Below are positions 1 to 64,000 of a stretch of DNA of 64,000 nucleotides, one piece after another. The notes beneath the pieces were generated by a model, which saw nothing but the letters and a program-made list of their open reading frames with translations, had not been told where the DNA came from and searched no databases. The position numbers and the translations under genes were made by a program. The stretch is taken from assembly GCA_047638695.1 (NCBI GenBank), contig JBLINY010000009.1, positions 9,234 through 73,233 on the forward strand, written 5' to 3'. How positions within the stretch are numbered: the first letter of the stretch is position 1; each line of letters starts with the position of its first letter. Source of the stretch: Acidimicrobiales bacterium. GTDB taxonomy: Bacteria > Actinomycetota > Acidimicrobiia > Acidimicrobiales > SZUA-35.

Positions 1-1732
1 TGAGACACAGGCGCCGGTCGTGCGGTCGGGAAACAGTGTCCGTTCAACGTGGGGCGTTTACCGCTGCGCTGACGGTTTCGCCGGCGTCTGCTGTCTCGAG
101 CGCCAGATTCCATCCCTGTTTGCGTTGTTGGGGGTTGACGAGCTTACCGAACCACGCTTCGGTGACGCCGTGGTGAGGGCTGAGCACGACGATGAAGTCC
201 TGGCTCATGTGATGAGCTTCATGTTGTCGCACACCAAGGACGAACTGCTTGAGCTGGGGCCGACCCACCGGGTGCCGTTTGGGGCGGTACGTACGCCGTT
301 GGAACTTCTCGACGACGACACCTACCAAGCCCGGGGCTTCTTCGACGAGGTGATGGTCGGCGAGAGCCCTGTGCTCATGCCGGGTCGTCCCTTTCCCGGG
401 CTTCCTTGGACGTCTCCAGAACGCTTGCACTCGCCCGACGAAGGCGACGATGGCTCGGACTGGGAGGCTCGGCCGCAGCGCGAACCGGACGAAGTGTCGC
501 CACCCAAGCCTCCGCTTGACGGCATCCGTGTTATTGATCTCACAGCGTTCTGGGCCGGGCCGTATGCCACCAAATTGTTCGCCGAGCTCGGCGCCGACGT
601 GCTGAAGGTCGAGTCGCCAGGTGCATGGGACAACATCAGAACGCTGATTCCGCAGGACGCATCGATTGAAGATCCGTGGAATAGCTCGTACTACTTCAAC
701 GAATACAGCCACTCGAAGAGGTCGTTGACACTCGATCTGGCCCAGGAACGTGGGCGAGAACTCTTGCTCCGTTTCGTGGCAACTGCCGACGTAGTGATCG
801 AGAACTATCGGGCCGACGTGCTCGACAACTTGGGCCTTGATTACGAGGCTCTTCGGGCCGTCAACGAACAAATTGTTCTCGTGTCGATGGCAGGGTTCGG
901 TAAAACGGGATCACTACGCAGCCACGTCGGGTTTGGGCCGATCATCGAGATGATGTCGGGGCTGATGTCGTTGACGGGGTACGGCGATGATGATGTTCCG
1001 TACAAGACCGGCATTTCCTACGGTGACCCGGTTGGGGGCCTGTATGCGTCGGCTGCCGTTGTCCTGGCGCTGAAGCAGCGCGATCACACCGGTTCCGGCC
1101 GCCATATCGATCTTGCCCAGCGGGAGACGGCATCGTCTATGGCGGGCCCCGCCTTCGTAGCGGCCTCATTGCGGCGAGAGCAGCCACAACACTGGGGGAA
1201 TCGTCATCCACATTTCGTCCCGCAAGGCTGCTATCCGCTGGCGGGTGACGACGAATGGCTGGTGGTGTCGGTGAGGAGCGATCATGAGTGGCGGATGGTG
1301 TGCGAGCTGATTGGACGTCCTGATCTAGCCGATTGGACGGCGGAGCATCGACGAGCTGAACACGATGCTCTCGACGACGCGATCGCGGCCTGGACATCGC
1401 AGCAGTCAGGGGCTGAGGCGCAACAACGATTGCAGGACGCGGGGGTGCCGGCCGGACAGGTCGTCGACACCTGGTCTATTCATGACGATCCGCAGCTGAT
1501 CAGCCGAGGCTTCTACCGAGTGCTCACCAATCCAAAGATGCGCCCCTACCGCCAGACCGGGCCTACCTGGCGCCTCACTGATACCCCAGAGATTGAGATG
1601 AAGCGGGCCCCCTTCTTTGGAGAACACAACGATGAGCTGCTGGCTGAGCTCCAGATCAGCGGGGCCGAGTTGCTCGAGTTGGCTGAGGCCAACGTCATCG
1701 CTACCAGCCCGATCAACCCTTCGTTCGGGTGA
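1..1732 (+). CDS. Fused double-domain family III (CaiB/BaiF) CoA-transferase; 5' end lies outside the window
   Basis: The frame of ORF 20..1732 stays open back to nt 2. The tail of one CoA-transferase III domain (YRCADGFAGV...) is followed by a complete second domain (IRVIDLTAFWAGPYATKLFAELGADVLKVESP, VVIENYR). The architecture matches the 820-aa ORF 52654..55116. Confidence 0.85.
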   Translation, partial: ETQAPVVRSGNSVRSTWGVYRCADGFAGVCCLERQIPSLFALLGVDELTEPRFGDAVVRAEHDDEVLAHVMSFMLSHTKDELLELGPTHRVPFGAVRTPLELLDDDTYQARGFFDEVMVGESPVLMPGRPFPGLPWTSPERLHSPDEGDDGSDWEARPQREPDEVSPPKPPLDGIRVIDLTAFWAGPYATKLFAELGADVLKVESPGAWDNIRTLIPQDASIEDPWNSSYYFNEYSHSKRSLTLDLAQERGRELLLRFVATADVVIENYRADVLDNLGLDYEALRAVNEQIVLVSMAGFGKTGSLRSHVGFGPIIEMMSGLMSLTGYGDDDVPYKTGISYGDPVGGLYASAAVVLALKQRDHTGSGRHIDLAQRETASSMAGPAFVAASLRREQPQHWGNRHPHFVPQGCYPLAGDDEWLVVSVRSDHEWRMVCELIGRPDLADWTAEHRRAEHDALDDAIAAWTSQQSGAEAQQRLQDAGVPAGQVVDTWSIHDDPQLISRGFYRVLTNPKMRPYRQTGPTWRLTDTPEIEMKRAPFFGEHNDELLAELQISGAELLELAEANVIATSPINPSFG

Positions 1733-1798
1733 GGCGGGGCTCGAAGTTGGCGAGCTCCGCTAATGGGTGTTTCAGCAGCCGATGACCCATGATGGAGC

Positions 1799-2902
1799 GT
1801 GGACATACTCGTCATTGGTGGCACTGGCCCCACAGGACCCCGCATCGTCAACGGATTGGTCGACCGTGGGCACACGGTCACAATCCTTCATACCGGCAAC
1901 CACGAAGTCGACACCATCCCGGCCCACCTCGAACACATTCATACCGATCCCTTCGATGGTGACGCCTTCCGGGCATCGATCGAAGGGCGGAACTTTGATG
2001 TCGTGTTCGCCATGTATGGGCGCCTCCGGTCGATTGCCGAAGTGTTGGTTGGTCGTACACCGCGGCTGTTCTCTATCGGCGGTATGCCGGTGTATCGAGG
2101 ATTCGGAGAGTCGACGACCGAGTTCCCTGAGGGCATGCCAATCCCGACACTCGAGACCCAGCCCCTGGTGGACGACGAGCGGTCGGGCGTCAAGCCGTTC
2201 CGAATTGCCGAGACCGAAGAAGTTGTGAGGTCGCTCCACCCGGATGCGACACACTTTCGCTACCCCTACATCTATGGCCCGAACCAGATCTTGCCCCGCG
2301 AGTGGACCCTGGTGAAACGAGCCCTGGATGGGCGGTCTCGGATCATCGCTCCCGATGGCGGGCTTGGTCTGCTCACCCACTGCTACGTCGAGAACGCCAC
2401 CAACGCAGTGCTGATGGCCGTCGATCAAATCGACGTGTCCGCCGGCCAGGCGTACAACGTTGGTGATGACGTGCAATTGACGTTCTCCGGCTTCGCCGAA
2501 ATCGTCGCCGATGAACTCGGGCACGATTGGGAGCTGGTGTCGGTTCCCTGGCCGCAGGCCGACCCGGCCGCACCGTGGGTGCACAGTCACTCCTCGACTC
2601 ACCGCTTGTTCAGCACCGAGAAGATACGCACCGAGCTGGGCTATCGCGACGTCGTTTCCCCCGAGGAAGGTCTGCGAAGGACCATCCGTTGGCAGGTCGA
2701 AAATCTTCCTGCCGACAAGACAGTCGCCGACCGCCTCCAAGACCCATTCGACTACCGGGCCGAAGACGAGTTACTCGCACTTACTGACTCCTACGCCAAG
2801 GCAGTGGCGGGTATCCACTATCCGGTTCAGCCCGGTTGGACGTTCGGCTACTACGGACCCCGCGAAAACCCGGGCGGGGCACGCGGTAGTTTCCGGGCCT
2901 GA
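1799..2902 (+). CDS. NAD(P)-dependent epimerase/dehydratase family (extended SDR) protein
   Basis: 367-aa ORF with a GTG start. N-terminal Rossmann motif MDILVIGGTGPTGPRIV. Sits 66 nt downstream of the CoA-transferase on the same strand. Confidence 0.8.
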   Translation: MDILVIGGTGPTGPRIVNGLVDRGHTVTILHTGNHEVDTIPAHLEHIHTDPFDGDAFRASIEGRNFDVVFAMYGRLRSIAEVLVGRTPRLFSIGGMPVYRGFGESTTEFPEGMPIPTLETQPLVDDERSGVKPFRIAETEEVVRSLHPDATHFRYPYIYGPNQILPREWTLVKRALDGRSRIIAPDGGLGLLTHCYVENATNAVLMAVDQIDVSAGQAYNVGDDVQLTFSGFAEIVADELGHDWELVSVPWPQADPAAPWVHSHSSTHRLFSTEKIRTELGYRDVVSPEEGLRRTIRWQVENLPADKTVADRLQDPFDYRAEDELLALTDSYAKAVAGIHYPVQPGWTFGYYGPRENPGGARGSFRA

Positions 2903-2909
2903 TCGCAAG

Positions 2910-3980
2910 TCAGCCGTAGTGCAGTGCCATGTTTTCGGGGTAGCTGCGTTCGAAATAGTTCCAGAGCTGCTCACCGTAGACCGCAGGTCGGTGCTCGCTG
3001 GCCATCTCGCCGACGCCGGCAATGGTCTCCTCTCGACGGGCCATGAACCCGGCCGCAGCGTGACGAGGGCTGGCAGCGACGGCGGCCACGAAGCGGTCGT
3101 CGAGTCGCAGTGGATCAAGAGGGGTGTCTAACGACGGTCCGTGGAAGTAGCCGGCTGAGAATCGTTCCTCGGCGGTGATGACCCGATGAGGTGTAGCTAC
3201 GAAGTAGTTCCCGGTGACACCCTGCAGCATTTCGCCCAGGTTGATCACCAGTCCTCCGGGGACAGTCGGTACATCAATCCAGTCGCCCTGCGGATTCTGA
3301 ACTTGGAGGCCTGAGGTGGGACCGGGCGCTAGCACGGTCAGAAAACCAGCGTCGTGGTGAGGATTCACGCCGGCCTGACCGGCAGGCGTTGGTGGGTAGT
3401 GAATGAACTTGGTGAGCGACATTGGCTGGTTACCGAAATATTCGGCGAAGTGCTGCTCGGAAAGGCCCAGGCCCAGAGCCAAGAGGGCGAGCAGCTTGTC
3501 TGCGAGTTGGTCACACTGACGCATCCACTCGAGCGTGATTTCGCGATGGCCGCCAAGGATCTCTTCTGGCATCCACTGATTTGGGCCAAGTAAGCGGTTA
3601 TACGAGGGTGTTCCGGCATCCGGCTCGGGAACCAACACCGCCGGCCACTCCGACCAGACGTCGATCTGCTCGCGGATATCGGGCAGGTTGTTGGTGTACT
3701 CCGACCCCTCGGCCTCCCAGCCGCGGAAATGACGGGAGGCCTGTTTGTCGATGATCTGCTTCTGATCGAGGGGCAGTGAGAAGAAGCGCTGCATCAGATC
3801 GAAGACTGATTCGACAATTGCAGCGTCGACGCCATGATCGACGGCGACGAAGAAGCCGATGCGATGGCAGACATCGCTCAGATGCTCGGCCAATTGCGAC
3901 TGCTCGGCGACTGTGCCGCCCATTCGGCTGACGTCGATGATTGGGATCTCGGCGAACGAGGTGGTCGACGCGGCAGACAT
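2910..3980 (-). CDS. 2-oxoglutarate/Fe(II)-dependent oxygenase (isopenicillin-N-synthase-like family)
   Basis: 356-aa ORF. N-terminal IPIIDVS motif, HxD facial triad (NPHHDAGFLTVL), distal His/Arg (ATPHRV ... RFSAGYF). Confidence 0.8.
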   Translation of the reverse strand: MSAASTTSFAEIPIIDVSRMGGTVAEQSQLAEHLSDVCHRIGFFVAVDHGVDAAIVESVFDLMQRFFSLPLDQKQIIDKQASRHFRGWEAEGSEYTNNLPDIREQIDVWSEWPAVLVPEPDAGTPSYNRLLGPNQWMPEEILGGHREITLEWMRQCDQLADKLLALLALGLGLSEQHFAEYFGNQPMSLTKFIHYPPTPAGQAGVNPHHDAGFLTVLAPGPTSGLQVQNPQGDWIDVPTVPGGLVINLGEMLQGVTGNYFVATPHRVITAEERFSAGYFHGPSLDTPLDPLRLDDRFVAAVAASPRHAAAGFMARREETIAGVGEMASEHRPAVYGEQLWNYFERSYPENMALHYG

Positions 3981-3989
3981 GCCGTAAAG

Positions 3990-5696
3990 CTACTGGCCTC
4001 CCCGGATAAGGCGGCCGGGCATTGCTCCGGTGTGTTCTCCGTTCTCGTAGGTGACCTCGCCGTGGCAAATGGTTGCCGTGTACCCCTGCGCCTTCTGGAC
4101 CAGTCGCTTGCCGCCGGCTGGAAGATCCCAAACGATGTGAGGGTCCTCGAGCGAGAGGGCATCGAAGTCGATCACGTTGAGGTCGGCCCGGTAGCCGGGT
4201 GCGATAACGCCCCGATCTGCGAGCCCGTACAGCAGCGCGGTGTCCTGGGTCAGTTTGTGCACGGTGAACTCAAGGCCAAGTTTTGGTCCCTTGGTCCGAT
4301 CTCGGGCCATGTAGGCGAGCATGTACGTCGGCACGCTGGCATCGCAGAGCACGCCGCAATGGGCTCCGCCATCGGAGAGGCCGAACACAGATGTTGGTTG
4401 CTCGATACGGATTCGCTGTTGTTCGAGATCGCCCGGATAGTCGCCAACCAGATAGAGCAGCGGCCTGCCGCTGGCCATAGCGTCCATCAGCGCCTCACGT
4501 GGATCACAACCCTTTGCCTCAGCGATCCCGGCGAGCGAATCGCTGTGGCCGGGCTCGTAGCTGAGATCGTGGGGGAGCACGAACATCTTGTCCCAGCTCG
4601 AGATCATCTTGTTGGTGTCTGCGTAGCGCGACACCTTCGGCTCGTCGGCGAGGATACGAGCTCGGAACTCGGGATCGAGCAGCTTGTCGCGTTGTTCATC
4701 GAACGAGAGCGTCTTGATGTCGTTGAAAGAGGGAAACTGACGCATCGGGTTGACGGTTCCCTCGAGCGTCATGAGCACCGAGGCCGGTCGCGCCCCGACC
4801 TGGGGTCGAAACTCGACGCCCGCCTCTTTCAGCCGATCAGCGAGCTCCCAGACCTTGTCGCTTACGTTGGAGGCAACCAGAGCAGTGACGGGACGGCCCG
4901 TCTTCCGAGCGATGTGCTCGATCCAATACTGCTCCTCCGGCTGGTCGAGGTGATCGGAGATGATCTCCATCGTTCCGTGATCGAGTTCGGCGAACGCCTC
5001 ACCGATAGCCATGATCTCATCGGCCGTTGCGTTGGTCCCGGGGACGTGATTGCCAGCCTTGTCGAGGTGGCCATAGAACCGTGAGGTCGAGAACCCGAGG
5101 GCGCCAGCGGCCATGGCGGTCCGGGTGATGTCAGCCATCGCGGTGATGTCGTCGACCGAGGCATCGTCATAGCAACGGTCGCCCATGACGTAGTGGCGCA
5201 CGGCCACATGAGGAACCTGGGCGCCAATGTCGATGGTGTACGGCGTGTCGATGACATCGAGGTAGTCGCTGAAGCTCTCCCAGCCCCACGGGATTCCCTC
5301 ATGCAGTGCGGTGCCGGGGATGTCCTCGACGCTTTCCATCAACTCGACCAATGCGGTTTCGCTGCCAGGCCGGACTGGAGCGAACCCCACGCCACAGTTG
5401 CCCATCACAATGGTGGTGACGCCATGCCAGCTGCTCGGGGTTACTTGTTTGTCCCAGCAGACCTGACCGTCGTAATGCGTATGGATGTCAACGAACCCGG
5501 GCGTGACGATGTGACCGCTGGCATCGATCTCACGAGCTGCTGTCCCGTTGACACCGCCGTCGATGGCTGCGCTGACCTTCACGATCTGCCCGTCGGTGAC
5601 GGCGACGTCGCCGACGAAGCCGGGAGCACCCGTGCCGTCGATGATTGTGCCACCGCGCAGAATGAGATCGGGTGTGGTGATGGTGTCGCTTGCCAT
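3990..5696 (-). CDS. D-aminoacylase-like amidohydrolase (N-acyl-D-amino-acid deacylase family)
   Basis: 568-aa [17 protein letters not shown] ... [12 protein letters not shown] metal-binding motif and [11 protein letters not shown]. Paralogue of ORF 55995..57704. Confidence 0.85.
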
Positions 5697-5758
5697 GAGG
5701 GGCGCTCCTCGGTTGTCCCACCAAGAACGCTACTACTGACGGGTTGGTAAGAAGGCAA

Positions 5759-6471
5759 TCACGGGTCGTTTCCGGACAGGAGTGATGACGACAGCGGAAC
5801 TTCCGCCAGATCGGTTGATGCATCGACGATGTAGTTGCCGGCAACGACCGGCTCGGGCCGTTGGCGTTCGTCGAACCACGTAGTGTGACACACACCGACG
5901 GGGTCGCCACCGGAGGCGACAACCTGTACTTGCTCGGTGAATTGGCGGCGCACCATGGAAACGCCCCGATCACTGCTGGTCAGACGTTCTGTCGAGTGAA
6001 GCGTCACCGGTCCTTGGCCGACCTGGGTTTCGTAGTCGCCCGGGAAGCGCTGGTGTTCTTCCTCGCTGAGTTCGAACCCAGTGCGGTCGCCGTCGTTGGC
6101 ATTCGGGTCTCGGTGACGCGGTGCAGCGTAGTTCCGTCGGGGAGCTGGCGGTCTTGGGTCGAGGTCGTTCCCCACTCGTGGCGTTGCCACTCGATGCGGG
6201 GCCAGATGTCTAACCGGGGGTCGAACTGATGGCCGCTTATCGCGTTGTGAAGAATGAAGACGTGAAACGGATCCATCACGTTCTCGTGGGCCTGGAACCA
6301 ATTGCACGGCGCAATGCTTGGACCACCAAAGGCGAAGTGATCGATGATCACGATTTCCTCAGTGTCTGCGTCTAGGCCGTCGAAAATGTCGTAGAGGGGG
6401 AATACGGGCTGCTTGTGGACCGGTCCCATGTAGGTGAAGAGCAGGCCGTTGTACTCCACGACCGGGTACCA
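5759..6471 (-). pseudogene. Remnant of a Rieske-type non-heme iron oxygenase alpha subunit; catalytic domain only, frameshifted, Rieske domain missing
   Basis: ORF 6004..6546 carries WYPVVEYNGLLFTYMGP ... NWFQAHENVMDPFHVFILH (mononuclear-iron motif). Homology continues in another frame in ORF 5759..6307 (FELSEEEHQRFPGDYETQVGQGPV...). Frame switch near 6090-6100. No CxH...CxxH Rieske motifs upstream. Confidence 0.7.
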
Positions 6472-6955
6472 GGGCCGGGAACTTCCTGGCACCGGCCTGG
6501 AAACTGGGGTCGGGGAAGGGCGCGTTGTAAGCCGCGACCTCGTCATCGGTCGGTCCCCGTTGCACAGCCCGCTGCAGCATCTGACCGACGTCCATCACTT
6601 CGGCCGTTTGCGACCAGTTCAGCCAACCGTCGAAACCTGGCCCGAGCGACGCTCCGACGGGCAGACCGGTGTTGCCGATGGCGATGCGATCGAATCGATC
6701 GGGTTGCTCAGCTGCCACCCGAAGCCCAATCAGGCCGCCCCAGTCCTGGGCGAACATCGTGGCGGCGGGAAGGCCGATCGTGTCGAGGAACTGACTCAGC
6801 CAGACCACATGGCAGGCGTAGGTGTAGGCAGCTCGATCGATCGGCTTGTCCGACCGGCCGAACCCGATCAGATCAGGCACCACACACCGAAACCCGGCCG
6901 AAGCCAGAGCAGGAATCATGCGCCGGTACAGAAAGCGTTGATGTTGTGATCTCAC
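6464..6955 (-). pseudogene. Internal fragment of a DhlA-type haloalkane dehalogenase (alpha/beta hydrolase), truncated at both ends
   Basis: ORF 6359..6955 reads FLYRRMIPALASAGFRCVVPDLIGFGRSDKP ... FAQDWGG (nucleophile Asp) ... YNAPFPDPSFQAGARKFPALVP. It lacks the N-terminal ~50 aa (an in-frame stop lies directly upstream at 6956-6958). It also lacks the C-terminal ~85 aa with the catalytic His. After ALVP the frame runs into the oxygenase remnant. Confidence 0.7.
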
Positions 6956-6980
6956 TCATGCTCGAAACTTACCGGTGGCA

Positions 6981-7862
6981 CTACGCCTGGACGGCCGGTG
7001 ATTCCAACCACCAACCGGCCCTATCTTGGTGACGCCGGATGTGCCCACAGCTCGGGCCGCCGAGATGTGTTGCCAACACGAGCGTGTGGTCGTCGCAGTA
7101 TCGCTCGATGAAGCTCCGTCGAGTCTCCGCTGCCTGGATCGGGTCGACATCAGGGGCACTTGCCCAATCCGGATGGTCAAACTGCATCGCTGAGTGCACA
7201 AGGTCGCCGGTGATGACCGCATCGGAGTCGTTGGAGGAGATGCGGACGCTGTGATGACCAGGAGTGTGGCCCGGCGTTGGTTCGAGCCAGAGAAGGTCAT
7301 TGAGGCGTAGGTCGGATTGAATCAGCTCTGCCCGGCCGGCCTCGATGATGGGCCGAACGCTGTCCCCAGCTACGTCGCCGTAGATCTGTGGCTCCACGCT
7401 CCAGTGCTGCCATTCTCGTTCGCCGAACAGATACCGGGCGTTGGGGAATGTCGGCTTCCAACTATCGCCTTCGAGAACGGTGTTCCAACCGACGTGATCG
7501 ACGTGCAGATGGGTGCACAAAACGGTGGTTACTTCTTCCGGTGGAAACCCACTGGCTGTTAATCGATCCAGAAAGTCGCCCTGCTGCATATGAAAGTTGG
7601 GTGACCCCGGCCTGTCTTTGTCGTTTCCCCCGCACGTGTCGATGAGAATCTTCTCACCGCCGATTTCTACCCCGAACGTATGAATAGACACTCGTAGGTT
7701 TCCTGTTGCCGGGTCGATGAAATCTCCAATGGCCCAGTCGTGCTCGAGAGCAATCGCAGGCGTCGCCATCGGCACAAGGCGAGTTGGGTCCCACAGTCCT
7801 TCTGATTCCGCGATTTTCGTGACCTTGGCCTCACCGACCTGCCAGCTGACTGACTCAATCAT
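6981..7862 (-). CDS. MBL-fold metallo-hydrolase (lactonase-like)
   Basis: 293-aa ORF with HxHxDH motif (CTHLHVDHVGWN) and a downstream His (PGHTPGH). Confidence 0.85.
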   Translation of the reverse strand: MIESVSWQVGEAKVTKIAESEGLWDPTRLVPMATPAIALEHDWAIGDFIDPATGNLRVSIHTFGVEIGGEKILIDTCGGNDKDRPGSPNFHMQQGDFLDRLTASGFPPEEVTTVLCTHLHVDHVGWNTVLEGDSWKPTFPNARYLFGEREWQHWSVEPQIYGDVAGDSVRPIIEAGRAELIQSDLRLNDLLWLEPTPGHTPGHHSVRISSNDSDAVITGDLVHSAMQFDHPDWASAPDVDPIQAAETRRSFIERYCDDHTLVLATHLGGPSCGHIRRHQDRAGWWLESPAVQA

Positions 7863-8835
7863 GGATACCTCCTAGATACCGTTCGTCCGAAGCTACGGCG
7901 AGTCTTTGGATTGCGGCGAGCTGGGAATCATCGAGCGTGTTGAACGTCTCAAACGCTGTCGCGTTGGCCCCAAGCTGCTCGGCCGAGCTCGCCCCAAAGA
8001 CCACGCTTGCCAGGTGGGGGTGGGCGAAGGCGAAGGCGAAGGCAACATGGGCGGGAGGGATGCCCCAGTCGGTGGCCAATGAGACGACCTGCGGGGCAAG
8101 GGCCTTTCCCTTGGCCAGCACGGGAGACGCGTCATTCGACGCTCTTCCGATATCTCCAGCTGACAGGTACTTGCCGGTGAGTGTTCCTCCGGCGAGGACG
8201 TAGCTGGCGACAAGTCCGATGGGTCCGCGTTCAAATGCCCGAATCATCTCGGGGTCATCAGGTCCGGAGTGGTCGACAAGGCTCGTGGCCATCTGTGCTG
8301 CAACCGGGCGTGGAACGTCGGCCGCTTCGCATATCTCGAGGGCCGTGTGGTGCTGGGCCGCCGTCCACATCCCAGTTCCCCAGGCCCGAGCCTGGCCCGA
8401 GTCGATCAAACTGCCCACTTGTTCGACCACCGAGGAGATCGGAAGGCCCTCCGGTGGACGGATGGCGTAGATGAGATCGATATAGTCAAGGCCCATTCGC
8501 CGTAATGAACCGTCGAGCTCCGTTTTGGCATCTTCGGCTGGCCAGTGTTCCCACCACAACTTGTTGGCGACCGTGACCTCATCGCGAACCCAGCCAGCGG
8601 CCCGGAACAGATCTCCAAAAACTATCTCGGAGTAGCCGGTTGCTACCGGGGCCTCACCTGTTTCGTCGTCATAGCGTGCGTCATCGAGAAAGGTAATTCC
8701 GGCTTCGCGTGCGGCGCGCATCACCGCGAGACCCATGTCTCGGCCGATGGTCTCGAACGTTCGCCACGAGCCGAGCGACATGACCGAAACAGTGAGGTCA
8801 GAGGCTCCGAGCTGCCGCTGCGGAAGGGCATTCAT
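7855..8835 (-). CDS. Aldo/keto reductase
   Basis: ORF 7855..9042. The family-typical N-terminus MNALPQRQLGASDLTVSVMSLGSW starts at ATG 8835. The upstream extension overlaps the divergent gene. The stop overlaps the MBL gene start by 8 nt. Confidence 0.85.
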   Translation of the reverse strand: MNALPQRQLGASDLTVSVMSLGSWRTFETIGRDMGLAVMRAAREAGITFLDDARYDDETGEAPVATGYSEIVFGDLFRAAGWVRDEVTVANKLWWEHWPAEDAKTELDGSLRRMGLDYIDLIYAIRPPEGLPISSVVEQVGSLIDSGQARAWGTGMWTAAQHHTALEICEAADVPRPVAAQMATSLVDHSGPDDPEMIRAFERGPIGLVASYVLAGGTLTGKYLSAGDIGRASNDASPVLAKGKALAPQVVSLATDWGIPPAHVAFAFAFAHPHLASVVFGASSAEQLGANATAFETFNTLDDSQLAAIQRLAVASDERYLGGIHD

Positions 8836-8923
8836 CGGGCCACCGTACGGCACCGCAGACGGTCCAACAGCGATCGATCGGCCTGATTGTGCAGCCGGCC
8901 CCAGCTTGCCTATCTTGCCAGAA

Positions 8924-9697
8924 ATGGATTCTCTGAAGGCAGCTCGCAGTATGAGAGGCTCGATTGGCATGCTGGGCATGCACTGGCTTATGGCCCCGTC
9001 GACCAGCACCAAAGCCGTCGAAGCCGGCATGCCCGCGGGCATTCCCGGCTATGCCGTCGGGCGGCTGGGCGTGCTGGGCGATTGCCCCGTCGACAACGTC
9101 GTGGGGGCCGCCTTTTTCTGGGACGCCGACTACATGCGGGCCCAGGTTCTCGAGGGTCGGTCGAAGATGAGCCCCAGCGAGGGGGCGGCCATCTTCACCC
9201 GGATCTGTCAAGAGTGGGGTGCCGACCACCTTGACGGTTTCGAGGGTGTCGAGCGGCTTGGCGAACTGGCCGAGCGAGTCGTCAACGAGGCCAGCCCAAT
9301 TGGCGCACCCACGTTCGTGGGTTGGCGCGAGATGCCACTGCCGGCGGTCGGACCAGCTCGCACCTTCCAACTGTGCCAGACGATGCGTGAACTGGGTTTT
9401 GCTCGTCATTGTGCCGCTACCCATGCGGCCGGGATGAGCCCGGTGCAGGCGATCATGAGCGGCCCAACCGGTGCCTGGAACGCCAAGTTCTTTGGGTGGC
9501 CCGAGCCCTTCCCTGAGGGCGAGCCTATGAAGGATGCCCGAGACGAAATTGAATCGAACAGTAATCGTCTCCACGCGGCTGACTTTGCTGCCCTTGACGA
9601 CAACGAGCGCGACGAACTGGTGGCGTTGGCCAAAGCTGCCCGCGACTATGCCGGCAGCAAGATGACACCAGACTCCGCCGCCGCCCTCCCCACCTAA
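8924..9697 (+). CDS. Conserved hypothetical protein (possibly SCO6745-like family)
   Basis: In-frame ATG at 8924 inside ORF 8735..9697. Codon usage is coding-like. Weak recollected resemblance (GYAVGRLGVLGDCPVDNVVGAAFFW) to the actinobacterial SCO6745 family. Function unknown. Confidence 0.5.
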   Translation: MDSLKAARSMRGSIGMLGMHWLMAPSTSTKAVEAGMPAGIPGYAVGRLGVLGDCPVDNVVGAAFFWDADYMRAQVLEGRSKMSPSEGAAIFTRICQEWGADHLDGFEGVERLGELAERVVNEASPIGAPTFVGWREMPLPAVGPARTFQLCQTMRELGFARHCAATHAAGMSPVQAIMSGPTGAWNAKFFGWPEPFPEGEPMKDARDEIESNSNRLHAADFAALDDNERDELVALAKAARDYAGSKMTPDSAAALPT

Positions 9698-9736
9698 CGG
9701 GCCGTACGCGGCCCCGCAATCTGACAGAGTGGGCGC

Positions 9737-10786
9737 GTGCGCTACCTCCAGCTGATCGATTCTTCCGGCAACCTCCAACTCGTGGACATCGACACCGAGG
9801 TCCGTATGGCAATCGGCGAGCCCCTCGACCCGGAGGGTGACGCCAACGTCATTGCTGGCACCTGGTCCTTCGAGGGCCAATGGACGGCGTGGTCGATTGA
9901 TTCTCCCGACATGGATGGCGCTCGCCAGATCCGGCTGCACGACGAGCACACGGATTCTGCTGCAGTGCTGGCCGAGGCGGTTACTGCGTTCTATATGTGT
10001 CCCAGCCCCGACGGAAGGTTCTTGAGTCACCTGTCGCCAGGCCCGCTCGGGCTCGAGCTGGCGGTCACCGAGATTGTCTCGGGAGATACGCGGATCATCG
10101 AGCGGGGCCAACCGATGTTCTGGTCGTGGTCGCCTGACGCCACTCAGCTAGCGGTTCACGTTGGCTCGAGGGTGTTGATCGCCGGGATTGACGGCAGCCA
10201 GCCCCATCCGCTCAGCCTCGATGCCGATCCGTTCATCACCCCGTGCTGGTTACCGGGCGGATCGGTGGCGTATGCCGCTGCCGGCGGCATTGTCAGCAGC
10301 GGGCTCGATACCTCCGTCACGACGTTGATCGAGCGAACCTCAGGCCGGTTCAGTATCGATCCTGACGGTCGACGCTTGGCACACCTGACCGTTGTCGATA
10401 ACCGCGCGGCTCTTGTCGTGCATGATCTGTTGACCGGCGAAACCTCGGAGATAACAAGTGAACCCGTCGGGGCCTTCTTCTGGTCGACCCAGGGGCAGCT
10501 GGCGGCCCTCGTCGCCGCAGCCGCCGACCATGTTCGTTGGCTCGTTGCCGACGGGGCCGAGGTGGTGGCCTTGCCCCCCTTTCGCCCCGGCGCCATGTGG
10601 AGCCAAACGGTGCTCTCGTTCTTCGAGCAATACGCCCAGAGCCACGCGTGCTGGTCGCCCGACGGCAAGCACCTGGTGGCACCCGCGGTTGATGAACAAG
10701 GTCACGCCGGAGCATGGGTTCACGAGGTCGCAAGACCCCACCAGGCTCAGTGGGTGCCCGACGGTGTCATGGTGTGGTGGGCCTGA
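9737..10786 (+). CDS. PD40/TolB-like beta-propeller repeat protein
   Basis: 349-aa ORF (GTG start) with repeated W-S-P-D-G type blades (WSWSPDATQLA, CWSPDGKHLV, PSPDGRFLSH). Confidence 0.6.
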   Translation: MRYLQLIDSSGNLQLVDIDTEVRMAIGEPLDPEGDANVIAGTWSFEGQWTAWSIDSPDMDGARQIRLHDEHTDSAAVLAEAVTAFYMCPSPDGRFLSHLSPGPLGLELAVTEIVSGDTRIIERGQPMFWSWSPDATQLAVHVGSRVLIAGIDGSQPHPLSLDADPFITPCWLPGGSVAYAAAGGIVSSGLDTSVTTLIERTSGRFSIDPDGRRLAHLTVVDNRAALVVHDLLTGETSEITSEPVGAFFWSTQGQLAALVAAAADHVRWLVADGAEVVALPPFRPGAMWSQTVLSFFEQYAQSHACWSPDGKHLVAPAVDEQGHAGAWVHEVARPHQAQWVPDGVMVWWA

Positions 10787-10856
10787 CTGTGTGGTGGGCC
10801 TGACTGTGTGGTGGGCCTGACTGTGTGGTGGGCCTGACTGTGTGGTGGGCCTGACC
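10772..10856. repeat. Perfect 17-bp tandem repeat x5 (GTGTGGTGGGCCTGACT) starting inside the last codons of ORF 9737..10786
   Basis: Copies at 10772, 10789, 10806, 10823 and 10840; the last has 1 mismatch. Each copy contains TGA (10784, 10801, 10818, 10835, 10852). The first is the gene stop, and period 17 puts the stops in all three frames. Confidence 0.95.
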
Positions 10857-10885
10857 GGCAGAACGGCCCGACTAGCGTCTCCAAC

Positions 10886-11020
10886 ATGGCCGGTCATCAC
10901 ACGGAACCGATCGATCCGCTCGAACGCCTGGCGGTCGTCTTGCTCTGCGTCATTGGCTTTCTGGCGATCTTGGCGTTGGGTTTCCTGGTGCTCGACCGCT
11001 CCGGCTTCATTCGGGCCTGA
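10886..11020 (+). CDS. Possible 44-aa single-pass membrane peptide
   Basis: My own translation: MAGHHTEPIDPLERLAVVLLCVIGFLAILALGFLVLDRSGFIRA*. One clear hydrophobic helix. No obvious SD. Too short for the supplied ORF track. Confidence 0.3.
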   Translation: MAGHHTEPIDPLERLAVVLLCVIGFLAILALGFLVLDRSGFIRA

Positions 11021-12679
11021 TCAGCCGCCAGCCATGGCTGCCTGGCTGCAATAGCAGGAGGCGTTGACCTCGACTTCGGAGCGGGCGAGGGCCAGATCGA
11101 GCTGTTGTTTGACGAGGCGGCATTCGGCTTCTTCGCCGCGCTGGCTGAGACACTGGTGTAGTCCATGGAGGCTCCACAAGTTGTTGGGGTGCTGGCTGGC
11201 CCGACTGAGCGTGGCATCCAGCCCAAGGTCAGAGCGGTAGACGGCTTCGGCCTCCTCATATCGTTCCTGCTCGAGCAGTAGCGCACCGAGGGCATGGCGA
11301 GTTGGTTGCATCCAACCCCAGGGCTCGTCGTAGAGCAGGTTGTCCTCGATCTCGACCGCCTTCCGCAGATGACCGAACGCGGTCTCGAAGTTGCCTCGCC
11401 GATACTCGAGCTCGCCGTTGAGCATGGCCTCAGCGACCTCAAGAACGTCCACCACCGTGTTGTTGTGCACCCTTCGCGTTTCGGGCACAGCAGCCTTGGC
11501 CTCGAGGAAGGCAGCCTTCTCGGCCTCGGCTTCGGGAACGTTCCCGAGAGCGGAGTGGGCGACGGCCTTGGCGTAGCGCATCAACGCGGTTGTGGCCGAG
11601 TAGAGCTCGGGGTCATCAGGGAGATCCTGGTCGATGATCTCCTGCCACCGTCCGAAGCGAACCAACACGTGTTGCTTCATGCCAATGAACGCTTCGGCCG
11701 CATCGGCGAACGGCGGTGATTCGATACGGAGGAAGTCCTCGGGAATGGTATCGATGAGCTCCTGGGCAGCCTCCATAGCGGCGGTGTATCGGCCCATGAA
11801 CATGGCCCCGTAGATGACGAAGTGGTGGTTGTGATTCCGATACAGGGTGTAGATGTTGTAGACCCCCTCACGTTCGACCCATCGCCGGTCGGCCTCAACC
11901 GCCTTCTGGTTATACACAACCACGTCGTTGTAGTTGCCGCACAACACGTCGAGGTGCGTGGGCATGTGAATGAGGTGGCCACTATCGGGCACCATCTGAC
12001 GCAGCCGATCTCCGGCTCGCAGCGCCAGCTCGGGGAATGGCGACATCTCCATGAGGTGCACGTAGAGGTGGAGAAGGCCTGGGTGTTCCCACGTCGATGG
12101 CATGGTGGCGAACGCATGCTCGAGCACCTCGCGAGCCTCGACCGTGCCGGCCCCGTCGGCGACGCCGCCCGTCTTCAAGTTCCACATCTGCCAGGGAGTC
12201 TCGTTGAGAATGGCATCGACAAAAACAGCTGCGATGTCGCGATCCTCGGGGTGGGCCTGCTGCACGGTGCGCATGGCGTTGGTGAACGCCTTGTTCCACG
12301 GCATTTGATCTTCGATGGGATCGGCCTGCGGGTAGCGCGATTCGAGCGCTTCAATCAGCGCCACTTCACCGGCAGTGCAACCATCGAGGTTGGCCAGCGC
12401 CAAGCTCATCGCACCATGGGCGCCACCAAGTAGCTTCGACTTGGTGAGCCGGTCCATCAGGTGCCACGGCATGTTGTAGTTGGGCCCGAGGGCAATGGCT
12501 TTGCCCCAGTACGCCATGGCACAAGTCGCGTCGGCCTCGGTCGCGTTCTCGAAACAGCTGATTGCCTCAGCGTGATTGAACGCGTACAACCAATTTAGGC
12601 CGCGCTCGAACCACAGCTGAGTGTCGGGCGAGGTTGTCGTGATCGTGCGCGAGTAGTGGCCGAGATCGTAGTAATCCAC
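11021..12679 (-). CDS. Tetratricopeptide-repeat protein of unknown function
   Basis: 552-aa ORF. N-terminus YSRTITTTSPDTQLWFERGLNWLYAFNHAEAISCFENA...CAMAYWGKAIALGPNYN is typical of a widespread TPR family. Lies 9 nt downstream of the BVMO gene. Confidence 0.75.
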   Translation of the reverse strand: MDYYDLGHYSRTITTTSPDTQLWFERGLNWLYAFNHAEAISCFENATEADATCAMAYWGKAIALGPNYNMPWHLMDRLTKSKLLGGAHGAMSLALANLDGCTAGEVALIEALESRYPQADPIEDQMPWNKAFTNAMRTVQQAHPEDRDIAAVFVDAILNETPWQMWNLKTGGVADGAGTVEAREVLEHAFATMPSTWEHPGLLHLYVHLMEMSPFPELALRAGDRLRQMVPDSGHLIHMPTHLDVLCGNYNDVVVYNQKAVEADRRWVEREGVYNIYTLYRNHNHHFVIYGAMFMGRYTAAMEAAQELIDTIPEDFLRIESPPFADAAEAFIGMKQHVLVRFGRWQEIIDQDLPDDPELYSATTALMRYAKAVAHSALGNVPEAEAEKAAFLEAKAAVPETRRVHNNTVVDVLEVAEAMLNGELEYRRGNFETAFGHLRKAVEIEDNLLYDEPWGWMQPTRHALGALLLEQERYEEAEAVYRSDLGLDATLSRASQHPNNLWSLHGLHQCLSQRGEEAECRLVKQQLDLALARSEVEVNASCYCSQAAMAGG

Positions 12680-12688
12680 CCCGTAGGT

Positions 12689-14323
12689 TTACACCTGCGC
12701 CGGCGCCTTTGCCGAGGTAAAGGCAAACCCTTCGTAGTCGTTGGCGACAACGTCGTCGCATCGTTCGCGGTAGGCGCCCACTCCGCCGCAGTACGGCATG
12801 AACACCCGAGGCTTGCCAGGTATGTTGGCCCCCAGATACCACGAGTTGGCGTGCATCAGAAGACTGGGCTTGGCCAACTCGTTCACGTGGTCGACCCAGG
12901 CGGTCTCGGCATCGGGTTCTGCCTCGATGAGTTCGAGGTCGTTCGATCGAAGGTGCATGACGATGTCGCTAATGAGCTCCACATGCTGCTCGATCGAAAT
13001 GGGCATGTTGCTGAGGACCGAAGGTGACCCGGGGCCGGTGATCATGAACATGTTCGGGAAGCCAGCTGCGGTGAGCCCCAAGTAGGTGAGCGGGCCCGCA
13101 GCCCACTTGTCCTTCAGCTTCTCGTCGTTACGTCCACGAATGTCGATGCGATTGAACGAACCGGTCATGGCATCGAAGCCGGTGGCGTAGACGATGATGT
13201 CGAACTCGTGGTGGGTCTCGCCCGCCTGGATACCGGTTTCGGTGATCTCGAGGATCGGATGTTTGTTGATATCGATGAGGTCGACGTTCGGTCGGTTGTA
13301 GGTGTCGAAGTAGTTGGTGTCGATCAGTACTCGCTTCGAACCGAACGGGTGATCGAGCGGCACCAGCTTCTCGGCCATCTCAGGATCTTTCACCGTCTCG
13401 CGGATCTTGTTCCTGATGAATTCGCCGGCGTACTCGGCCGACTCGAGCTTCGTCCGTAAGTCGGAGAACGAGTTGAACATGAACTTGAAGCCGCCGGCTT
13501 CCCACCCCTTTTCGAAGATCCGCTGGCGCTCTTCCTCTTCGAAATCGAGCGCCGAGCGGTCGACGACGTCGTAGGGGAAGCCGCCAATCGACTTTCGGGC
13601 CTTGTCGTAGATGGCGTCGTATTCCTTCTTGATCTCGTCGAGAACAGCCTTGTCAACGTTTCCATGTCGCGCAGGGATGGCGTACTGGGGTGTGCGTTGG
13701 AAGACGGTGAGGTGGTCGGCCTGGGCGGCGATGACCGGAATCGACTGCACGCCGCTGGAGCCGGTTCCAATAACGGCCACCCGCTTGCCGGCAAAGTCGA
13801 CACCCTCATGGGGCCACGCTCCGGTGTGGTAGGACTCACCCCCGTAGGTGTCGCGGCCCTTGAAGTCAGGAATTTGGCCCGTCGACAGGCAACCGATACC
13901 GGTAATCAGATACCGGGCGCTGTAGCGCTCGCCGGCATCAGTCTCGACGTCCCATCGTTCGGTCGTCTCGTTGAAGTGAGCCTTCAGCACCTTGGTGTTG
14001 AACGAGATATTGCGTCGCAGGTCGAAGCGATCGGCAACGTGATTGAGGTAGCTGAGAATCTCCGGCTGCTCGGGGTACTTCCCGCTCCACTCCCATTCCT
14101 GCATCAATTTCTCGTCGAAGCCGAAGCAGTACATGTAGGACTCGGAGTCGCAGCGAGCTCCGGGGTAACGGTTCCAATACCAGGTACCGCCGACGCCGGT
14201 CCCGGCCTCGATGACCTGCACATCGAGACCTTGCGTCTCGCGAAGGCGGTAGTTCATGAACAAGCCGGAGAACCCGGCCCCAATAACTACTGCGTCGAGC
14301 TCTCGTACCTTCAGCTCAGCCAT
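12689..14323 (-). CDS. Baeyer-Villiger (type I flavin, NADPH-dependent) monooxygenase
   Basis: 544-aa ORF. FAD GxGxxG (VIGAGFSGL), GGTWYWNRYPGARCD, BVMO fingerprint region (FKGRDTYGGESYHTGAWP), second Rossmann motif (VIGTGSSG). Confidence 0.9.
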   Translation of the reverse strand: MAELKVRELDAVVIGAGFSGLFMNYRLRETQGLDVQVIEAGTGVGGTWYWNRYPGARCDSESYMYCFGFDEKLMQEWEWSGKYPEQPEILSYLNHVADRFDLRRNISFNTKVLKAHFNETTERWDVETDAGERYSARYLITGIGCLSTGQIPDFKGRDTYGGESYHTGAWPHEGVDFAGKRVAVIGTGSSGVQSIPVIAAQADHLTVFQRTPQYAIPARHGNVDKAVLDEIKKEYDAIYDKARKSIGGFPYDVVDRSALDFEEEERQRIFEKGWEAGGFKFMFNSFSDLRTKLESAEYAGEFIRNKIRETVKDPEMAEKLVPLDHPFGSKRVLIDTNYFDTYNRPNVDLIDINKHPILEITETGIQAGETHHEFDIIVYATGFDAMTGSFNRIDIRGRNDEKLKDKWAAGPLTYLGLTAAGFPNMFMITGPGSPSVLSNMPISIEQHVELISDIVMHLRSNDLELIEAEPDAETAWVDHVNELAKPSLLMHANSWYLGANIPGKPRVFMPYCGGVGAYRERCDDVVANDYEGFAFTSAKAPAQV

Positions 14324-14436
14324 CTAAAAGCTCCCTAGCCAGACCGTGTTTTGGACATCCCCCGATGGGCAAGGCCGGCAACTACGAAGAATACGGCATC
14401 CAAGCCGGTCAGAGCGACCTCCCGTGGCAAATCCAC

Positions 14437-15453
14437 TCAGAGGCGCGAACGCCAGGGGCTGCCTTCTTTGGGATACGGGTACTGCAGGTAGTACTCAGAC
14501 TTCATTCGAACATGCTCGGCTGCTCGCTCGAAGGCGGCCACCACCGTTTCGGGCAACGGCCCGCCGGTGGCTGCCGCCATGATGGGCTCCAACTGCTCGA
14601 TTCGGGATACCCCGACCAAGATTGCATCTCCCAGCGAGCCGTCGGCCGCTGAGTGATTTTGGGTCCAGCGCACGGCGGCTTCGAGCGTTGTCATGTTGGC
14701 CGCGTCGGCCGCTTGGGTTATCTCATCCAGCGCGGCGAACATCTCGTCGTGCTGCAAGTAGCGCTCCTCGTACTGCTTGACCCGGCGAGACTGAGCGAAG
14801 CGATCGACCCCTTTCACCGGGGCGACTCCCTTTTTGTACTTTCCGGTGAGGAATCCGCTGGCTAGGGAGCCGTGGGTGTAATAGCGAATGCCGTAGTTAC
14901 GTAGCACGGGCACCAGCTCGTATTCGGCTGTGCGGTTGAGAGCGTTGTACACACCCTGGTAGACGGTGGGCATGACGTAGCCCTTGCGATGGCAATACTG
15001 CGCGATCTCGACCACCTGCCAGGCCGGGAAGTTGGATAGTCCGAACTCGTCAAGTTGGCCGGCGGCGTGGCACTGGTCGATCTCGGCCAGGGTGTCCTCG
15101 AGCGGATACTCGATAGACGGCATGTGCAGGTAGTAAATCGCGACGGAGTCTCGCTTGAGTGCAGTGAGCGTCTGCTCCATCTGGGCGACCGGTCCGCCCG
15201 GGAGGCTCGGATGGTACTTCGTGCCGATCCGCATGCCTTGGCCAGCCGGAACTCGACCAATGACGGCCTCACAATTGCCGTTCTGGTAGACCCGGGAGGT
15301 GTCGAGTTCCTCGCCTCCGAGCCGGGCAAACGCAGCCATGAGGTTGTCGCACGACTCGTCGCTCGAGAGCGGATGATCGCGAGTTGTCTCTTTGGGCTTA
15401 CCAAACGCGACGGCACCCAGCACGACGGGCGCCGGAGTAGTTCGAGTGATCAT
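14437..15453 (-). CDS. Aldo/keto reductase (aflatoxin-aldehyde-reductase-like)
   Basis: 338-aa ORF with AKR-typical segments (LDTSRVYQNG, IYYLHMPS, FGLSNFPAWQV). Upstream of the BVMO on the same strand. Confidence 0.85.
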   Translation of the reverse strand: MITRTTPAPVVLGAVAFGKPKETTRDHPLSSDESCDNLMAAFARLGGEELDTSRVYQNGNCEAVIGRVPAGQGMRIGTKYHPSLPGGPVAQMEQTLTALKRDSVAIYYLHMPSIEYPLEDTLAEIDQCHAAGQLDEFGLSNFPAWQVVEIAQYCHRKGYVMPTVYQGVYNALNRTAEYELVPVLRNYGIRYYTHGSLASGFLTGKYKKGVAPVKGVDRFAQSRRVKQYEERYLQHDEMFAALDEITQAADAANMTTLEAAVRWTQNHSAADGSLGDAILVGVSRIEQLEPIMAAATGGPLPETVVAAFERAAEHVRMKSEYYLQYPYPKEGSPWRSRL

Positions 15454-15558
15454 GAAGATGAAGGTAGTTCACGGGAAGCGCGGCGGCCCTTGCCCGTATT
15501 TTGGTGATCTCGGCCGGTTGATCTGACGCTACGCAGACAGCGCCGTACCATCCGCACT

Positions 15559-16737
15559 GTGATGCCAATACTGACCAGCAAAGAATCCGAGTTGGTCGCC
15601 GCGGCCGAGGGTCTTCATCAAGAGCTGATCGAACGAGGCAATGAGATCGACGAGCTGAGACAGCTGCCGCAGGACATTGCCGAGCGGATGGCCGAGCTTG
15701 GATTCTACCGTCTTCTGGTGCCGGCCGAGCTGGGCGGCCTCGAAGCCAGTCCGGCTGCCTTCTGTCGTATCTCCGAGGTGCTGGCGCAAGCCAACGGCTC
15801 GACGGCGTGGTGCATGTTCATCGGAACCACATCGCAGTATTTGTTCGGAGCGCTCGAGTCGAGCCTGTTGGCCAAGATGTTGGAGAACCCCAACGTGATC
15901 ACGAGTGGTGTGTTCGCCGACAGCGGAACTGCGTTAGCTGCGGTGCGTGATGGCGAACCGGGGTATGTGATCAACGGCCATTGGTCGTGGGGTTCCGGTT
16001 GTCACAATGCCGCCTGGATCTCGGGAGGAGTGCATGAGGTCGACGCTGATGGCGAGCCGGTCAATCGTGCTGATCCGGTCACGCGGGTCTTCTTTCAGCC
16101 CGACGAGATCGAGATAATGGACAACTGGCACGTGTCAGGTCTTCGGGGTAGTGGCTCGAGCGACTACGCGGCCGCCGAGGTTTGGGTGCCGGCCGAGCGC
16201 ATGGCGACATCGGTTGACAACAAGGCCCATAGCGACCGGCCCATCTACCGTTTCCCTCGCTTTGGTGTGCTGGGCATTCCGATCGGCGCTATCGCCATGG
16301 GAATGGCGCGGGCCAGCATCGACGAGGTGATGCGAGTAGCGAGCGAGAAAACGCCTATGGGAAGCCGTCGCACCCTGGCCATGCGGCCGTCGTTGCATTC
16401 AGCGATCGCTGTTGCCGATACCGAGCTGTCGGCGGCCCGTGCCTGGTTTTACCAGACGGTCGAAGCCGCGTGGGCCCACGCCCAGGAGGCACCAGAGACA
16501 CTCGATCATCGACGGGCCATTCGCACTGCCAATGTGCATGCGGTGAAAACAGCCGTGCGGGTGATCGACACTATGTACACCTCTGTGGGTGGCACATCGG
16601 TGTATGAAACATCGTGCCTGCAGCGCCATTTCCGCGATGTGCACGTCGCTACCCAACACATGATGGTGTCGGACTCGGTAATGGAAGTGTCCGGCCGCAT
16701 CATGCTGGGGCTCGACGACAAAGGATTTGGTATCTAG
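15559..16737 (+). CDS. Acyl-CoA dehydrogenase-fold flavoprotein (HsaA/type-2 ACAD-like, possibly a monooxygenase)
   Basis: 392-aa ORF (GTG 15559 or ATG 15562). ACAD-fold N, middle and C regions (GFYRLLVPAELGGLE ... GHWSWGSGCHNA ... QHFRDVHVATQH). Confidence 0.8.
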   Translation: MMPILTSKESELVAAAEGLHQELIERGNEIDELRQLPQDIAERMAELGFYRLLVPAELGGLEASPAAFCRISEVLAQANGSTAWCMFIGTTSQYLFGALESSLLAKMLENPNVITSGVFADSGTALAAVRDGEPGYVINGHWSWGSGCHNAAWISGGVHEVDADGEPVNRADPVTRVFFQPDEIEIMDNWHVSGLRGSGSSDYAAAEVWVPAERMATSVDNKAHSDRPIYRFPRFGVLGIPIGAIAMGMARASIDEVMRVASEKTPMGSRRTLAMRPSLHSAIAVADTELSAARAWFYQTVEAAWAHAQEAPETLDHRRAIRTANVHAVKTAVRVIDTMYTSVGGTSVYETSCLQRHFRDVHVATQHMMVSDSVMEVSGRIMLGLDDKGFGI

Positions 16738-16768
16738 CGATCTCCCCAGGCGTTCGTATGCTCAGGGC

Positions 16769-17929
16769 ATGTCGCTTGCAGGTGTTTCGGTCGTCGAGTT
16801 TTGCGAGGTGGCCGCAGGGCCCTACTGCGCCATGCTTTTGGCTGACCAGGGGGCTGATGTGGTCAAGGTCGAGAAACCGGATGGCGATGCAATGCGATCC
16901 TGGCCTCCGCTCACCCCGACCAATGACGGCGCCGACGACGGCTACAGCGAAAACTTTGCGTCGGTAAACCGAAGCAAGCGTTCGGTTGTGCTCGACATGA
17001 AGACCGAACCGGGATTGGCTGCGGCCAAAGCCCTCATCGCTCGGGCCGATGTGGTGATCGAGAATTACCGACCTGGAGTGATGGCAAAGCTGGGTATCGA
17101 CTACGAAGCCATGTCGGCGGTGAACCCGGGGGTGACCTACTGCTCAATTTCCGCCTTCGGTCAGGAAGGGCCGCGGGCGACCGAGGGTGGTTTCGACCTC
17201 ACGATGCAGGCCATGGCCGGTGTCATGAGCGTCACTGGCGAACCCGGAGGAGCTCCGGTGAAGTGCGGCGTTCCCTTGTGCGACTTTGTGGCGGGACTGT
17301 ATGGCGCGTTCGGAATCGCGTCGGCGTTACGGGAACGGGAGCAGACGGGCAAAGGCCAGCACATTGATGTCTCGATGCTGGGGACGACCTTGGCCATCGG
17401 TGCCCTCCAGACCAGCGAATTCTTCGGCACCGGAGCCGACCCGCGTAAGCTCGGATCAGCTCACCCTCGCAACGCCCCCTACCAAGCCTTTCGCTCCGCC
17501 GATGGCCACTTTGGCATGGCTGCTGGCAACAACAGCCTTTGGGAGCGAGTTTGTGAGGTCGTTGCCCTGCCCGAACTGGTCGGAGACCAGCGCTACCTGA
17601 CGCCGGCGCTGCGCGCTGGCAACCAAGATGGCCTCCGCGAAACCCTCGAGGCCGTGTTCACGACACAATCCTCGTCCCACTGGCTGACGGCGTTCGCTGC
17701 AGTCGGCGTGCCGTCGAGCCCAATCAACTCGTACTCCGACGCGCTCGCCGACCCACAGGTTGAGCACATGGGTTGGGTACGCGACATGACCTTGCCGAAC
17801 GGGGTGCAGACCGAAACGTTCGGTCCTGCCCTACGCGTCAACGGCCAGTCGCTACCGATTCAGTTCGGCCCACCGCTGCTGGGCCAACATACTGACGAGG
17901 TTCTGGCTGAACTAGGCCTCTCGCTCTAA
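16769..17929 (+). CDS. Family III (CaiB/BaiF) CoA-transferase
   Basis: In-frame ATG 16769 within ORF 16727..17929. GVSVVEFCEVAAGPYCAMLLADQGADVVKVEKP, VVIENYRPG, GFDLTMQAMAG. Confidence 0.85.
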   Translation: MSLAGVSVVEFCEVAAGPYCAMLLADQGADVVKVEKPDGDAMRSWPPLTPTNDGADDGYSENFASVNRSKRSVVLDMKTEPGLAAAKALIARADVVIENYRPGVMAKLGIDYEAMSAVNPGVTYCSISAFGQEGPRATEGGFDLTMQAMAGVMSVTGEPGGAPVKCGVPLCDFVAGLYGAFGIASALREREQTGKGQHIDVSMLGTTLAIGALQTSEFFGTGADPRKLGSAHPRNAPYQAFRSADGHFGMAAGNNSLWERVCEVVALPELVGDQRYLTPALRAGNQDGLRETLEAVFTTQSSSHWLTAFAAVGVPSSPINSYSDALADPQVEHMGWVRDMTLPNGVQTETFGPALRVNGQSLPIQFGPPLLGQHTDEVLAELGLSL

Positions 17930-17942
17930 CCCGGTGACCTGC

Positions 17943-18000
17943 GGAATCTCAGCCTCTTGGAATATCAGCCGTGTCGAATATCAGACTCGTGAACTCTCAG
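17943..18000. repeat. Degenerate ~16-bp tandem repeat x3.6 (GGAATaTCAGcc....) between convergent genes, ending on the stop codon of the minus-strand dehydratase gene
   Basis: Core GAAT(C/A)TCAG at 17944, 17960 and 17976, and GAACTCTCAG at 17991. On the minus strand TGA recurs at 17999, 17983, 17967 and 17951 (offsets 16, 32, 48), covering all three frames. Confidence 0.8.
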
Positions 18001-19790
18001 TGGTTATTACGGGGCAGGCCTTTGGTGCGGGCAATATCTTGATAGGCGACCGCTGGCTTGAGCACCATGCCTTCGTCGAATTGCGAGACGATGCCGCGCT
18101 GAATCTCCTGCCACGGTGTTTGGCTATCGGGGTAGGCGAAGCCACCGGCAGCTTCGAGCTCGGCCGCTCGACGGGCTAGCTCGTCGTCGGCCACCAACAT
18201 ATTGGCGGTACCGGCACGAAGATCGATGCGGATGCGGTCACCCGTCTGGAGGAGGGCCAGCCCGCCCCCGGCCGCGGCCTCAGGGGAAGCATTCAGGATC
18301 GAGGGTGATCCGGACGTACCCGACTGCCTGCCGTCGCCGATGCAGGGAAGTGAGTGCACACCCCTGACCAGCAACGCTGCAGGGGGCTGCATGTTCACCA
18401 CTTCAGCTCCGCCCGGGTAGCCGATTGGGCCAGCGCCGCGAACAATCAGCATGGCGTCTTCGTCGATCCCCAGTTCGGGGTCTTCGATGCGGTGGTGATA
18501 GTCCTCGGGGCCGTCGAAAACAAAGGCGGTGCCTTCCCAAGCGTCGGGGCTGTCGGGATTCGACAGATACCGCTGACGGAACTCTTCGGAGATGACGCTG
18601 GTCTTCATGATGGCGCTGTCGAAAAGGTTGCCGGTGAGGTGAACGAAGCCCGCGGTCTCGGCGATGGCGTTGTCGACCGAACGAATGACGTCGGTGTCTT
18701 CGATGGGTGCGTCGCCGCAGTTCTCGCCGATGGACTGTCCGTTCACCGTGCCGGCTTCGGGGTGGGGGAGCAGGCCATTGCGCATCAACTCGCCAACAAC
18801 GCCGGGCACACCGCCTGCGTGGTGGTAGTCCTCGCCCAGGTACTCACCGGCTGGCTGAAGATTCACCAACAGGGGGATTCGGTGGCCGAGGGCCTGCCAG
18901 TCATCGTTGTCGAGCGGAACATCCAGGTGGCGGGCAATGGCGTTGAGGTGGATCGGGGCATTCGTCGAACCACCGATGGCCGAGTTGACGACGATGGCGT
19001 TCTCGAATGCCTCGCGGGTCATGACATCAGATGGTCGGAGGTCTTCGTGAACCATTTCGACAATGCGCTTGCCCGTCTCGTACGCCATCTGCGCCCGCTC
19101 GCGGTACGGCGCTGGGATTGAGGCTGAACCGGGCAGCTGCATACCGAGGGCCTCGGCTAGTGAGTTCATGGTGGTCGCGGTACCCATCGTGTTGCAGTAG
19201 CCGGTGCTCGGAGCGGACGAGGCAACGAGGTCGAGAAAACCCTCGTCATCGATCTCGCCCGATGCCCGCATCTCGCGGGCCTTCCACACGATTGTGCCCG
19301 AACCGGTGCGCTCGCCTTTGTGCCAACCATTCAGCATTGGACCAACCGATAGGGCAATGGCGGGAAGGTTCACCGTCGCGGCCGCCATCAGGCACGCCGG
19401 GGTGGTCTTGTCACAGCCGATGGTGAGAACGACGCCATCGAGTGGGTAACCGTGGAGCAGTTCGACCAAACCGAGGTACGCCAGGTTGCGGTCGAGCGAC
19501 GCTGTTGGGCGTTTGCCAGTCTCCTGAATGGGGTGTACCGGAAACTCGAAGCAAAGTCCGCCTGCTTCCCGGATGCCTTCGCGCACGCGCTTGGCCAGCT
19601 CGAGATGGTGCCGGTTACAAGGCGAAAGGTCGGATCCAGTTTGGGCGATGCCGATTATTGGCTTGCCCGACTGCAACTCGGCACGGGTGAGCCCATAGTT
19701 GAGGTAGCGCTCGAGATAGAGGGCCGTCATTCCCGGGTCGGCTGGGTCGTTGAACCACGCTTCTGATCGCATGGCCAGCACCTTAGCCAC
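17997..19790 (-). CDS. IlvD/Edd-family dehydratase (dihydroxy-acid or sugar-acid dehydratase)
   Basis: 597-aa [38 protein letters not shown] and a C-terminal [17 protein letters not shown]-type segment. Confidence 0.9.
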
Positions 19791-19840
19791 CCTTGGAAAA
19801 CCGGCCCTGGAACAAGGGCACGGAAATATAGAGTCTCCAC

Positions 19841-20773
19841 ATGGCTGAACATGTCGTGATCACTGGTGGCTTTGGATGTATCGGAGCGTGGGCGGCCGCG
19901 CTGCTGGCCGACGAGGGCGCGCAGGTAACGATTGCCGATCTCAGTGAGGACGATCACCGGCTGCAACTGGTGGCCGGCGCCGAGACCCGATCGAACATCA
20001 ACGTGGTCAAGGCCGACCTCACCTCAGCTGATGAGGTCACGGCTGCCCTGGCCGACGCCACGCATGTGATCCATTTGGGCGCTCTGCAGGTGCCGTTCTG
20101 TCGGGCCAATCCTCGAGCCGGGGCGGCGGTCAACGTCGGGGGCACCATCAATGTGTTCGAAGCAGCCCTGGCAAACGGCATCGAGCACGTCGTCTACGCC
20201 AGCAGTGTGGCCGTTTATGGCCCGATGGCCGATCCAACGGCACGGATCGATGACCACACGCCCTTCGATCCGCGCTCGTTGTACGGCGGATACAAGGTCG
20301 CCAACGAGCATGCGGCCCGTGTGTATGGGGCCGAGTTGGGTCTGCCCACGATTGGGCTGCGGCCTCACACGCTCTATGGGCCGGGCCGTGATCAGGGCCT
20401 CACATCGCAACCCACCCAGGCAATTCGCGCTGCTCTAGCGGGAGAGAGGTATCAGATCGAGTACGGCGGCTCGATGGGCTTCCAGTACGCACCAGACGTG
20501 GCGCGCTGGTTCATCGCCGCAGTCCGAGCCGAACCGGAGGGGGCGTCGGTGTACAACCTGGGAGGGTCGACGGCATCGGTAGCCGATTTCGTTGCCAACA
20601 TCGGCAAGGTTGTTCCCGCTGCGGCCGAGCTGATTTCGCACGGCACCGATCCCCTCGACTTCCCGATCGGGGCCGACGACAGCTCGCTTCGAGCCCGGCT
20701 GGGAGACCTCGCTGAGATGCCGTTGGTCGACGGAATTGCGGACACGGTCAGGGTGCTGACGTCCGCAAGCTGA
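19841..20773 (+). CDS. NAD-dependent epimerase/dehydratase (SDR)
   Basis: 310-aa [15 protein letters not shown] Rossmann motif and YGGYKVANE (YxxxK). Divergent from the dehydratase gene. Confidence 0.8.
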
Positions 20774-20825
20774 GCGTGGTCGTCGAGCAAGCTCTGCCTC
20801 CGAGGAGAACCCTCAGTCGGCCGAT

Positions 20826-21611
20826 CTAGTCTTCGAGTCGGCGTAGGCCGGTGATGGCAAAAAGACCAAGAATGGCCAGCGAGCCGAACCCGGCGACCAG
20901 CCCGGGCCAGGTCGAATGCCATTGCACGCCGTCGTCAAGGAAGCCCTGACGGGCCATGCGGATGATGTTGGTGGCGGGATTGACACGGGCTGCTCCGTGT
21001 AGCCATCCGTCCATGACGGCCAACGGAACTTGGCCGATCGACAGGAACAGCGTCGAGAAGATGCCGACCTGTACGAGTCCCATGGCTCGTTGCGATTTCA
21101 GCCGAAACACGATCCCCAGTGCCCACAAGCCGGTGGCGCAGGCGAACAGGGCGCCGCTGAGCATAAGCAGCACCAATCCGAAGAAGCCCGGCCAGTCGGC
21201 GCCCAACACCAGACCCAGGGGGAACACCGTGAGCAAGGGAAAGGTCGAGCGGGCAACCGATGTGCCGAGCGGTCCCAGGAGCAACACTCCTCGCCCCGAT
21301 GGGGCGAGAAGGAGACGATCGTAGAACCCGCCCTCGATGTCGCGTGCGGTGCCGAAACCGATACCCATGCCGCCAAAAGCGGCGCCCTGGATGCAGGCGT
21401 AGGGCACGAACCAGTTGAAGATGTTGTCGGTAGGGAAACCGGGCAAATTGGTGATGGCCGAGTACGACCCGGCGAACGCGATCATGAAGAAGATCGGCAT
21501 GATCAGAATGGGTCCAATTGCCGCCGGCACCCTGGTGATCGCTACCAGGCTGCGTCGGACCAACTGTTTGACGATGGCCCAGGCGCTCACCGTTCCCTGA
21601 ATGGCTGTCAC
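20826..21611 (-). CDS. ABC-2 type transporter permease
   Basis: 261-aa ORF predicted to have about 6 TM helices. 4-nt overlap with the upstream permease gene. Confidence 0.75.
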   Translation of the reverse strand: MTAIQGTVSAWAIVKQLVRRSLVAITRVPAAIGPILIMPIFFMIAFAGSYSAITNLPGFPTDNIFNWFVPYACIQGAAFGGMGIGFGTARDIEGGFYDRLLLAPSGRGVLLLGPLGTSVARSTFPLLTVFPLGLVLGADWPGFFGLVLLMLSGALFACATGLWALGIVFRLKSQRAMGLVQVGIFSTLFLSIGQVPLAVMDGWLHGAARVNPATNIIRMARQGFLDDGVQWHSTWPGLVAGFGSLAILGLFAITGLRRLED

Positions 21612-22459
21612 GAGACGTCCGCCAGGCGATGCTTGAGCTGCCTCAGGGCAAAGCCGATGGTGAGACCGGCGAAGCCCAGCGCAACCACGAGACCAACAAG
21701 CGCTTCCCCGAGATCGAAGCCAACGAGCACCTGGTGCCGGGAGGCATCGATCACATAGGTGATGGGATTGGCCTGAGCGACCCGCCGGTAGATGCCCGAC
21801 ATGGTCTCGATCGGGAAGAAGGCGCTAGAGATGAAAAGTAGAATGAACAGGAGCGGGAAAGAGTTGCCGACGGCTTCGGCCGATCCGGTTCGCAATCCAA
21901 TGGCGGCGCCGTAGCCGCCGACACCGATGGCCATGACCATCGACAGAACGATCATGACGACTGCTCCGGCGATACCTCCTTCGACCTCCGCACCGAAGAG
22001 CCGGAACACGAGGATGTAGAACAGCGTGACTCCGGCGCCGTAGGTGGCGGCTCCGGCCAAGCGGGACACAAGGATCGATACTCGGGAGACCGGCGAGGCG
22101 AGCAGGCGGTCCATGAACCCGTTCTCGATGTCGAGGGCCAGGTCGGTCGAGGCGTTGATCGATCCAAACAGCGTGCCTTGCAAGATGGTGCCGGCCATGA
22201 GGAACTGCAGGAAGCTCTCGGCATCGGGGAAACCCGGTAGCGAGGTCGCTCGACCGAAGGCTGACGCCGAGACGGCGGTGATGAGAAGCGGGAACATGGC
22301 GCCGAACACCCAACTTGCGGGTTGTCGAAAGAAGCCAACGATGGCACGCCGGGCCATAGCCAAAAAGGCTCGGGTCTGGTCGGTCTGATGCCCCAAGCTT
22401 GGGGAGCGATCGGCGACATCAGGATTAGTGACATCAGGATTAGTGACATCGGCGGTCAT
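21608..22459 (-). CDS. ABC-2 type transporter permease
   Basis: 283-aa multi-TM ORF. 4-nt overlap with the ATPase gene upstream and the permease gene downstream. N-terminal DVTNP repeat. Confidence 0.75.
   Translation of the reverse strand: MTADVTNPDVTNPDVADRSPSLGHQTDQTRAFLAMARRAIVGFFRQPASWVFGAMFPLLITAVSASAFGRATSLPGFPDAESFLQFLMAGTILQGTLFGSINASTDLALDIENGFMDRLLASPVSRVSILVSRLAGAATYGAGVTLFYILVFRLFGAEVEGGIAGAVVMIVLSMVMAIGVGGYGAAIGLRTGSAEAVGNSFPLLFILLFISSAFFPIETMSGIYRRVAQANPITYVIDASRHQVLVGFDLGEALVGLVVALGFAGLTIGFALRQLKHRLADVS
22415..22450. repeat. 15-bp in-frame tandem repeat x2.4 (GACATCAGGATTAGT) inside the 5' end of the permease gene
   Basis: Copies at 22415 and 22430, plus a partial copy at 22445. 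Encodes MTA-DVTNP-DVTNP-DVADRS on the minus strand. Confidence 0.9.
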
Positions 22460-23412
22460 GCCTCGGAACCGTCCTCTGATGAGCCCTCGAGACGGCGGCC
22501 CGTCGCGTCCGCGAACACGTCGTCGAGCGAAGGAGCGTCGAGCTCCATATGGAGCACCGAGACGGCCCGCTCGTCGAGGGCACGAACGACGTCCGCCAGC
22601 CGGGAGGCACCGCTTTCGAGACCGATAGCGATGCGACCTGCCCGGGCCGGGCGAGTCTCGCCGTAGGCGCCCAGCACAGCTCGAGCAGTTTCGAGTTGCT
22701 CGGGCGCTACATCAATACGCAACGTGGGCGAACCAACGGCGTCCTTGAGAGCGCCCGGTGTGCCCTCACGAACGATGAGGCCGCCATCGATGATGCCAAC
22801 TCGATGAGCGAGCTCGTCCGCCTCTTCCAGATATTGGGTCGTGAGGAAGACGGTGGTGCCGCCGGTATTGAGCCGGCGAACCTCCTCCCACAGGTTCTGA
22901 CGGCTGCTGGGGTCGAGGCCGGTGGTTGGCTCGTCGAGGAAGAGGACTTCAGGCTCGTGGATGAGCGAGAGTGCCAGGTCGAGGCGCCGACGCATACCAC
23001 CCGAATAGGTACCAACCCGGCGATCGGCGGCGTCGGTGAGGCCGACGCGCTCAAGCAGCTCGGCGCCACGCGATGTGGCCTGACTGCGTCCGATGCCATG
23101 AAGTGTCGATTGGAGTTTGAGCAGCTCGTTGCCCGTCATCAGAGGGTCGATGGCGGCATCTTGTAGCGCAACGCCGATGCGTCGACGGACGTTGGCAGCA
23201 TCGGTGGCGACATCGAATCCGGCGACGACGGCTCTACCCGAAGTCGGCTTGAGCAGCGTTGTCAGCATCCGAACCATGGTCGACTTCCCGGCCCCGTTTG
23301 GTCCGAGAAACCCGTAGATCTCTCCCTCGGCCACGACGAGGTCGACACCCCGCACGGCTTCCACGTCGCCGAAGGAACGAACGAGAGCCTCGGCCACGAT
23401 CGGTGTCGTCAT
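22456..23412 (-). CDS. ABC transporter ATP-binding protein (DrrA-like, ABC-2 exporter)
   Basis: 318-aa ORF. Walker A GPNGAGKST, signature YSGGMRRRL, Walker B VLFLDEPTTGLD. Confidence 0.9.
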   Translation of the reverse strand: MTTPIVAEALVRSFGDVEAVRGVDLVVAEGEIYGFLGPNGAGKSTMVRMLTTLLKPTSGRAVVAGFDVATDAANVRRRIGVALQDAAIDPLMTGNELLKLQSTLHGIGRSQATSRGAELLERVGLTDAADRRVGTYSGGMRRRLDLALSLIHEPEVLFLDEPTTGLDPSSRQNLWEEVRRLNTGGTTVFLTTQYLEEADELAHRVGIIDGGLIVREGTPGALKDAVGSPTLRIDVAPEQLETARAVLGAYGETRPARAGRIAIGLESGASRLADVVRALDERAVSVLHMELDAPSLDDVFADATGRRLEGSSEDGSEA

Positions 23413-23431
23413 GAGGTGTGTCTAGCAGCCG

Positions 23432-25008
23432 CTAGGTAAGCCGCAGCTTGGTGGCCAATTCGAGTATGAGATCATCGAGTGAAAGCTGATCGCTCGTGTG
23501 CCCGAACACATAGCGGTCGGGGCGAACAATGGCCGCACTGGCTTGTTCGAAGAGCGGGTCGAGGCGACCGGATACCGGGGTAAGTCCTTCGAGCGACACC
23601 GTGGCGATGCCAAGGCGCCGAATCACGGCGGCCGCATCGTCCGACACCGAGAGGTCGCTCATGGTTCGGCCGACGACGGCAAAGCCGGATCCGAGCAGGT
23701 CGTCCAACCGAAACTCGGGGCCATGTTCGTGTTCGACCATAGGTTGAGGGAACAGATAGCCGGTTGAGCCCGCGTCGCTTACTTGGTTGGCATGCACAAC
23801 TCCGTCCCGTAGCGGTGGTTGTTCGCGCCCCTGGCCGTAGCCCTATGCTGCCAACCGCTCGGGGGCAACGGGCGGGTGGGCGCCAGACCGTTCGGCTCTC
23901 TCGACTGCAGCGAGATGCTCCATGAGCTGCCCGATAGCGACAGCCCAGTCGGTCAGGTCCTGGGCATGAGCATTCCGCTCGGCCTGGTACGTGTCGAGGA
24001 GGTCGTCGGCGGCGAGGTCGGCGATGACCATTGGAAGCTTCCAGGCCAGGTTGATGACGTCACGCATGCCGGTGTTCATGCCTTGTCCGAGAAACGGTGG
24101 TGTTTGGTGTGCAGCATCGCCGGCGAGGAACACGTTTCCCCGACGCCAGGTGTCAGCTGTTGCGGCGTGGAAGCGATACACCGCCGCTCTGCGGATGTCG
24201 TAGGTATCCGACGGGGTCCACGGATCAATGAGGCTACGAATCTTCCCCCGCTCGAGCATCTGTTCGCTGGTCTCGCCATCCTCGAGTTGAAACTCCCAAC
24301 GCCGATACGGATCCTTGGTACAGACATATGTTGCGAGACGGTCCGGGTCGCAAACCTGCAGCGTGTCGTTGGTGAGCGTGTGGCCGGCCCGAGTGGCCAC
24401 ATCGACTACAAGCCAGTCGCTCTCGTATCCGAGGTCGTGCCAACCAACGTTCAACTGGCCGCGAACAAAGCTGGCGGCCCCATCGCATCCGATCAGGTAC
24501 CGCGCCGTGTTCGCGGCCGGGTTGCCATCGGGCTGCGCAAACGCCAGAGTCACGCCTCCACCGGGATCGTCGCCGCCTACCGATACGTCGTCGAAAGAGC
24601 TGACGGTGCAACCGATGGGGCGGTGACATTGGGGTGGTCGACCGCTGTGGCCCGGAGCCAGCCCTCGAATTCGGGTTGATCGAACATGGCGGTGGCCGGC
24701 CAGCCGTTCCGTCCTACTGCCCGAGGCTCTTGTCCGAAAAGCCACTCACGTTTCGAATTGGCGAAACCGAAACGATCTCCCTCCCGGAAGGGTTGGAGAA
24801 GCTTGACTACGTCACCGGATCGCCCGCTGGACTGGAAGGCTCGAATGATCTCACCATCGAGCGCGACCGCTCGTGGCAGCTGGTAAACGAGGGGATCCCG
24901 TTCGAAGGCGATTATCTGTAGACCGGCGTCGGCGAGAAGAATGGCTGCCGTACTGCCGACCGGTCCGAGACCGACGATCGCTATGTCGTATTCGGGAGCT
25001 CTCTCCAC
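23432..25008 (-). pseudogene. FAD-dependent aromatic hydroxylase (MhpA/PheA-TfdB-like), disrupted by one frameshift and one in-frame TAG
   Basis: Three collinear pieces. 24577..25008 holds the GxGxxG motif (DIAIVGLGPVGSTAA). 23843..24745 holds YLIGCDGAASFVR and FLAGDAAHQTPPFLGQGMNTGMRDVINLAWK. 23432..23797 is the C-terminal domain. The frame changes at the G4 run 24617-24620. TAG at 23843-23845 separates two pieces that share a frame. Confidence 0.75.
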
Positions 25009-25042
25009 ATGGGAAGCTCTGTCGTATTAGCGAGCCGAGGGG

Positions 25043-26038
25043 TCAACCAGAGGACAGTGCCTTCCACAAAGAGCGATAGTTCCGGTAGGTGTACTCATTG
25101 GACACCCAACCCGAACGTACCAACTCCTTGTGGAGCAGCGGGAGATTCCAGCAACTCACGCCCATATCGACGTGATGAGCAAGGTGGTAGCCGATGTTGT
25201 GCGGCGCCAGCCAGAAGCTGGCTAACCAAGTCTGGCGCACGTCATGGGTGGTCTGTCGTCGATCGGCCGATTGCATCAGGCCGCCGTGTTCGGCTACGGC
25301 CCGCAGCCGATTGATGACGCGCCAGATTGTTTGATGGGGGAGCCACCACAGGAAGAAGTAGAGCTCGGGACGGCCGACGATCGTGAAGGCGGCGATAATG
25401 GGAATCTGGCAGGCCAGAATTCTCACTGCCGTCGGCTTGCGTTTTCGGGCCGCTTTTACCAGACCGACGAAGAGCTTCCAGCCCGTGCGCCCCGTGGCAT
25501 CCCGCAGCAGTTTGCGTCGGAAGCTGGCCCGGCTCACCGGATAGTTGGCGTAGAGGGCCACGTCGGGTTCCTTCGGGCCCATCTCGTCGCGGTGATGGTT
25601 GATATGGGCCCGGCGATACAGCTCGAACGGCACCCATGAGGGGTAGGACAGAATCCAACGCCCTACCCAGTCGTTGAGGCCGTTGTTGTTGAACAGGGTG
25701 CGATGCACGGCTTCGTGCCCCAGGCTGGCGAAACGGGCATACGCCCGACCCATCAGAAGGAACGCCGCCACCCACGCGACGGGATGCGACAACCAGATGG
25801 CAGCCGCCACGACGGCGACTGGTTCGAGGACGACGAGTGCGAGTGTTATTGCACTCTTCCACTGAGGAATCGTGCGAAGGTTGGCGCGTAACTCGGGCAC
25901 GGCCTTACCGCCAGCAAGCAGACGGTCGGTCGGCAACACATCGGGGAGGGCAGCGGGGGCAGCCACCATGCCTCCGAGGCGAGGCCCTGTGGCTCTGATG
26001 CTGGAGTTGTGATCTTCGGTTGAACTCGTCACGACCAC
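25043..26038 (-). CDS. Membrane fatty-acid desaturase family protein
   Basis: 331-aa ORF with three His boxes (HEAVH, HINHH, HNIGYHLAHH) and TM segments. GTG start; the true start is uncertain. Confidence 0.85.
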   Translation of the reverse strand: MVVTSSTEDHNSSIRATGPRLGGMVAAPAALPDVLPTDRLLAGGKAVPELRANLRTIPQWKSAITLALVVLEPVAVVAAAIWLSHPVAWVAAFLLMGRAYARFASLGHEAVHRTLFNNNGLNDWVGRWILSYPSWVPFELYRRAHINHHRDEMGPKEPDVALYANYPVSRASFRRKLLRDATGRTGWKLFVGLVKAARKRKPTAVRILACQIPIIAAFTIVGRPELYFFLWWLPHQTIWRVINRLRAVAEHGGLMQSADRRQTTHDVRQTWLASFWLAPHNIGYHLAHHVDMGVSCWNLPLLHKELVRSGWVSNEYTYRNYRSLWKALSSG

Positions 26039-26105
26039 ACCTTACACTCTGAGATCGCATGATTCAATTCTGTGATGTCGGTGACGGCAGGGAGCCCCGA
26101 CCCGC

Positions 26106-26918
26106 ATGAGGCTGACCCGGCACGATCAAGATCTCGGATTGAGGCCGCTGACTGCTCGGTCGCTTGTGGTCAGCATGTTGCTTGGAACACACCCGCCTCG
26201 CCTCCCGGCCCATGCCCTCGTGTCTTCGGCCGCGCTCTTCGGTATCAGCGAGGGAGCATGTCGCACCGCACTCAGTCGACTGGTGGCGAGCGGCGAGATT
26301 ACGAACGACGATGGCTGGTACGCCCTCGGGGCCGATCTCATCAATCGGCAGCGGAGCCAGGATGTCGGACGCGCGACCAGGCCGACACCGTGGGACGGCA
26401 GGTGGCGCACCCTGATAGTTACGGCCGAGCGTCGTTCGGCCACCGACAGAACCGACGCCCGAAGTCGGCTGCGTTCAGCTCGCTTCGCCGAGCTTCGCGA
26501 AGGCATCTGGACCCGTCCCAACAATTTGCCAGAAAGCCCGGTCGTTGCAGATCTCGCTGGCCGAGGCTGGCTGGCCGCCGAGGTCACGTTCGATGACGGG
26601 CTCGACCCAGAAGACTTGTGGCCATTGGCCCGGTGGCGACACACGGCGATCGGGCTGCACACGCTGATCGAGCAGCTGACACCTCGGCTGGAGCAAGACG
26701 ATCCGTCAGATTTGGCCAAAGGCTTCCTGGTCGCCGCAGCCGGTCTACGGCAGTTCAAAAGCGATCCGTTGCTGCCCGATGAGGTGCTGCCGGCAACATG
26801 GCCGGGGGCTGAGTTCCGTGAGGCCTATGACCGATTCGACCAGAGTTACCGCCGGGTCCTCCGCCAGTTCTTGCAGGAGGCGAAGGGTCAGACTGACGCT
26901 GGCCAGACTTGCGGATAG
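26106..26918 (+). CDS. PaaX-family transcriptional repressor
   Basis: 270-aa ORF. N-terminal winged-helix region (TARSLVVSMLLG...ALFGISEGACRTALSRLVASGEI) and PaaX C-domain pattern (WDGRWRTLIV...GIWTRPNN). Divergent from the desaturase gene. Confidence 0.75.
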   Translation: MRLTRHDQDLGLRPLTARSLVVSMLLGTHPPRLPAHALVSSAALFGISEGACRTALSRLVASGEITNDDGWYALGADLINRQRSQDVGRATRPTPWDGRWRTLIVTAERRSATDRTDARSRLRSARFAELREGIWTRPNNLPESPVVADLAGRGWLAAEVTFDDGLDPEDLWPLARWRHTAIGLHTLIEQLTPRLEQDDPSDLAKGFLVAAAGLRQFKSDPLLPDEVLPATWPGAEFREAYDRFDQSYRRVLRQFLQEAKGQTDAGQTCG

Positions 26919-27688
26919 TGCGGACCCGTGAACGGCTGTCCCTCGACCTGACCGTCATGAACGAAGCCAGACGCCATCCCTTCCTCCCATAGGTAGGTGG
27001 CGTCGTCGCCGATGTAGCGAACGGTGTATCCACGCCGCTGACGGTCAGCGCGTGTGTTCGGCCCTGCGTAATGAACGGTCATGGCGTGGAAGGCAATGAC
27101 ATCCCCAGGCTGCATATCCCAGGAGAGGATGGCGTGCTGATCTCGCTCTTGTTCGTAGTCAGGGATTTCTTCGTAATTCGGGTTTCGGGTGTACGACGTA
27201 CCGCCCGGAGCGAATGGTTCTGGTTGGAACCACCGATCCCACTTGTGCGATCCGGCGATGAACTCGAGGCCCCCGCTGTCGAGCGTGACCTCATCGAGGG
27301 CGAGCCAGAACGACAGGACCTGACGACCACGAACCGGCCAGTATGGCTGGTCGTTGTGCCAGCGCGTCGGGGCATCGGTGGCTGAGTCCTTGACGAACAG
27401 TTGGTCATAGAGGAGGCGGACAGACTTGGCGCCCATGAGCTCTGCAGCGAGCCCGGGAAGGGGAGAATCCAAACAATAGGCGGCGAAGTCAGGGTCGTTC
27501 TCCCAAACCCGAATATTCCCATGGAACCTGCCCCCCGACTCGATCTCGTAGCCGTGAAAGAACGGGCCGGGGTTGGCGATATCGCGGTCGATGGCAGCGG
27601 CCAGTTTATTGACCCAAGCGCCATCGACGACCCGGGGTATCAGGACAGCCCCGTCGCGTTCAAAAGCTTCGATATCGGCTTGCAGCAT
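26888..27688 (-). CDS. Phytanoyl-CoA dioxygenase (PhyH) family 2OG/Fe(II) oxygenase
   Basis: 266-aa ORF. HxD (RWHNDQPYW), distal His (AFHAMTVHYAGPN), Arg (RRGYTVRY). 31-nt convergent overlap with the PaaX gene. Confidence 0.8.
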   Translation of the reverse strand: MLQADIEAFERDGAVLIPRVVDGAWVNKLAAAIDRDIANPGPFFHGYEIESGGRFHGNIRVWENDPDFAAYCLDSPLPGLAAELMGAKSVRLLYDQLFVKDSATDAPTRWHNDQPYWPVRGRQVLSFWLALDEVTLDSGGLEFIAGSHKWDRWFQPEPFAPGGTSYTRNPNYEEIPDYEQERDQHAILSWDMQPGDVIAFHAMTVHYAGPNTRADRQRRGYTVRYIGDDATYLWEEGMASGFVHDGQVEGQPFTGPHYPQVWPASV

Positions 27689-27714
27689 GCAAACGAACGT
27701 AGCGGTTCAACCCA

Positions 27715-30099
27715 TCATCGGTGTGCGTCCCCGGTCCAGGGATCCTCGCCCAGATAGCGGTCGAAGGCCCTCAACGGGTGCCGCTCGGGATCGAGCCGCG
27801 TCGCTGTGTCCCATGGTTCGAACGCATTGGTCACGTTGGCCAATCCGGTTTCGGCCAGTTCCGGGTAGTGGCGAAGAAGCACACTCTTCAGGTTGTTCTG
27901 GTCGATCCAGTCCATTCCCTCGGCCGAGTACACCTCTTCCCGATAGTCGGTGGTGTAAAAGCGGTCGGCCTGAAGGCGGCGACTGGCATTGAGAATGAAG
28001 ATCTGGAAGAGGGTTTCACCGAATCCGAAGCCCGTGGGTCGATTGCAGTCGGATTCGGCCAGGGTCCCAACCAACAGATCGAGACTCTCGACGTCATCGC
28101 CATAGATGTCGGTGATCTTCTTCACCACAGCTTTGTCGGTGGTGAGGTCGTCGAAGCTGTGCAGCGGATTCAAGCCAAGCTGACGCCGGAACTCGTTGTA
28201 TCTGGGCACACCGCGCTCACGGGCCCGCAGGATGTCCACCGTCCCCATGTCGTGCACGGGATTCCCCGGGATGCTGAGCTCCTGCATGAACCGGGGGTAA
28301 TTGTTCAGCGTGAGGGCGCCCGGGTGCTGGACACCGAATGAGTAGAAGAGGTCGGGCATGCCGAGACGTTGGGTGATCTTGTGCGATGCCGCTTGTCGAC
28401 TGGCAGCGAACGGCACTTCTGCTACCAGGTCATCCGTGGCGTGACGCCTCAGCTTGAGCGACTCTGGCAGCAACGAGTGAAGGCGGTAGACCTCGACAAA
28501 CTCCTCGCTAAGAGCAAAGGGCGAGCCGTGCTTTTCTATCTGATTGCCAACAAGGCCACCAAGCTCCGGGTTCGGGACATTGAAGCGGGCGACCGTCTTG
28601 CGGTCCTTGGCTGCCCTGAATCGATACGTCAGTAGCCCGTACCAGTTCGTGTTGAGTCCGCTGTCGAGCGCCCGGTTAGGGAGGATGGCCGGCGTCCACT
28701 CGACCGAGTGGATCTTGGCCGTGACCGCAGCGTTTACCAGCCGGGCGACGTTGAAGAGCCGATCGTCGTCCCAGGTGGGGTGATGCGCTTGTAGGTGATC
28801 ACATATGGCGTTGTGTTCGAGCGTGAACAACGTGTGCCACATGGCCAGCCCCACCCACCAGTTCCGCACCATGCCTGTCTTCTCGACCCCGTCCTTGCCG
28901 ACAGGCAGCGTGCCATCCGGCTCGACGCGTAGCTTGCCGTTGAGCCCTGTCCGCAGTTCGTCCTGCGTCGCTTTATCGCTGCCATAGACCTGCGAGGCAT
29001 CCCACCAATGCGTGACCTCGTTGATGAATGTCACGGGTGCGGTGTCGGCCGCCTGCCCGTGGGTGGGATCGGGCTGGGTTCGGCTGACGAACATGTTCTG
29101 CTGCCGGTAGCGATCGCGAGCCGGGTCGTTCTCGGGAAGCGGTATTTCGATCGGTCGAAGTCGATCCCAGGTCATGTTCTCGCCATGGGTGATCCAATCG
29201 TGGTTCTGGAACTGAATCCAGGAGGCCGCCAGCAGATTGAGAAATGGCACCTCTTCCATCTCGCCCTCGCGACGGAGCAGCTCGAGACTGATTCGTCGAG
29301 GATTGGGGGTGAGCAGCTGATCACCGGTTTCGGGCTTTGTGACTGCTTCGGCCACGTTTCGGCTGAACCGGGTTCCGGCCGCGCCCTCTTTCGGGTCCTC
29401 CAGGTTGTTCCAGCTGCCATCAGCCGTGCGGTAATGACTGACGCCAGGTGGTGGCTCCAGACCAGACTGCTGGAATCCCACAAGCTGGTCCTTTGGATAC
29501 GTCGACTTGAGATTCCGTCGATTCAGCTTCTCGCGCATGTACGCCAGCGTGAGAATGCCGGTGTACAGCCGCTTGCGATACCAGTTGGTCCAGATCTTGT
29601 CGCGGTAGTTCTTGCCCAGTTTCTGCGTAAGCGGCTCGATGATGCGGCATCCAGCGAGGCCGATGCCATGGCCGATCTGATAGCGCAGAGTGGCGCCTAG
29701 TTGTGGACGACGTCGGGGGTTTGGGGCAATCGGCAATTGCGGACTCGGTGGGGGAGCAAGCAGCTCGTCACCATCGAAGTAGCGGATACCTGGAACGAAG
29801 ACATCGACACCCGATTCGTCGTTGTTCCGCGCTAGCTGCACCATGTGCATCCAGTCAGCGCGGTTAGCGGGCGTGATTTCAGACAGGTCGCACGCCCACG
29901 CGTAGTGAGCCGCGGCCTCGCTGTAGTTCCCGAGATGAAAATGGGCGAGGCCCAAGAGCGCCCGGCTGGCCCCTGTCGGGTCACAAACTGCAGCGGTGGC
30001 CAAGCGATCGGCTGCTTCGTCGAAGCGGCGCGCTTCTAAGAGATCGATCGCCTTGTCACGTTCTTGCGCCCACCCCTGTGGTTTGGCTTCGTTCGTCAT
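27715..30099 (-). CDS. Heme peroxidase-cyclooxygenase superfamily enzyme, fatty-acid alpha-dioxygenase (PIOX)-like, with an N-terminal TPR-like extension
   Basis: 794-aa ORF. YRTADGSWNNLEDPKEGAAGTRFSRN. Distal-His motif ASWIQFQNHDWITH (H300). WHTLFTLEHNAICD. Catalytic-Tyr/proximal-His motif SEEFVEVYRLHSLLPE (Y538, H541). These are collinear with plant alpha-DOX and COX motifs as I recall them. Residues ~20-70 look TPR-like (ALLGLAHFHLGNYSEAAAHYAWA). Confidence 0.85.
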   Translation of the reverse strand: MTNEAKPQGWAQERDKAIDLLEARRFDEAADRLATAAVCDPTGASRALLGLAHFHLGNYSEAAAHYAWACDLSEITPANRADWMHMVQLARNNDESGVDVFVPGIRYFDGDELLAPPPSPQLPIAPNPRRRPQLGATLRYQIGHGIGLAGCRIIEPLTQKLGKNYRDKIWTNWYRKRLYTGILTLAYMREKLNRRNLKSTYPKDQLVGFQQSGLEPPPGVSHYRTADGSWNNLEDPKEGAAGTRFSRNVAEAVTKPETGDQLLTPNPRRISLELLRREGEMEEVPFLNLLAASWIQFQNHDWITHGENMTWDRLRPIEIPLPENDPARDRYRQQNMFVSRTQPDPTHGQAADTAPVTFINEVTHWWDASQVYGSDKATQDELRTGLNGKLRVEPDGTLPVGKDGVEKTGMVRNWWVGLAMWHTLFTLEHNAICDHLQAHHPTWDDDRLFNVARLVNAAVTAKIHSVEWTPAILPNRALDSGLNTNWYGLLTYRFRAAKDRKTVARFNVPNPELGGLVGNQIEKHGSPFALSEEFVEVYRLHSLLPESLKLRRHATDDLVAEVPFAASRQAASHKITQRLGMPDLFYSFGVQHPGALTLNNYPRFMQELSIPGNPVHDMGTVDILRARERGVPRYNEFRRQLGLNPLHSFDDLTTDKAVVKKITDIYGDDVESLDLLVGTLAESDCNRPTGFGFGETLFQIFILNASRRLQADRFYTTDYREEVYSAEGMDWIDQNNLKSVLLRHYPELAETGLANVTNAFEPWDTATRLDPERHPLRAFDRYLGEDPWTGDAHR

Positions 30100-30162
30100 T
30101 TTCCCCCCAAAACTTCGGCCCTGCCCGAGGCCGGTTGCCGCCCTGACCTGGCCGGACCCTAG

Positions 30163-30184
30163 CGTTCCTCACGTTCCGCGTTCC
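30163..30184. promoter_or_regulatory. Three direct CGTTCC hexamers in the divergent promoter region between the alpha-DOX-like and lipoxygenase-like genes (candidate operator)
   Basis: CGTTCC at 30163, 30172 and 30179, within the 203-nt intergenic region 30100-30302. No functional evidence. Confidence 0.2.
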
Positions 30185-30302
30185 ATGCCAGGTCATAGAT
30201 GGCGCAGGTAGTGGGGCCCGCGTCCCACTCGTCTGATTTCGCCATCTGGTCTAGGTTTGCGCTGGGCGGAGGACGAGGTGGACCAGTCGGGAGGGACGAC
30301 CG

Positions 30303-31913
30303 GTGGGGAAATGGAATGCAAGCTCGGTCAAGGCCGGGATCCAGCGACGACGGTTCCTAGCGAGCTGGGTTCTAAGGCGAGCGTTCTGGAACCGATTGGC
30401 CACGTTGAAGTTCGGCGGCCAGAAGGCAACGGTCATTCCCGAGCCGTCCAGCGATGGGCGGTGGGTCAAACTCATGCCGCTTGGCCAAAAGTATCCAGAA
30501 CTCACGGTCGGAGGCGTGGTGGTTGCCGACCACGTTCCTCGGGATGAGGCTGAACCGCTCAAGCAGAAGGTCACCCGCCTGCAAGCTGTTGGTGTTCGTC
30601 GAGTTTCCCCAATGCAGCCCGGGCTACCATCGGTGCCGCCCGATGCCGACAAGGCCTTGTCGTGGGCATTCACCGGCCGTCACGCTGGCCTGTATCCGCG
30701 TCCCCAGCGGCCGGCTGACCTCGGGCTGGGTGTCGGCTCCGACGGCCTTGCTCGCCAGGTCAACAACCGCGAGGGAACGCTGGGCGCGCTGGCCGTGGCA
30801 AGCCCGTATGCCGCATACCTGAGGGCTGCTGGCCCCGGCCGATTCGAGTGGAATCTCGCTGAGCTCGGCGCGTATGAGTGTCACGACGGGCTTGTGAAGT
30901 TGGGAGCCAAGGTCGACTTCGTACTCGATCCACAGACAGGATGGCTACGCGCCGGCCACATCGAGACGGCGCTGGGATCGGTCCGCCCCGGTGATTCGGG
31001 GTGGGCGAGTGGCACACGGCTCGCAGTCTGCTCGATCACCACTCATGCGTCGCTGGTGCGGCACTTCAATTGGTTACACCTCACGAGTGGGGCTCCGCTC
31101 GAAGCCATCACCCGCAACCGACTTCCTCACAGACATCCGGTTCGTCGGTTGCTTTGGCCGCACGTCTTTGGAACTCATGCAAACAACGACCTTGTGACAC
31201 AACTTCAGATGGCGAAGGGCGGAGAGTTCGAATCGATCTTCAGTTTCACTCACGACGCCCTGCTTCAGCTGTTCGAGGACACCACGGACCAGTTTCAGTT
31301 GGCCGCTATCAATCCGGCCCTAGATGCCGAGCAGCGCGGCGTTGACCTGCCCGAGCTGGTGGCGCCAGCGCAGGAGAATCGGTGCAGCCTCCTCGACGTC
31401 TTCGAGCGTCATGCCCAGCGGTACCTGGCCCTGTACTTCAACTCCGATGAAGAAGTCGCAGGTGATCCGGACATCGCAGGATGGCTCGCCGACCTCGATG
31501 CCCAATTGCCAGGTGGAGTCAGCAAAATCACGGGCAAACCTCCGACGCTTCGAGGATTGGCCTCACTGGCGGCAACCCTCATCTACTTGGCGACGGTCGA
31601 ACATGAGATTACGGGTTCGGGACTCTGGGACTATCAGCTGTGGAACGACACGTCGCCTGTTCGGGTTTATGAGGACGGCCGAAATGTCCCTCTCGATGTC
31701 TACCAGAGATTGATTAATGCTGATTTCAACCTCAACGTCAGTCGAACACCGCTGCTGGCCGATTTCTCTTACCTCGCGCTCGACGCCCGCGGTGAGCAAG
31801 CGTTCAAGCAGTTCACCCGGGACCTCGAACGACTGCAGCGATTTATGGATCTGGGCGACGCTGCCCCGTGGCGCATGGAACCGAAGCGGCTGAAAGCCAA
31901 CATCAACGCCTGA
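30303..31913 (+). CDS. Lipoxygenase homologue lacking a PLAT domain (mini-LOX-like) with a non-canonical ligand set
   Basis: 536-aa ORF (GTG start). HASLVRHFNWLH (H254, H259) matches LOX HxxxxH. LPHRHPVRRLLWPHVFGTHANNDL...GGEFESIF matches LP..HP....PH..T..IN. ATVEHEITGSGLWDY (H434) matches QHA.VN/HxGQ..Y. The C-terminus PWRMEP....KANINA matches PY.YL.P....NS.xI. The position of the 4th ligand is Gly438, and the C-terminal residue is Ala rather than Ile/Val. Confidence 0.7.
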   Translation: MGKWNASSVKAGIQRRRFLASWVLRRAFWNRLATLKFGGQKATVIPEPSSDGRWVKLMPLGQKYPELTVGGVVVADHVPRDEAEPLKQKVTRLQAVGVRRVSPMQPGLPSVPPDADKALSWAFTGRHAGLYPRPQRPADLGLGVGSDGLARQVNNREGTLGALAVASPYAAYLRAAGPGRFEWNLAELGAYECHDGLVKLGAKVDFVLDPQTGWLRAGHIETALGSVRPGDSGWASGTRLAVCSITTHASLVRHFNWLHLTSGAPLEAITRNRLPHRHPVRRLLWPHVFGTHANNDLVTQLQMAKGGEFESIFSFTHDALLQLFEDTTDQFQLAAINPALDAEQRGVDLPELVAPAQENRCSLLDVFERHAQRYLALYFNSDEEVAGDPDIAGWLADLDAQLPGGVSKITGKPPTLRGLASLAATLIYLATVEHEITGSGLWDYQLWNDTSPVRVYEDGRNVPLDVYQRLINADFNLNVSRTPLLADFSYLALDARGEQAFKQFTRDLERLQRFMDLGDAAPWRMEPKRLKANINA

Positions 31914-31916
31914 GGA

Positions 31917-33389
31917 TCAACTGCTGAGCTCCCCAAGGTGACGCAGTGCGGCCACCGATGGGCAGAACAGATACGCCGCACCAACGGTCTGGATGAAACG
32001 AGGGAACCCCGAGAGCACGACCGGGGGTTGACCGTTCCCGACCGGGATCACGAATCGACTGGTCGATGGACGGTTTGCTCCCAAGATTGGATCATTCGTT
32101 CCCGTGATAGAGGGATCTAACAAGCCGAGGTTGATCCAGTCGTACATGACCGCCTCGAATTGGGCGATGATGCTGGCGCACAGAAAGCTGCCCAGTAGCC
32201 CCCTGGGCTGACCATCGTCGGGTTCGCCGGGGTTCATCGGAGGCCCGTACGGCACACCCCGGCGAACCATCGGACGCGTGTAGTTGGCGCTTCGCTGGGC
32301 GATGCGGGCGCTTCGCGGATTCGCTCGGCGTATGTGCGAGCCGACAGGACAAAATAGACCTTCGAAATCATCAAGCTCGACAGCTTCGTTCGGATAGTCG
32401 AAGAAGTTGATGGTTTCCTCGTCGACCCTGGGCATGCGGATGTCCTTGAAATCTCGGGACTCAAGCAACGAGGGGGTCAGGGGAGCCCCGTTGCGCCAAC
32501 GGCCCATGAGTTTCGCTGCGACAAGTTCGCGGTCCCAACCTGTTTGGGCTGCGCTGTCGTCGAGGAAGGTCTCAAAGCTGTGCACATCTTGCTCGAGCAC
32601 GCGAAAAGCATTGAAGCAACCGTTCAAGCCGTAAGGGTCAGCGAGCTTGCGCCAAGTCACATTCGGGAACGTGGTCTTGTAGTCGGGGCCAAGCAGGACT
32701 GCTCCGACCGGGGCTAACGGCTGTGCGTCCGCTTTGCCGATGGGTTCACCGTTCACGACAAATCGAGGCTGGGCGATGCTGTCTCGATAGCCGAAATGGA
32801 CCTTGTCGCCCAGGCCATCGGGCTCGCCTCGTTCGAAGCCATCACGCTCGAGGTCGTCTGGCAGGAACGCGCCATCGAGCTTGGCCGTCACGGTGAAGGC
32901 CCCCGACCGACGCCACGCCAGCTCGAGCTCGGCGTCGACGGCGTCGCGCTCGTCGGCGGTTTCCCCGTGAATGGTCCACATGAGGTGGACCTTCTCGGGG
33001 TCATCCATCCCGTAACGCCACCGGTGTGGCGCACTCTCATCAACGTCACCGACCTTGGGCCCTCGGGCAGTAGCCCCGGCTCGAAACTCCGATGGGAATG
33101 AGTTGAGGGCGCTGGCGCTCACCCCCAGAGCCGAGAGCCCCGAGGCGGTTATGGCGACATTGAGACATGTCGCCGGTTTGCTTGTCCACCACTCGGCCGT
33201 GGTGATCGAGAGTCGGGGTGGGGCCGCGTCTGCTGGCCGGCCGGGGTTTGAAAGGAGAGGCACGACGGCAGCGAGGAACTTTCGAGCGGCTGTCCGATCG
33301 GCGACGCGAACCACGACGTGACGAACGAACTTCAGGTGGTAGCCCCGCAAAATATTGCCTTGAACATCGCTGAGGTCGACGTGGGTCAT
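31917..33389 (-). CDS. DyP-type heme peroxidase (long form)
   Basis: ORF 31917..33404. The likely start is ATG 33389, 4 nt after the stop of the upstream ORF. N-terminal LSDVQGNILRGY, FGYRDSIAQP (GxxDG-like), proximal-His motif VGSHIRRANPR. Confidence 0.85.
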   Translation of the reverse strand: MTHVDLSDVQGNILRGYHLKFVRHVVVRVADRTAARKFLAAVVPLLSNPGRPADAAPPRLSITTAEWWTSKPATCLNVAITASGLSALGVSASALNSFPSEFRAGATARGPKVGDVDESAPHRWRYGMDDPEKVHLMWTIHGETADERDAVDAELELAWRRSGAFTVTAKLDGAFLPDDLERDGFERGEPDGLGDKVHFGYRDSIAQPRFVVNGEPIGKADAQPLAPVGAVLLGPDYKTTFPNVTWRKLADPYGLNGCFNAFRVLEQDVHSFETFLDDSAAQTGWDRELVAAKLMGRWRNGAPLTPSLLESRDFKDIRMPRVDEETINFFDYPNEAVELDDFEGLFCPVGSHIRRANPRSARIAQRSANYTRPMVRRGVPYGPPMNPGEPDDGQPRGLLGSFLCASIIAQFEAVMYDWINLGLLDPSITGTNDPILGANRPSTSRFVIPVGNGQPPVVLSGFPRFIQTVGAAYLFCPSVAALRHLGELSS

Positions 33390-33393
33390 AGCG

Positions 33394-34035
33394 TCACCAT
33401 CCAATCTTCAATGCGTCGCGGATCTGGGCCGCCGAGAAGCCCGGATAGGCCCGGTAGACAAAAACCTGGGCGTTAGGTTCGGCGTCCAAGACGAGCGCCA
33501 GGTTGCGGGGCAGTTTCAGCGGATCGTCGCTCAGTTCGGTGACCTGCTCCGGAAGCTGAAACGCATCGTGCTCGATGACCCACTCGATGAAGGCATCGGG
33601 GTGAGACTCGACCGGTAAGGGCGGCGGATTGGCCACAAACTCAAGGAGGGCATCGAACGCTCCACCAATGTTGTAGATGAAGTCTCTGATGTAGTTGGAG
33701 AAATCGCCGTCGTAGATGCTGAACATGCAAAGACTTCCGTCGACGATGATGAAGCGTCCGAAGTGAACAATGCCGGTATTGTTGAGGCCGGAGTGCACCT
33801 CTTCGATCGCCGGGGCCAAAGCCCCCACGAGCCGCGCACGGGCAATGGGCGACGGATCAGCTAGCGGCATCACCAGGTTCATGGCTGTCTGTACGTTGTC
33901 CGACGGGTTCATCGAGAACGGGTGTTTCGGAAGAACGGGTGGTGGGTCGCGCCAACGCCAAAAGGCGAGAAGTTTGCTTTCGAGCAGACGCTTGACCTTT
34001 GTCAGCGGCCGCCTGGAATATCCGTCTTGTGCCAC
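33394..34035 (-). CDS. Hypothetical protein translationally coupled to the DyP gene
   Basis: 213-aa ORF (GTG 34035; alternative ATG 33912). No recognisable catalytic motif. Conserved-looking core NTGIVHFGRFIIVDGSLCMFSIYDGDFSNYIRDFIYNIGGAFDALLEFV. Its stop (33394-33396) is 4 nt from the DyP ATG. Confidence 0.6.
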   Translation of the reverse strand: MAQDGYSRRPLTKVKRLLESKLLAFWRWRDPPPVLPKHPFSMNPSDNVQTAMNLVMPLADPSPIARARLVGALAPAIEEVHSGLNNTGIVHFGRFIIVDGSLCMFSIYDGDFSNYIRDFIYNIGGAFDALLEFVANPPPLPVESHPDAFIEWVIEHDAFQLPEQVTELSDDPLKLPRNLALVLDAEPNAQVFVYRAYPGFSAAQIRDALKIGW

Positions 34036-34131
34036 TGTTCCCCCCAGTTGACGCTACGGGATACTAACGCGAAGTAGCGACGCGACTCCATTGCCACAGC
34101 GGCTCGATCGATTCGTTGACTAACATTTGGC

Positions 34132-35358
34132 ATGGACGAGTTCACGGCCAAGCTGATCGAGGGTATGCACGCCGACTTCGCGCCGGGGCGAGGCGAGCCC
34201 GAACTCGGCCTCGACCGTGGCCACCAACCGGGGACTCGTCCGATCCACAGTTCAGGCATCAGCGCGGTGGGTTGGTTTCGTGGGACGCATGCGGCGGCGC
34301 GCTACTGCACAGCTCCCCAGTTTGGGCGATCGTGGACACCCGTGACGGTTAGGTTCTCGAACGGCAACGGTGCCCCCGACCCTGATGGCGTGCGCCAAGT
34401 CCGAGGTATGGCCGTGAAGTTTCATCTTGGGGAGACGACGTGTGACGGCGAGGGCCCACACACCACGGCCCACACGACGTGCGGGGTTTTGAAGTCTCCC
34501 GCAGAGTCCGATCTCGTCTGCATGTCGGTTCCCATGTTCATGGTCAAGGAGGCCGAGGGCCTGCTCGACTTCGAGAAGGCCTATCTTCCTCGGGCCGTGC
34601 GTCGACCGGGTCTGACGAAACGGCTCAAAGCGATGGCCAGCCTCATACCTTTGCCTACGACCGATCCGGGCACCCTGAAGTCCGGAAACAACGGCCTCAT
34701 CGCCTACGCCCAACGGACGCCGGAGGCGCGCGCTTTCATCGCTGCCAACGCCATGTTAGGGCCGCCAGACAGTTACGGACGCACTGCCTACCACGCCGTG
34801 CACGCGTTCGAACTGGAGGGAGAGTGCCCTGATGGACTGCATCAGCACGGCGAGATCTGCCCGGGCCGGCAGCGCCACATGGGTCGATTCTCTCTGGAGC
34901 CGGGCGATGGAGTTCGGCTCGAGTATCAGGACGGCGACAGACCGGCGGATGGTCAACGGCCGTTAGCGACCCTAGAAGATCTGGAAGCTGACTATCTGAA
35001 ACGCGAGCTCGAGCGACGACTCGATCGATTCGTCAGTGTCTTCAACCTACGAATGCAGCTGGCCGACCCCTGGGACGACACCTCGGACCCGACAACTGTG
35101 TGGCCGATGACTCGCAAGCGGGTGCTGATGGGATCACTGGTACTCCATCACATTCCTTCCGATCAAGATGCCGGGTGCGAGAAACTGAGCTTCAACCCGG
35201 GTCAGCTAGCGCCAGGCATGGGGCTGTCGGATGATCCCGTGCTTCGAGCCCGAGTTGCGGTCTACGAACAATCCCAGGCCCATCGAGAGGCACAGACCTG
35301 CCCGTTTGCCCATCGAGCTACTGGTTCGGCTCCGTTAGAGCGCTCCGCACCTGTTTGA
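34132..35358 (+). CDS. Catalase-related hemoprotein (mini-catalase; srpA / allene-oxide-synthase size class)
   Basis: 408-aa ORF. Distal-His region RPIHSSGISAVGWF. TPVTVRFSNGNG....RGMAVKF (catalase core pattern). Proximal-Tyr motif RARVAVYEQSQAHR. It is much shorter than typical ~480-750-aa catalases. Confidence 0.8.
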   Translation: MDEFTAKLIEGMHADFAPGRGEPELGLDRGHQPGTRPIHSSGISAVGWFRGTHAAARYCTAPQFGRSWTPVTVRFSNGNGAPDPDGVRQVRGMAVKFHLGETTCDGEGPHTTAHTTCGVLKSPAESDLVCMSVPMFMVKEAEGLLDFEKAYLPRAVRRPGLTKRLKAMASLIPLPTTDPGTLKSGNNGLIAYAQRTPEARAFIAANAMLGPPDSYGRTAYHAVHAFELEGECPDGLHQHGEICPGRQRHMGRFSLEPGDGVRLEYQDGDRPADGQRPLATLEDLEADYLKRELERRLDRFVSVFNLRMQLADPWDDTSDPTTVWPMTRKRVLMGSLVLHHIPSDQDAGCEKLSFNPGQLAPGMGLSDDPVLRARVAVYEQSQAHREAQTCPFAHRATGSAPLERSAPV

Positions 35359-37984
35359 TCTGGCGTCTCGCAAATTGCATAGCCTCGTTGAAATCCATTG
35401 CTTCGCCCGTTGCGATGTTGGCGTCCAAGACATCGTCGCCCAGTGTCTCGCGGAGTTGCTCGAGGATCTCGGGCATCACGGTGACCAGGCTGACGCTCTG
35501 CCGGGTACTACTGCCGTAAATCATTGCGGCTATCTCGGGACGATCGAGGCGTTTGAAGAAGACTGCCAAGTCGGCCAAGGTTGTCGCCACACTGCCGTGG
35601 TTGCCAGCGCGGTGCAACGATTCGATGGCGCTATCGAAAAGGTCAAGGGCACCGATCCGATCGCCCGCTGATTCTTCGAGACCGGCGATCTCGCGGGCGA
35701 GGATGGCTTCGAAGTACTCCAGCCGCTGCCGACGCGAGTAGTCGAGGTTTTCGAGCAGAATAGTGAGCGCTCGAGCGGGATCAGACTCCGAGATCGAGCG
35801 GGCGGAACTTGTGAGCGTGTAGGCGATCCAAAAGGGATTCTGTCGGGCCCGCGCCGCGTCGATTGCTTCCTCTGCGAACTCCTGCGCCTCGACGGCGCGC
35901 CCAATTCCGGGGAGCACGGACATACGGCCGGCCAGGCCAATGAGGTTCGCCAACGGACCCTGCCCGACGAGTGCATCGCAGATCTCGAGCCAACGGTCGA
36001 TATCGCCGTTGTAACGATGGCCAATTGCCTCCCAGAAGGCGGCCCAGCCGTGCTCGTGAGGATCGGCTCCCTGGAGTTGTTCGAGTTCTCGGGCACGCGC
36101 TCCGTATGCAATCGCCTGTTGTGGTCGGCCCGTGATCCCACAGATGCTGGCCGCGGTGTAGAGGCGCGCCAGTTGTGGGATGGCTGCTGCTTCGGCTGAC
36201 GCGAGTGTCTCCTCGGCCCAGCCCACCGGCTCGAATCGTTGGAGGACGAAGGTGAGCATGGCCGTATGGGAGGCGATCGTTGCCGCTTGCTCGATGTCAT
36301 TGCGGCTGGTCGCCCATCGGAAGGCTCTGCGCAGGTTCGAGAACTCGCTGTCAACCCAATCGAGGGTCCGCCGCTGCGCCGGCCCGTCCCAAACCGTCCA
36401 TTGTTCGAGCACTGCATCAGCGAAGAAGGCGGCATGCTGATCTCGCGCTTGACCATCAAGGTCACTTTCGGCGAGTTGGTCGGCCGCATACTGCCGGATC
36501 GTCTCCAATAGGCCAAAACGGACCTGCTTGCCCGACCGTTCGGTTGTAAGCAACGACTTCCGTACGAGCGAATCCAAGATGTCCAGAACCGAGTATTCAT
36601 CCTGTCCGGCACCGCAAACTCGGTGGGCGGCCTCCAATGCGAAGCCATCGGCGAATACCGAGCAGCGGTTGAGGAGGTCGCGCTCGGCATCCTCGAGCAG
36701 ATCGTAGGACCACTGAACCACACCCAACAGCGTCTGGTGGTGTTCGAGAACACGATCGGAAGCTGACAGAAATCGAAAGCGGTCGTCCAGTCGATCTCGT
36801 ACGTCTGTGGGGCTCATGGAGACCATCCGGGCGGCCGCAAGTTCGATGGCCAGAGCGATGCCATCGAGTCGTTCACAAATTTCCTCTACCGCTCGTTGGT
36901 CATCGCTGCTGTCCAGAACGAAATCAGCGTCGAGTGCCCGGGCCCTATCAACGAAAAGCCGCACAGCAGGGGAATCGGGTCCGACCGCGACGTCCAGAGC
37001 CGGCACCGGATAGAGCTGTTCCCCTGAAACTCGTAGCCCTTCGCGTGAGGTGGCAATGATGGTGACGGATTCGGATGCGCTGAGAAATTGCTCGATGAGT
37101 TCGGCGACGGCGTCGAGAAGGTGCTCGCAGTTGTCGAGCACGAGGAGAAGATCTCGGCCAACAAGTGAGCTCGCAATTCCTTCGGCGACCGAGACGCCCG
37201 CTGATGGTGTTATTCCGAGTGTCGTTGCTATCGCATCGGCGACTCTGTCCGGCTCGAGAACCGGTGCGAGCTCAACCAGCCAGACACCATCACCGAACTC
37301 GGCAACTCTGCTGGCGGCGAGTTCGAGCGCCAACCGGGTTTTGCCGATCCCACCAAAGCCAGTGAGGGTGATGAGTCGTCGGCGGGCGACCAGTTCGCTT
37401 AGCTCGGCCAGTTCGCGGTCACGCCCGACGAACGTGTCCTTGGTCCGAGGCAGGTTGCCAGTCGGCCGTTCGGCGGTTTTGAGTGGAGCAAACTCGGTGG
37501 CTAGTCCGTCCGCTGCCACCTGGAGGATCCCAATGTGTTCGGCGACATCGCGCAGCAAATGCTCGCCCAGGTCGATCAATTCGAAGCCCTGAAGCAGTTG
37601 TGCCGTCGCCCTTGTCACCAGGATCTGGCCGCCGTGCCCCGCTCCCATCACACGTGCGACTCGGTTCACTGTTGGTCCGAAGAAGTCACCGCTTCGGGCT
37701 TCGGCCTCGCCAGTGTTCAATCCCATTCGAACGGGTAGCCCAAGCAGACGTTGAGCGTCGATCGCGGCCTCGACGGCTTGGTTGGCTGAGGTGAACGAGG
37801 CGGCCATCCCATCGCCGGTGTGTTTGAAGGCCCGACCACCACGGTTTTCTATGGCCTCGATGAGTACGGCGTCGTGGGCGGCTAGGGCCTCACGCATCCC
37901 CTCGGCATCGTCCTCCCAGCGGCGGGTCGATCCCTCGATATCGGTGAAGAGAAACGTCAGCGTTCCCTCTGAGTGGACTGACAT
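35318..37984 (-). CDS. Class III adenylate/guanylate cyclase domain fused to a STAND (NB-ARC-like) ATPase and TPR-like C-terminal region
   Basis: 888-aa ORF. Cyclase motifs FLFTDIEGST, KHTGDGMAASF, GLNTGEA, GPTVNRVARV. P-loop LTGFGGIGKTRLA. Walker B LLVLDNCEH. Long helical-repeat C-terminus with no LuxR HTH seen. Its 3' end overlaps the catalase-like ORF by 41 nt (convergent). Confidence 0.85.
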   Translation of the reverse strand: MSVHSEGTLTFLFTDIEGSTRRWEDDAEGMREALAAHDAVLIEAIENRGGRAFKHTGDGMAASFTSANQAVEAAIDAQRLLGLPVRMGLNTGEAEARSGDFFGPTVNRVARVMGAGHGGQILVTRATAQLLQGFELIDLGEHLLRDVAEHIGILQVAADGLATEFAPLKTAERPTGNLPRTKDTFVGRDRELAELSELVARRRLITLTGFGGIGKTRLALELAASRVAEFGDGVWLVELAPVLEPDRVADAIATTLGITPSAGVSVAEGIASSLVGRDLLLVLDNCEHLLDAVAELIEQFLSASESVTIIATSREGLRVSGEQLYPVPALDVAVGPDSPAVRLFVDRARALDADFVLDSSDDQRAVEEICERLDGIALAIELAAARMVSMSPTDVRDRLDDRFRFLSASDRVLEHHQTLLGVVQWSYDLLEDAERDLLNRCSVFADGFALEAAHRVCGAGQDEYSVLDILDSLVRKSLLTTERSGKQVRFGLLETIRQYAADQLAESDLDGQARDQHAAFFADAVLEQWTVWDGPAQRRTLDWVDSEFSNLRRAFRWATSRNDIEQAATIASHTAMLTFVLQRFEPVGWAEETLASAEAAAIPQLARLYTAASICGITGRPQQAIAYGARARELEQLQGADPHEHGWAAFWEAIGHRYNGDIDRWLEICDALVGQGPLANLIGLAGRMSVLPGIGRAVEAQEFAEEAIDAARARQNPFWIAYTLTSSARSISESDPARALTILLENLDYSRRQRLEYFEAILAREIAGLEESAGDRIGALDLFDSAIESLHRAGNHGSVATTLADLAVFFKRLDRPEIAAMIYGSSTRQSVSLVTVMPEILEQLRETLGDDVLDANIATGEAMDFNEAMQFARRQIKQVRSALTEPNQ

Positions 37985-38172
37985 AGCGCCAGGTTCGCAC
38001 AGGTCGGCGACGTTCCCCGCAACGGGTTAACGGGACATCGATGCTGTTGTTTGGCCACGGGTTGGACAGCGAACAGGCGGACCGTAGCCGCATGCCGCGG
38101 ATCCGAGAACTTCTTTTTGTGGTGTTGGTTGCCACGGCCAGGAGGTGCGGGGTCGCTGTACTGGACGCTGAT

Positions 38173-38204
38173 GCGTTCGTGCGTTCGTGCGTTCGGGCGT
38201 CTTG
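38173..38204. repeat. 8-bp tandem repeat x3-4 (GCGTTCGT) in a 244-nt divergent intergenic region
   Basis: GCGTTCGT at 38173 and 38181, GCGTTCGG at 38189, GCGTCTTG at 38197. Lies 25 nt upstream of the CoA-transferase ATG 38229. Confidence 0.85.
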
Positions 38205-38228
38205 CCACCGCCGACTACGGTCGGTCGG

Positions 38229-39446
38229 ATGGACGGGGATCAATCGCACGAAGCCACTGGACCGCTGCGAGGCAAGCGAGTGATCGACCTTGGGACCCTG
38301 CTGGCCGGCCCGGTCGCAGCTACCTTGCTGGGCGATTTCGGTGCCGAGGTCATCAAGGTCGAGCAGCCCGGTGTCGGTGACACCCTTCGGGGAGGGGTGG
38401 TTGCCGATGGGCAACCTCCACGGATGGCCTGGTTGGTCGAAGGACGCAACAAGCGCTCGGTCACCATCAACCTGCGCACGCCGGAGGGTCAGGAGCTCGT
38501 GCGGAAGCTGGTCGCCACCGCAGACATCGTGGTGGAGAACTTCACTCCGGGCACGCTCGAGGGCTGGGGCCTTGGATGGGATGACCTCCAAGCGGTGAAC
38601 CCCAAACTCATCATGGTGCGGGTATCGGGGTTCGGACAGACGGGCCCCTACAGCGAGCGGGCGGGCTATGACCGAATTGCACTGGGGGTTTCGGGCTATC
38701 TGTATCCCACCGGTTATCCCGACCGGCCACCAGTTCGGCCCGCTTTCCCAACCGCCGACTACAACACTGCTACCTTCGCCGCCCTTGCCGCCATGTTCGC
38801 TCTTTACGAACGCGATGCCCAGGGTGGCGCGGGCCAGATGATCGATCTGGCCCTCTACGAGGCTCCATTTCGCATCACGGCTGACCTCATCGGCACGTTT
38901 CGACAGCGAGGGGAGCTTCGCGAACGGATTGGCAACCGAAACCCCGGGTTCACTCCGGCTGGGAACTTTCTGACCAGCGATGATCGATGGATCCAGATTG
39001 CGGCCGGCGGCGATCGCCCCTGGCGGCGACTGTGCGAAGCCATGGGAGTACCCGAGCTGGCCGATGACGAGCGGTACCTCACGTCGCGTGACCGGCATGG
39101 CCGGGCCGACGAGTTGGAGGAGCTTTTGCGTCAGTGGGTAGCAACCGTCCCCTTCGACGAGCTCGAGGACCTTCTAGCCGAGCACAACGTGCCCGCCGGT
39201 GGAATTTTGACCGCTGCCGACATCTCCGACCATCCGCAGTTCGAGGCCCGAGGCAACATTGCGATTGTCGACGATGGCCACGGGAACGATGTGTCGATGC
39301 CGTCGCCGACACCGAACCTGGTCGGCACCCCGGGAACAATCCGCCATGCCGGACAAGACTTGGGCCTGGAAACCGAGGCCATACTCTCCGAGCTTGGGCT
39401 TGACGCCTCCGACGTAGCCGACCTGCGCGACAAAGGCATCGTGTAA
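38229..39446 (+). CDS. Family III (CaiB/BaiF) CoA-transferase
   Basis: In-frame ATG 38229 within ORF 38187..39446. GKRVIDLGTLLAGPVAATLLGDFGAEVIKVEQP, IVVENFTPG. Confidence 0.85.
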   Translation: MDGDQSHEATGPLRGKRVIDLGTLLAGPVAATLLGDFGAEVIKVEQPGVGDTLRGGVVADGQPPRMAWLVEGRNKRSVTINLRTPEGQELVRKLVATADIVVENFTPGTLEGWGLGWDDLQAVNPKLIMVRVSGFGQTGPYSERAGYDRIALGVSGYLYPTGYPDRPPVRPAFPTADYNTATFAALAAMFALYERDAQGGAGQMIDLALYEAPFRITADLIGTFRQRGELRERIGNRNPGFTPAGNFLTSDDRWIQIAAGGDRPWRRLCEAMGVPELADDERYLTSRDRHGRADELEELLRQWVATVPFDELEDLLAEHNVPAGGILTAADISDHPQFEARGNIAIVDDGHGNDVSMPSPTPNLVGTPGTIRHAGQDLGLETEAILSELGLDASDVADLRDKGIV

Positions 39447-39478
39447 CTGGGGAGCGCTCGTGTAGCTGGGGAGCTATC
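39441..39478. repeat. 19-bp tandem duplication (GTGTAACTGGGGAGCGCTC / GTGTAGCTGGGGAGCTATC) spanning the stop codon of the CoA-transferase gene
   Basis: 16 of 19 positions identical. Copy 1 holds the real TAA (39444-39446) and copy 2 holds TAG (39463-39465, +1 frame). The adjacent minus-strand MFS gene ends in a double stop (TAG CGA TAG at 39482-39474). Confidence 0.85.
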
Positions 39479-39479
39479 G

Positions 39480-40958
39480 CTAGACCTGTTCGGCTTTGCT
39501 GTTCTCGAGAGTGAAAAAGGCGAGGACCATACCCATCGCGGCGTAGGCGGCGATGAGGTAGTGGGCTATCCGCCAGCCATCGAGGAAGGCAACATCGGCG
39601 CTGGCTACTTGGGCGATCTGACTGAGGGGAATGTCGAACCCTCGCGAGACCATCACGCCCACCACCACAGCCGACGCGATGGCCTGCCCGAAAACATTCC
39701 CCAAGTTGCGGGTGAGATTGGTGAAAGCGCCAATCACTCCGAGACTTGCCGGCGGTACCGACCCGAGAATCGCTGAACTGTTGGGGACGTTCCACATGCC
39801 CTGGGACAGTCCAGTCAGAAAGACCAGGAGTGTCACCGTCGTGATACTCGTCTCAGCGGTGATGAAACCCATGGCCAGCGCGATCGCACCCATCAGACCG
39901 AGACCGCCAACGGTGAAAGGGCGTGACCCGAGGCGATCCGAGAGTCGACCCGACGTCTGTGCGGCCATACCCATGCCCAGCGAGATCAGAAACAACACGG
40001 CTCCAGCGCCGCCCTCGGCCATGCCACGAAGGCTGATGAGGTAAATGGGGAGCAGGAAACGGGTGGTGGTCGAACCCATGAACCCGAGGAATCGGGTGGC
40101 GACTCCCATCGTGAAGCGAGTGATCGTGAAAAGGCGAAGCTGAAGCATTGGCGCCACATGGCGAAGTTCCCAACGCACGAACGATGCGAACAGCAGCACC
40201 ACCAACACGAAACCGCCACTGATCAGGGGTGACGTCCACGGCACCCCGAATGGATTGTTGACGGTCAGCACGAGGACGATCACGCTCAGTCCCGACAGGA
40301 TGGCACCACCCCAGTCGAACGCATCCGGTGGCCCAGATCGTTCGCCACCGACCCGCTCTTCGTCGAGGATGAAGTAGGCCGCGACCCAGGCGATGCTGAT
40401 CGGCACGATGAGGACGGCGAACAGCACCTGCCAGGGAAAGACCTGAAGCATCAGCCCGGCAAAGATCGGGCCTGAGGCTCCTCCGATCGAGACCGCCGTT
40501 GTTTGGCTGCCAACCGCCTTGCCGCGTTCTGCCGGAGGGAAAACCGAGACGATCATTGCGGTGCCGACCGATTGCCCCATCGCGTTTCCGAGCGCCATGA
40601 CGAGCCGAGCGGCGATCAGAAGAAGGAAGGTGGGGGCCGCCGCGGTGAGCACCGCGCCGAGACCAAAAATGGCTAATCCGGTGAGGTGCACCTTCTTGCG
40701 GCCGACGATGTCGGCCAGTCGCCCCATTGGCAGCATGACGGCGCTGATGACGAGGGCTTCGACGATCACCACCCAGCTGACGGCCCGAAGGGTGACGCCG
40801 AAGTCGTCAGCGATCGCCGAGAGAGCGACGAAGACCATCGACATGGTCATGACCATGGTGAAAAATGAGAGCCCGATGGCGGCGAAAGCTTTCCACTTGT
40901 AGCCGTCGTCGGCATCAAGGGTTGTCTCAGAATCGAGAAGCTCGGACACCGGACGCAT
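39480..40958 (-). CDS. MFS transporter, DHA2 (14-TMS drug:H+ antiporter)-like
   Basis: 492-aa highly hydrophobic ORF with about 14 predicted helices. MFS motif-A-like GRLADIVGRKK. Confidence 0.85.
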   Translation of the reverse strand: MRPVSELLDSETTLDADDGYKWKAFAAIGLSFFTMVMTMSMVFVALSAIADDFGVTLRAVSWVVIVEALVISAVMLPMGRLADIVGRKKVHLTGLAIFGLGAVLTAAAPTFLLLIAARLVMALGNAMGQSVGTAMIVSVFPPAERGKAVGSQTTAVSIGGASGPIFAGLMLQVFPWQVLFAVLIVPISIAWVAAYFILDEERVGGERSGPPDAFDWGGAILSGLSVIVLVLTVNNPFGVPWTSPLISGGFVLVVLLFASFVRWELRHVAPMLQLRLFTITRFTMGVATRFLGFMGSTTTRFLLPIYLISLRGMAEGGAGAVLFLISLGMGMAAQTSGRLSDRLGSRPFTVGGLGLMGAIALAMGFITAETSITTVTLLVFLTGLSQGMWNVPNSSAILGSVPPASLGVIGAFTNLTRNLGNVFGQAIASAVVVGVMVSRGFDIPLSQIAQVASADVAFLDGWRIAHYLIAAYAAMGMVLAFFTLENSKAEQV

Positions 40959-40986
40959 ACGGCAACGACCCTAGGAGCTACGGTTT

Positions 40987-41907
40987 GTGATGGCCGATTT
41001 GGACAACGAACTACCAGAAGCCTTCGCGACGCAACCCATCCAGTACCTCAGCCGTACACGAGCGTGGTATTCGGCCTTGGGGTACGAGCCGTATCGCTGG
41101 CCGCACAACGATGAGGTTCCGTTCGCCCCACTCGACAAGCCGCTGTCGGAGTGTCGCCTCGGGCTCGTCACCACTGCCGCGCCGCATCAACCGGACAAGG
41201 GTGATCAGGGTCCCGGAGCTGCCTATAACGGCAGCGCCAAGTTCTTTGACGTCTACTCATCTGAGGTCGCCGATCCTCTTGACGTCCGGATCTCACACAT
41301 CGGCTACGACCGCAACCATTCCAAGGCCGACGATCCCAACACATGGCTGCCGCTGCCTCGTCTGCACGAAGCAGTAGCGGCGGGCCGAATTGGTTCGCTG
41401 ACCGAACGTTTCTATGGGGCCCCGACCGTTCGACGGGTTCGCAGCACCACCGAGGAGCACGCTCCACGGATCGTCGAGATGTTGCAGGAGGATGGCGCTG
41501 ACATTGCCCTGCTCGTTCCCACTTGACCCGTTTGCCATCAGACGGTCAGTTTGACCGCTCACGCCATCGAGTCAGCCGGCATCCCCACCGTTGTAATGGG
41601 AGCAGCAAAGGACATTGTCGAGCACGTTAGCGTTGCCCGGTTCGCCTTCAGCGACGTGCCGCTTGGCAACTCGGCCGGGCTGCCTCACGATGTGGATTCG
41701 CAGCGTGAGGTACTCGATTGCGCCCTCACCCTGTTCGAGAAGGCGTTTGCACCGCGAACCACGGTGCAAACCCCGGCTCGCTGGAACGGCGGGGATCACA
41801 CCTGGAAGCACGACATGATGAATCGTGAACAGCTCGATCCGGAGGCAGTGGCCAAGGCCAAGGCTGAGTTCGAGCGCCAGAAGGAGTTGGCCAACCTCAA
41901 CCGGTAG
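40987..41907 (+). CDS. GrdB/PrdB-family (glycine/sarcosine/betaine/D-proline reductase component-B-like) protein with an in-frame TGA at 41524-41526, putative selenocysteine
   Basis: ORFs 40987..41526 and 41551..41907 share one frame and are separated only by the TGA. Read-through gives ...ADIALLVPT-U-PVCHQTVSLTAHAIESAGIPTVVMG (U-x-x-C). The second half has no ATG/GTG start or SD. A hairpin lies 16 nt downstream of the TGA. Confidence 0.65.
41543..41557 (+). promoter_or_regulatory. Candidate bacterial SECIS-type hairpin CGGUCA-GUU-UGACCG
   Basis: Perfect 6-bp stem with a 3-nt loop that begins with G. It starts 16 nt after the UGA. An alternative hairpin, UGACCCGU/ACGGUCA (41524-41548), includes the UGA itself. 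Confidence 0.4.
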
Positions 41908-43366
41908 GGCTTGTCTGGCCGATGTTTTCGTCCAGGGCGCGGTTGATGAGGTTTTTCGTGATGCCACTCACCGTTGGGTCGTCGAGGCCATAGGCCCAGT
42001 CGGTACATCCGGTCGTAAACACCCAGCCCTGGCCCAGGCGATGGGTTCCCATCACCGCGTGGCCGCCTTCGAAGATGGCCCGAGTTTCGGCCGTGTCACT
42101 TCCCGCTAGCCGCTCCGCGACCCAGTTGAGCTCGCCCACGTAGTTGGCCAGGCCGGCCGCGATCTCGTGGGTTTCCCAGAGTTTGGCCGGAGCGGTTGCC
42201 AGAATCTCGAAAGCCAACGGGGTGCCATCGATCCCGGTGGGCCGGGGTATGCCGTCGACCAGCTCGAAGTCACAGCCATCGCACTCGTAACCAACGACCA
42301 TGCCATCGCCCCCGACGACGTCGCCGGGTTCGAGGTCGAGGCCGGCGAATACCCAGTGCGCTGGTTGATGGACTGAGTAGCCACCACCCTCAGGAGCGTG
42401 AGGCATGTTGGCGTAGCCGCCGCGGGTGAAACTTACGCCGGTCATTTCGTTCTCGGGCCGACGGCACAGCGGGTCGCTCCACATCGTCGAGACCGATGTC
42501 TCGCTGTCGCCGCCAACCACGGGATCCTGGTCGATGTCGAACTTGTAGCCAACAATCCGACGCCAATCGTTTTCCGGTCGGATCTGCCAGAAGGACGTGT
42601 TGCCCGAGAGGAAGAGGGCTGCGCCACCTTCAGCCACCCAGCCTTCGACGTTGTCTCGCATCGATGCCGACCAGTACTCGTCATGGCCGACACTGAGGTA
42701 GAGCTTGTACGGGGCAAGAAGCTCAGGATCGGTGGCCAGATCGGTGCTGGTCGCATAGTCGAAGGAGATGCCCTCAGATTCGGCCCACGCCACGAACAAT
42801 CGCTCCCAGTTGGCGAAACCGGCAGCTGAGGAGAAGAAGGAGTGAGTACGGAAGTGAGCCTTGATCTCGTCGCGAGGCATGTCGACATAGGCCGCGGCGC
42901 GAAAGCGTCGGGGGTCATCCTTGGCGAGGAAGCCCGTCGGCAATGGTCGTTCGAGCGACGAGATGCTCCCACCCGTGTAGAAGCTGTCGGCGCCCCAATG
43001 GTTGTAGGCAGCCCACGTTGACGTCGTTAGGACAAGCAGGGTGTTGCCAGGCGTGGAGGCTTTCACAACGAAGAACGCCTCGGCGCTTTCTCCATTCGGT
43101 GCGGTCAGCCGAACGAGATAGAAGCCTGATGCCCACGATGAGCTGACGGTGACCTGCAGGGTCGCTTCCCAACCACAGCCCTCGCGGACAATTGAATCGC
43201 TCACCGGTTGTTCGCTCACGGGCACATCGTGGTGACGATGGACCACGTCCTCGCCCGCTCCCACTCGAACAATCTCGACGTTGCACGTGGTCTGGTCGCT
43301 GCTGATCATGAGGGCAACGGTCTGGTCGGCTGCCGTTGACTGCGGCCAGCAATACGCATCAATCAT
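41897..43366 (-). CDS. N,N-dimethylformamidase large-subunit-like family protein
   Basis: ORF 41897..43396 (ATG 43366 preferred; GTG 43396 possible). From memory, LLVLTTSTWAAYNHWGADSFYTGG and the overall length match the DmfA2-like family. 11-nt convergent overlap with the GrdB-like gene. Confidence 0.65.
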   Translation of the reverse strand: MIDAYCWPQSTAADQTVALMISSDQTTCNVEIVRVGAGEDVVHRHHDVPVSEQPVSDSIVREGCGWEATLQVTVSSSWASGFYLVRLTAPNGESAEAFFVVKASTPGNTLLVLTTSTWAAYNHWGADSFYTGGSISSLERPLPTGFLAKDDPRRFRAAAYVDMPRDEIKAHFRTHSFFSSAAGFANWERLFVAWAESEGISFDYATSTDLATDPELLAPYKLYLSVGHDEYWSASMRDNVEGWVAEGGAALFLSGNTSFWQIRPENDWRRIVGYKFDIDQDPVVGGDSETSVSTMWSDPLCRRPENEMTGVSFTRGGYANMPHAPEGGGYSVHQPAHWVFAGLDLEPGDVVGGDGMVVGYECDGCDFELVDGIPRPTGIDGTPLAFEILATAPAKLWETHEIAAGLANYVGELNWVAERLAGSDTAETRAIFEGGHAVMGTHRLGQGWVFTTGCTDWAYGLDDPTVSGITKNLINRALDENIGQTSPTG

Positions 43367-43418
43367 CGCCGAGACCGTATCGATACCCCCGGCCACCCCG
43401 CCATGTCAGACTTCGGCA

Positions 43419-44690
43419 GTGAACGAATTACTGCTCCGCCACCGTCACGTCATGGGTCACGATGCGCCTCTTTTCTACGACAGCCCCCTCGAGCTCGTTC
43501 GAGGTGAAGGGGTGTGGCTCGAAGGAGCGGACGGCACTCGCTACCTCGACCTGTACAACAACGTTCCTTGCGTCGGGCATGCCAATCCTCGTGTCGTCGA
43601 GGCGCTGGCCCAACAGGCGGCAACGCTGAATGTGCACAGTCGATACCTACACGAGGGTGTCGTCAGCTACGTCGAGCGATTGGTTGGTTTGCACCACGAG
43701 GGGATCGAAACGGCCATCCTGGCCTGCAGCGGCACCGAGGCCACCGAACTGGCAATCAGAATCGCCAGGGATGCAACGGGCAAACGCGGCATCATCTGTA
43801 CCGACGCTACCTATCACGGCAATTCGTCGCTGGTCAGTCGGTTGTCGTGGCTGCCGGTCGGGACAGAGCGCAGTGGTGTCCGCTCGATCTCGACACCTCA
43901 ACGGTTTCGCCCCTTGGCCCAAGGGCTGAGCGACGACGAACTATGCGACCGGCACCTGGCTCAGCTCGAGCACACCATTGCCACATTTGAGGCAGACGGA
44001 ACCGGTCTAGCGGGCATCATGCTGTGCTCGATATTGGCTAACGAGGGCCTTCCGGTGGTGCCGAGCCGATGGTTCGAGAGAGCCTCGGAGATGGTTCGAG
44101 CAGCGGGCGGGATGATTATCGCTGACGAGGTGCAGGCCGGGTTTGGCCGAAGTGGCAACTGGTGGGGCTACGACACGAGCGGCTTCGTCCCCGACATCGT
44201 TTGCATGGGCAAACCAATGGGCAACGGGTTGCCGTTGTCGGCTGTGGCCGCCGGTCACGATGTGATCACAGGCTTCCGTCAGCGCCATCGCTACTTCAAC
44301 ACCTTCGCCGGTAGCCCCCTGCAGGCCGCGGTGGGTATGGCCGTGATCGATGAGATCACCGATCGTCAGTTGGTGGCGAGCGTCGCTGACGTCGGGCCCG
44401 CATTGCAGACGTCACTCCGAAACCTGCAGCCGGATCATCCACGCATGGGAGATGTGCGCGGCCATGGCTTGTTCATAGGTATCGACTGGGTCCATCCCGG
44501 TACCACCGACCCCGACGTCGAGGGGGCGGCAGCGATGGTCGAGGCTTTGAAGCAGCGCGGGATGTTGCTGGGCAAGGCCGGCCAGCACGGCAACGTCCTG
44601 AAGATCCGGCCGCCGCTGATCTTCGATCACGAGCACGCCGAGACGTTTCTCGCCAGCTTCAGTTCGGCTGTGGCAGATGCTCACGTCTGA
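43419..44690 (+). CDS. Class III pyridoxal-phosphate aminotransferase-fold enzyme (AGXT2L/phospho-lyase-like subgroup possible)
   Basis: GTG 43419 within ORF 43281..44690 gives the N-terminus NELLLRHRHVMG..PLFYDSPLELVRGEGVWL. ADEVQAGFGRSG. PLP-Lys motif DIVCMGKPMGNGLP. Confidence 0.85.
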   Translation: MNELLLRHRHVMGHDAPLFYDSPLELVRGEGVWLEGADGTRYLDLYNNVPCVGHANPRVVEALAQQAATLNVHSRYLHEGVVSYVERLVGLHHEGIETAILACSGTEATELAIRIARDATGKRGIICTDATYHGNSSLVSRLSWLPVGTERSGVRSISTPQRFRPLAQGLSDDELCDRHLAQLEHTIATFEADGTGLAGIMLCSILANEGLPVVPSRWFERASEMVRAAGGMIIADEVQAGFGRSGNWWGYDTSGFVPDIVCMGKPMGNGLPLSAVAAGHDVITGFRQRHRYFNTFAGSPLQAAVGMAVIDEITDRQLVASVADVGPALQTSLRNLQPDHPRMGDVRGHGLFIGIDWVHPGTTDPDVEGAAAMVEALKQRGMLLGKAGQHGNVLKIRPPLIFDHEHAETFLASFSSAVADAHV

Positions 44691-45687
44691 CATTGCGGAG
44701 CGTGACGATGTGTTCGTTGCTGCCGCATGGGAGGCGGTCCCAGCATTCGGCCTACATGTCCGAACCATCACGGTGCTGTCGCGCAGCGAGAACGTGGTGT
44801 GCGATGTGACCTTGAACGACGGTCGCCATGTCGCTCTGCGTCTTCACCGACCCGGATACAACACGATCGAGGAGCTGCGCTCGGAGGTGCGATGGGTGCT
44901 TGCCCTTCGTGATGCAGATTTGCCCGTCCCCGTACCCGTACCCACGGTCGAGGGCCGCTACTACACCTCGATCGCTGTTGCCGGCGAGGTCCGTCATGTT
45001 GGTGTGATCGAGTGGGTCGACGGAGATCCGCTCGGTGGACCGGTAGCAGAATCGACACCGAATGTGGTCGCCCACTATCGGCGGATCGGCCAGCTCTCGG
45101 CCGAGATCCGCTCGCACGGCACCACATGGCAACCACCGACCGGTTTCACTCGACGCCGGTGGGACGCCGACGGGTTGATGGGCACCGACCCCCTGTGGGG
45201 CAAGTTTTGGGAAGCCGAGCAGCTCGACGACTCAATCCGGGCGCTGTTTGCGGAGGCCCGAACCGTCCTACACGTCGAGCTCGCCGCGCTGTCGGTTGAG
45301 AAGGACCGATTCGGGCTTATTCATGCCGATCTGCATCTCGGCAATCTGATGGCCACAGGCCCTGATCTGACCATGATCGATTTCGATGACTCGGGCTTCG
45401 GCTGGTTCGCCCACGAACTGGCTGTTTCCCTGCATCCGGTGAAGGACGAGCTTTGGTATCCCGAAGCCCGAACGGCGCTGCTCGCCGGTTATCGCGACGT
45501 GTGGCCGCTAGATCTTGAGGAGGAGGATCTTGTCGACCTTTTCCTCGTTGTCCGGTCGCTGATGATCGTTGGATGGTTGGCAGCTCGACCGGACATTCCC
45601 GTGTATCACTTCTTTGCGGGTCTGGCCGAAGATGCGGCATCTATGGTGAATCGACATCTTGGCTTGGGGGGCTCGGTCGGCTCGTGA
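44677..45687 (+). CDS. Phosphotransferase (APH / homoserine-kinase-II-like kinase fold)
   Basis: 336-aa ORF. Catalytic loop IHADLHLGNLM and IDFDDSGFGW. 14-nt overlap with the aminotransferase gene. Confidence 0.8.
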   Translation: MLTSDIAERDDVFVAAAWEAVPAFGLHVRTITVLSRSENVVCDVTLNDGRHVALRLHRPGYNTIEELRSEVRWVLALRDADLPVPVPVPTVEGRYYTSIAVAGEVRHVGVIEWVDGDPLGGPVAESTPNVVAHYRRIGQLSAEIRSHGTTWQPPTGFTRRRWDADGLMGTDPLWGKFWEAEQLDDSIRALFAEARTVLHVELAALSVEKDRFGLIHADLHLGNLMATGPDLTMIDFDDSGFGWFAHELAVSLHPVKDELWYPEARTALLAGYRDVWPLDLEEEDLVDLFLVVRSLMIVGWLAARPDIPVYHFFAGLAEDAASMVNRHLGLGGSVGS

Positions 45688-45704
45688 CGGTCTAGGTTCC
45701 GGCT

Positions 45705-46136
45705 ATGGAATTCTCGCAGGATGTTCAGGACTTTCTGGTTCGGCCCCTCCATGCGGTGCTGGCCACCTACGGTCCTGACGGAACAATCTCTCAGTCAGTC
45801 GTGTGGTACCGGGTCGACGTCGATGTGCTGGTGGGTAAGACAGCGAGCGAAACCACGGTGTGGATCAGCTGTCGACCCACGTCGGCCAAGGCCCGGCACG
45901 TGGCCGCCGATCCTCGAGTTTCGCTCTTAGTTCTGGCCCCACATGGTGGGGCCTATGTGCGTATCGAAGGTAAGGCAGTGATCGATGGTTCTGTCTCGAC
46001 GGTCCAACGCCTTGACCTTGTCAGGCCCTACCACGGCGCCGACGCCGAGGCATGGATCACGTCACACCCGTTGCCCTCGCCAAACGCCCTCATTCGGATT
46101 CACCCGGACCGAGTCGTCAGCAGTGGCTCGCTCTAG
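45705..46136 (+). CDS. PPOX-class (pyridoxamine-5'-phosphate-oxidase fold) probable F420-dependent enzyme
   Basis: 143-aa ORF. FLVRPLHAVLATYGPDGTISQSVVWY ... ADPRVSLLV, typical of the split-barrel family. Confidence 0.75.
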   Translation: MEFSQDVQDFLVRPLHAVLATYGPDGTISQSVVWYRVDVDVLVGKTASETTVWISCRPTSAKARHVAADPRVSLLVLAPHGGAYVRIEGKAVIDGSVSTVQRLDLVRPYHGADAEAWITSHPLPSPNALIRIHPDRVVSSGSL

Positions 46137-46149
46137 CCCTTCTAGCCCT
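46132..46149. repeat. 9-bp tandem duplication (TCTAGCCCT x2) containing the stop codon of the PPOX-like gene
   Basis: Copies at 46132 and 46141. TAG at 46134 (real stop) and 46143 (in frame). A further TAG at 46153 is in the +1 frame. Confidence 0.85.
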
Positions 46150-46216
46150 CTGTAGACACATCGGACATAGTTGCGAGCACCACTTCGCATCGGCGGGGTG
46201 AGAATGAGGGGGACAG

Positions 46217-47164
46217 ATGGCATTGAGCGGCTTGCTTGATATCGAGTTGAGCGTTCCGAACCCATCGGAACTCGCCGAGTTTTGGGGACGACGAGGAATG
46301 AGGGCCAGCTCGGCCGGAGTGATGGGAACCGACGACCGCGATGTGCAACTTCGCATCGTCGAAGGCGCCTACCGGCATATGTCGGAGCTTCATCTGGGGT
46401 GTGACACTGAGCAAGATTTGCTGGACATCTCGACGCGGGTTCGTACCCTCGGTGTCGAGGCCACCGTGACGGGAACCACCCTGACGTGCATCGATCCTGT
46501 GTTCAATCATCGCGTTGTCATCGATGTTGCCGTCCCGCATCCGCTCACACCGACCCAGCTGCGGGCGCTCAATCCACCGGGAGAGCAGAACCGGGTTGGC
46601 ACTCGGGCCGATGCGGTGCTGGAGGACGCTCCCCGAACGCCGCGCCGGTTAGGTCATATCGTGATGGGCACGCCTCGGTTCAAGGAAGCGACCGCTTTTT
46701 TCGTCGATGGCCTTGGGTTCAAGATCAGCGATCAGATGATGAAGGGCGTCGCGACCTTCGCCCGGATCGAACAGGACCATCACAACTTGCTCATCCATCC
46801 TGGCCCGACGAGCTATATCAATCACTACGCCATGGAGATGGACGACATCGACGCCATTGGCAAGGCCGGCCAAGCCGTGTTGGGCGAGCGCAACGACGCC
46901 AGCGTTGTTGGCGTCGGCCGTCATGTACTTGGGAGCAACGTCTTCTGGTACATGCTCGACCCGTCCGGGACGATGTTCGAGTTCTTTACCGACATCGACC
47001 AGATCATCGACGACGAGGCTTGGGAGCGTGATCACGCTCGGCGTGACTGGACCCCCGACACCGCACCGTTCTCGGTGTGGGGTCCGAAGGAACCCGAGAT
47101 CTTCTTCAACCCGCCAGACCTGGGCGAGATCGCCGCTGGTCGCCAAGCTGCCGGCCTTCAATAG
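46217..47164 (+). CDS. VOC-superfamily two-domain protein (extradiol ring-cleavage dioxygenase-like)
   Basis: 315-aa ORF with two glyoxalase/VOC modules. LGHIVMGT...FFVDGLGFKISD, HHNLLIH, YMLDPSGTMFEFF. Confidence 0.75.
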   Translation: MALSGLLDIELSVPNPSELAEFWGRRGMRASSAGVMGTDDRDVQLRIVEGAYRHMSELHLGCDTEQDLLDISTRVRTLGVEATVTGTTLTCIDPVFNHRVVIDVAVPHPLTPTQLRALNPPGEQNRVGTRADAVLEDAPRTPRRLGHIVMGTPRFKEATAFFVDGLGFKISDQMMKGVATFARIEQDHHNLLIHPGPTSYINHYAMEMDDIDAIGKAGQAVLGERNDASVVGVGRHVLGSNVFWYMLDPSGTMFEFFTDIDQIIDDEAWERDHARRDWTPDTAPFSVWGPKEPEIFFNPPDLGEIAAGRQAAGLQ

Positions 47165-47228
47165 CAGTGTCGTCCAAGAGCAGTGTCGTCCAAGAGCAGA
47201 GTCGTCCAAGAGCAGAGCCGACGAGGAG
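47165..47228. repeat. 16-bp tandem repeat x3 plus a degenerate 4th copy (CAGTGTCGTCCAAGAG), filling the gap between the VOC gene stop and the next gene's SD
   Basis: Copies at 47165 and 47181 (identical), 47197 (1 mismatch) and 47213 (12/16). The 4th copy contributes GAGGAGG, 5 nt upstream of GTG 47235. Confidence 0.9.
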
Positions 47229-47234
47229 GACCGA

Positions 47235-48380
47235 GTGAGAACCGTCGCTGAGGCGATAGACCAGATCGCAACGGCCTACGACGAACTCGACAAGTACGCG
47301 TTCGTTGCTGAAGAGCTTGGTACCGCGCCAGTTGAGCTCATCGATGTCATGCGAACGCTGCGGGTCCCAATGATCAAGGCACCGCCCGAGGTTGGAGGCG
47401 ACCACCTCCTGCTCGCGGATCAACAGCGCTACTTCGAGTCGTTGAGCTACGCCAACCCAACCGCCGGCTGGATTGGTTTCAATCATGCGGGAGCTGCCGG
47501 GAAGTGTGGCTCAATGCTCAGCGAAGAAGGATGCGAGGCCGTTTTCGGCCCAACAGGGTCACCGTTCCTCGCCGCAGTGGCGGCTCCGTCCGGAACCTTC
47601 GAGGTCGTCGAGGGCGGCATACAAGTGACGGGCACATACAAATTTGCCAGCGGAATCCAACACGCCGAATGGCTGATGGTTCCCGCCATCGAAGCGGCCA
47701 AGCGACCGTCGATGCGCATGGCGGTAGTGAACGCCAGCGACTTCGGAACTGAAGGAGATTGGAAGGTCATGGCTCTGAGGGGCACCGGCAGCGTTGATGC
47801 CGTGCTCGACAAGGCGTTTGTCCCCCAACACCTGACAGCCGATGTTTTTGCTCCGCCAGCTCGTGGTGGCCCGATGTACTCGCTCGGCTATCAGACCTAT
47901 GTGGCTGGCGAGAACCTGGGTTTCACCCTGGGCGTTTGCCAACGATTCATGGACGAGGTTGCCCGCTACGCGACGACGAAATCGCGAGGGTCCGATGGTC
48001 GGTTGGCCGATCGCGGTGCCTTCCAATACGAACTGGGTAAGGGACAGCTTCAGGTAAACGCAGCGCGGGCTTACGGGGCGAAGACGTTGGCCGAAGCCGA
48101 CGGTGTTTGCGTCGCCAACAACGGGCTTACCAAGACCGAGGAGCAGCAGGTCGTGGCCATGATGGCGTTCTCGACCGAGTCAGCAACCAAGGCAGTTAGC
48201 CACCTGTTTCACTTTGCCGGGGCGGGCGCGTTATTCGAAGACAGTGTGTTGCAGCGGTGTTTTCGCGATGTACACGGGTCGTCGCAACATCACGTCGCAT
48301 CGAATGTGGTGTATGACCGCTTCGGCCAAAGTTTGCTAGCCGCAGCCGAGACTGCATTTCTCGAGACGAAGGACTTGTAG
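47235..48380 (+). CDS. Acyl-CoA dehydrogenase-fold flavoprotein (type-2 ACAD/HsaA-like)
   Basis: GTG 47235, preceded by GAGGAGG, inside ORF 46857..48380. The upstream part of that ORF overlaps the VOC gene and the repeat. C-terminal QRCFRDVHGSSQH is ACAD-like. Confidence 0.8.
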   Translation: MRTVAEAIDQIATAYDELDKYAFVAEELGTAPVELIDVMRTLRVPMIKAPPEVGGDHLLLADQQRYFESLSYANPTAGWIGFNHAGAAGKCGSMLSEEGCEAVFGPTGSPFLAAVAAPSGTFEVVEGGIQVTGTYKFASGIQHAEWLMVPAIEAAKRPSMRMAVVNASDFGTEGDWKVMALRGTGSVDAVLDKAFVPQHLTADVFAPPARGGPMYSLGYQTYVAGENLGFTLGVCQRFMDEVARYATTKSRGSDGRLADRGAFQYELGKGQLQVNAARAYGAKTLAEADGVCVANNGLTKTEEQQVVAMMAFSTESATKAVSHLFHFAGAGALFEDSVLQRCFRDVHGSSQHHVASNVVYDRFGQSLLAAAETAFLETKDL

Positions 48381-48383
48381 CCG

Positions 48384-49952
48384 ATGTTCACGCTGAACGA
48401 CCTCTTCCGCTGGCGGGCCGACCTCCACCCAACAGCCATTGCTCTCGTGGATGACCGTGACGATCAGGCCACCTACGGCGAACTGCACGACCGCTCGTTG
48501 CGATGCGCGGCGCGCTGGCAAGCAAGGGGCGTGACCAAGGGAGACGTGGTCGCGCTGCTGGACACGAACTCAGTGGCGTATCTCGTACAGATGCTCGGCC
48601 TCAGTCGGATCGGTGCCATCCCGGCATTGATGAACTGGAGGCTTACGGCGACCGAGAACGAGGGTGTCTTTGACCTCATACGGCCACGAGCCGTAGTCGC
48701 CAACCCGGCTCTGATCAACCGACTACCGGCGCAGCTTCCTGACTTGTTGGTTTCGTTGCACGAAGAGAAGGCGCTGAGTTCGACAGACGCAGCCGGTTCA
48801 CTACACAGGACGTCGACCGTGTGGGAAGTCGAGGATGAGACGAAGGCGCCCGACATCGAATTGCCTCTCTCACCACTCGCAACCGACACGTTCGCTCTGG
48901 CCTTTTCGAGCGGCACCACCGGCCTGCCGAAAGGCATTCCGTGGCGTCATGAGTCGCTGGCCCGCGCAGCCATGGTTGATGGCGCTGGCATCGCAGGCAT
49001 GTCCCTCGGCGATCGGCATCTGCTGGTGGCTCCGATGTTCCATTTGGCCGGCTTCTCGAATGGTCTCATGGGATTGGCCCGGGGATCCGAGGTTCATCTC
49101 CGCACCTCGTTCAACCCCGAGGGGATGCTCGACGACATCGAGGCACTGGCCATCAACTACATGACTGTGGTCCCTGCCATGTTCCGGGCGCTGGTGCAGA
49201 CGGCGAAGCAGAGGCCCTTCCCGCCGGACACCTCCTCAATGCTCGAAATGACCTATGGAGCCTCACCGATCGCGCCCGACCTCGTTCGGGAGGTGCAAGA
49301 ACTATTTCCGAACACCGGTCTTCGCCAGTTCTACGGCATGACGGAGGTCGCTGGCGCACTCACCTCGTTGACCCCTGCCGACCACCTCGACTCTGAGCAC
49401 TCACAGTCTGCCGGCCGGGTCACCCCAGGGTTCGAAGTGAGGTTGGTCGACCGAGCAGGGGACCAAGTGCCCGATGGGATGCCAGGACAGATCATGGTGC
49501 GTTCGACGGCGATCATGACCGGGTACTGGGAAAATCCAGACGCCACCGCCGAGGTCATGATCGACGGCTGGTTTGCCACTGGCGACATCGCCACGCGCAA
49601 AGAGGGCTACCTCACCATGATGGACCGAGCGAAGGACATGATCGTGACCGGGGGTGAGAACGTGTATCCGGCCGAGGTCGAGGCAGTTCTCTACGCTCAC
49701 CCCGACATTCGCGACGCGGCCGTGATCGGCGTGCCAGACGATGCATTCGGCGAACGAGTCCACGCCGTGGTCGTAGGCGACGCTGATTTGGAGTTGGAAG
49801 CGGTGCAAACGTTCTGCCGCCAGCAGCTGGCCGGGTACAAATTGCCCCGCTCACTTACGTTGGTGGCCGAGCTGCCGCGCAACGCCACCGGCAAAATTCT
49901 CAAGCGCGATCTGCGAGCCCCATTCTGGGAGGGGCACAAACACAAGGTCTGA
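48384..49952 (+). CDS. AMP-dependent acyl-CoA synthetase/ligase
   Basis: 522-aa ORF. AMP-binding motif AFSSGTTGLPKG, YGMTE, TGDIA, GYKLPR. Lies 3 nt after the upstream gene. Confidence 0.9.
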   Translation: MFTLNDLFRWRADLHPTAIALVDDRDDQATYGELHDRSLRCAARWQARGVTKGDVVALLDTNSVAYLVQMLGLSRIGAIPALMNWRLTATENEGVFDLIRPRAVVANPALINRLPAQLPDLLVSLHEEKALSSTDAAGSLHRTSTVWEVEDETKAPDIELPLSPLATDTFALAFSSGTTGLPKGIPWRHESLARAAMVDGAGIAGMSLGDRHLLVAPMFHLAGFSNGLMGLARGSEVHLRTSFNPEGMLDDIEALAINYMTVVPAMFRALVQTAKQRPFPPDTSSMLEMTYGASPIAPDLVREVQELFPNTGLRQFYGMTEVAGALTSLTPADHLDSEHSQSAGRVTPGFEVRLVDRAGDQVPDGMPGQIMVRSTAIMTGYWENPDATAEVMIDGWFATGDIATRKEGYLTMMDRAKDMIVTGGENVYPAEVEAVLYAHPDIRDAAVIGVPDDAFGERVHAVVVGDADLELEAVQTFCRQQLAGYKLPRSLTLVAELPRNATGKILKRDLRAPFWEGHKHKV

Positions 49953-49962
49953 CCTACGATCG

Positions 49963-51021
49963 GTGCCCATGAAACTGGGCATGAGCATCAACTACGTCGG
50001 CGACTTCCACGCATCGGTCCAGCAGGTGGTCGAGTATGAAAAAGCTGGCCTTGATGTGGTCTGGGTTGCCGAGGCCTACAGCATCGATGCCGTCAGCCAG
50101 ATCGGCTACTTGGCGGCCAAGACCGAGCGAATCGAGATCGGCTCGGGCATTCTCAACGTCTACTCCCGTAGCGCTTCGGCCATTGCCCAAACGGCCGCCG
50201 GATGTGATTACGTCAGCGACGGACGCTTCATCCTGGGACTGGGAGCTAGCGGACCGCAGGTCATCGAGGGGTTCCACGGAATCCCGTACGAGAAGCCGAT
50301 GAAACGCATCAGCGAGTACATCGACGTCACCCGCATGACACTGCGTCGCGAGCCGGTGGTCTACGACGGCACCACCGTGCAGATCCCATTGCCGGAGGGG
50401 CAAGGGACGGGTCTGGCGAAGCCATTGAAGCTCATCAATCATCCCGTGCGTAGTGAGGTCCCCATCTGGTGGGCGTCGCTCATGCCGTTATCGGTGAAGG
50501 CAACGGCGAAGTCGGCAGATGGCTGGCTACCGGTGTTCTTTGTGCCTGATGAGTTCCAAAAAGTGTGGGGTGACGACTTGAAGGCTGGCACCGCGCAGCG
50601 TGATCCGAGTCTCGGCACCCTCGACATCGGGGCGGGAGCGACCGTGGCGATTGGCGATCAATATGCCGGCCAGGGTGCCGATGCGGTGCTCGACCGAAGC
50701 CGCCCGACGACCGCTCTCTACTGGGGCGGCATGGGTGCACGTGACAAGAACTTCTACAACACCATTGCTCAAAAGTATGGCTACGAGGAAGAAGCCATCG
50801 AGATCCAGGACCTCTACCTGGATGGCCAGAAGGCGGCAGCGGCAGCAGCCGTTCCTCGAGACTTTCTGGAACGAGCAAACCTGGTCGGGCCTGCCTCCTA
50901 TGTAAAGGAACGCTTGGGAGCGTGGAAGGAAGCCGGGGTCACCGTGCTGAATGTGACGCCCGTTGGCGACGACCCCGTTGGCACGCTCGGTACGCTCCGC
51001 CAACTCATGGAAGACGCCTGA
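49963..51021 (+). CDS. LLM-class (luciferase-like) F420-dependent oxidoreductase
   Basis: 352-aa ORF. KLGMSINY....AGLDVVWVAEAYSIDAVSQIGYLAAKTERIEIGSGILNVYSRS is typical of the family. Confidence 0.85.
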   Translation: MPMKLGMSINYVGDFHASVQQVVEYEKAGLDVVWVAEAYSIDAVSQIGYLAAKTERIEIGSGILNVYSRSASAIAQTAAGCDYVSDGRFILGLGASGPQVIEGFHGIPYEKPMKRISEYIDVTRMTLRREPVVYDGTTVQIPLPEGQGTGLAKPLKLINHPVRSEVPIWWASLMPLSVKATAKSADGWLPVFFVPDEFQKVWGDDLKAGTAQRDPSLGTLDIGAGATVAIGDQYAGQGADAVLDRSRPTTALYWGGMGARDKNFYNTIAQKYGYEEEAIEIQDLYLDGQKAAAAAAVPRDFLERANLVGPASYVKERLGAWKEAGVTVLNVTPVGDDPVGTLGTLRQLMEDA

Positions 51022-52196
51022 TGATGAATATTTCTGGTGAGGTGGCCATCGTCGGCATCGCCGAGACCGACTACGTGCGGGGTTCAGACCAGTCGGTTCC
51101 TGAACTGGTGCTCGACGCCACCATGCGGGCTGTCCTCGATGCCGGCATCGACCCCAGCGAAGTGGACGGCATCATTCCACCACCCGGCTTCATCTCCAGC
51201 GAGGAGATCGCAGCAAACCTCGGGGCCTCCGAGATTCGCTATTCGGTCACGCTTCATATGGGTGGCGCCAGCCCAACCGCGGCGCTGCAGTCGGCCGTGA
51301 TGGCCATTGCCTCGGGTATCGCCACCACCGTCGTGGTGACCTACGGATGGAACGGCTATTCGGCCTTTCGCAAGCGACCAGGCACGCGGCCGTCCAAAAG
51401 AAAGATGGACCCGGGGCCGTTCATCGATGTCAGCCGCAACTTCTACGCTCCGTACGGCGTGCAGTCGGCTGTGCAGTGGTACTCGCTATACATCCAGCGT
51501 TACGTCGACCTCTATGGCATCACGCCTGAGCAGGCCGCCCAGGTAGCGCTGACCTGTCGTGAACACGCCCACCTCAACGACAAAGCACTCATGGGCGGTC
51601 GCCCGATGACCCTCGACGACTACATGGCGTCGCCCTACATCACCGAGCCAATGAGAAAGCTCGATTGCTGTCTCGAGACCGACTGCGCAGCAGCCGTGGT
51701 CTTGACCACTGCAGAACGGGCTAAGGATCTGCCGCACACGCCAGTGTTATGGCTGGGCGGAGCTGAGGGCCATCCCTACCCGGCCGACGAGATCACGAAT
51801 CGCCCAGACATGTTGAAGTTGGGTCTCGATTCAGCGGCGCCGAGGGCGTTCGCCATGGCCGGCGTAAAGCCGGCCGACATGGACTTTCTTCAAATTTACG
51901 ATTGCTTCACCTACGTCGTGCTGATGGAACTCGAAGCGATCGGGATGTGCGAGAAAGGAGGCGCAGGTGAGTTTGTCTCTGATGGCAACATCTCGCTCTC
52001 TGGGAAGTATCCGATGAACACCCATGGCGGATTGCTGTCGCAGGGGCATTGCTGGGGACTCAACCATGTGGTCGAGGCCACCCGGCAGCTACGCCACGAG
52101 GGCGGCAGAGCCCAGGTGGCTGACGCCGAACTGGGTGTTGTGACCGGCTATGGCGACCTTGGCGATGGTTCGATAGCCATCCTGGCAAGGGGCTGA
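51021..52196 (+). CDS. Thiolase-like protein (SCP-x / lipid-transfer-protein Ltp type)
   Basis: ATG 51021 overlaps the upstream TGA by 1 nt (inside ORF 50922..52196). VAIVGIAETDY, THGGLLSQGHCWGLNHVVEA. Confidence 0.85.
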   Translation: MMNISGEVAIVGIAETDYVRGSDQSVPELVLDATMRAVLDAGIDPSEVDGIIPPPGFISSEEIAANLGASEIRYSVTLHMGGASPTAALQSAVMAIASGIATTVVVTYGWNGYSAFRKRPGTRPSKRKMDPGPFIDVSRNFYAPYGVQSAVQWYSLYIQRYVDLYGITPEQAAQVALTCREHAHLNDKALMGGRPMTLDDYMASPYITEPMRKLDCCLETDCAAAVVLTTAERAKDLPHTPVLWLGGAEGHPYPADEITNRPDMLKLGLDSAAPRAFAMAGVKPADMDFLQIYDCFTYVVLMELEAIGMCEKGGAGEFVSDGNISLSGKYPMNTHGGLLSQGHCWGLNHVVEATRQLRHEGGRAQVADAELGVVTGYGDLGDGSIAILARG

Positions 52197-52197
52197 C

Positions 52198-52647
52198 ATG
52201 ACGGACTCTGGTGTCGAGAAGGTCAACCGCAAGTACGTCCCCAAGCCCGAAGGACTGAACCTCGAGTTTCACTTGGCCTGCGTCGAGAACGGACTGTTGA
52301 GCCTTCAACACTGCCTCGACTGCGGCGAGTTCCGTCATCCTCCCCGGTGGTACTGCCCCTCGTGTCATTCGGCCAACTACGAGTTCTCACCCGTTTCGGG
52401 CCGGGGCGAGATCTACTCGATGGCCATCAATCACTTCACCATCGACCGCGGCTGGATCGACGACCTCCCGTACATCACGGCAGTCGTCCAGTTGCCCGAA
52501 GGACCCCGAGTGGTCGGCTCGCTGCAAGGGATCGAAAAGAGCGCAGAAGCGGTCGGATCGGTGCCACTCGGTCAACCTGTCCAGATCACGGTCGAGCCCC
52601 GCGGAGACGAATTCGCCTTTCTAGTCGTCGAACGACTGGAAGGGTGA
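52198..52647 (+). CDS. DUF35 Zn-ribbon/OB-fold protein (thiolase-associated)
   Basis: 149-aa ORF. Cys4 ribbon CLDCGEFRHPPRWYCPSCHS followed by an OB-fold region. Starts 1 nt after the thiolase-like gene. Confidence 0.85.
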   Translation: MTDSGVEKVNRKYVPKPEGLNLEFHLACVENGLLSLQHCLDCGEFRHPPRWYCPSCHSANYEFSPVSGRGEIYSMAINHFTIDRGWIDDLPYITAVVQLPEGPRVVGSLQGIEKSAEAVGSVPLGQPVQITVEPRGDEFAFLVVERLEG

Positions 52648-52653
52648 CCGACC

Positions 52654-55116
52654 ATGCTGTCGCCTTACCGAGTACTTGACCTCTCCGACGAGCGCGGACA
52701 TCTGTGTGGGCAAATGTTGGCCGCCCTCGGGGCCGAGGTAATCGCCATTGAACCACCCAGCGGGTCGCGAGCGCGTCACATCGGTCCGTTCATCGACGGC
52801 ATCGACGATGGCGAGCACTCGCTCACCCACTTTTCCTACAATCGGGGCAAGAAGTCGGTGGTGCTCAACTTCGACCTGTTAGAGGAACGAGAGCGACTGT
52901 TTCACCTGATTGCCGCATCCGACGTGTTGATCGAATCCGATCGCCCTGGCCGTATGGCCGAACTCGGTCTTGGCTATGAGCAGGTGGCTGAGGAGTTCCC
53001 TCACCTTGTGTACGTCTCGATCAGCGCCTTCGGCCAGACAGGGCCGAAGGCCCACTGGGCGGCAACCGATCTCACGGTGATGGCCAGCGCCTGCACCATG
53101 TCGGTGACCGGAGACGAGGACCGACCACCCGTGAGAGTGACTGTCCCCCAGGGTTTCCACTTCGGCGCTGCTACCTCTGTCTCGGGCGTGATCGCCGCCC
53201 TCATCGAGCGCGACCACTCAGGCGAGGGACAGCACATTGACGCTGCTGCGCAACGCACAGCAACACTGGCGACACAGGCCGGCGTGCTCTCGACCGGCGT
53301 TGGAAGCATCGATGCCTCCCGTACCGCCGGGGGAGCCGTAACCGGGGCCATCAGGTTGCGGCTTGTGTACCCGGCGGCCGACGGGTTTGTCTCGATCACC
53401 CATGTTTTTGGCATGCCGATTGGGCAGAACACCCGTTGGCTCATGGACTGGGTGTGCGAGGCAGGGTTTTGTGACGAGGCCATGCGGGACAAGGATTGGG
53501 TTGGCTACCTGGTCGCACTTGAAAACGGCACGGAGCCAATTGCAGAGTGGGAAGCGGCCAAGGCAGCCGTGGCCGCCTTCACCAGCTCAAAGACCAAGGC
53601 CGAGTTGCTGGCCGGCGCTATGGAACGCCGTTTGCTGATGGCGCCGATCGCTACGCCGGCCGACGTCGTGGCCAGCGAGCAGCTGGCCGAGCGCGGCTTC
53701 CTCGAGGAGGTCGAGCACCCGGTAGCTGGCAAACTCCTCACCGTGCCGGGAGCGTTTGCAAAGTGTTCGGCCACGCCGTTGCGCCCGCTCGGTCCGGCAC
53801 CGACCTTGGGCCAACACAACGATGCAATCCTGGGCAAAGGCCGGTTGTGGCCGCGACTCGACCTCATTCCCCAGACTGGCTCACTCCGGCCTGACCTCGA
53901 TCCCGCAGGCGACTTACCGCTGAGCGGGCTGAAGGTCCTCGACTTCACCTGGTCGATCGCCGGCCCGCACGCCGTACGCGTCCTGGCCGATCTGGGTGCC
54001 ACGGTTGTGAAAGTCGAGTCGGCAAGCAAGCAGGATGCGGCTCGTGGGTACCGACCGGTACACAACGACGAGGCTGGCATCGAGAACTCCGCCCTCTTTG
54101 ACACCATGGCGGCTGGAAAGCGCAGCTTGGCCCTCGACATGTCGAAGCCGGGAGCGATCGAGGTCGTGCACGACCTCGTTGCTTGGGCCGATGTCGTCGC
54201 CGAGAGCTTCTCGCCACGAGCCATGCCCAAATGGGGACTCGACTACGAAAGCCTTCGGAAGATCAATCCGGAGATCATCATGGTTTCAACCTGTTTGGCC
54301 GGTCAGACCGGACCGCTGGCCAACTTTGCCGGCTACGGGAATCTTGGGGCCGCTCTGGCCGGATTTTATGGTCTGGCCGGCTGGCCCGACCGAGCACCGG
54401 CCGGGCCTTTCGGCGCCTACTCCGACTACACCTCGACCCACTTCCTGGCGGCAACAATGCTGGCTGCGATCGACCATCGCCGTCGCACCGGCGAGGGTCA
54501 ATACATCGACTTGGCGCAGTCCGAAGCAGCGCAGCACTTCCTGTCACCAGCCCTCCTAGAGGTGACCGCGAACAATCGGGTGATGGAACGCGACGGCAAC
54601 CGTGACCCACACATGGTTCCTCATGGCGTGTACCCCTCTGCCGAAGACGATTCTTGGATCGCCATTGCCTGTGAAGATGACGCACAGTGGCGAGCACTCG
54701 CGTCCATGATGGGTCGAGACGATCTGCTGAGCGACTCCGGGTTAGGCTCGCTCGCTGGCCGCCTGGCACGAGTGGATGAACTCGATGCCGCTGTCGCTAC
54801 ATGGTCAGAACAGTTCGAAAACACCCAGCTCGACCAAAAGTTGCAGGAGGTCGGTGTGGCCGCCCACGCCGTGCTTACCGGGGCCGGCTGCCTTGCTGAT
54901 TCACAGTTCGCTCACGCAGGCCATTTCTTGCGTCCCGATCACCCCGACCGGGGTTGCCTTATCGAGAACACCAGATTTCGAATGTCGCGCACGGCAACCA
55001 ACGTCAACACTCGAGCCCCATTCTTGGGTGAGCACACGTTCGAAATCCTCACCAATGTGCTTGGCTACAACAATGACCGAATCGCCCAACTGGCAGCGGC
55101 CGAAATTCTGGAGTGA
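52654..55116 (+). CDS. Fused double-domain family III CoA-transferase
   Basis: 820-aa ORF with two complete CaiB/BaiF modules. YRVLDLSDERGHLCGQMLAALGAEVIAIEPP and LKVLDFTWSIAGPHAVRVLADLGATVVKVES. Confidence 0.85.
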   Translation: MLSPYRVLDLSDERGHLCGQMLAALGAEVIAIEPPSGSRARHIGPFIDGIDDGEHSLTHFSYNRGKKSVVLNFDLLEERERLFHLIAASDVLIESDRPGRMAELGLGYEQVAEEFPHLVYVSISAFGQTGPKAHWAATDLTVMASACTMSVTGDEDRPPVRVTVPQGFHFGAATSVSGVIAALIERDHSGEGQHIDAAAQRTATLATQAGVLSTGVGSIDASRTAGGAVTGAIRLRLVYPAADGFVSITHVFGMPIGQNTRWLMDWVCEAGFCDEAMRDKDWVGYLVALENGTEPIAEWEAAKAAVAAFTSSKTKAELLAGAMERRLLMAPIATPADVVASEQLAERGFLEEVEHPVAGKLLTVPGAFAKCSATPLRPLGPAPTLGQHNDAILGKGRLWPRLDLIPQTGSLRPDLDPAGDLPLSGLKVLDFTWSIAGPHAVRVLADLGATVVKVESASKQDAARGYRPVHNDEAGIENSALFDTMAAGKRSLALDMSKPGAIEVVHDLVAWADVVAESFSPRAMPKWGLDYESLRKINPEIIMVSTCLAGQTGPLANFAGYGNLGAALAGFYGLAGWPDRAPAGPFGAYSDYTSTHFLAATMLAAIDHRRRTGEGQYIDLAQSEAAQHFLSPALLEVTANNRVMERDGNRDPHMVPHGVYPSAEDDSWIAIACEDDAQWRALASMMGRDDLLSDSGLGSLAGRLARVDELDAAVATWSEQFENTQLDQKLQEVGVAAHAVLTGAGCLADSQFAHAGHFLRPDHPDRGCLIENTRFRMSRTATNVNTRAPFLGEHTFEILTNVLGYNNDRIAQLAAAEILE

Positions 55117-55949
55117 ATGACATGGGATGTGTACTCATCACCGGCTGTAGCTCGGGAATCGGGCTGGAAACGGCAGCCGCGTTCGCTGAGCAAGGACACA
55201 GCGTTCTGGCCGGTGTGCGTCGGGTCGAGTCGATGGCCGATGTCCGTGAACGTTGGGCCGGGCCTGAGGTGACACCGGTCATCCTCGATGTGACGAGCAG
55301 CGGCAGCGTCGAGGCCTGTGTCGTTGAAGCGATCGCCGAACACGGCTCGATCGATGTGCTGGTGAACAACGCGGGCATTGGTGCCATTGGATCGCTCGAG
55401 GACACGGCCGAGGAAATCTATCGCCGGGTGTTCGAGACGAACGTCTTCGGCGTGATTGCCATGACCCAGGCTGTGCTACCCCACATGCGACAAGCCGGCG
55501 GTGGCACGATCATTAATGTGGGATCGATCGTGGGCCGTGTCGCCGTGCCGTTCCAGGGCGTCTACAGCGCGACGAAACACGCCGTTGAGGCCCTCACCGA
55601 TGCCGTTCACTACGAGTCCTCCCGGTTCGGGATTCGCATGCGCGTGGTCGAGCCCGGCCGGATACCCACCGCATTTCCATCGAACCTCGTAAGCAGGCGC
55701 GCTCCCGACGAGTCGCCCTATCGGGCGATCAATCGGGAGTGGGAGGCTGGGTGGTCGACCATGCCGGGCAGAGAAGAGCTCGCCAGCGCGGCCGACGTCG
55801 CAACTGCCATCGTTGCCGCCAGCAGCGACGACTCACCCCGACACGTCCCCGTTGGCAACGACTCTGCTCTGCTGATCGCAGCTCGGGAGTCGATGTCGCC
55901 CGAGGCGTTCGAAGACCACCTTCGTTCGACCTCAGGCTTTCTCGGCTAA
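55113..55949 (+). CDS. Classical short-chain dehydrogenase/reductase
   Basis: 278-aa ORF (GTG 55113 overlaps the upstream stop; alternative ATG 55122). TGCSSGIG, NNAG, YSATKHAVE (YxxxK). Confidence 0.85.
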   Translation: MNDMGCVLITGCSSGIGLETAAAFAEQGHSVLAGVRRVESMADVRERWAGPEVTPVILDVTSSGSVEACVVEAIAEHGSIDVLVNNAGIGAIGSLEDTAEEIYRRVFETNVFGVIAMTQAVLPHMRQAGGGTIINVGSIVGRVAVPFQGVYSATKHAVEALTDAVHYESSRFGIRMRVVEPGRIPTAFPSNLVSRRAPDESPYRAINREWEAGWSTMPGREELASAADVATAIVAASSDDSPRHVPVGNDSALLIAARESMSPEAFEDHLRSTSGFLG

Positions 55950-55994
55950 CTGCGGCAACGAGCCTCGTGGGCCTGGGGAGCTACTGTTCCCGGC

Positions 55995-57704
55995 ATGCAT
56001 GACCTCGTGATTCGCAACGGCACGGTTGTCGACGGGAGCGGCGACAACCGGCAGGTTGCCGATGTTGCTGTTACCGATGGCATTGTCACCCACGTTGGCA
56101 TCGTCGATGGGGTGGCAACCCGCACCATCGACGCCGAGGGACAGCTCGTGCTGCCCGGTTGGGTCGACATTCACACGCACTATGACGGCCAGGCAACGTG
56201 GGATCCCGATATGACACCCTCCTCGTGGCACGGTGTCACCACCGCAGTTTTCGGCAACTGCGGGGTCGGCTTCGCTCCGGTTCGACCGGGGGGCGAGGAC
56301 TTTCTCATCAACCTGATGGAAGGTGTCGAAGACATTCCGGGCACGGTGCTCTCAGAGGGAATCGACTTTTCGTGGGAGACCTATCCCGAGTATCTCGATG
56401 TTCTCTCTCAGACCCCTCGCGTCATGGACATCGGTGCCCAGCTTCCTCATGGGGCGCTGCGCTTCTACGTGATGGGAGAGCGGGGAGCCGACCACGAGGC
56501 TGTGCCAACTTCTGATGAGCTTGGCCAGCTCGGCACACTGGTGCAGGAGGCCTTGGGAGCTGGTGCTCTCGGTTTCTCGACGAGTCGAACAACTAAACAC
56601 AAGGCTGCAGACGGCCGCTTGACGCCCAGCCTGTCGGCCGGCGACCCTGAACTGGCGGCCGTTGCCGAAGCCATGCGGGCCGCTGAGGCTGGCGTGCTTC
56701 AGGTGAACTCCGACTTCGGCCCTGGAGACTTCGAGCATCTCCGCCAGGCGGCCGCCATCTCCGGGCGACCGCTGTCGGTTCTGTTGCTCCAGGTCGACAG
56801 CGACCCCGAACGGTGGCGGACCACGCGGGACGAAATACATCAAGCCAATGCCAACGGCATCACGGCAACGGGCCAGGTGGGATGCCGCCCGATCGGCGTG
56901 ATGCTTGGACTCGACGCCACGGTGAACCCGTTCCGGACCAACCCGGCGTACGAGGCCATCGCCGATCTTCCACTGGCCGAGCGGGCGGCTCGGATGCGTA
57001 ACGACGATGTGCTGCGTCGCGCGCTGGTTCGTGAGCGTCCATCAGATGCTCACGTCACCTGGATGGACTACGCCCTGACCCGCAGCTATGAGCTGGGCGA
57101 TCAGCTCAACTACGAGCCCGATCCTGCAGATTCGATCGCCAACAAGGCAGCCGCGTCGGGTGTTGACCCGTGGCAGCTGCTGCTTGATCTACTTTCGGCT
57201 GGCGATGGCACAACGCTGCTGTTGTATCCGTTCGAGAATTACTTCAACGGCAACCTCGAAGACATCAGAGAGATGTTGTCTGATCCGTACACCATCTGTG
57301 GGATCGGCGATGCTGGCGCCCACGTCGGCACGATCTGCGATGCGTCCTACCCAACCTATTTGCTCAGCCACTGGACCCGAGACCGGACGCGGGGCGAGCA
57401 GTTGCCGCTCGAGTTCGTCGTGAACAAGCAGACTCGCCGAACGGCCGAGACCTACGGCCTCCTTGATCGTGGTCTCATCCGACCTGGTTATCGGGCCGAC
57501 ATCAACGTCATCGACCACGCAGCTATCTCGGTCGGTCGACCGGAGCTGATCTTCGATTTGCCGGCCGGTGGCAAGCGACTGATTCAACGCCCGGAGGGCT
57601 ACCTCCATACCTTCGTCGCCGGCACCGAGACGTTGGCCGGTGGCGAGTTCACGGGCGCACGCCCAGGCGGGCTGGTGCGAGGGGCACAGCCGGAGCCCGG
57701 CTGA
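55995..57704 (+). CDS. D-aminoacylase-like amidohydrolase (paralogue of 3990..5696)
   Basis: 569-aa [41 protein letters not shown]. By eye roughly 55-60% identical to ORF 3990..5696 over the N-terminal region. Confidence 0.85.
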
Positions 57705-57727
57705 GCAAGTACAGCCCAGCCCAGCAG

Positions 57728-58420
57728 CTAGTCGTCGAAGCCGATGTAGCTCACGACGTCGCTGTTGTCGGCTCGCCGAGACTTCACATCGTTGGCGACG
57801 AATTCGTCGTTGGGCCACCCCATGGCAACGCAGGTCATGATGACTTCGTCCTCGGGGATGTTGGCGAACTCACGAACCACCGACGATTGCATGATGCCCT
57901 GGCCGTTGATGACGGTGCCGAGGCCCTTGGTCCACGCAGCCAGCACGAGGCCATAGGTCGCGGCTCCTAAATCGAAGTGGCTCACCGTGTCGTCGGCTAG
58001 TTCGGCGTCGATCGTCACAACAATCGAAACCGGCGCATCAAACTGACGGAATCCCCGCATCACCCAGTCTTGGCGGCGCTCCTTGTCATCGCGTTCAATA
58101 CCCATGGCCTCGAACAGCTGAATGGCGACCTCGACCTGGCGGTCGCGGTGAATGCCCTCGTAGCCGTGACCCATCTTGATCTCGCGGTCGACCGCAGCGC
58201 CGGCCAACATACGTTCTGAGTTGCCCTCGCGGATTCGTTCGAGGGGATCGCCAGTGACGACGTGAAAGTGCCATGGTTGGGTGTTCATGGAGGATGGCGC
58301 CATCTTCGCCAGAGATACGACTTCGCCGATCAGTTCCTTGCTGACCGGCTCGTCCTTGTATCCCCGAATGCTGCGGCGATCTTGCACAAGACTTGCGTAA
58401 TCCATGGTTTCTTTAGTCAC
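57728..58420 (-). CDS. Nitroreductase-family flavoprotein
   Basis: 230-aa ORF. RRSIRGYKDEPV, SSMNTQPWHF. Confidence 0.8.
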   Translation of the reverse strand: MTKETMDYASLVQDRRSIRGYKDEPVSKELIGEVVSLAKMAPSSMNTQPWHFHVVTGDPLERIREGNSERMLAGAAVDREIKMGHGYEGIHRDRQVEVAIQLFEAMGIERDDKERRQDWVMRGFRQFDAPVSIVVTIDAELADDTVSHFDLGAATYGLVLAAWTKGLGTVINGQGIMQSSVVREFANIPEDEVIMTCVAMGWPNDEFVANDVKSRRADNSDVVSYIGFDD

Positions 58421-58511
58421 GACTGAACTATCGCCGGTCCGGTGGCCGGTGCCAACCGCTGTACGGGAACGGGTTAGGGCCCGGGATCTATCGACCCGGC
58501 ACCAGGCGAAC

Positions 58512-58556
58512 CTGGGCTAGGCGATACTGGGCTAGGCGATACTGGGCTAGGCGAAA
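58512..58556. repeat. 15-bp tandem repeat x3 (CTGGGCTAGGCGATA) overlapping the stop codon of the minus-strand MaoC gene
   Basis: Copies at 58512, 58527 and 58542; the last, ...GCGAAA, runs into the coding sequence. A partial related copy lies at 58501-58511. Minus-strand TAG at 58549, 58534 and 58519, giving three in-frame stops 15 nt apart. Confidence 0.9.
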
Positions 58557-59020
58557 ACTGTGCGACCGATCCACTCCGCCACCAGCGCCGGCTTGTCTTG
58601 GCCCTCGATTTCAACCGTCATGGCTCGAGTTTGGTCGACGGCGTTGCCTTTGAGCTCGACTCCGACGGTGGCTGCCGTCGCTCGAATGCGCGCGCCCGAG
58701 GGGACCGGGTTGACGAAGCGGACCTTGTTGAGGCCGTAGTTCACGCCCATCAGCGCGCCGCTGAGCTTGCTGAAATCGGAGGGGATGCTGGTGGACAGAT
58801 GCACCAGCATGCTCAGGGTAAGGAACCCGTGAGCAACGGTTCCTCCGAACGGAGTTTGCGCTGCCTTCTCGGGGTCGAGGTGGATGAACTGGTGATCGAG
58901 CGTGGCGTCGGCAAAGGAGTTGATTTGCTCCTGGGTGACCTCAAACCAATCGCCAACAGCCGGTGCCTCGCCTATCAGCTTGTTCAACTCGTCATATGCA
59001 GCTTGCGCATTTTCGCTCAT
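58547..59020 (-). CDS. MaoC-like (R)-specific enoyl-CoA hydratase (hot-dog fold)
   Basis: ATG 59020 preceded by GGAG (6-nt spacer) within ORF 58547..59062. ATLDHQFIHLDPEKAAQTPFGGTVAHGFLTLS hydratase motif. Confidence 0.85.
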   Translation of the reverse strand: MSENAQAAYDELNKLIGEAPAVGDWFEVTQEQINSFADATLDHQFIHLDPEKAAQTPFGGTVAHGFLTLSMLVHLSTSIPSDFSKLSGALMGVNYGLNKVRFVNPVPSGARIRATAATVGVELKGNAVDQTRAMTVEIEGQDKPALVAEWIGRTVFA

Positions 59021-59107
59021 TTTGGACTCCATTCGTGGGCTGGCAAACGGTAGCGGGAGCAAACCCCGCGGGCGTCAGTTGGTGACCGTTCGTGCTCATC
59101 GACTTTG

Positions 59108-59932
59108 ATGGTGGCGATGGCCGATGTCCAGGTACCCGAGCAACAGGTGTCCACCCAGATTCGCTATATCAACACAGAATGGCGCGATCGGACTGACGCT
59201 CCCGTCATAGGCACGGGCGAAACTCGCCGTGCCAACACGAGCTACTTCGATGTGGAGGTGCTCGACGGTCGGCCCCGCGAGGAGTCCTACCGGCTGGAGA
59301 CGTCTGGGTTCGAGCTCGTCGGTAACAACGAGCCCTTCCATCTGGAGCACGATCGGTCGGCCTACCGGCAGAGGATGATCGATCTGGTGTGCGACCTCGC
59401 CGGCGCCGACGAAGCGGTGATGATGATGGACCAGGTGAGGACCGAGGACCAGAGTGACTTCAATTTTGCGTACTCTCGATTCGCTCACTGTGACTACAAC
59501 CTTGCCAGCCGCGAGGCGATGTCTCGCGACCTACTGGCGCGGAGGAACCTCGAGTGGAGCGAGAGCGCCACGTATGTTTGGTACAACACGTGGCACCCGT
59601 TCGATCACGTTGTCGAGCAAAACGCGCTGACGGTGCTTGACGTTCGTTCGATCGAACCGGGTGATGTCATTGACTATCGCTACAGCGGATACGCGGCCGA
59701 CAAAGTCTCAGATCGCGGGGCACTGGTGGCCGCACCGGTGTACAACCCGCGACATCGCTGGGTGTACTTCTCGGACATGACACCGCGCGAGGTGCTGGTC
59801 AGCAAACAGTCCGATGCCCGGCCCGGGCACACCAGGCAGGTGCCGCACACCTCGTTCATCGATGCCACCCGGCCAGAGGACGTTGCTCCGCGGCGCAGTA
59901 TCGAAACTCGCATTCTCGCCATCTTGCACTAA
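59108..59932 (+). CDS. Probable CmcJ/NvfI (AsaB-like) family oxygenase
   Basis: ORF 59105..59932 with possible starts TTG 59105, ATG 59108 and ATG 59117. My recollection of the family pattern: SGFELV, FAHCDY (HxD), PHTSF, RRSIETR. This needs an HMM check. Confidence 0.5.
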   Translation: MVAMADVQVPEQQVSTQIRYINTEWRDRTDAPVIGTGETRRANTSYFDVEVLDGRPREESYRLETSGFELVGNNEPFHLEHDRSAYRQRMIDLVCDLAGADEAVMMMDQVRTEDQSDFNFAYSRFAHCDYNLASREAMSRDLLARRNLEWSESATYVWYNTWHPFDHVVEQNALTVLDVRSIEPGDVIDYRYSGYAADKVSDRGALVAAPVYNPRHRWVYFSDMTPREVLVSKQSDARPGHTRQVPHTSFIDATRPEDVAPRRSIETRILAILH

Positions 59933-59977
59933 ACAGACGACCAGTCAGATTCGTCCAACAACAAAGCTCTCCAACAG

Positions 59978-60023
59978 CCAGACTTCAATTGGACAGACTT
60001 CCACGACACAGACTTCCTACAGC
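59978..60023. repeat. Three direct repeats of CAGACTTC spaced exactly 15 bp, just upstream of the alpha/beta-hydrolase gene
   Basis: CAGACTTC at 59979, 59994 and 60009. Related CAGTCAGATTC at 59942. Located between the TAA at 59930-59932 and ATG 60035. Confidence 0.8.
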
Positions 60024-60034
60024 GACAGGAACCC

Positions 60035-60721
60035 ATGACAACCTTCGTACTCTTGCACGGCGCCTACCAGGGCGGTTGGATCTGGAAGCATGTTGGCGAG
60101 CGGCTCACCGCCGCTGGTCACCAGGTGTACCGTCCATCGCTGGATGGCTGCGGCGACCGGCGCCAGCATCTCCGCCCCGGGATCACGACCGAGACCCACG
60201 GCGCCGAGATAGCGGCTTTGCTGGTCGCTGAAGATCTCACCGACGTCGCAATGGTCGGCACGAGCTCTGGGGGCATGGTGTTGTGTCGGGCTGCGGAGCT
60301 GGTGCCCGAGCGAGTAGGGCGAGTCTCGTTCGTCGATGCCCTGGCGCTTTTTAGCGGCGAGAAGCTTGGGGACATCGTGCAACGGTCATCGGCGCTGTCT
60401 GATGATCTCGCCACAAGCCCGCCCAAGGAAGATATTGCGACTCGTCTCTTCGGCGACCTCGAGCCAGAGGTACGTGACTGGGCGCTCGACCGCACGACTC
60501 CTCATCCAATCGCGGCGTTAAACGAACCGATCACGCTCGCCAGTTTCTGGGACGCGGCGTGGGCCGCCCAGGTGATCTATTGCAACCAGAGCAGCAATCC
60601 ACCTGTGGCTCATCAGCGGCGAACGGCAGAGGCACTCAACGCCAGCTGGCACGAACTCGACACCGGCCACTATCCGATGTTGTCGATGCCCGACGAGCTG
60701 TCGCACCTGCTTCAGAGCTAG
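60035..60721 (+). CDS. Alpha/beta hydrolase (SABP2 / methyl-esterase-like)
   Basis: 228-aa ORF. TFVLLHGAYQGGWIW. Nucleophile elbow VGTSSGG. C-terminal HYPMLSMP. Confidence 0.8.
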   Translation: MTTFVLLHGAYQGGWIWKHVGERLTAAGHQVYRPSLDGCGDRRQHLRPGITTETHGAEIAALLVAEDLTDVAMVGTSSGGMVLCRAAELVPERVGRVSFVDALALFSGEKLGDIVQRSSALSDDLATSPPKEDIATRLFGDLEPEVRDWALDRTTPHPIAALNEPITLASFWDAAWAAQVIYCNQSSNPPVAHQRRTAEALNASWHELDTGHYPMLSMPDELSHLLQS

Positions 60722-60773
60722 TAGCGAATTTAGCACAAGCTGGGCTCACCCATCGCCGGGGCCCACGAACAGC

Positions 60774-61607
60774 TCAGCTCAGCCCGAAGCCTTGGTCTGT
60801 CAGGAACTCGGCCAGTTGGTCGCGCTCTCGTCGAGCCACCATGCGTGACTTCTCTGTCGACCAGCCATAGAACTCGGCAACGCCCCACCGGTCGGTATCG
60901 AGCTGTTGGTCATCCGGTGGCTGGTAAGCGCCAGCCCGCCGCTTGTCGTAATCGGCGATCAAGTTTGGAGCTTCAGAGTCGTCATAAACATCGCGATGAA
61001 CCGTGACCGTTGTCGGAAGTCGAGGCGATAGGCGACGCAGTTCGCGTGGCCAGCCAACACACAAGCCGGCGAAGGGAAACACGTGCTGAGGCAGCTCCAC
61101 TATTTGGGCTACCTCTGCGATGTGGTTGCGCACAACGCTGATGGGGCACGTTCCGAGGCCCACCGACTCCGCCGCCCAGATGAAGCTCGACAGGTGGGTG
61201 GCCGCATCACCGGCTGCGTTCAAGAAGGCATCAAGATGATCGTTGGCGAACTCCGTTTCCTGCTGTTCGGCCACGCCCCGAATGCGGCGACTATCGCCAC
61301 AGAAAAGTAAGAAGCGAGCGCAGTCTGCAATCCAGGGCATGGTGGGAATCAACTCGGCGATGGCCGCCCGGCGGACGGGATCATCCACCACGACGACGGA
61401 ACACTGTTGGAGGTCTGACTTCGACGGTGTTGAAAAGGCGGCGGCCAGGACAAGATCGAGCAGCCCATCCTCGAGGGGTTGATCCAAATAGTCCCGGCAG
61501 GTCCGGTGTTCGAGCATGGCCCGAATGGTCGGCGAGCGAGGGAGATCGTCAATGGCAGTGGATGGTTCGCCGGCAAACCGGGCGGCCACCAAGTCGGAGA
61601 GCAACAT
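60774..61607 (-). CDS. Nitroreductase family protein (NfsA-like)
   Basis: 277-aa ORF. EHRTCRDYLDQPL, AFSTPSKSDLQQ, ESVGLGTCPIS. Starts 9 nt downstream of the MFS gene on the same strand. Confidence 0.75.
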   Translation of the reverse strand: MLLSDLVAARFAGEPSTAIDDLPRSPTIRAMLEHRTCRDYLDQPLEDGLLDLVLAAAFSTPSKSDLQQCSVVVVDDPVRRAAIAELIPTMPWIADCARFLLFCGDSRRIRGVAEQQETEFANDHLDAFLNAAGDAATHLSSFIWAAESVGLGTCPISVVRNHIAEVAQIVELPQHVFPFAGLCVGWPRELRRLSPRLPTTVTVHRDVYDDSEAPNLIADYDKRRAGAYQPPDDQQLDTDRWGVAEFYGWSTEKSRMVARRERDQLAEFLTDQGFGLS

Positions 61608-61616
61608 ATGCCGAGA

Positions 61617-63038
61617 CTAACGCTGGGGCAAGGTTGCCTTGGGCTGCCCGGGAAGGAACCAGGCGAAGACAAGGGCCGCGCCGGCCACCACAGCCGACAC
61701 CAACCACACTCGGTCGAAGATGGCGACGGCCTCGACTCCGCTGGCAGCGCCAATGGTCCCCACGACGAAGGCGGGGCCAAGAACGGTGCCGATTGATCGG
61801 GCCGCTCCATTGGTGGCGCTCGCCACGGCGAGCCGTGCGGGCGGTACGTCGCAGACAGAAATGCTCGAGACATTGGTGAAGGTGAGTCCAACCCCGGTAC
61901 CGAAACAAAGGGCGGCGGGAAACCAGCGTGTCCAGTAGGCCGGTTCAGTGCCGATCCCGAATGCGAGGAAGATGAGTGCGGCTGCAAACAGTGCAATGCC
62001 GGGAATGATCAGGGCCCGTGGACCGATGCGATCAGCGGCGCGCCCTGCCAGTTGCGCAACCAGAGCGGCGCTGAGCGGACTCGGCGTGATACCGAATCCG
62101 GCTTCGGTCTGGGAATAGCCCCAGACCCTCGAAAGAAAGAGCACGTTGTTGAGGATCATGGCCGAGAACGCCACGTTGAAGAGCAGGTTCACAATGTTCC
62201 CTGCGTTGAATGAACGAAGCCGAAAAAGGGCAAGATCGAGAACCGGTACAGGGTGTCGACTGGATCGGTACGTGACCACGACGGCGAAGATCGGCCCAGC
62301 CGCCAGTGTGCCGACGGTGCGAGGATCGGCCCATCCCCACTCGCCGCTCTGGCCTAGTCCTAGCGCCAAGGCACCCACCGCCAGAGCGCTCAACGCTATG
62401 CCGAGAGCGTCAGGAGCGCCGGCCTGGGCGTCCCCCTGATCGCGTTCCAGCCAACGGTGGCCGAACCATCCGAGCAACAGGCAGACGGGCACGTTGAACC
62501 AGAAAATCCAACGCCAGCCGAGGGTGTCCACCACCAGGCCGCCGAAGGCGGGCCCTCCGGCGGCCGCGACTGCTCCGACCGAACCCCAGATTCCGATGAC
62601 GGTCGACCGTTTACTCGGGGGATAGATGGTGAGGAGCAGGGCCAGCGACGTAGGTGTTACGAGTGCGGCACCTACGCCTTGCACCATTCGGGCTCCAATG
62701 ATGGCCGCGGGACTCCATGCGACCGCTCCGAGAACCGAAGCTGCACCAAACACGGCCACGCCAACAAGGAAGGTGCGGGTTCGCCCATAGGCGTCGGCGA
62801 TACGACCGGCGGCGATGAGTAGTGCAGCCGTCATTGTGGTGTAGCCGGTGAGTGTCCAGCCCAGTGTCGCGGTGGAGGTGCCGCTGAACTCGGTAACCAG
62901 AGCATCGAACGCAACATTCATGGCGCTGAGGGCCACCGAGACGATGCCAAACGATCCGGCCAACACGGCGAGGGCCCGACCTCCGTCACCTGCGGCGGTG
63001 CCTCGAGAAGAAGCTCGGGTTGTGACGAGCGATCTCAT
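61617..63038 (-). CDS. MFS transporter, DHA2-like
   Basis: ORF 61617..63260. ATG 63038 (MRSLVTTRASS...) is preferred because the upstream extension is Arg/Pro-rich and overlaps the divergent gene. About 14 hydrophobic helices. GRIADAYGRTRT motif. Confidence 0.8.
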   Translation of the reverse strand: MRSLVTTRASSRGTAAGDGGRALAVLAGSFGIVSVALSAMNVAFDALVTEFSGTSTATLGWTLTGYTTMTAALLIAAGRIADAYGRTRTFLVGVAVFGAASVLGAVAWSPAAIIGARMVQGVGAALVTPTSLALLLTIYPPSKRSTVIGIWGSVGAVAAAGGPAFGGLVVDTLGWRWIFWFNVPVCLLLGWFGHRWLERDQGDAQAGAPDALGIALSALAVGALALGLGQSGEWGWADPRTVGTLAAGPIFAVVVTYRSSRHPVPVLDLALFRLRSFNAGNIVNLLFNVAFSAMILNNVLFLSRVWGYSQTEAGFGITPSPLSAALVAQLAGRAADRIGPRALIIPGIALFAAALIFLAFGIGTEPAYWTRWFPAALCFGTGVGLTFTNVSSISVCDVPPARLAVASATNGAARSIGTVLGPAFVVGTIGAASGVEAVAIFDRVWLVSAVVAGAALVFAWFLPGQPKATLPQR

Positions 63039-63108
63039 GGCCAGAGCGACCCTAGTCACGTGGCTTGGGACAGGCAGCACCCGATCGGCCAGGTGTAGCG
63101 TCTTGGGT

Positions 63109-63741
63109 ATGCCAGAACTCGACCACCTCATCTTTGCCTCGGGTGATCTCGACCGGGGAATCGCCCGCATCACCGAACTGACGGGAGCCGAGGCGGTCTT
63201 CGGCGGTCCGCACGTCGGACTCGGTACTCGGAACGCCCTCCTTACCTTCGATGAGCGCACCTATTTCGAAGTGATCGCGGTCGATCCCGATCAGCCAAAT
63301 CCAGGCCGGACCCGTCCCTTCGATCTCGTGCCTGACAGCCCACCCCGGTTGGCCGGCTACGCCATTCACCCGACGGGTTCCGAGACGCTCGAAGACGTGG
63401 CAGCACGTATGCGGTCGGCCGGGTTCGACCCCGGAAAGGTGGCGGAGATGAGCCGTCAGAAGCCCGATGGCGAGCTGCTGGCCTGGCGGTTAACCGTCGA
63501 CACAAGCGGCGTCCGATTTGGCGACGGGGCGCTGCCATTTGCCATCGACTGGGGAGACAGCCCGAGCCCGGCAACGTCGTTGCCATCGATGGGCAGGCTC
63601 GTCTCGCTCGTCGTAAGCCACCCGGATGCCGGGGTGCGTGCCAACGCTGAGGCCCTCGGGTTGGCTATCGAGGTGACCGAGGGACCGGTCGGTCTGGTTG
63701 CGACCGTCGACACGGCCAACGGTCAGGTTCAAATCTCCTAG
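63109..63741 (+). CDS. VOC / glyoxalase-like domain protein
   Basis: In-frame ATG 63109 within ORF 62848..63741. MPELDHLIFASGDLDRGIARITELTGA...GGPHVGLGTRNALL is typical of the Glyoxalase-like (PF13468-type) family. Confidence 0.7.
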   Translation: MPELDHLIFASGDLDRGIARITELTGAEAVFGGPHVGLGTRNALLTFDERTYFEVIAVDPDQPNPGRTRPFDLVPDSPPRLAGYAIHPTGSETLEDVAARMRSAGFDPGKVAEMSRQKPDGELLAWRLTVDTSGVRFGDGALPFAIDWGDSPSPATSLPSMGRLVSLVVSHPDAGVRANAEALGLAIEVTEGPVGLVATVDTANGQVQIS

Positions 63742-63798
63742 CACTTCAGATCTCCTAGCTGTCCAAGTCTCGTAGTTGCCCAAATCTCGCAACTGAAG
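63731..63798. repeat. Degenerate 17-bp tandem repeat x4 (AAATCTCCTAGCACTTC) starting on the stop codon of the VOC gene
   Basis: Copies at 63731, 63748, 63765 and 63782. TAG at 63739 (real stop), 63756 and 63773, covering all three frames. Confidence 0.85.
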
Positions 63799-63852
63799 GG
63801 ACTAATTCACCGCCGCCTTTCTCCATTCGAGCAGACGTTCTAGATTCGTCCA

Positions 63853-64000
63853 ATGGTCGATATGCCAAATGGAACTGTCACATGCGAAATCGTCGATGAT
63901 GTGGCCACGGTCACGCTCAGCCGGCCAGAGTCGCTGAACTCGATGACCGATGACTTGATGCGAGACATCAGCAGTGCTGTGGCCATGGCTGAAGAAGGCG
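63853..64000 (+). CDS. Enoyl-CoA hydratase/isomerase (crotonase) family protein, 3' end outside the window
   Basis: My own translation: MVDMPNGTVTCEIVDDVATVTLSRPESLNSMTDDLMRDISSAVAMAEEG (ATG 63853 or 63862). This is the classic crotonase N-terminus. Confidence 0.7.
   Translation, partial: MVDMPNGTVTCEIVDDVATVTLSRPESLNSMTDDLMRDISSAVAMAEEG

Follow-up and report, generated by a model that had tools for sequence, protein, structure and literature searches.

The 10.3-kb six-gene cluster between positions 27715 and 37984 of the window (the whole 64,000-nucleotide stretch of DNA analysed) consists of two oxygenase modules, each conserved separately, and fatty acids and their peroxides are, as judged from sequence, the probable substrates of both. 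In the reading that we favour, with a probability of about 0.55, the two modules are joined, and the production of fatty-acid hydroperoxides by Module A is coupled to hydroperoxide processing by Module B. The desaturase, PaaX and PhyH genes beside them are lineage-specific local neighbours outside the conserved cluster. The features of the region are as follows.

25043-26038, minus strand: membrane di-iron enzyme of the FA_desaturase family (Pfam E 2.5e-30)
26106-26918, plus strand: PaaX-like repressor, divergent from the desaturase (Pfam PaaX, PaaX_M, PaaX_C)
26888-27688, minus strand: PhyH-family Fe/2OG dioxygenase (Pfam E 2.6e-32)
27715-30099, minus strand: Module A gene 1, alpha-dioxygenase-type heme enzyme (AnPer; Pfam An_peroxidase E 5.7e-108)
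30100-30302: divergent intergenic region of 203 bp between the dioxygenase and LOX-like genes, with the presumed promoters
30303-31913, plus strand: Module A gene 2, PLAT-less lipoxygenase-fold (LOX-like) protein (Pfam Lipoxygenase 23.3 bits; PDB; AF2)
31917-33404, minus strand: Module B DyP-type heme peroxidase, class C/D-like (DyP_N; TIGR01413 E 9.6e-15)
33394-34035, minus strand: Module B unnamed protein of ~205 aa, unk213 (277 homologues)
34036-34131: divergent intergenic region of 96 bp that separates the catalase-related gene from the unk213-DyP operon
34132-35358, plus strand: Module B 408-aa catalase-related hemoprotein of the MAP_2744c type (Pfam Catalase E 3e-22)
35318-37984, minus strand: regulator with class III nucleotide cyclase, STAND NTPase, HTH_77 and TPR domains (Pfam; HTH_77 precomputed)

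All nine ORFs of 25043-37984 were recovered at the coordinates of the initial annotation, and its family assignments were borne out by Pfam, NCBIfam and PDB searches, with AF2 and Foldseek for the LOX-like protein; the HMM placement of the latter was marginal, its score lying just below the Pfam Lipoxygenase cutoff of 23.6 bits. The GC content was 0.61-0.62 across the region, indicating that there is no compositional island. The flanks had been described as CoA-dependent catabolic genes but are mixed: besides a CoA-transferase III and an acyl-CoA dehydrogenase they hold a broken FAD hydroxylase, an ABC-2 transporter, and MFS, BVMO and AKR genes.

The An_peroxidase domain of the dioxygenase comprises residues 223-749, with a TPR extension (~200 aa) at the N-terminus. 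A PDB search revealed that its closest solved relatives are the rice and Arabidopsis alpha-dioxygenases (4kvj/4hhr; E 5e-111), with which it shares the distal His (QNHDW), the catalytic Tyr538, the proximal His541 and Arg707/708. When the window enzyme was compared with 68 homologues, Tyr was kept in 67/69, and His and Arg-Arg in 69/69. Because it has both the tyrosyl-radical machinery and the Arg-Arg carboxylate clamp, the dioxygenase most likely oxygenates a free fatty acid. A G-rich RBS-like sequence, GGGGGGAA, lies immediately 5' of its ATG, and no sigma-70 consensus was found in the 30100-30302 region.

The LOX-like protein matched many solved LOXs in a PDB sequence search (E ~5e-10), and its AF2 model (pLDDT 88) gave TM values of 0.68-0.72 to LOX catalytic domains in Foldseek. 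The PLAT domain is absent, and the family length is ~500 aa. H254, H259 and H434 are invariant (80/80), the fourth iron-ligand position is Gly438, and the C-terminus reads ...ANINA, in which NINA is conserved and the final residue is Ala in place of Ile. From its three His metal ligands and conserved C-terminus, the protein is most likely a non-heme metal enzyme. Gly438, the terminal Ala and the score below the Pfam cutoff are observations that speak against a lipid pathway.

The dioxygenase adjoins the LOX-like gene in 75 of 80 genome loci, which span Actinomycetota, Acidobacteriota, Myxococcota, Alpha-, Beta- and Gammaproteobacteria, Rokubacteria, Nitrospirota, Bacteroidota and Verrucomicrobiota. 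To our knowledge, most of these host phyla are not known for the polyunsaturated fatty acids needed by classical LOX chemistry. The pair was arranged as AnPer>LOX in 48 loci (gaps typically -4 to +30 nt), as LOX>AnPer in 13, divergently in 11 and convergently in 1. Two loci carry both as a single ORF, and the junction in L003 is in frame; each fusion reported here is known from one MAG. As a control, an An_peroxidase match was found in 0 of the 79 unk213 loci without a LOX-like gene. The pair occurs without DyP or catalase in ~66 loci. Patatin phospholipases are located near Module A in 11/80 loci and Crp-type cNMP regulators in 12. An AMP-binding ligase-like ORF, a further hint at lipids, occurs in 5 loci. 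The fatty-acid link suggested in the initial annotation is plausible because of the retained alpha-DOX residues (Tyr, proximal His and Arg-Arg) and the patatins that adjoin the pair. That patatin is present in just ~14% of Module A loci is a separate observation, against a lipid pathway.

In Module B, the best PDB match of the DyP was 8re3 (E 1.5e-40), and Asp208, His357 and Arg381/382 are invariant among 45 homologues. Its proposed translational coupling to unk213 is consistent with the tight spacing of the two genes, which is an 11-nt overlap with the TTG start at 33404 or a 4-nt gap with the ATG of the gene caller. An RBS-like GGGGGGAA is found upstream of the unk213 GTG at 34035. No family or sequence match was obtained for unk213 in Pfam, NCBIfam or PDB. 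Its AF2 model (pLDDT 86) shows a ferredoxin-like alpha+beta core preceded by a helix at the N-terminus, with weak fold matches only, to dimeric alpha+beta barrel, ABM and MupZ proteins. In other bacteria, this core domain is fused to catalase (P0243), DyP (P0246) and P450 plus DyP (P0313, P0334), and the fused P450s resemble ordinary bacterial class I P450s of the MycG type.

The best PDB match of the catalase-related protein was 3e4w, the 33-kDa MAP_2744c of M. avium paratuberculosis (E 1e-23). MAP_2744c is reported to be a peroxidase. The two proteins (3e4w/3e4y for MAP_2744c) share the R-x-x-H distal and R-x-x-x-Y proximal motifs, and in both the distal His is preceded by a hydrophobic residue, whereas the window protein has 408 aa and contains insertions. 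Arg36, His39, Arg91, Arg374 and Tyr378 are invariant among 45 homologues. An analogy to allene oxide synthase (AOS) had been drawn, but the signature residues of that enzyme, Thr-His and Asn (PMC5617202), are replaced by Ile-His and missing, respectively, and the usual partners of the gene are DyP and unk213, not LOX; the analogy is not supported. The lack of the Thr-His/Asn of relatives that convert fatty-acid hydroperoxides is also an observation against a lipid pathway. Among 84 unk213 loci, the catalase-related gene was present in 76 and DyP in 74, with the absences at contig ends, and ~79 loci carry catalase-unk213-DyP without LOX or AnPer. A phospholipase-C-family::catalase fusion was detected in 8 Module B loci, and a patatin phospholipase adjoins a Leptothrix variant of the module. 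No description of Module A, or of Module B as a genomic triad of catalase-related gene, unk213 and DyP, was found in the searchable literature.

The regulator showed Guanylate_cyc, AAA/STAND and TPR domains in Pfam, and its sequence contains the cyclase motifs FTDIEGST, GDGM and VNRVAR. Full-length orthologues are present in syntenic loci, and cyclase/STAND proteins neighbour the LOX-like gene in ~30 of 80 loci and unk213 in 36 of 84, in agreement with its earlier description as an associated gene. In L084 and L167, the cyclase type is replaced by SARP (Trans_reg_C/BTAD)-STAND regulators, which are of the SARP type at the N-terminus. Secondary-metabolite clusters, too, typically contain SARP-type variants and ABM-like folds such as that of unk213, which speaks against a lipid pathway.

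Both modules occur together in ~13 loci, in at least four arrangements and only in an Acidimicrobiia-like clade. L090 and L091 contain a co-directional unk213-DyP-LOX-AnPer run, and in L008 the DyP and the LOX-like protein form one ORF, an apparent fusion. In by far the most genomes the two modules are not found together, so their coupling may be a peculiarity of a single clade.

In the sequence of steps that we infer, the most likely reaction of the dioxygenase is hydrogen abstraction from a free fatty acid followed by O2 addition, which yields a hydroperoxide. The LOX-like protein would act on the same lipids, either oxygenating them or rearranging the hydroperoxide made by the dioxygenase. 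Organic or lipid hydroperoxides are the most likely substrates of Module B, which would consume or convert them, with unk213 as its putative alpha+beta accessory protein. The cyclase-STAND-HTH regulator would control expression and may emit cAMP, and the two modules would have merged into one locus in the Acidimicrobiia-like lineage.

The initial annotation had instead proposed a single nine-gene pathway leading from the desaturase through LOX, alpha-DOX and PhyH to the mini-catalase, as an AOS analogue, and DyP, with PaaX and the cyclase-STAND protein as regulators. Every family was confirmed, and the PhyH gene, which follows the dioxygenase gene in the same orientation after a gap of 26 nt, may be co-transcribed with it in this genome only. 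However, among 164 related loci the desaturase and PaaX were found in none and PhyH gave two weak distal matches, and PhyH orthologues (70% and 63% identity) reside in unrelated gene contexts. The desaturase has three His boxes (HEAVH, HINHH, HLAHH), but its top NCBIfam match and closest named relative is the arginine hydroxylase GntB, far under the cutoff, and the AOS hallmarks are missing. The neighbourhood analysis largely ruled out this pathway, which we consider highly unlikely; the locus is two modules that are usually found apart. Chance juxtaposition of unrelated oxidative genes over the full 13 kb, which holds for the leftmost three genes and accords with the uniform composition, is extremely improbable and was ruled out for 27715-37984 by the linkage (75/80 and 74-76/84), the synteny kept in several arrangements and the fusions. 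Non-random clustering and neighbourhood conservation thus hold for the six genes from the dioxygenase to the regulator and fail for the desaturase, PaaX and PhyH.

A role in peroxide or lipid-peroxide defence appears rather unlikely. Module B would then be induced by stress to scavenge peroxides, either H2O2 or organic hydroperoxides, with a STAND protein as sensor and regulator, and Module A would be adjacent for shared regulation rather than for biosynthesis. The occurrence of Module B without Module A in ~79/84 loci, the catalase-like Val/Ile-His and the resemblance to MAP_2744c fit this role, as does the fact that DyPs are peroxidases, but the distal Asn for catalase-type H2O2 dismutation is missing. 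Moreover, the three genes, which include one for an accessory domain, are strictly linked, and P450 fusions occur; both features point to a specific substrate more than to bulk detoxification. A metabolic link is favoured by the fusion of DyP with the LOX-like protein and by the operon in which the genes run co-directionally with those of Module A. It also seems unlikely that the oxygenases tailor an aromatic, polyketide or peptide product under a SARP/STAND regulator. The SARP-STAND replacements, the weak similarity of unk213 to polyketide-tailoring ABM/MupZ proteins and the MycG-like P450s point in this direction, whereas no scaffold genes, PKS and NRPS included, were noted in the recurrent-neighbour listing of the 164 loci, the dioxygenase keeps its fatty-acid alpha-DOX residues, and the patatin and phospholipase-C-family links point to lipids.

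Several known systems resemble parts of this cluster. CalDOX and LepDOX are cyanobacterial fatty-acid alpha-dioxygenases, and homologues with a partly conserved distal His have been noted in Actinobacteria, Proteobacteria, Acidobacteria and Bacteroidetes (PMC8720084), in agreement with our residue survey. The window dioxygenase differs in its TPR extension and LOX-like neighbour; such a neighbour is unmentioned in PMC8720084, where 'lipoxygenase' occurs 0 times in the text. The Pseudomonas aeruginosa oleate diol synthase operon (PMC5155153, PMC6377657) is likewise a bacterial fatty-acid-oxygenating operon, with oxylipin-dependent signalling as its output, but its enzymes are unrelated (di-heme cytochrome c peroxidase family) and its regulator is different. 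Fungal DOX-CYP fusions of linoleate dioxygenase and P450 (PMC13049297) couple a heme dioxygenase to a second, hydroperoxide-transforming enzyme, the role proposed here for a LOX-fold protein instead of a P450. In the catalase-related::LOX fusions of coral (AOS-LOX and HPL-LOX; PMC5617202) and the cyanobacterium Acaryochloris (PMC11719350), as in the present loci, natural fusion is evidence of a genetic link between a LOX fold and a heme enzyme that processes hydroperoxides. Here, however, the fusion partners are the alpha-DOX-type dioxygenase (L003) and DyP (L008) rather than catalase, and the LOX-like protein is 12-18% identical to solved LOXs with Gly at the fourth ligand position. As far as it is described in PMC13049297 (citing Brash et al. 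2014), the linoleate 10S-dioxygenase of Nostoc punctiforme works with a separately encoded catalase-related 10S-hydroperoxide lyase. This bacterial pair, like the window, combines a heme dioxygenase of the COX/alpha-DOX superfamily with a catalase-related hemoprotein, whereas the window dioxygenase has a LOX-fold protein as its constant partner, and the catalase-related protein, without Thr-His/Asn and in a host that is not a cyanobacterium, is part of another unit, the triad that it forms with DyP and unk213.

The region 27715-37984 is the junction of two modules, each of which is conserved alone. Module A comprises a heme dioxygenase of the alpha-dioxygenase (alpha-DOX) type and a lipoxygenase (LOX)-like protein, and Module B comprises a catalase-related hemoprotein, an unnamed alpha+beta protein called unk213 here, and a DyP peroxidase. 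Gene calls were made from an ORF listing with translation and families were assigned by Pfam and NCBIfam scans, which gave the following features.

25043-26038, minus strand: FA_desaturase (Pfam/NCBIfam), three His boxes visible
26106-26918, plus strand: PaaX, all three domains (Pfam/NCBIfam)
26888-27688, minus strand: PhyH (Pfam/NCBIfam)
27715-30099, minus strand: An_peroxidase with N-terminal TPR (Pfam/NCBIfam), the dioxygenase of Module A
30303-31913, plus strand: LOX-like protein, marginal Lipoxygenase match (PF00305, 23.3 bits against a gathering cutoff of 23.6)
31917-33404, minus strand: DyP (Pfam/NCBIfam)
33394-34035, minus strand: unk213, no family match in Pfam/NCBIfam
34132-35358, plus strand: Catalase (Pfam/NCBIfam), the catalase-related protein
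35318-37984, minus strand: Guanylate_cyc, STAND NTPase and TPR (Pfam/NCBIfam), with HTH_77 from precomputed matches

The initial annotation had read these nine genes as one lipid/peroxide pathway. It had read the sequence correctly: all nine ORFs lay where it had placed them, and the families it named were confirmed by the HMM searches, with only the Lipoxygenase match marginal. The GC content was 61-63% across the window and the composition was unbroken at 25043-37984. The contig originated from an uncultured organism; the closest LOX-like homologue showed 58% identity, and the nearest relatives were MAGs of Acidimicrobiia/Ilumatobacteraceae.

The best 80 genome loci around LOX-like homologues (L numbers denote loci fetched around LOX-like or unk213 homologues) were taken with flanks of 10 kb, or as far as the contigs reached, and searched with all proteins of the window. 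An_peroxidase was matched in 75 of the 80 loci, cyclase/STAND in 30, DyP in 9, unk213 in 8 and the catalase-related protein in 7; PhyH gave two matches, both weak and distal, and neither the desaturase nor PaaX was matched (0/80 each). The 79 unk213 loci that lack a LOX-like gene gave no An_peroxidase match and provide a built-in control for the 75/80. The two genes of Module A adjoined each other in Actinomycetota, Acidobacteriota, Myxococcota, three proteobacterial classes, Rokubacteria, Nitrospirota, Bacteroidota and Verrucomicrobiota. The dioxygenase gene preceded the LOX-like gene in 48 loci, with an ORF spacing typically of -4 to +30 nt; the reverse order was found in 13 loci, a divergent arrangement in 11, a convergent one in 1 and a single ORF in 2. 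In an Acidimicrobiia MAG (L003, 8111-11494), both proteins were encoded by one 1127-aa ORF; across the junction, the end of the dioxygenase continued in frame and stop-free into the start of the LOX-like protein. One and the same LOX-like family was paired with at least three dioxygenase subfamilies (about 800, 600 and 980 aa). Genes near the pair encoded patatin-like phospholipases (11 LOX-like loci), Crp-type cNMP-binding regulators (12) and ECF sigma factors (7). A conserved stretch of long ORFs on both strands, without Pfam match, was also observed directly downstream of the LOX-like gene in Burkholderiales loci (L046-L049, L055, L060, L070, L075 and L080), at about 11.4-13.4 kb of each.

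The An_peroxidase domain (PF03098) of the dioxygenase was detected at E 5.7e-108 (362 bits against a cutoff of 25), and the rice and Arabidopsis alpha-DOX structures matched residues 195-765 at E 5e-111. The sequence EVYRLHSL was aligned with SVYRMHSL of the rice enzyme (Y-x-x-H, catalytic Tyr and proximal His), and the deposited 4kvl variant is changed at exactly the aligned catalytic Tyr. The distal His (QNHDW aligned with MVHDW) and an Arg-Arg pair (ASRRLQADRF aligned with ASRRLEADRF) were also found; in the rice structure work this pair reportedly binds the fatty-acid carboxylate. Across 68 related loci and the window, the proximal His and Arg-Arg were present in 69/69 sequences, the Tyr in 67/69 and the distal His, partly kept, in 42/69. 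Enzymes of the alpha-DOX class oxygenate fatty acids at C2, giving 2-hydroperoxides and Cn-1 aldehydes. The same residue pattern was described for bacterial alpha-DOX homologues by Kim et al. (PMC8720084).

Most homologues of the LOX-like protein carry a precomputed PF00305 match, and the protein itself matched about 50 solved lipoxygenases with E values down to 5e-10. Its AlphaFold (AF2) model (pLDDT 88.1) showed the helical fold of the LOX catalytic domain, and Foldseek aligned it with CspLOX2, 15-LOX-2, 5-LOX and 8R-LOX (E ~1e-15, TMq 0.68-0.72). The iron of LOXs is bound by two histidines of one helix (H-x4-H), a third His from a different helix, an Asn, His or Ser four residues past the third His, and the C-terminal carboxylate, usually of Ile. 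H254, H259 and H434 were aligned with the ligand histidines and were invariant in 80/80 homologues. The fourth side-chain ligand was absent, Gly438 being aligned with the Asn of CspLOX2 (75/80 Gly, 5 Asp), and the strongly conserved C-terminus (...ANINA) ends in Ala, not Ile. As judged from these alignments, the metal site is non-canonical. A PLAT/C2-like N-terminal domain was absent from the LOX-like protein and a long helix took its place in the model; cyanobacterial mini-LOXs likewise lack PLAT (PMC11719350). Both the LOX-like (30303-30420) and unk213 (33950-34035) families begin with a long predicted helix with a conserved W-x(1-2)-R-R, which may be a shared docking or membrane-binding element.

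Module B was also found without Module A. Three unk213 homologues on long contigs showed the order catalase-unk213-DyP-STAND without LOX or An_peroxidase, and a metagenome scan added 80 unk213 loci, to a total of 84. The catalase-related gene was present in 76/84 and DyP in 74/84, the missing cases of both being at contig ends, and cyclase/STAND in 36/84. LOX-like genes were detected in 5/84 and An_peroxidase in 4/84; desaturase, PaaX and PhyH were each found in 0 of the 84.

By profile search, the unk213 core domain was found in 836 representative clusters, alone, in tandem or fused. The fusions (P numbers denote proteins with this domain) comprised catalase::unk213 (P0243), unk213::DyP (P0246), P450::unk213::DyP (P0313) and unk213::DyP::P450 (P0334). 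A CYP74-like identity of the fused P450s, which would have meant convergence on allene oxide synthase (AOS), was rejected, since the P450 domain of P0313 matched MycG and CYP125/124-type enzymes; the fused P450s resemble ordinary class I types. A Module B variant was found in the cultured Leptothrix discophora (L166, JAUZEE010000005.1, 30833-49646), where the genes encode, in this order, a Crp regulator, a cyclase-containing protein of 1473 aa, an unk213-domain protein of 937 aa, a DyP-like and a patatin-like protein. The 937-aa protein of this species (P0290) carries the unk213 domain C-terminally, had no match in Pfam or the PDB, and is called a cytochrome P450 by UniRef only. In L167, a triple fusion was followed by a SARP-STAND-HTH_77 regulator.

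The DyP protein matched DyP_N, TIGR01413 and the structure 8re3 (E 1.5e-40), and its distal Asp (D208, GxxDG), proximal His (H357) and distal Arg (R381/382) were invariant in 45/45 homologues. The catalase-related protein was closest to MAP_2744c (3e4w, E 1e-23), with His39 (distal), Tyr378 (proximal heme ligand), Arg36 and Arg374 invariant in 45 sequences. The analogy of this mini-catalase to AOS was not supported. In coral cAOS, T66, H67 and N137 are named as catalytically important (PMC5617202); the Thr-His was absent, as the window protein has Ile38-His39 and the family V, I or L before the His, and so was the distal Asn, the position of the catalase GNN being occupied by C-M-S in the window protein and by A-M-T in its family. 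The steady neighbours of the family are unk213 and DyP (76/84 and 74/84), and LOX or An_peroxidase accompanied it in only 4-5 of the 84 loci.

No sequence match for unk213 was found in Pfam, NCBIfam or the PDB. Its model (pLDDT 86) consists of an N-terminal helix and a ferredoxin-like alpha+beta core, and the fold search showed weak likeness to generic dimeric alpha+beta barrel, ABM and MupZ proteins (best E 6e-3). Derivation from a diverged DyP or catalase half-domain was rejected by hhalign against both family alignments (probability <1%). In eight loci (L082, L085 and L116-L121), a PF04185 domain (phospholipase C/acid phosphatase family) was N-terminal to the catalase-related domain in proteins of ~805 aa encoded upstream of unk213-DyP.

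Both modules occurred together in about 13 loci, mostly of one Acidimicrobiia-like clade. Their arrangements, at least four, were that of the window, also as a mirror image (L001, L002, L010, L012, L087 and L088), co-directional unk213-DyP-LOX-An_peroxidase (L008, L090 and L091), that of L003, in which an AMP-ligase-like ORF separates the dioxygenase::LOX-like fusion from Module B, and the rearranged L015. In L008, an Actinomycetota MAG, DyP and the LOX-like protein lay in one frame with a linker of ~40 residues (6306-9743), so that a protein of each module appears to be fused; the L003 and L008 fusions each come from one MAG. The retention of both modules despite rearrangement, together with the fusions, suggests that they cooperate in this clade.

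The proposed nine-gene unit therefore stands in part: the genes at 27715-37984 recur in related genomes as two modules, but the desaturase and PaaX never recurred near either (80 and 84 loci) and are a divergent regulator-target pair. The best named relative of the desaturase in NCBIfam was an arginine hydroxylase, far under cutoff; the substrate of the desaturase is uncertain, down to its class. The PhyH gene follows the dioxygenase gene on the same strand after 26 nt and may thus be co-transcribed with it here. Its membership was nevertheless rejected, also as a hidden component, since its close orthologues (70% and 63% identity) lie amid unrelated genes. In the flanks, an FAD-dependent aromatic-ring hydroxylase was distributed over three consecutive ORFs (23432-25008, minus strand; FAD_binding_3 N-part, FAD_binding_3 C-part and Rng_hyd_C), representing either a pseudogene or assembly frameshifts. 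A 179-aa ORF (40987-41526, plus strand) matched only the C-terminal 40% (positions 206-347) of GRDB, the glycine/sarcosine/betaine reductase selenoprotein B, and may be truncated or preceded by an in-frame UGA. Upstream, 12689-17929 (Baeyer-Villiger-type flavin monooxygenase, aldo/keto reductase, acyl-CoA dehydrogenase and second CoA-transferase III) is a separate catalytic cluster without link to the island.

The regulator at 35318-37984 matched Guanylate_cyc (E 9e-9), AAA_22/AAA_16/nSTAND1 and, in precomputed matches, HTH_77. From the motifs FTDIEGST, GDGM and VNRVAR, it is predicted to keep the metal-binding Asp and transition-state Asn/Arg of the cyclase, alongside the NTPase and HTH. On the minus strand, an identical G-rich TGGGGGGAA immediately precedes the ATG of the dioxygenase gene (start at 30091-30099) and the GTG of unk213 (start at 34027-34035). 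This element is probably a ribosome-binding site and supports the longer 213-aa start of unk213. In a search for an operator common to both divergent intergenic regions (30100-30302 and 34036-34131) and to the sequence upstream of the regulator, this 9-mer was the only shared element. Within 24800-38400, no promoter consensus was found and terminator-like sites were at chance level; Rfam gave no match in the whole window at gathering thresholds. PADLOC returned no match for the six core proteins, indicating that the six-gene cluster is not a known defence system.

The observations to be explained are family membership, gene linkage and intact catalytic residues in four metalloenzymes, the LOX-like site being non-canonical. 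That the dioxygenase acts on free fatty acids is suggested by its alpha-DOX residues, by the links to patatin and to the phospholipase C family, and by the acyl-CoA-ligase-like neighbour; the LOX-fold protein would either oxygenate the same fatty-acid pool or isomerise the hydroperoxide of the dioxygenase. Module B may consume or transform organic hydroperoxides; that it is simply a peroxide defence is an unlikely explanation. The cyclase-STAND-HTH protein would be the pathway regulator, possibly passing a cAMP signal to Crp-type factors. The weak points of this scheme are the non-canonical LOX metal site, the absence of AOS hallmarks, the usual separation of the modules and the probable scarcity of PUFAs in the host bacteria. 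A non-lipid, natural-product role for the cluster appears more doubtful still.

We give a probability of roughly 0.2 to the most far-reaching reading, in which the dioxygenase and LOX-fold protein would form an obligate, occasionally fused two-enzyme machine making a new class of bacterial fatty-acid-derived mediator. The triad would be a dedicated hydroperoxide-processing arm in some lineages, with cyclase-STAND and Crp closing a lipid-to-cAMP signalling loop and the unk213 domain serving heme enzymes as a new accessory fold; prokaryotes would then have, spread by horizontal transfer, a counterpart of the oxylipin signalling of eukaryotes.

In summary, the finding is rated as two new architectures of oxylipin-type enzymes, both widely conserved, and a single new accessory domain. 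Through the operon of Module A, kept in at least 10 phyla, soil and freshwater bacteria would have a widespread route for oxygenating fatty acids, which could account for alpha-DOX homologues in non-photosynthetic bacteria. The Module B triad includes a new domain found in company with hemoproteins of the DyP, catalase-like and P450 kinds, and would place this DyP class and MAP_2744c-type proteins in a physiological context. Cultured strains are among the hosts (Sorangium cellulosum So0157-2, Archangium gephyra, Pseudonocardia acaciae, P. eucalypti, Geodermatophilus maliterrae and Mycolicibacterium stellerae, and, with the variant of Module B, Leptothrix discophora), and thus the hypothesis is directly testable. 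Since alpha-DOX and LOX enzymes are already in use for making aldehydes and hydroperoxides, the modules could also yield new biocatalysts.

To our knowledge, bacterial oxylipin cases are few, namely LoxA and the diol synthase of P. aeruginosa, the LOX/catalase and DOX/catalase pairs of cyanobacteria, and myxobacterial LOXs. No description of the alpha-DOX-type/LOX-like operon or the catalase-related/unk213/DyP triad was found in the open-access full-text literature, a scope that gives this absence limited weight. The components have precedents: alpha-DOXs have been characterised in cyanobacteria (PMC8720084), catalase-LOX fusions are known in corals and cyanobacteria (PMC5617202; PMC11719350), fungi have DOX-P450 fusions (PMC13049297), and a 10S-DOX is paired with a catalase-related lyase in Nostoc, as cited in PMC13049297.

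Follow-up and report, generated by a model that had tools for sequence, protein, structure and literature searches.

A TPR-headed, predicted fatty-acid dioxygenase of the alpha-dioxygenase lineage in an Acidimicrobiales bacterium

What kind of enzyme is encoded by the 794-residue open-reading frame at 27715..30099 of the window (the whole 64,000-nucleotide stretch of contig JBLINY010000009.1, from an Acidimicrobiales bacterium, that was analysed here), and what might the TPR-like head at its N-terminus be for? The comparisons below make it likely that the product is a cytoplasmic haem enzyme that dioxygenates fatty acids, that it comes from the alpha-dioxygenase (alpha-DOX) lineage, and that it belongs to a horizontally spread clade whose TPR-headed proteins also share a conserved tail at the C-terminus.

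The reading frame and its N-terminal head

The gene is an intact open-reading frame on the minus strand (27715..30099 (-), P0001), with its stop codon at 27715-27717 and its start at the first ATG past an in-frame stop. A sequence-only reading of the same DNA had left the strand unstated; the three motifs it quoted were all found, WIQFQNHDWITH at residues 294-305, EEFVEVYRLHSLLPE at 532-546 and ALLGLAHFHLGNYSEAAAHYAWA at 47-69, and its numbering of Y538 and H541 was correct. A GGGGGG Shine-Dalgarno-like run (30103..30108 (-)) lies 3 nt 5' of the ATG at 30099-30097, and the start codons of relatives fall at the equivalent position. The protein is predicted to be cytoplasmic, with a hydrophilic N-terminus, a maximum 19-residue hydropathy of 0.99, and neither a signal peptide nor a transmembrane helix.

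The TPR domain occupies residues 7-96 (29812..30081 (-)). AlphaFold places helices at 9-22, 26-39, 44-56, 59-70 and 77-96 (pLDDT 94-98), and both AlphaFold and Foldseek yield two TPR helix pairs and a cap, which in our reading are TPR1 (~9-42), TPR2 (~43-76) and a capping helix (77-96) with an invariant N93. In the query protein itself the TPR_16 match (E 1.6e-7, 32.0 bits) falls slightly under the Pfam gathering score of 32.7, whilst Pfam TPR models match the N-termini of 32 of 36 relatives (E <= 0.01; best 6e-10). When the N-terminal model was searched against the PDB with Foldseek, the 50 highest-ranking matches were without exception TPR proteins; judged by target-normalised TM, the closest fit was the designed two-repeat CTPR2 (1na3, TM 0.86, rmsd 1.6 Å). 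The suggestion that the first ~100 residues form a TPR module is therefore borne out by conservation across phyla, AlphaFold, Pfam in relatives and Foldseek alike.

An in-frame Met also occurs at residue 84, and could in principle mark the real start, leaving residues 1-100 untranslated and the TPR an artefact of ORF calling. We regard this as scarcely credible, as protein-level conservation of the segment extends over six phyla, with equal start points, its TPR signal recurs in most of the relatives searched (32/36), its five helices are modelled at pLDDT >90, and the first ATG has a G-rich ribosome-binding site ahead of it; the conserved N-terminus and this site rule out a start-site artefact.

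Residues 97-133 (29701..29811 (-)) comprise a conserved post-TPR segment (VxVxVPD..YFDRD.LLA.P..P.LP) followed by a Pro-rich linker, in which conservation across phyla reaches 90% or more at P103, L113 and P123; pLDDT here is low in the full model and 79-89 in an N-terminal-only model. Two long helices (134-162 and 178-196 by AlphaFold) fill residues 134-196 (29512..29700 (-)), and the second contains the conserved motif VWTNWYRK..GILTLAYMRE, which the alignment to 4hhr, beginning at residue 173, matches to the N-terminal helices of the Arabidopsis enzyme. Amphipathic N-terminal helices bind plant alpha-DOX to membranes (PMC8720084, PMC9305512); we infer that helices 134-196 form a membrane-facing base domain, and the enzyme probably sits on the membrane surface.

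Family, catalytic residues and predicted chemistry

The animal-haem-peroxidase catalytic domain spans residues 223-749 (27853..29433 (-)), as delimited by PF03098. The PF03098 (An_peroxidase) match is near full length, covering model positions 1-523 of 530 at 362 bits against a curated cut-off of 25 (E 5.7e-108). The best PDB sequence matches were rice alpha-DOX (4kvj, E 5e-111) and Arabidopsis alpha-DOX (6e-104), whereas the cyclooxygenases (COX) matched at E ~1e-17, around 90 orders of magnitude more weakly, a cyanobacterial peroxidase (8s6c) at 5e-30, and lactoperoxidase and myeloperoxidase at 1e-8 to 1e-9. Foldseek agreed with this order and ranked alpha-DOX structures at the top (target-normalised TM 0.71-0.76; rice 4kvl E 2.4e-32, TM 0.76), although the AlphaFold model, built from a shallow alignment, is of low confidence for some stretches of this domain, among them the Arg-Arg helix (689-718) and the loop preceding Y538. 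Together with the residue alignment below, these matches place the protein in the alpha-dioxygenase lineage of the peroxidase-cyclooxygenase superfamily, as had been proposed from its sequence.

H300 (29200..29202 (-)) aligns with the distal His157 of rice alpha-DOX, with Q296 four residues ahead of it matching Q153; the His is found in 44 of 49 close relatives and substituted in the other 5, and the distal His is only partially conserved among putative alpha-DOXs (PMC8720084). The catalytic Tyr and proximal His (rice Tyr379 and His382) correspond to the Y538-R-L-H541 motif (28477..28488 (-)), kept in 49/49 relatives; this Y-R-x-H motif falls on the equivalent motif of the rice and Arabidopsis enzymes at every column, and 4kvl, a Y379F mutant chain, has F in exactly the Y538 column. 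The distal-His motif and the Tyr/His pair picked out by the sequence-only reading both stand, with no misalignment of Y538/H541. Two further sites were equally invariant in the 49 relatives: H464 (28708..28710 (-)), which aligns with rice His311, and R707-R708 (27976..27981 (-)), which align with rice Arg558-Arg559. In the rice enzyme His311 acts in substrate carboxylate binding and in catalysis, and Arg559 binds the carboxylate next to the haem and, with His311, sets C2 regiochemistry; by alignment, H464 and R707/R708 would supply the same carboxylate site here.

The TPR-bearing proteins form a single clade (SH-aLRT 99 in a quick tree with a midpoint root), apart from the branch of plant, cyanobacterial and Pseudomonas proteins, and sister to the characterised alpha-DOXs rather than nested inside them. 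For this reason we file the protein as a putative member of an alpha-DOX-like subfamily rather than as a proven alpha-DOX, and its predicted substrate and regiochemistry are extrapolated from alpha-DOX. Members of the clade occur in at least six phyla (Actinomycetota, Chloroflexota, Bacteroidota, Pseudomonadota, Myxococcota and Rhodothermota), and the clade has probably spread by horizontal transfer. One orthologue belongs to a cultured strain, Segetibacter aerophilus NBRC 106135 (L013; ~58% identity over the full length, 66% over residues 165-794), which makes experimental work practical.

If the enzyme works as its plant and cyanobacterial relatives do, a hydroperoxide would oxidise the haem, the oxidised haem would convert Y538 to a tyrosyl radical, and this radical would abstract a C2 hydrogen of a free fatty acid that is bound carboxylate-first. 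Addition of O2 would then give a 2-hydroperoxy fatty acid, which may break down to an aldehyde one carbon shorter and CO2, or be reduced to the 2-hydroxy acid.

Two other chemistries have to be weighed against this prediction. The enzyme might be a tyrosyl-radical dioxygenase that is not an alpha-DOX, attacking another carbon, like cyanobacterial 10S-DOX and fungal linoleate dioxygenases, or another lipid, for example one made by the lipoxygenase-like or desaturase enzyme encoded nearby. Such an activity would fit a clade that branches apart from the characterised alpha-DOXs at 35-46% identity, that has co-inherited a lipoxygenase-like gene and that elsewhere neighbours P450s and GMC oxidoreductases suited to processing oxygenated lipids; yet the Y-R-x-H motif and the His/Arg-Arg carboxylate site, which in rice holds C2 beside the Tyr, are invariant and the COX matches are weaker by some 90 orders of magnitude, so we think it unlikely. 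We hold it very improbable that the protein works simply as a haem peroxidase, clearing H2O2 or organic peroxides with no dioxygenase activity. It does belong to the animal haem peroxidase superfamily and sits among peroxide-handling genes (DyP-like and mini-catalase), but true peroxidases match far more weakly (5e-30; 1e-8 to 1e-9) than alpha-DOX (1e-111), and neither the radical Tyr nor the carboxylate site varies among the 49 relatives. The earlier prediction of fatty-acid dioxygenase rather than simple peroxidase chemistry is thus favoured by the family match and by catalytic residues that align with those of alpha-DOX, but is held back by the position of the clade outside the characterised enzymes.

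The TPR head, the conserved tail and the gene neighbourhood

On sequence grounds the clade is defined by two additions, a TPR-domain head with its linker and a conserved tail of ~30 residues. The tail (DT...LDP.RHPLRAFDPELK.DPW.GDA.R; residues 765-794, 27718..27807 (-)), which the sequence-only reading had overlooked, was found in every TPR-bearing relative whose C-terminus falls on its contig, cut to its first half in two basal members (L032 and L033), whereas short-form homologues stop 3-16 residues past an AF.PW motif. The sequence-only reading did not associate a TPR module with this superfamily; in the literature that could be searched we found no paper describing one, but the fusion is not rare, since it defines a clade of several phyla. 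A profile search of 1.84 billion representatives, swamped by generic multi-TPR proteins, gave no evidence of the N-terminal module on other proteins, and the twelve single-stretch full-profile matches that we inspected all proved to be pieces of this dioxygenase family, either truncated or frameshifted.

Divergent to the dioxygenase gene lies a gene for a PLAT-less, lipoxygenase-like protein of 536 aa (30303..31913 (+); Pfam Lipoxygenase E 2.8e-5, PDB 15-LOX E 5e-10). In the intergenic region between them a palindrome with 6-bp arms (30210-30229) was found in the window and none in the equivalent region of L004, giving no shared operator. A gene of this kind adjoins the TPR form in ~20 of 43 related loci and the short form in 0 of 39; the pair occurs in three different gene orders, and in several loci the two genes overlap by 7 nt or sit 0-19 nt apart, a spacing which suggests translational coupling. 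We found no paper in our literature search describing a bacterial alpha-DOX/lipoxygenase gene pair. Downstream by 26 nt and on the same strand is a PhyH-family 2-oxoglutarate dioxygenase gene (26888..27688 (-); PF05721 E 2.6e-32), which is probably co-transcribed with the dioxygenase gene; the island also holds desaturase, DyP-like and mini-catalase genes. As a whole it is shared with one locus only (L004), and the PhyH, desaturase and PaaX genes of the window had no counterpart among 82 related loci. Patatin phospholipase genes lie near the dioxygenase in several loci; with the lipoxygenase-like gene and the PhyH, desaturase, DyP-like and mini-catalase genes of the island, they give a lipid context that favours the enzyme assignment. 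At least 10 loci of the clade have a gene for a cyclase-AAA regulator in their vicinity.

It had been suggested that the head might dock the enzyme to its neighbours on the island or to the TPR-bearing regulator. This is not supported, because the TPR persists beside quite different neighbours: it is equally conserved in members of the clade that lie beside P450s, GMC oxidoreductases or genes of no related function, and subclades in the Chloroflexota and Bacteroidota keep both TPR and tail with no adjoining lipoxygenase-like, catalase-like or cyclase gene. We infer that the TPR is an intrinsic protein-binding or self-association module rather than an adaptor for this island. Our leading guess is that it binds the C-terminal tail of its own clade, in cis or between two subunits, with docking of the lipoxygenase-like partner, which about half of the clade has co-inherited, in second place. 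A classical EEVD-type carboxylate clamp is unlikely, given that the final residues of the tail are variable and helix A1 has no conserved Lys/Asn. The co-occurrence of TPR and tail traces to a single evolutionary origin, which weakens the case for tail binding, and covariation between residues 1-100 and 765-794 showed no enrichment (0.26% of pairs with z > 3, vs. 0.34% for TPR-versus-rest pairs; APC-corrected mutual information on 135 non-redundant sequences, in which the top pairs look phylogenetic).

A dedicated dock for the lipoxygenase-like partner, the mini-catalase or the cyclase-STAND-TPR regulator, forming a two-enzyme oxylipin complex, is a reading that concerns the TPR alone and is compatible with the enzyme assignment. 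The three gene orders and tight spacing of the lipoxygenase-like pair would suit it, as would the confinement of both this adjacency and the TPR to the one clade and the regulator genes near at least 10 of its loci, but the Chloroflexota and Bacteroidota proteins that retain TPR and tail without any such neighbour make it unlikely. A more elaborate reading, which we put forward as a long shot, is that TPR and tail, having arisen on one branch, convert a monomeric alpha-DOX into an assembly under regulation. By holding on to the tail, either that of a partner subunit or the one on its own chain, the TPR would control access to the substrate channel or create a dimer, much as the EGF domain of COX has a share in the COX dimer; subclades coupled to the lipoxygenase-like gene would then act as a two-enzyme oxylipin synthase in which a lipoxygenase-type hydroperoxide primes the haem, and in the Actinomycetota the assembly might be controlled by the neighbouring cyclase-STAND regulator. 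If true, this would represent a widespread and unrecognised bacterial oxylipin signalling module.

The gene represents a large clade across many phyla with its own architecture of TPR head and tail, often linked to a minimal lipoxygenase-like protein, and alpha-DOXs are wanted as cofactor-free biocatalysts for fatty aldehydes. One characterised member would test for alpha-oxidation of free fatty acids in bacteria beyond the cyanobacteria, would reveal the role of a protein-binding domain on this superfamily, for which we found no precedent in the searchable literature, and would offer an entry point to conserved lipid-peroxide gene clusters of soil and freshwater bacteria.

Comparison with known systems

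The closest known enzymes are the plant alpha-DOXs (rice 4KVJ/4KVK/4KVL and Arabidopsis alpha-DOX1 4HHR/4HHS), which share the fold (TM 0.71-0.76) and 35-37% identity over ~570-610 aligned residues (rice 37%), with the distal Gln/His, catalytic Tyr, proximal His and His/Arg-Arg carboxylate site all aligned and the N-terminal helices of the base domain common to both. The present protein differs in ~130 extra N-terminal residues (two TPR repeats, capping helix and linker) and ~30 extra C-terminal residues, and in being bacterial, predicted to be cytoplasmic and placed in another clade. The characterised prokaryotic alpha-DOXs are three cyanobacterial enzymes only, CsDOX, CalDOX and LepDOX (PMC8720084, PMC9305512). 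Homologues of the cyanobacterial type from Nostoc and Coleofasciculus share 44-46% identity over residues 173-763; at ~580-620 aa, the cyanobacterial alpha-DOXs begin at the base domain and have neither TPR nor tail, no lipoxygenase-like gene adjoins them, and they group with the plant enzymes rather than with the TPR clade.

The COX enzymes (PGHS-1 and PGHS-2) belong to the same superfamily and have the same Tyr-x-x-His arrangement of radical and ligand, but are distant in sequence (E ~1e-17) and in fold (TM ~0.6), and differ in substrate orientation and chemistry. They carry a small EGF-like domain N-terminal to their membrane-binding helices, which contributes to dimerisation; topologically it sits where the TPR sits here, although EGF and TPR are unrelated. 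The head shares its canonical packing positions (G50, A62, Y66 and A69 in repeat 2; A29 and P41 in repeat 1) with the designed CTPR2/CTPR3 (1NA3/1NA0) and with the TPR domains of Hop, CHIP, SGT and Tah1, and differs from such short peptide-binding domains in having only two repeats and a cap, fused to an enzyme, and no conserved carboxylate-clamp residues. The TPR-headed form, with its conserved tail, defines a widespread branch of a known enzyme family.

Catalytic domain and N-terminal TPR module

The feature is a real gene: a 794-aa open-reading frame on the minus strand (27715–30099; the sequence-only reading gave no strand), which we refer to as P0001, beginning at the first ATG past an in-frame stop, with a GGGGGG run 3 nt upstream of the ATG. 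The three motifs quoted in that reading (distal-His, Tyr/His and TPR-like) are all present at the residue numbers it assigned. In Pfam, residues 223–749 match the animal haem peroxidase domain (E 5.7e-108), and residues 15–68 match TPR_16 significantly, slightly under the curated cut-off (29.6 bits for the whole protein and 32.0 for the N-terminus alone, against 32.7). No NCBIfam model covers P0001, which fits the generic NCBI name of its relatives, "peroxidase family protein", and neither a signal peptide nor a transmembrane segment was found in its sequence.

The closest solved structures are rice alpha-dioxygenase (alpha-DOX; 4kvj, E 5e-111, 37% identity) and Arabidopsis alpha-DOX1 (4hhr, E 6e-104, 35%), with weaker matches to a cyanobacterial peroxidase (5e-30) and cyclooxygenases (about 1e-17); cyanobacterial-type homologues share 44–46% identity. 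The AlphaFold model (pTM 0.80) lies nearest to alpha-DOX crystal structures (target-normalised TM 0.71–0.76), versus a TM of about 0.6 for cyclooxygenases. Residues were mapped from the alignment, in which the rice chain index is the native numbering + 3, as confirmed by the F that the Y379F mutant chain 4kvl has in the Tyr column. Y538 and H541 had been put forward as catalytic tyrosine and proximal haem ligand, correctly, as they align with rice Tyr379 and His382; Q296 and H300, the latter in the proposed distal-His motif, align with the distal pair Gln153 and His157. At the substrate-carboxylate site, H464 aligns with His311 and R707/R708 with Arg558/Arg559. Y538, H541, H464, R707 and R708 are invariant among 49 close relatives, and the distal His is kept in 44 of the 49. 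In putative alpha-DOXs, Kim et al. (PMC8720084) likewise found the distal His to be conserved only in part. The best-supported inference for P0001 is that it would oxygenate fatty acids in the manner of an alpha-DOX.

The first ~100 residues, previously described as TPR-like, are indeed TPR. Homologues of 780–810 aa (59–68% identity) span 98–100% of P0001, N-terminus included, and in 36 aligned N-termini from six phyla, with equivalent start positions, A69 and N93 are invariant and conservation is 90% or more at Y59, A62, P103, L113 and P123; 32 of the 36 match Pfam TPR models. Helices are predicted at 9–22, 26–39, 44–56, 59–70 and 77–96 in both full-length and N-terminal-only AlphaFold models (pLDDT 94–98); all of the best 50 PDB fold matches of the N-terminal model are TPR proteins, the top fit by target-normalised TM-score being the designed two-repeat CTPR2 (TM 0.86, rmsd 1.6 Å). 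Together with the canonical packing positions A29 and P41 (repeat 1) and G50, A62, Y66 and A69 (repeat 2), these models show a folded head of two TPR repeats plus a capping helix. An annotation artefact, with the true start downstream, is rejected, as the N-terminus is conserved in six phyla with equivalent starts, folded, and matched by TPR models. After the capping helix come a conserved extended segment (consensus VxVxVPD..YFDRD.LLA.P) and a Pro-rich linker that ends at residue 133; the helices beyond it are the counterparts of the membrane-facing base domain in plant alpha-DOX. P0001 itself carries a DLS insertion relative to most relatives in the loop after TPR2 (residues 71–73, nt 29881–29889), and has Ser-Glu at TPR position 32, where Asp-Pro is usual.

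Distribution and the clade tail

A scan with one genome per species gave 80 loci in two forms. The long form, bearing the TPR head, matches P0001 from residue 1–43 through 794 (ORFs of about 784–810 aa) and is found in Actinomycetota (Acidimicrobiia and others, Mycobacterium MAGs among them), Chloroflexota, Bacteroidota (including the cultured Segetibacter aerophilus), Burkholderiales, Myxococcota and Rhodothermota. The short form matches residues 173–763 only (43–47% identity, ORFs of about 580–620 aa), in cyanobacteria, Streptomyces, Acidobacteriota and others. A maximum-likelihood tree unites the TPR-bearing proteins in a single clade (SH-aLRT 99), with plant enzymes grouped with cyanobacterial short forms on the opposite side. 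Acidimicrobiia MAGs make up the rest of the small subclade that holds P0001, and the window has a GC of 62%, so that an Acidimicrobiia bacterium is the probable source. Identities are high even between distant phyla, which indicates that the long form has spread by horizontal transfer.

In every TPR-bearing relative with its C-terminus within the contig, extra residues follow the AFEPW motif, nearly always about 30 (consensus DT...LDP.RHPLRAFDPELK.DPW.GDA.R), whilst two basal TPR-bearing members (loci L032 and L033) have the first half only, 17–19 residues. Short forms stop 3–16 residues past the equivalent motif, and the basal, TPR-less L037 one residue past it. As the tail accompanies the head and is missing from short forms and L037, both arose on one branch, suggesting, short of proof, that the TPR might bind the tail. 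A covariation test of head against tail gave no signal, and a classical C-terminal carboxylate clamp is disfavoured because the last tail residues vary. A different conserved extension, about 296 residues past an AFKPW motif and with zero Pfam matches, occurs in a tight short-form clade (ORFs 914–975 aa) of Pseudomonas, Alcanivorax and Moraxellaceae alpha-DOX homologues (L055, L057, L063, L072, L074, L076 and L077). The three TPR-less proteins basal to the TPR clade (L037, L044 and L045) have signal-peptide or lipoprotein-like N-termini (e.g. LLGAC in L037), so the ancestor may have been exported, later becoming cytoplasmic with the TPR head gained.

Gene neighbourhood

A PhyH-family 2-oxoglutarate dioxygenase gene (26888–27688) lies on the same strand 26 nt downstream, its 3' end overlapping by 31 nt a convergent PaaX-type regulator gene (26106–26918). 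Eukaryotic PhyH enzymes also act in lipid alpha-oxidation; the pairing with an alpha-DOX-like gene occurs in this window only, among 82 related loci. Across a 203-bp gap stands a divergent lipoxygenase-like gene (536 aa, without a PLAT domain). The gap holds a palindrome with 6-bp arms, AGTGGG-N8-CCCACT (30210–30229), which could be an operator; the equivalent divergent region of L004, an Acidimicrobiia MAG locus, has no palindrome. Further out, besides the PaaX-type regulator gene, are a desaturase gene, a DyP-like gene with a 213-aa partner without assigned function, a cyclase-AAA-TPR protein, and a 408-aa mini-catalase (34132–35358) whose nearest solved relative is 3e4w (E 1e-23, versus about 1e-14 for true catalases), a 33-kDa catalase-related protein of Mycobacterium avium subsp. 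paratuberculosis.

Across related loci, only the lipoxygenase-like gene is widely conserved as a neighbour: it lies next to the dioxygenase gene in about 20 of the 43 clade loci versus 0 of 39 short-form loci. Three arrangements occur, two of them on the same strand, downstream (gaps −7 to +65 nt) or upstream of the dioxygenase gene, and the third divergent from it. The adjacent cases make up two subclades, the window's own (6 of 7) and one of Burkholderiales and Actinomycetota (13 of 13). L004 shares the lipoxygenase-like, DyP-like, unknown-partner, mini-catalase and cyclase genes with the window; at least 10 clade loci have a cyclase-AAA regulator gene nearby, and several have patatin-like phospholipase genes. 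Chloroflexota and Bacteroidota subclades keep head and tail, with other neighbours, for example P450, GMC oxidoreductase and FMN reductase genes. The suggestion that the TPR docks this island's neighbouring enzymes or TPR-bearing regulator was therefore not borne out: the module goes with the enzyme clade rather than serving this island as an adaptor, and the lipoxygenase-like protein is a candidate ligand for part of that clade only.

Patatin-like genes stand close to the TPR-dioxygenase gene at L001 (6018–8291) and L015 (6600–9422). The L001 protein has a cNMP-binding domain, and nucleotide cyclase regulators occur in other clade loci and the window, which hints at cNMP-controlled fatty-acid release upstream of the dioxygenase. 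Next to the TPR-dioxygenase gene, six loci of the long form (L033 3481–4728, L036 12639–13916 and four more) encode a conserved protein of about 425 aa that is absent from the short-form loci; the two members scanned gave no significant Pfam match.

Proposed reaction and known alpha-dioxygenases

With fold, haem ligands, radical tyrosine and carboxylate site in place, we infer from plant and cyanobacterial alpha-DOX that peroxide would prime the haem to form a Y538 radical, which would strip a C2 hydrogen from a fatty acid bound carboxylate-first; O2 inserted at C2 would give a 2-hydroperoxide, decaying to an aldehyde one carbon shorter and CO2. Speculatively, the priming peroxide could be the hydroperoxide product of the lipoxygenase-like partner, and the TPR could, equally speculatively, serve self-association, tail binding or docking of that partner.

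Kim et al. 2021 listed putative alpha-DOX sequences in Actinobacteria, Proteobacteria, Acidobacteria and Bacteroidetes, cutting the extensions at both termini out of their alignment without discussing them (PMC8720084), and the characterised prokaryotic alpha-DOXs are three cyanobacterial enzymes only (PMC9305512). The searchable literature held nothing joining the peroxidase-cyclooxygenase superfamily with TPR domains, and described no bacterial alpha-DOX/lipoxygenase gene pair.

Follow-up and report, generated by a model that had tools for sequence, protein, structure and literature searches.

A stand-alone GrdB/PrdB-family gene of an Acidimicrobiales bacterium with an in-frame UGA that is very probably read as selenocysteine

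The in-frame UGA and the frame beyond it

Is the TGA that interrupts a GrdB/PrdB-like gene in an Acidimicrobiales contig the end of that gene, or is it decoded as selenocysteine (Sec)? In the 64-kb stretch of DNA analysed here (the window), gene callers report a 178-179-aa product and a 103-aa downstream ORF at this locus. A preliminary description of the window had joined the ORFs 40987..41526 and 41551..41907 into one probable selenoprotein. The two ORFs were confirmed to lie in one frame with TGA 41524-41526 as the sole stop between them, and the read-through product described earlier, ...DIALLVPT-U-PVCHQTVSLTAHAIESAGIPTVVMG..., was reproduced, ending at TAG 41905-41907. The same TGA and an identical N-terminal product were present in nine independent metagenome contigs (L001-L009), and the TGA was also found in diverged relatives, which excludes an assembly error. 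A scan of the 64-kb window for other in-frame TGA candidates returned none that were convincing. The alignment column of the TGA, the open frame downstream, the dN/dS ratios and a SECIS-compatible hairpin bear out the earlier proposal, and we conclude that positions 40990-41907 very probably encode a single 305-residue selenoprotein in which UGA 41524-41526 is read as Sec (Table 1).

Table 1. Positions of the predicted selenoprotein gene, its RNA elements and its neighbours in the window.
Feature	Position	Strand	Remarks
PrdB/GrdB-family stand-alone gene, predicted selenoprotein	40990..41907	+	305 codons from ATG 40990; alternative start GTG 40987; stop TAG 41905-41907
Shine-Dalgarno-like AGGAG	40973..40977	+	9 nt 5' of GTG 40987, 12 nt 5' of ATG 40990
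In-frame UGA, predicted Sec codon (residue 179)	41524..41526	+	Cys homologues have the invariant Cys of VPN-C-PVCHQ in this column
U-P-V-C redox motif (Sec179...Cys182)	41524..41535	+	P180, C182, H183 and Q184 invariant in the alignments
C-terminal 126 codons	41527..41904	+	Made only if the UGA is decoded; GC3 0.76
Family-conserved SECIS-type hairpin UCAGAC-GGUCA-GUUUGA	41538..41554	+	Consensus YCAGAC-CGUGA-GUCUGR
Earlier-noted hairpin CGGUCA-GUU-UGACCG	41543..41557	+	Overlaps the family hairpin and is mutually exclusive with it; lineage-specific
MFS transporter, divergently transcribed	39480..40958	-	Pfam MFS_1 in the syntenic locus L003
DMFA2_C (N,N-dimethylformamidase beta-like) gene, convergent	41897..43396	-	PF20254, 253 bits; shares 11 nt with the 3' end of the selenoprotein gene
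Family III CoA-transferase	38187..39446	+	CoA_transf_3, 372 bits; 1.5 kb upstream, same strand as the selenoprotein gene

Homologues of ~310 aa aligned end to end with the read-through protein at 58-63% identity. The TGA had been placed at the Sec/Cys column of a U/C-x-x-C motif, and this holds: it corresponds to the first Cys of C-P-V-C-H-Q in every full-length homologue (15/15 and 55/55). The codon in this column was then compared across 166 related loci drawn from Actinomycetota, Methylomirabilota/Rokubacteria, Chloroflexota and Alphaproteobacteria. It was TGA in 85, TGC in 70 and TGT in 11, and never TAA, TAG or a codon for another residue. The TGA forms include some from Acidimicrobiales, Rokubacteria and Reyranella MAGs. 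More than 100 database entries that are 60-87% identical to the N-terminal half of the window protein all stop at ...LVP[T/V/S/N]. Beyond the TGA, at least 125 in-frame codons were open in 63/63 testable TGA loci, with a median of 128 compared to 130 in the Cys forms. Between the window and its relative L010, dN/dS was 0.028 downstream of the TGA and 0.034 upstream, in agreement with the earlier claim that translation continues in frame through the downstream half. The window read-through protein fits a group, defined in this analysis, of ~305-315-aa proteins carrying [U/C]-P-V-C-H-Q. Outside the motif, residues K84, R100, S102, H103, D107, R108, H110, D208, E211 and N227 were invariant in the alignments.

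These data make it extremely unlikely that the TGA is a true stop, which would leave either a pseudogene or a split gene whose second half restarts at TTG 41551 or ATG 41596, the first in-frame start codons after the TGA (codons 9 and 24). The annotation of the locus as two products would fit a true stop, as would the frequency of TGA, the normal and commonest stop in the window, where it ends 27 of the 54 genes; it is also the terminal stop of 45 of the 63 Sec-form genes themselves. Nor was any gene for the Sec machinery seen, which would likewise suit a true stop: selA, selB, selD and tRNA-Sec were absent from the 64 kb of the window and from the DNA flanking ~170 related loci (at most 10 kb per side). 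This search used ARAGORN and tblastn of E. coli SelA, SelB and SelD, and covered the window and all locus flanks; ARAGORN found no tRNA in the window, and two weak matches to SelB, a GTPase, in Cys-form loci were judged generic. Against a true stop, the codon is always TGA and never TAA or TAG in 85 loci from four phyla, exactly at the catalytic Cys column. Even the earliest possible restart would skip the eight codons that follow the TGA, and with them the invariant PVCHQT and its second Cys, and neither TTG 41551 nor ATG 41596 is preceded by a Shine-Dalgarno sequence, as had been remarked of the downstream half before. Finally, dN/dS is equal on the two sides of the TGA, and the constraint on synonymous sites described below is specific to the TGA forms.

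A UGA followed by C is a weak termination context, and UGA-C occurs in every Sec form. The codon could therefore be read through by other means: a near-cognate tRNA might insert Trp or Cys, or Cys might enter via the Sec pathway under selenium limitation, with the hairpin merely slowing termination. The lack of Sec machinery in the window and flanks would suit such read-through as well. However, Trp at the catalytic Cys column would inactivate the enzyme, and the position of the hairpin and its loop G match the SelB-dependent bSECIS model (PMC13188914). The same family is, moreover, repeatedly classed as a selenoprotein in metagenome surveys (PMC1088965, PMC2398784). We consider read-through without Sec very unlikely and favour Sec insertion. 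Full Sec machinery has been reported in one order of Acidimicrobiia (bioRxiv 10.64898/2026.04.03.716425).

Two overlapping hairpins downstream of the UGA

The preliminary description pointed to a perfect hairpin, 16 nt beyond the UGA, as compatible with bacterial SECIS models. This hairpin is present and fits the model, but it is not the element conserved in the family, which starts 5 nt further upstream (Table 1). The stem of the family hairpin begins 11 nt and its 5-nt loop 17 nt after the UGA, with outer pairs at 41534/41558 and 41535/41557. In 56 distinct Sec sequences, 95% of cells were paired in the family hairpin and five core pairs were essentially invariant. The corresponding value for the earlier-noted hairpin was 73%, with two of its six pairs broken, in 40/56 and 48/56 of the Sec sequences. 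A C-G to U-A double change was observed in six sequences, including the window; since most helix pairs never vary, the covariation support comes from this one pair. The synonymous sites of codons +4 to +9 are frozen in the Sec forms only and not in the Cys forms. Third-position entropy over these codons was 0-0.64 in Sec forms compared to 0.10-1.33 in Cys forms, and the Ser codon AGT was used in 54/60 Sec forms but in 3/79 Cys forms.

The bSECIS model calls for a loop of 3-9 nt, a G in the first two loop positions, a UGA-to-loop distance of 16-37 nt and an energy of at most -7.5 kcal/mol (PMC13188914). The fit that had been claimed, loop G included, was obtained for both elements: the family hairpin has the loop GGUCA at 17 nt and -7.8 kcal/mol in its extended form, and the earlier-noted hairpin the loop GUU at 22 nt and -7.6 kcal/mol (-8.8 when extended). 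Across the family, the energy of the family hairpin ranged from -7.8 to -11 kcal/mol. Compared to the bSECIS consensus (bSECISearch; prototype E. coli fdhF), the element is likewise a stem-loop that lies within the coding sequence and follows the UGA directly, with a 6-7 bp stem plus extension and a 5-nt loop with G at position 1 or 2. It differs in having no primary-sequence relation to described elements and in that two overlapping hairpins compete in the window.

Taken as a single sequence, the fold of 41524-41571 was unremarkable (z = -1.68), so the significance of the RNA element comes from the comparison with relatives. The unconstrained minimum-energy structure in the window was a third one, which pairs the UGA itself. 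Rfam searches of the whole window at gathering thresholds and of 41400-41700 at E<=10 returned no SECIS or other RNA family; to our knowledge, Rfam has poor coverage of bacterial SECIS elements. A covariance model trained on 53 other Sec forms found the window site uniquely (46 bits, E 4e-7). Cys homologues scored 17-58 bits and held-out Sec forms 65-74 bits with this model. Since its score mostly reflects coding conservation, the model did not separate the window lineage from the Cys homologues and was dropped as a discriminator between Sec and Cys forms. That the window scores within the Cys range and below the held-out Sec forms indicates that the SECIS region of its lineage is atypical.

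Both overlapping hairpins are possible in the window lineage, and it is conceivable, though not our preferred reading, that the functional SECIS there is the one at 41543-41557, with its loop GUU 22 nt from the UGA, so that the register has shifted by 5 nt from 41538-41554. With the first 12 nt blocked, the minimum-energy fold of the window is the 41543-41557 hairpin (-8.8 versus -7.8 kcal/mol), and this hairpin also lies within the bSECIS constraints. It arose in the window lineage by synonymous changes. Four synonymous differences separate the window from its nearest relatives, L010 and L011: ACC>ACG, GTG>GTC and ACT>ACC jointly create two new pairs of the 41543-41557 hairpin, and CTG>TTG turns one pair of the family hairpin into G-U. 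On the other hand, the window can still form the family hairpin with its six core pairs intact, and the loop GGUCA has kept its leading G. A difference of 1 kcal/mol does not exceed the error of the energy model. Nor are four changes in 13 nt unusual in themselves, since synonymous divergence between the window and L010 is saturated (dS ~2).

Relation to GrdB, PrdB and the metagenomic selenoproteins

Assignment to the GRDB/PrdB family, as proposed earlier, was upheld by Pfam GRDB (PF07355), which matched at 37.2 bits against a cut-off of 22, and by PrdB (TIGR04483) as the best NCBIfam match (E 8e-30). The Pfam alignment places residues 35-178 on model positions 206-347 of 347, so that the last model position is the residue just before the TGA. 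A model derived from Sec-truncated GrdB sequences would be expected to end there. The cut-offs of the narrower models were not reached: TIGR04483 (PrdB equivalog) scored 104 bits against 300, TIGR01918 (glycine/betaine/sarcosine/D-proline reductase selenoprotein B subfamily) 45.8 against 65.45, and TIGR01917 (GrdB equivalog) 36.1 against 602.

Compared to PrdB of Clostridium/Acetoanaerobium sticklandii and C. difficile, the window protein gave an alignment that covers 203 of 238 model positions and includes the Sec column, as judged from model coordinates. It has a core domain of similar size and the same U-x-x-C motif (PMC2398784, PMC9312934). It differs from PrdB in carrying extra extensions at the N-terminus (~40 aa) and C-terminus (a helix of ~50 aa), and in having no prdA (pyruvoyl proprotein), prdC, prdD, prdE or prdF nearby. 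Rather than Stickland fermenters, the hosts of the stand-alone gene are, we assume, aerobic Actinomycetota, Rokubacteria and Alphaproteobacteria from soil or marine habitats. With GrdB, GrdF and GrdH (PF07355, TIGR01917/TIGR01918) the window protein shares the Pfam GRDB match above threshold and Sec in a UxxC motif. Unlike GrdB, it matched only the C-terminal half of that protein (model positions ~204-385 of 431), and no grdA, grdE, grdC, grdD or trxAB lies near the gene. Its motif is UxxC-H-Q, whereas UxxCxxC has been reported for GrdB (PMC13188914).

Further close counterparts are the 'proline reductase PrdB' selenoproteins of ocean metagenomes, with 42 genes from the Sargasso Sea and 235 Sec plus 110 Cys forms from GOS (PMC1088965, PMC2398784). 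They share with the window protein pfam07355, the UxxC motif, the Sec/Cys dimorphism and an origin in non-Stickland environmental bacteria (PMC1088965, PMC2398784). By Pfam family, motif and dimorphism, the window protein is very probably of the same kind. Those papers give the family the name proline reductase on the strength of homology, and their passages on it do not take up its genomic context or a CoA-transferase partner (PMC1088965, PMC2398784). The gene joins a large, already recognised branch of the glycine/proline-reductase 'selenoprotein B' family, whose UxxC members have been reported from metagenomes as 'PrdB' since 2005 (PMC1088965, PMC2398784). More than 7,000 database clusters were matched for this branch; a representative search gave few 50%-identity clusters, with 51 matches at E<=1e-30, and added nothing. 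Knowledge of Sec decoding itself is unchanged, the family having been listed as a selenoprotein since 2005. What changes is the annotation, which on our reading is wrong in public databases: the window enzyme appears there as a 178-aa fragment and a 103-aa ORF, and more than 100 clusters of relatives are cut at the same codon. Correct read-through gives back the full enzyme. The branch occurs in abundant soil and marine lineages and alternates between Sec and Cys.

In a good-quality AlphaFold model of the Cys homologue P0008 (pLDDT 84.7, pTM 0.88), the motif follows a beta-strand and leads into the N-terminal end of a helix. A sequence search of the PDB gave nothing better than E 0.27. Foldseek of the model against the PDB found no match with E<0.04 or TM>0.3, so fold comparison gave no functional lead.

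Genomic neighbourhood and possible function

The preliminary description had called the gene an orphan. This stands for the classical partners within the window, where Pfam detected no grdA/C/D/E, prdA or thioredoxin gene in 64 kb, as stated before; 46 of the 54 window ORFs were scanned directly, and the other eight (six of them within 6 kb downstream) via precomputed Pfam matches of the syntenic locus L003. No Prd or Grd partners recurred among 140 related loci either. It does not stand for most other lineages, in which a family III CoA-transferase lies directly downstream. Among loci with enough sequence, a CoA_transf_3 gene (~397 aa, same strand) occupied this position in 28/36 Sec and 37/61 Cys loci (65/97 in all), and these partners were 53-58% identical to one another. 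The arrangement was absent in the window, where the convergent DMFA2_C gene takes its place, and in L012-L015 and L092-L095. De novo clustering of the neighbourhoods found no family other than the CoA-transferase in more than 15 of the 140 loci; the minor recurring neighbours were an ABC ATPase, TctC, a luciferase-like oxidoreductase and an amidase.

Both neighbours named earlier, an MFS transporter and a dimethylformamidase-like protein, were confirmed by Pfam (Table 1). Of 139 other loci, only 3 had an MFS homologue close to the gene, and this context is kept only in the window's own lineage; a DMFA2_C gene beside the selenoprotein gene was not found in other lineages. The window does contain a CoA-transferase upstream, at 38187-39446, which is a possible but unproven counterpart of the downstream partner in other lineages. 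Its orthology to the conserved partner is unsupported, as it shows 31-34% identity, below the 36% of a paralogue in the window at 16727-17929. A catalase and a DyP peroxidase are encoded 6-9 kb from the selenoprotein gene.

Under the standard bacterial mechanism, a stem-loop in the coding sequence downstream of UGA 41524-41526 would recruit SelB-GTP-Sec-tRNA(Sec). This stem-loop would be the family hairpin 41538-41554 or, in the window lineage, the overlapping 41543-41557. Sec would then be inserted and translation would continue for 126 codons to TAG 41905, placing the U179-x-x-C182 pair at the predicted strand-to-helix junction of a stand-alone protein of the GrdB/PrdB (Pfam GRDB) superfamily. 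Judging from the homologous PrdB and GrdB, the selenol may serve as nucleophile or redox centre, cleaving or reducing a bond of the substrate. It would presumably end as a Se-S bridge with Cys182 and be re-reduced by a thiol system. The gene has no pyruvoyl-subunit, GrdA, GrdC/D or thioredoxin gene beside it, so the substrate is probably not glycine, sarcosine, betaine or D-proline turned over by a classical complex; for the same reason we retain the earlier suggestion of a non-classical substrate. As the family III CoA-transferase directly downstream is the only recurrent partner across phyla, we speculate, tentatively, that the chemistry involves a CoA thioester. That the conserved CoA-transferase partner is not adjacent in the window or in other actinobacterial loci speaks against a CoA-linked function.

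A different and rather doubtful reading is that the protein is a general thiol/selenol-disulfide oxidoreductase or a peroxidase-type redox protein rather than a PrdB/GrdB-like substrate-cleaving reductase, with the CoA-transferase linkage being incidental. A UxxC at a helix N-terminus is a typical feature of redox proteins, none of the classical partners is encoded with the gene, and the catalase and DyP peroxidase genes would be in keeping with such a role. Yet the homology is to substrate-specific B subunits, the many invariant residues outside the motif suggest a defined substrate pocket, and the adjacent CoA-transferase is conserved across phyla. A substrate-cleaving reductase is thus the reading that we retain. 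Its most far-reaching version, which we regard as unlikely when taken as a whole, joins the GRDB-like protein (Sec or Cys) and the CoA-transferase encoded just after it in Rokubacteria, Chloroflexota and Alphaproteobacteria into an undescribed two-component system. This system would carry out glycine-/proline-reductase-type reductive C-N (or C-X) cleavage on a CoA-activated substrate. In the actinobacterial lineage of the window, the gene would have been re-wired beside an MFS transporter, a formamidase-like amidase and an aminotransferase, with its SECIS register shifted by 5 nt. Were the two-component reading true, 'Stickland-like' selenol chemistry would extend to soil and marine bacteria, which we take to be aerobic. 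In the searchable literature, queries for the GRDB-like/CoA-transferase pair, 'PrdB-like' and 'GrdB-like' yielded nothing relevant beyond work on fluoroacetate in Synergistota. The conserved CoA-transferase neighbour is nonetheless a concrete and testable lead to function, and the Cys form was found in cultivable Bradyrhizobium, Belnapia and Rhodopila species.

Reading frame and family assignment of the TGA-containing gene

The two open reading frames at 40987-41526 and 41551-41907 share one frame and are separated only by the TGA at 41524-41526, as the preliminary description had claimed. Reading through this codon gives ...EDGADIALLVPT-U-PVCHQTVSLTAHAIESAGIPTVVMG..., which ends at TAG 41905-41907. 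The claim that the downstream half has no ribosome-binding site of its own also held, as no Shine-Dalgarno sequence was found at the first in-frame starts after the TGA (TTG at codon 9 and ATG at codon 24). GC3 was 0.69 upstream and 0.76 downstream of the TGA, similar to the other genes of the window.

Profile searches of the 305-aa protein were performed with Cys in place of the TGA. The protein passed the Pfam GRDB cut-off (37.2 bits against 22), with the match running to the last of the 347 model positions, at residue 178, directly before the TGA. The best NCBIfam match was PrdB (TIGR04483; E 8e-30, model positions 19-221 of 238). The proposed GrdB/PrdB-family membership is thus borne out. 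However, the equivalog cut-off of the PrdB model was missed (104 bits against 300), as was that of the broader subfamily 'various_sel_PB' (45.8 against 65.45), and the GrdB, GrdF and GrdH models matched the protein only with their C-terminal halves. By these profile matches the protein is classified as a member of the superfamily and not as a PrdB or GrdB orthologue.

Features of the window referred to in the text
Feature	Position	Strand	Remarks
AGGAG	40973-40977	+	5' of GTG 40987 / ATG 40990
TGA-containing gene	40990-41907	+	in-frame TGA 41524-41526, predicted Sec179
Family hairpin UCAGAC-GGUCA-GUUUGA	41538-41554	+	one G-U pair; -5.3 kcal/mol core, -7.8 extended
Lineage hairpin CGGUCA-GUU-UGACCG	41543-41557	+	-7.6 kcal/mol, -8.8 extended; within bSECIS constraints
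MFS	39480-40958	-	Pfam
DMFA2_C	41897-43396	-	convergent; overlaps last 11 nt of TGA-containing gene (41897-41907)
Beyond DMFA2_C, in order			aminotransferase class III, APH, PNPOx, glyoxalase, acyl-CoA dehydrogenase, AMP-binding enzyme
CoA_transf_3	2-1732
CoA_transf_3	16727-17929
CoA_transf_3	38187-39446
CoA_transf_3, tandem	52654-55116	+	820 aa, two domains
Thiolase-like	50922-52196
ChsH2-like OB/zinc-ribbon	52198-52647
Animal haem peroxidase family	27715-30099	-	794 aa, 362 bits, N-terminal TPR region
DyP peroxidase	31917-33404	-
Catalase	34132-35358	+

Selenocysteine or cysteine at the TGA column

More than 7,000 homologues were retrieved in a database search. Among them, the best full-length matches (~310 aa, 58-63% identity; Rhodopila, Acetobacteraceae, Rhodospirillales and similar taxa) all contain VPN-C-PVCHQT, whose first Cys aligns with the TGA. 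When the N-terminal 178 aa were used as the query, more than 100 further clusters were found, with identities of 60-87% and lengths of 167-196 aa; all complete members end in ...LVP[T/V/S/N], so these are truncated at the TGA column. DNA was fetched for 80 genome and 80 metagenome loci, and in a census of 166 loci the codon at the column was TGA in 85, TGC in 70 and TGT in 11, with no TAA, TAG or other amino-acid codon. This places the TGA on the Sec/Cys column, as had been proposed.

TGA forms were found in Acidimicrobiales MAGs (nearest to the window, with 65-67% identity), Rokubacteria/Methylomirabilota, Chloroflexota (Dehalococcoidia, Anaerolineaceae) and Reyranella-like Alphaproteobacteria; Cys forms were found in Bradyrhizobium, Rhodopila, Belnapia, Siccirubricoccus and others. 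By neighbour joining, the Sec forms fell into one large clade and a Reyranella pair within the Cys clade. Two Cys sequences, L056 (a Tepidiformaceae MAG) and L164, were nested in the large Sec clade and are candidates for recent Sec-to-Cys conversion. The residue before the column (window 41521-41523) is T, V or S, rarely N, in TGA forms and N in all Cys forms seen, which may mark the clade or may be required as context for Sec insertion or chemistry. One sub-group of Sec forms, which includes Chloroflexota MAGs (Dehalococcoidia, Anaerolineaceae), reads ...LVA[T/V]-U-PVCHQ, with Ala for Pro two residues before Sec (L020:10523, L039:10520, L063, L138, L143, L168).

An assembly error and a reassigned genetic code were considered as other sources of the in-frame TGA. 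The first was ruled out, since the identical N-terminal product ending at the TGA codon occurs in nine independent metagenome contigs from at least eight samples (L001-L009), and the TGA is also present in two ~90% identical relatives (L010, L011). A reassigned code is excluded because TGA is an ordinary stop, ending 27 of the 54 window genes and serving as the true terminator in 45 of 63 Sec-form genes. At least 125 codons are open after the TGA in all 63 TGA loci with enough sequence, with a median of 128 open codons after the column in TGA loci and 130 in Cys forms. Between the window and L010, dN/dS was 0.034 upstream and 0.028 downstream of the TGA, at saturated dS. Any possible restart lies beyond the codons for the invariant PVCHQT, which contains the second Cys of the motif. 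The comparative evidence is strong, and the gene very probably encodes a selenoprotein.

No tRNA was found in the 64-kb window, and E. coli SelA, SelB and SelD as queries returned nothing relevant in the window or in the flanks of related loci. An IlvD-like protein encoded nearby shares 89% identity with 'Actinomycetia bacterium' MAG proteins and 83% with those of Candidatus Poriferisodalis and Acidimicrobiaceae, which places the window in an Actinomycetota MAG with a probable relationship to Acidimicrobiia. As context from outside this genome, selA, selB, selC and selD are reported for all genomes of Actinomarina, from another Acidimicrobiia order (preprint 10.64898/2026.04.03.716425). 'Proline reductase PrdB' (pfam07355, UxxC) ranks third by abundance among the known selenoprotein families of the Sargasso Sea data, with 42 genes (PMC1088965), and belongs to the top families of GOS, where 235 Sec and 110 Cys forms are listed (PMC2398784). 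Anaeromyxobacter and Geobacter, which are non-Stickland bacteria, are likewise listed with 'proline reductase' selenoproteins (PMC1794560). That PrdB-like proteins of environmental bacteria contain Sec is therefore already established bioinformatically, and this gene is a new member of that kind. The new leads are a CoA-transferase partnership, a clade systematically mis-annotated as fragments and a possible SECIS register shift in the window's lineage.

Hairpins downstream of the TGA

The preliminary description had proposed the hairpin at 41543-41557 as the SECIS element. This hairpin is perfect and fits bSECIS models, but it is not the element conserved across the family: in a set of 56 different Sec-form sequences, one of its six pairs is disrupted in 40 and another in 48, and overall only 73% of cells are paired. 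The conserved element overlaps it and lies 5 nt further upstream; this hairpin, Y-CAGAC [CGUGA] GUCUG-R, is 95% paired in the same set. The five core pairs show essentially no variation, and the closing pair changes from C-G to U-A in six sequences, the window among them. The distance from the UGA is 11 nt to the stem and 17 nt to the 5-nt loop, with G at loop position 1 or 2; this geometry and the consensus energy of -8.5 to -11 kcal/mol lie within published bSECIS constraints (PMC13188914).

Since the region also encodes the conserved H-Q-T-V-S-L, conservation of the hairpin alone proves little, and the contrast between Sec and Cys forms is decisive. At the Ser codon, 54 of 60 Sec forms have AGT and the remaining six GGT, whereas among 79 Cys forms AGC occurs in 41 and AGT in only 3. 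Pair 18/26 is formed in 98% of Sec forms and 6% of Cys forms, and mean local folding energies are -12.1 and -7.1 kcal/mol, respectively. Third-position entropies of codons +4 to +9 are 0.47, 0, 0.29, 0.64, 0 and 0 in Sec forms compared to 0.75, 0.10, 0.90, 1.02, 1.33 and 1.11 in Cys forms, with flanking codons at ~1.0-1.5 in both.

When the first 12 nt were blocked, 48 of the 56 Sec sequences adopted the family hairpin; the window and L066 instead adopted the 41543-41557 type. Comparison of window 41543-41557 with L010:595-609 and L011:864-878 revealed four synonymous changes in the window's lineage. Three of these (ACC>ACG, GTG>GTC and ACT>ACC) create two pairs of the 41543-41557 hairpin, and the fourth (CTG>TTG) weakens one pair of the family hairpin. 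A SECIS register shift of 5 nt in this lineage is possible. A family covariance model built without the window sequence found a single site in the 64 kb, the TGA region (46 bits, E 4e-7), which was not counted as evidence because the score falls among those of Cys homologues (17-58 bits) and short of those of held-out Sec forms (65-74 bits). The highest scores under this model, 65-74 bits, were those of the LVA sub-group. Rfam gave no match to the hairpin region or the window.

CoA-transferase partner and genomic neighbourhood

Of the 97 loci for which 1.7 kb or more of downstream sequence was available, 65 (28 of 36 with Sec and 37 of 61 with Cys) encode a family III CoA-transferase of ~397 aa directly after the gene and on the same strand. 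It is found at about +390 to +430 nt after the Sec/Cys codon on the + strand (L016-L018, L072, L076, L081-L087 and others) in several phyla, across which the partners are 53-58% identical to each other. Each of the other recurring neighbours (ABC ATPase, TctC, luciferase-like oxidoreductase, amidase) occurs in at most 15 of 140 loci. The downstream CoA-transferase is absent in the window and in actinobacterial Sec loci L012-L015 and L092-L095. The window's four CoA_transf_3 genes, including one that lies 1.5 kb upstream of the TGA-containing gene, are only 31-36% identical to the partner and are thus at paralogue level. Neither the stand-alone architecture nor the CoA-transferase linkage was found described in the searchable literature.

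A PDB sequence search returned no solved structure for the family. The AlphaFold model of the Cys homologue P0008 was confident (pLDDT 84.7, pTM 0.88) and places its CxxC between a β-strand and a helix N-terminus; Foldseek of this model against the PDB found no relative. The mechanism is therefore proposed by analogy with PrdB/GrdB chemistry. The selenol would act as nucleophile or redox centre, Cys182 would resolve it to form a Se-S bond, and a thiol system would re-reduce that bond. Only the conserved CoA-transferase partner hints at a CoA ester as substrate or product.

Of the 54 ORFs called in the window, 46 were scanned with Pfam and eight were covered by precomputed hits of the syntenic locus L003; only catabolic enzymes, transporters and regulators were identified. 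The gene is flanked by MFS and DMFA2_C genes, and no Grd or Prd partners and no thioredoxin were found among these ORFs, in agreement with the preliminary description. The MFS/DMFA2_C context is kept only within the window's own lineage, and the overlap with the DMFA2_C-like gene leaves no room for an intergenic terminator.

The four CoA_transf_3 genes (five domains) in 64 kb represent an unusual density and sit amid acyl-CoA dehydrogenases, amidohydrolases and oxygenases. The tandem protein, which may have a DddD-like architecture, is preceded by the thiolase-like and ChsH2-like genes and followed by a short-chain dehydrogenase. The window also encodes an animal haem peroxidase family protein with an N-terminal TPR region, which is probably uncommon in Actinomycetota, near a DyP peroxidase and a catalase.
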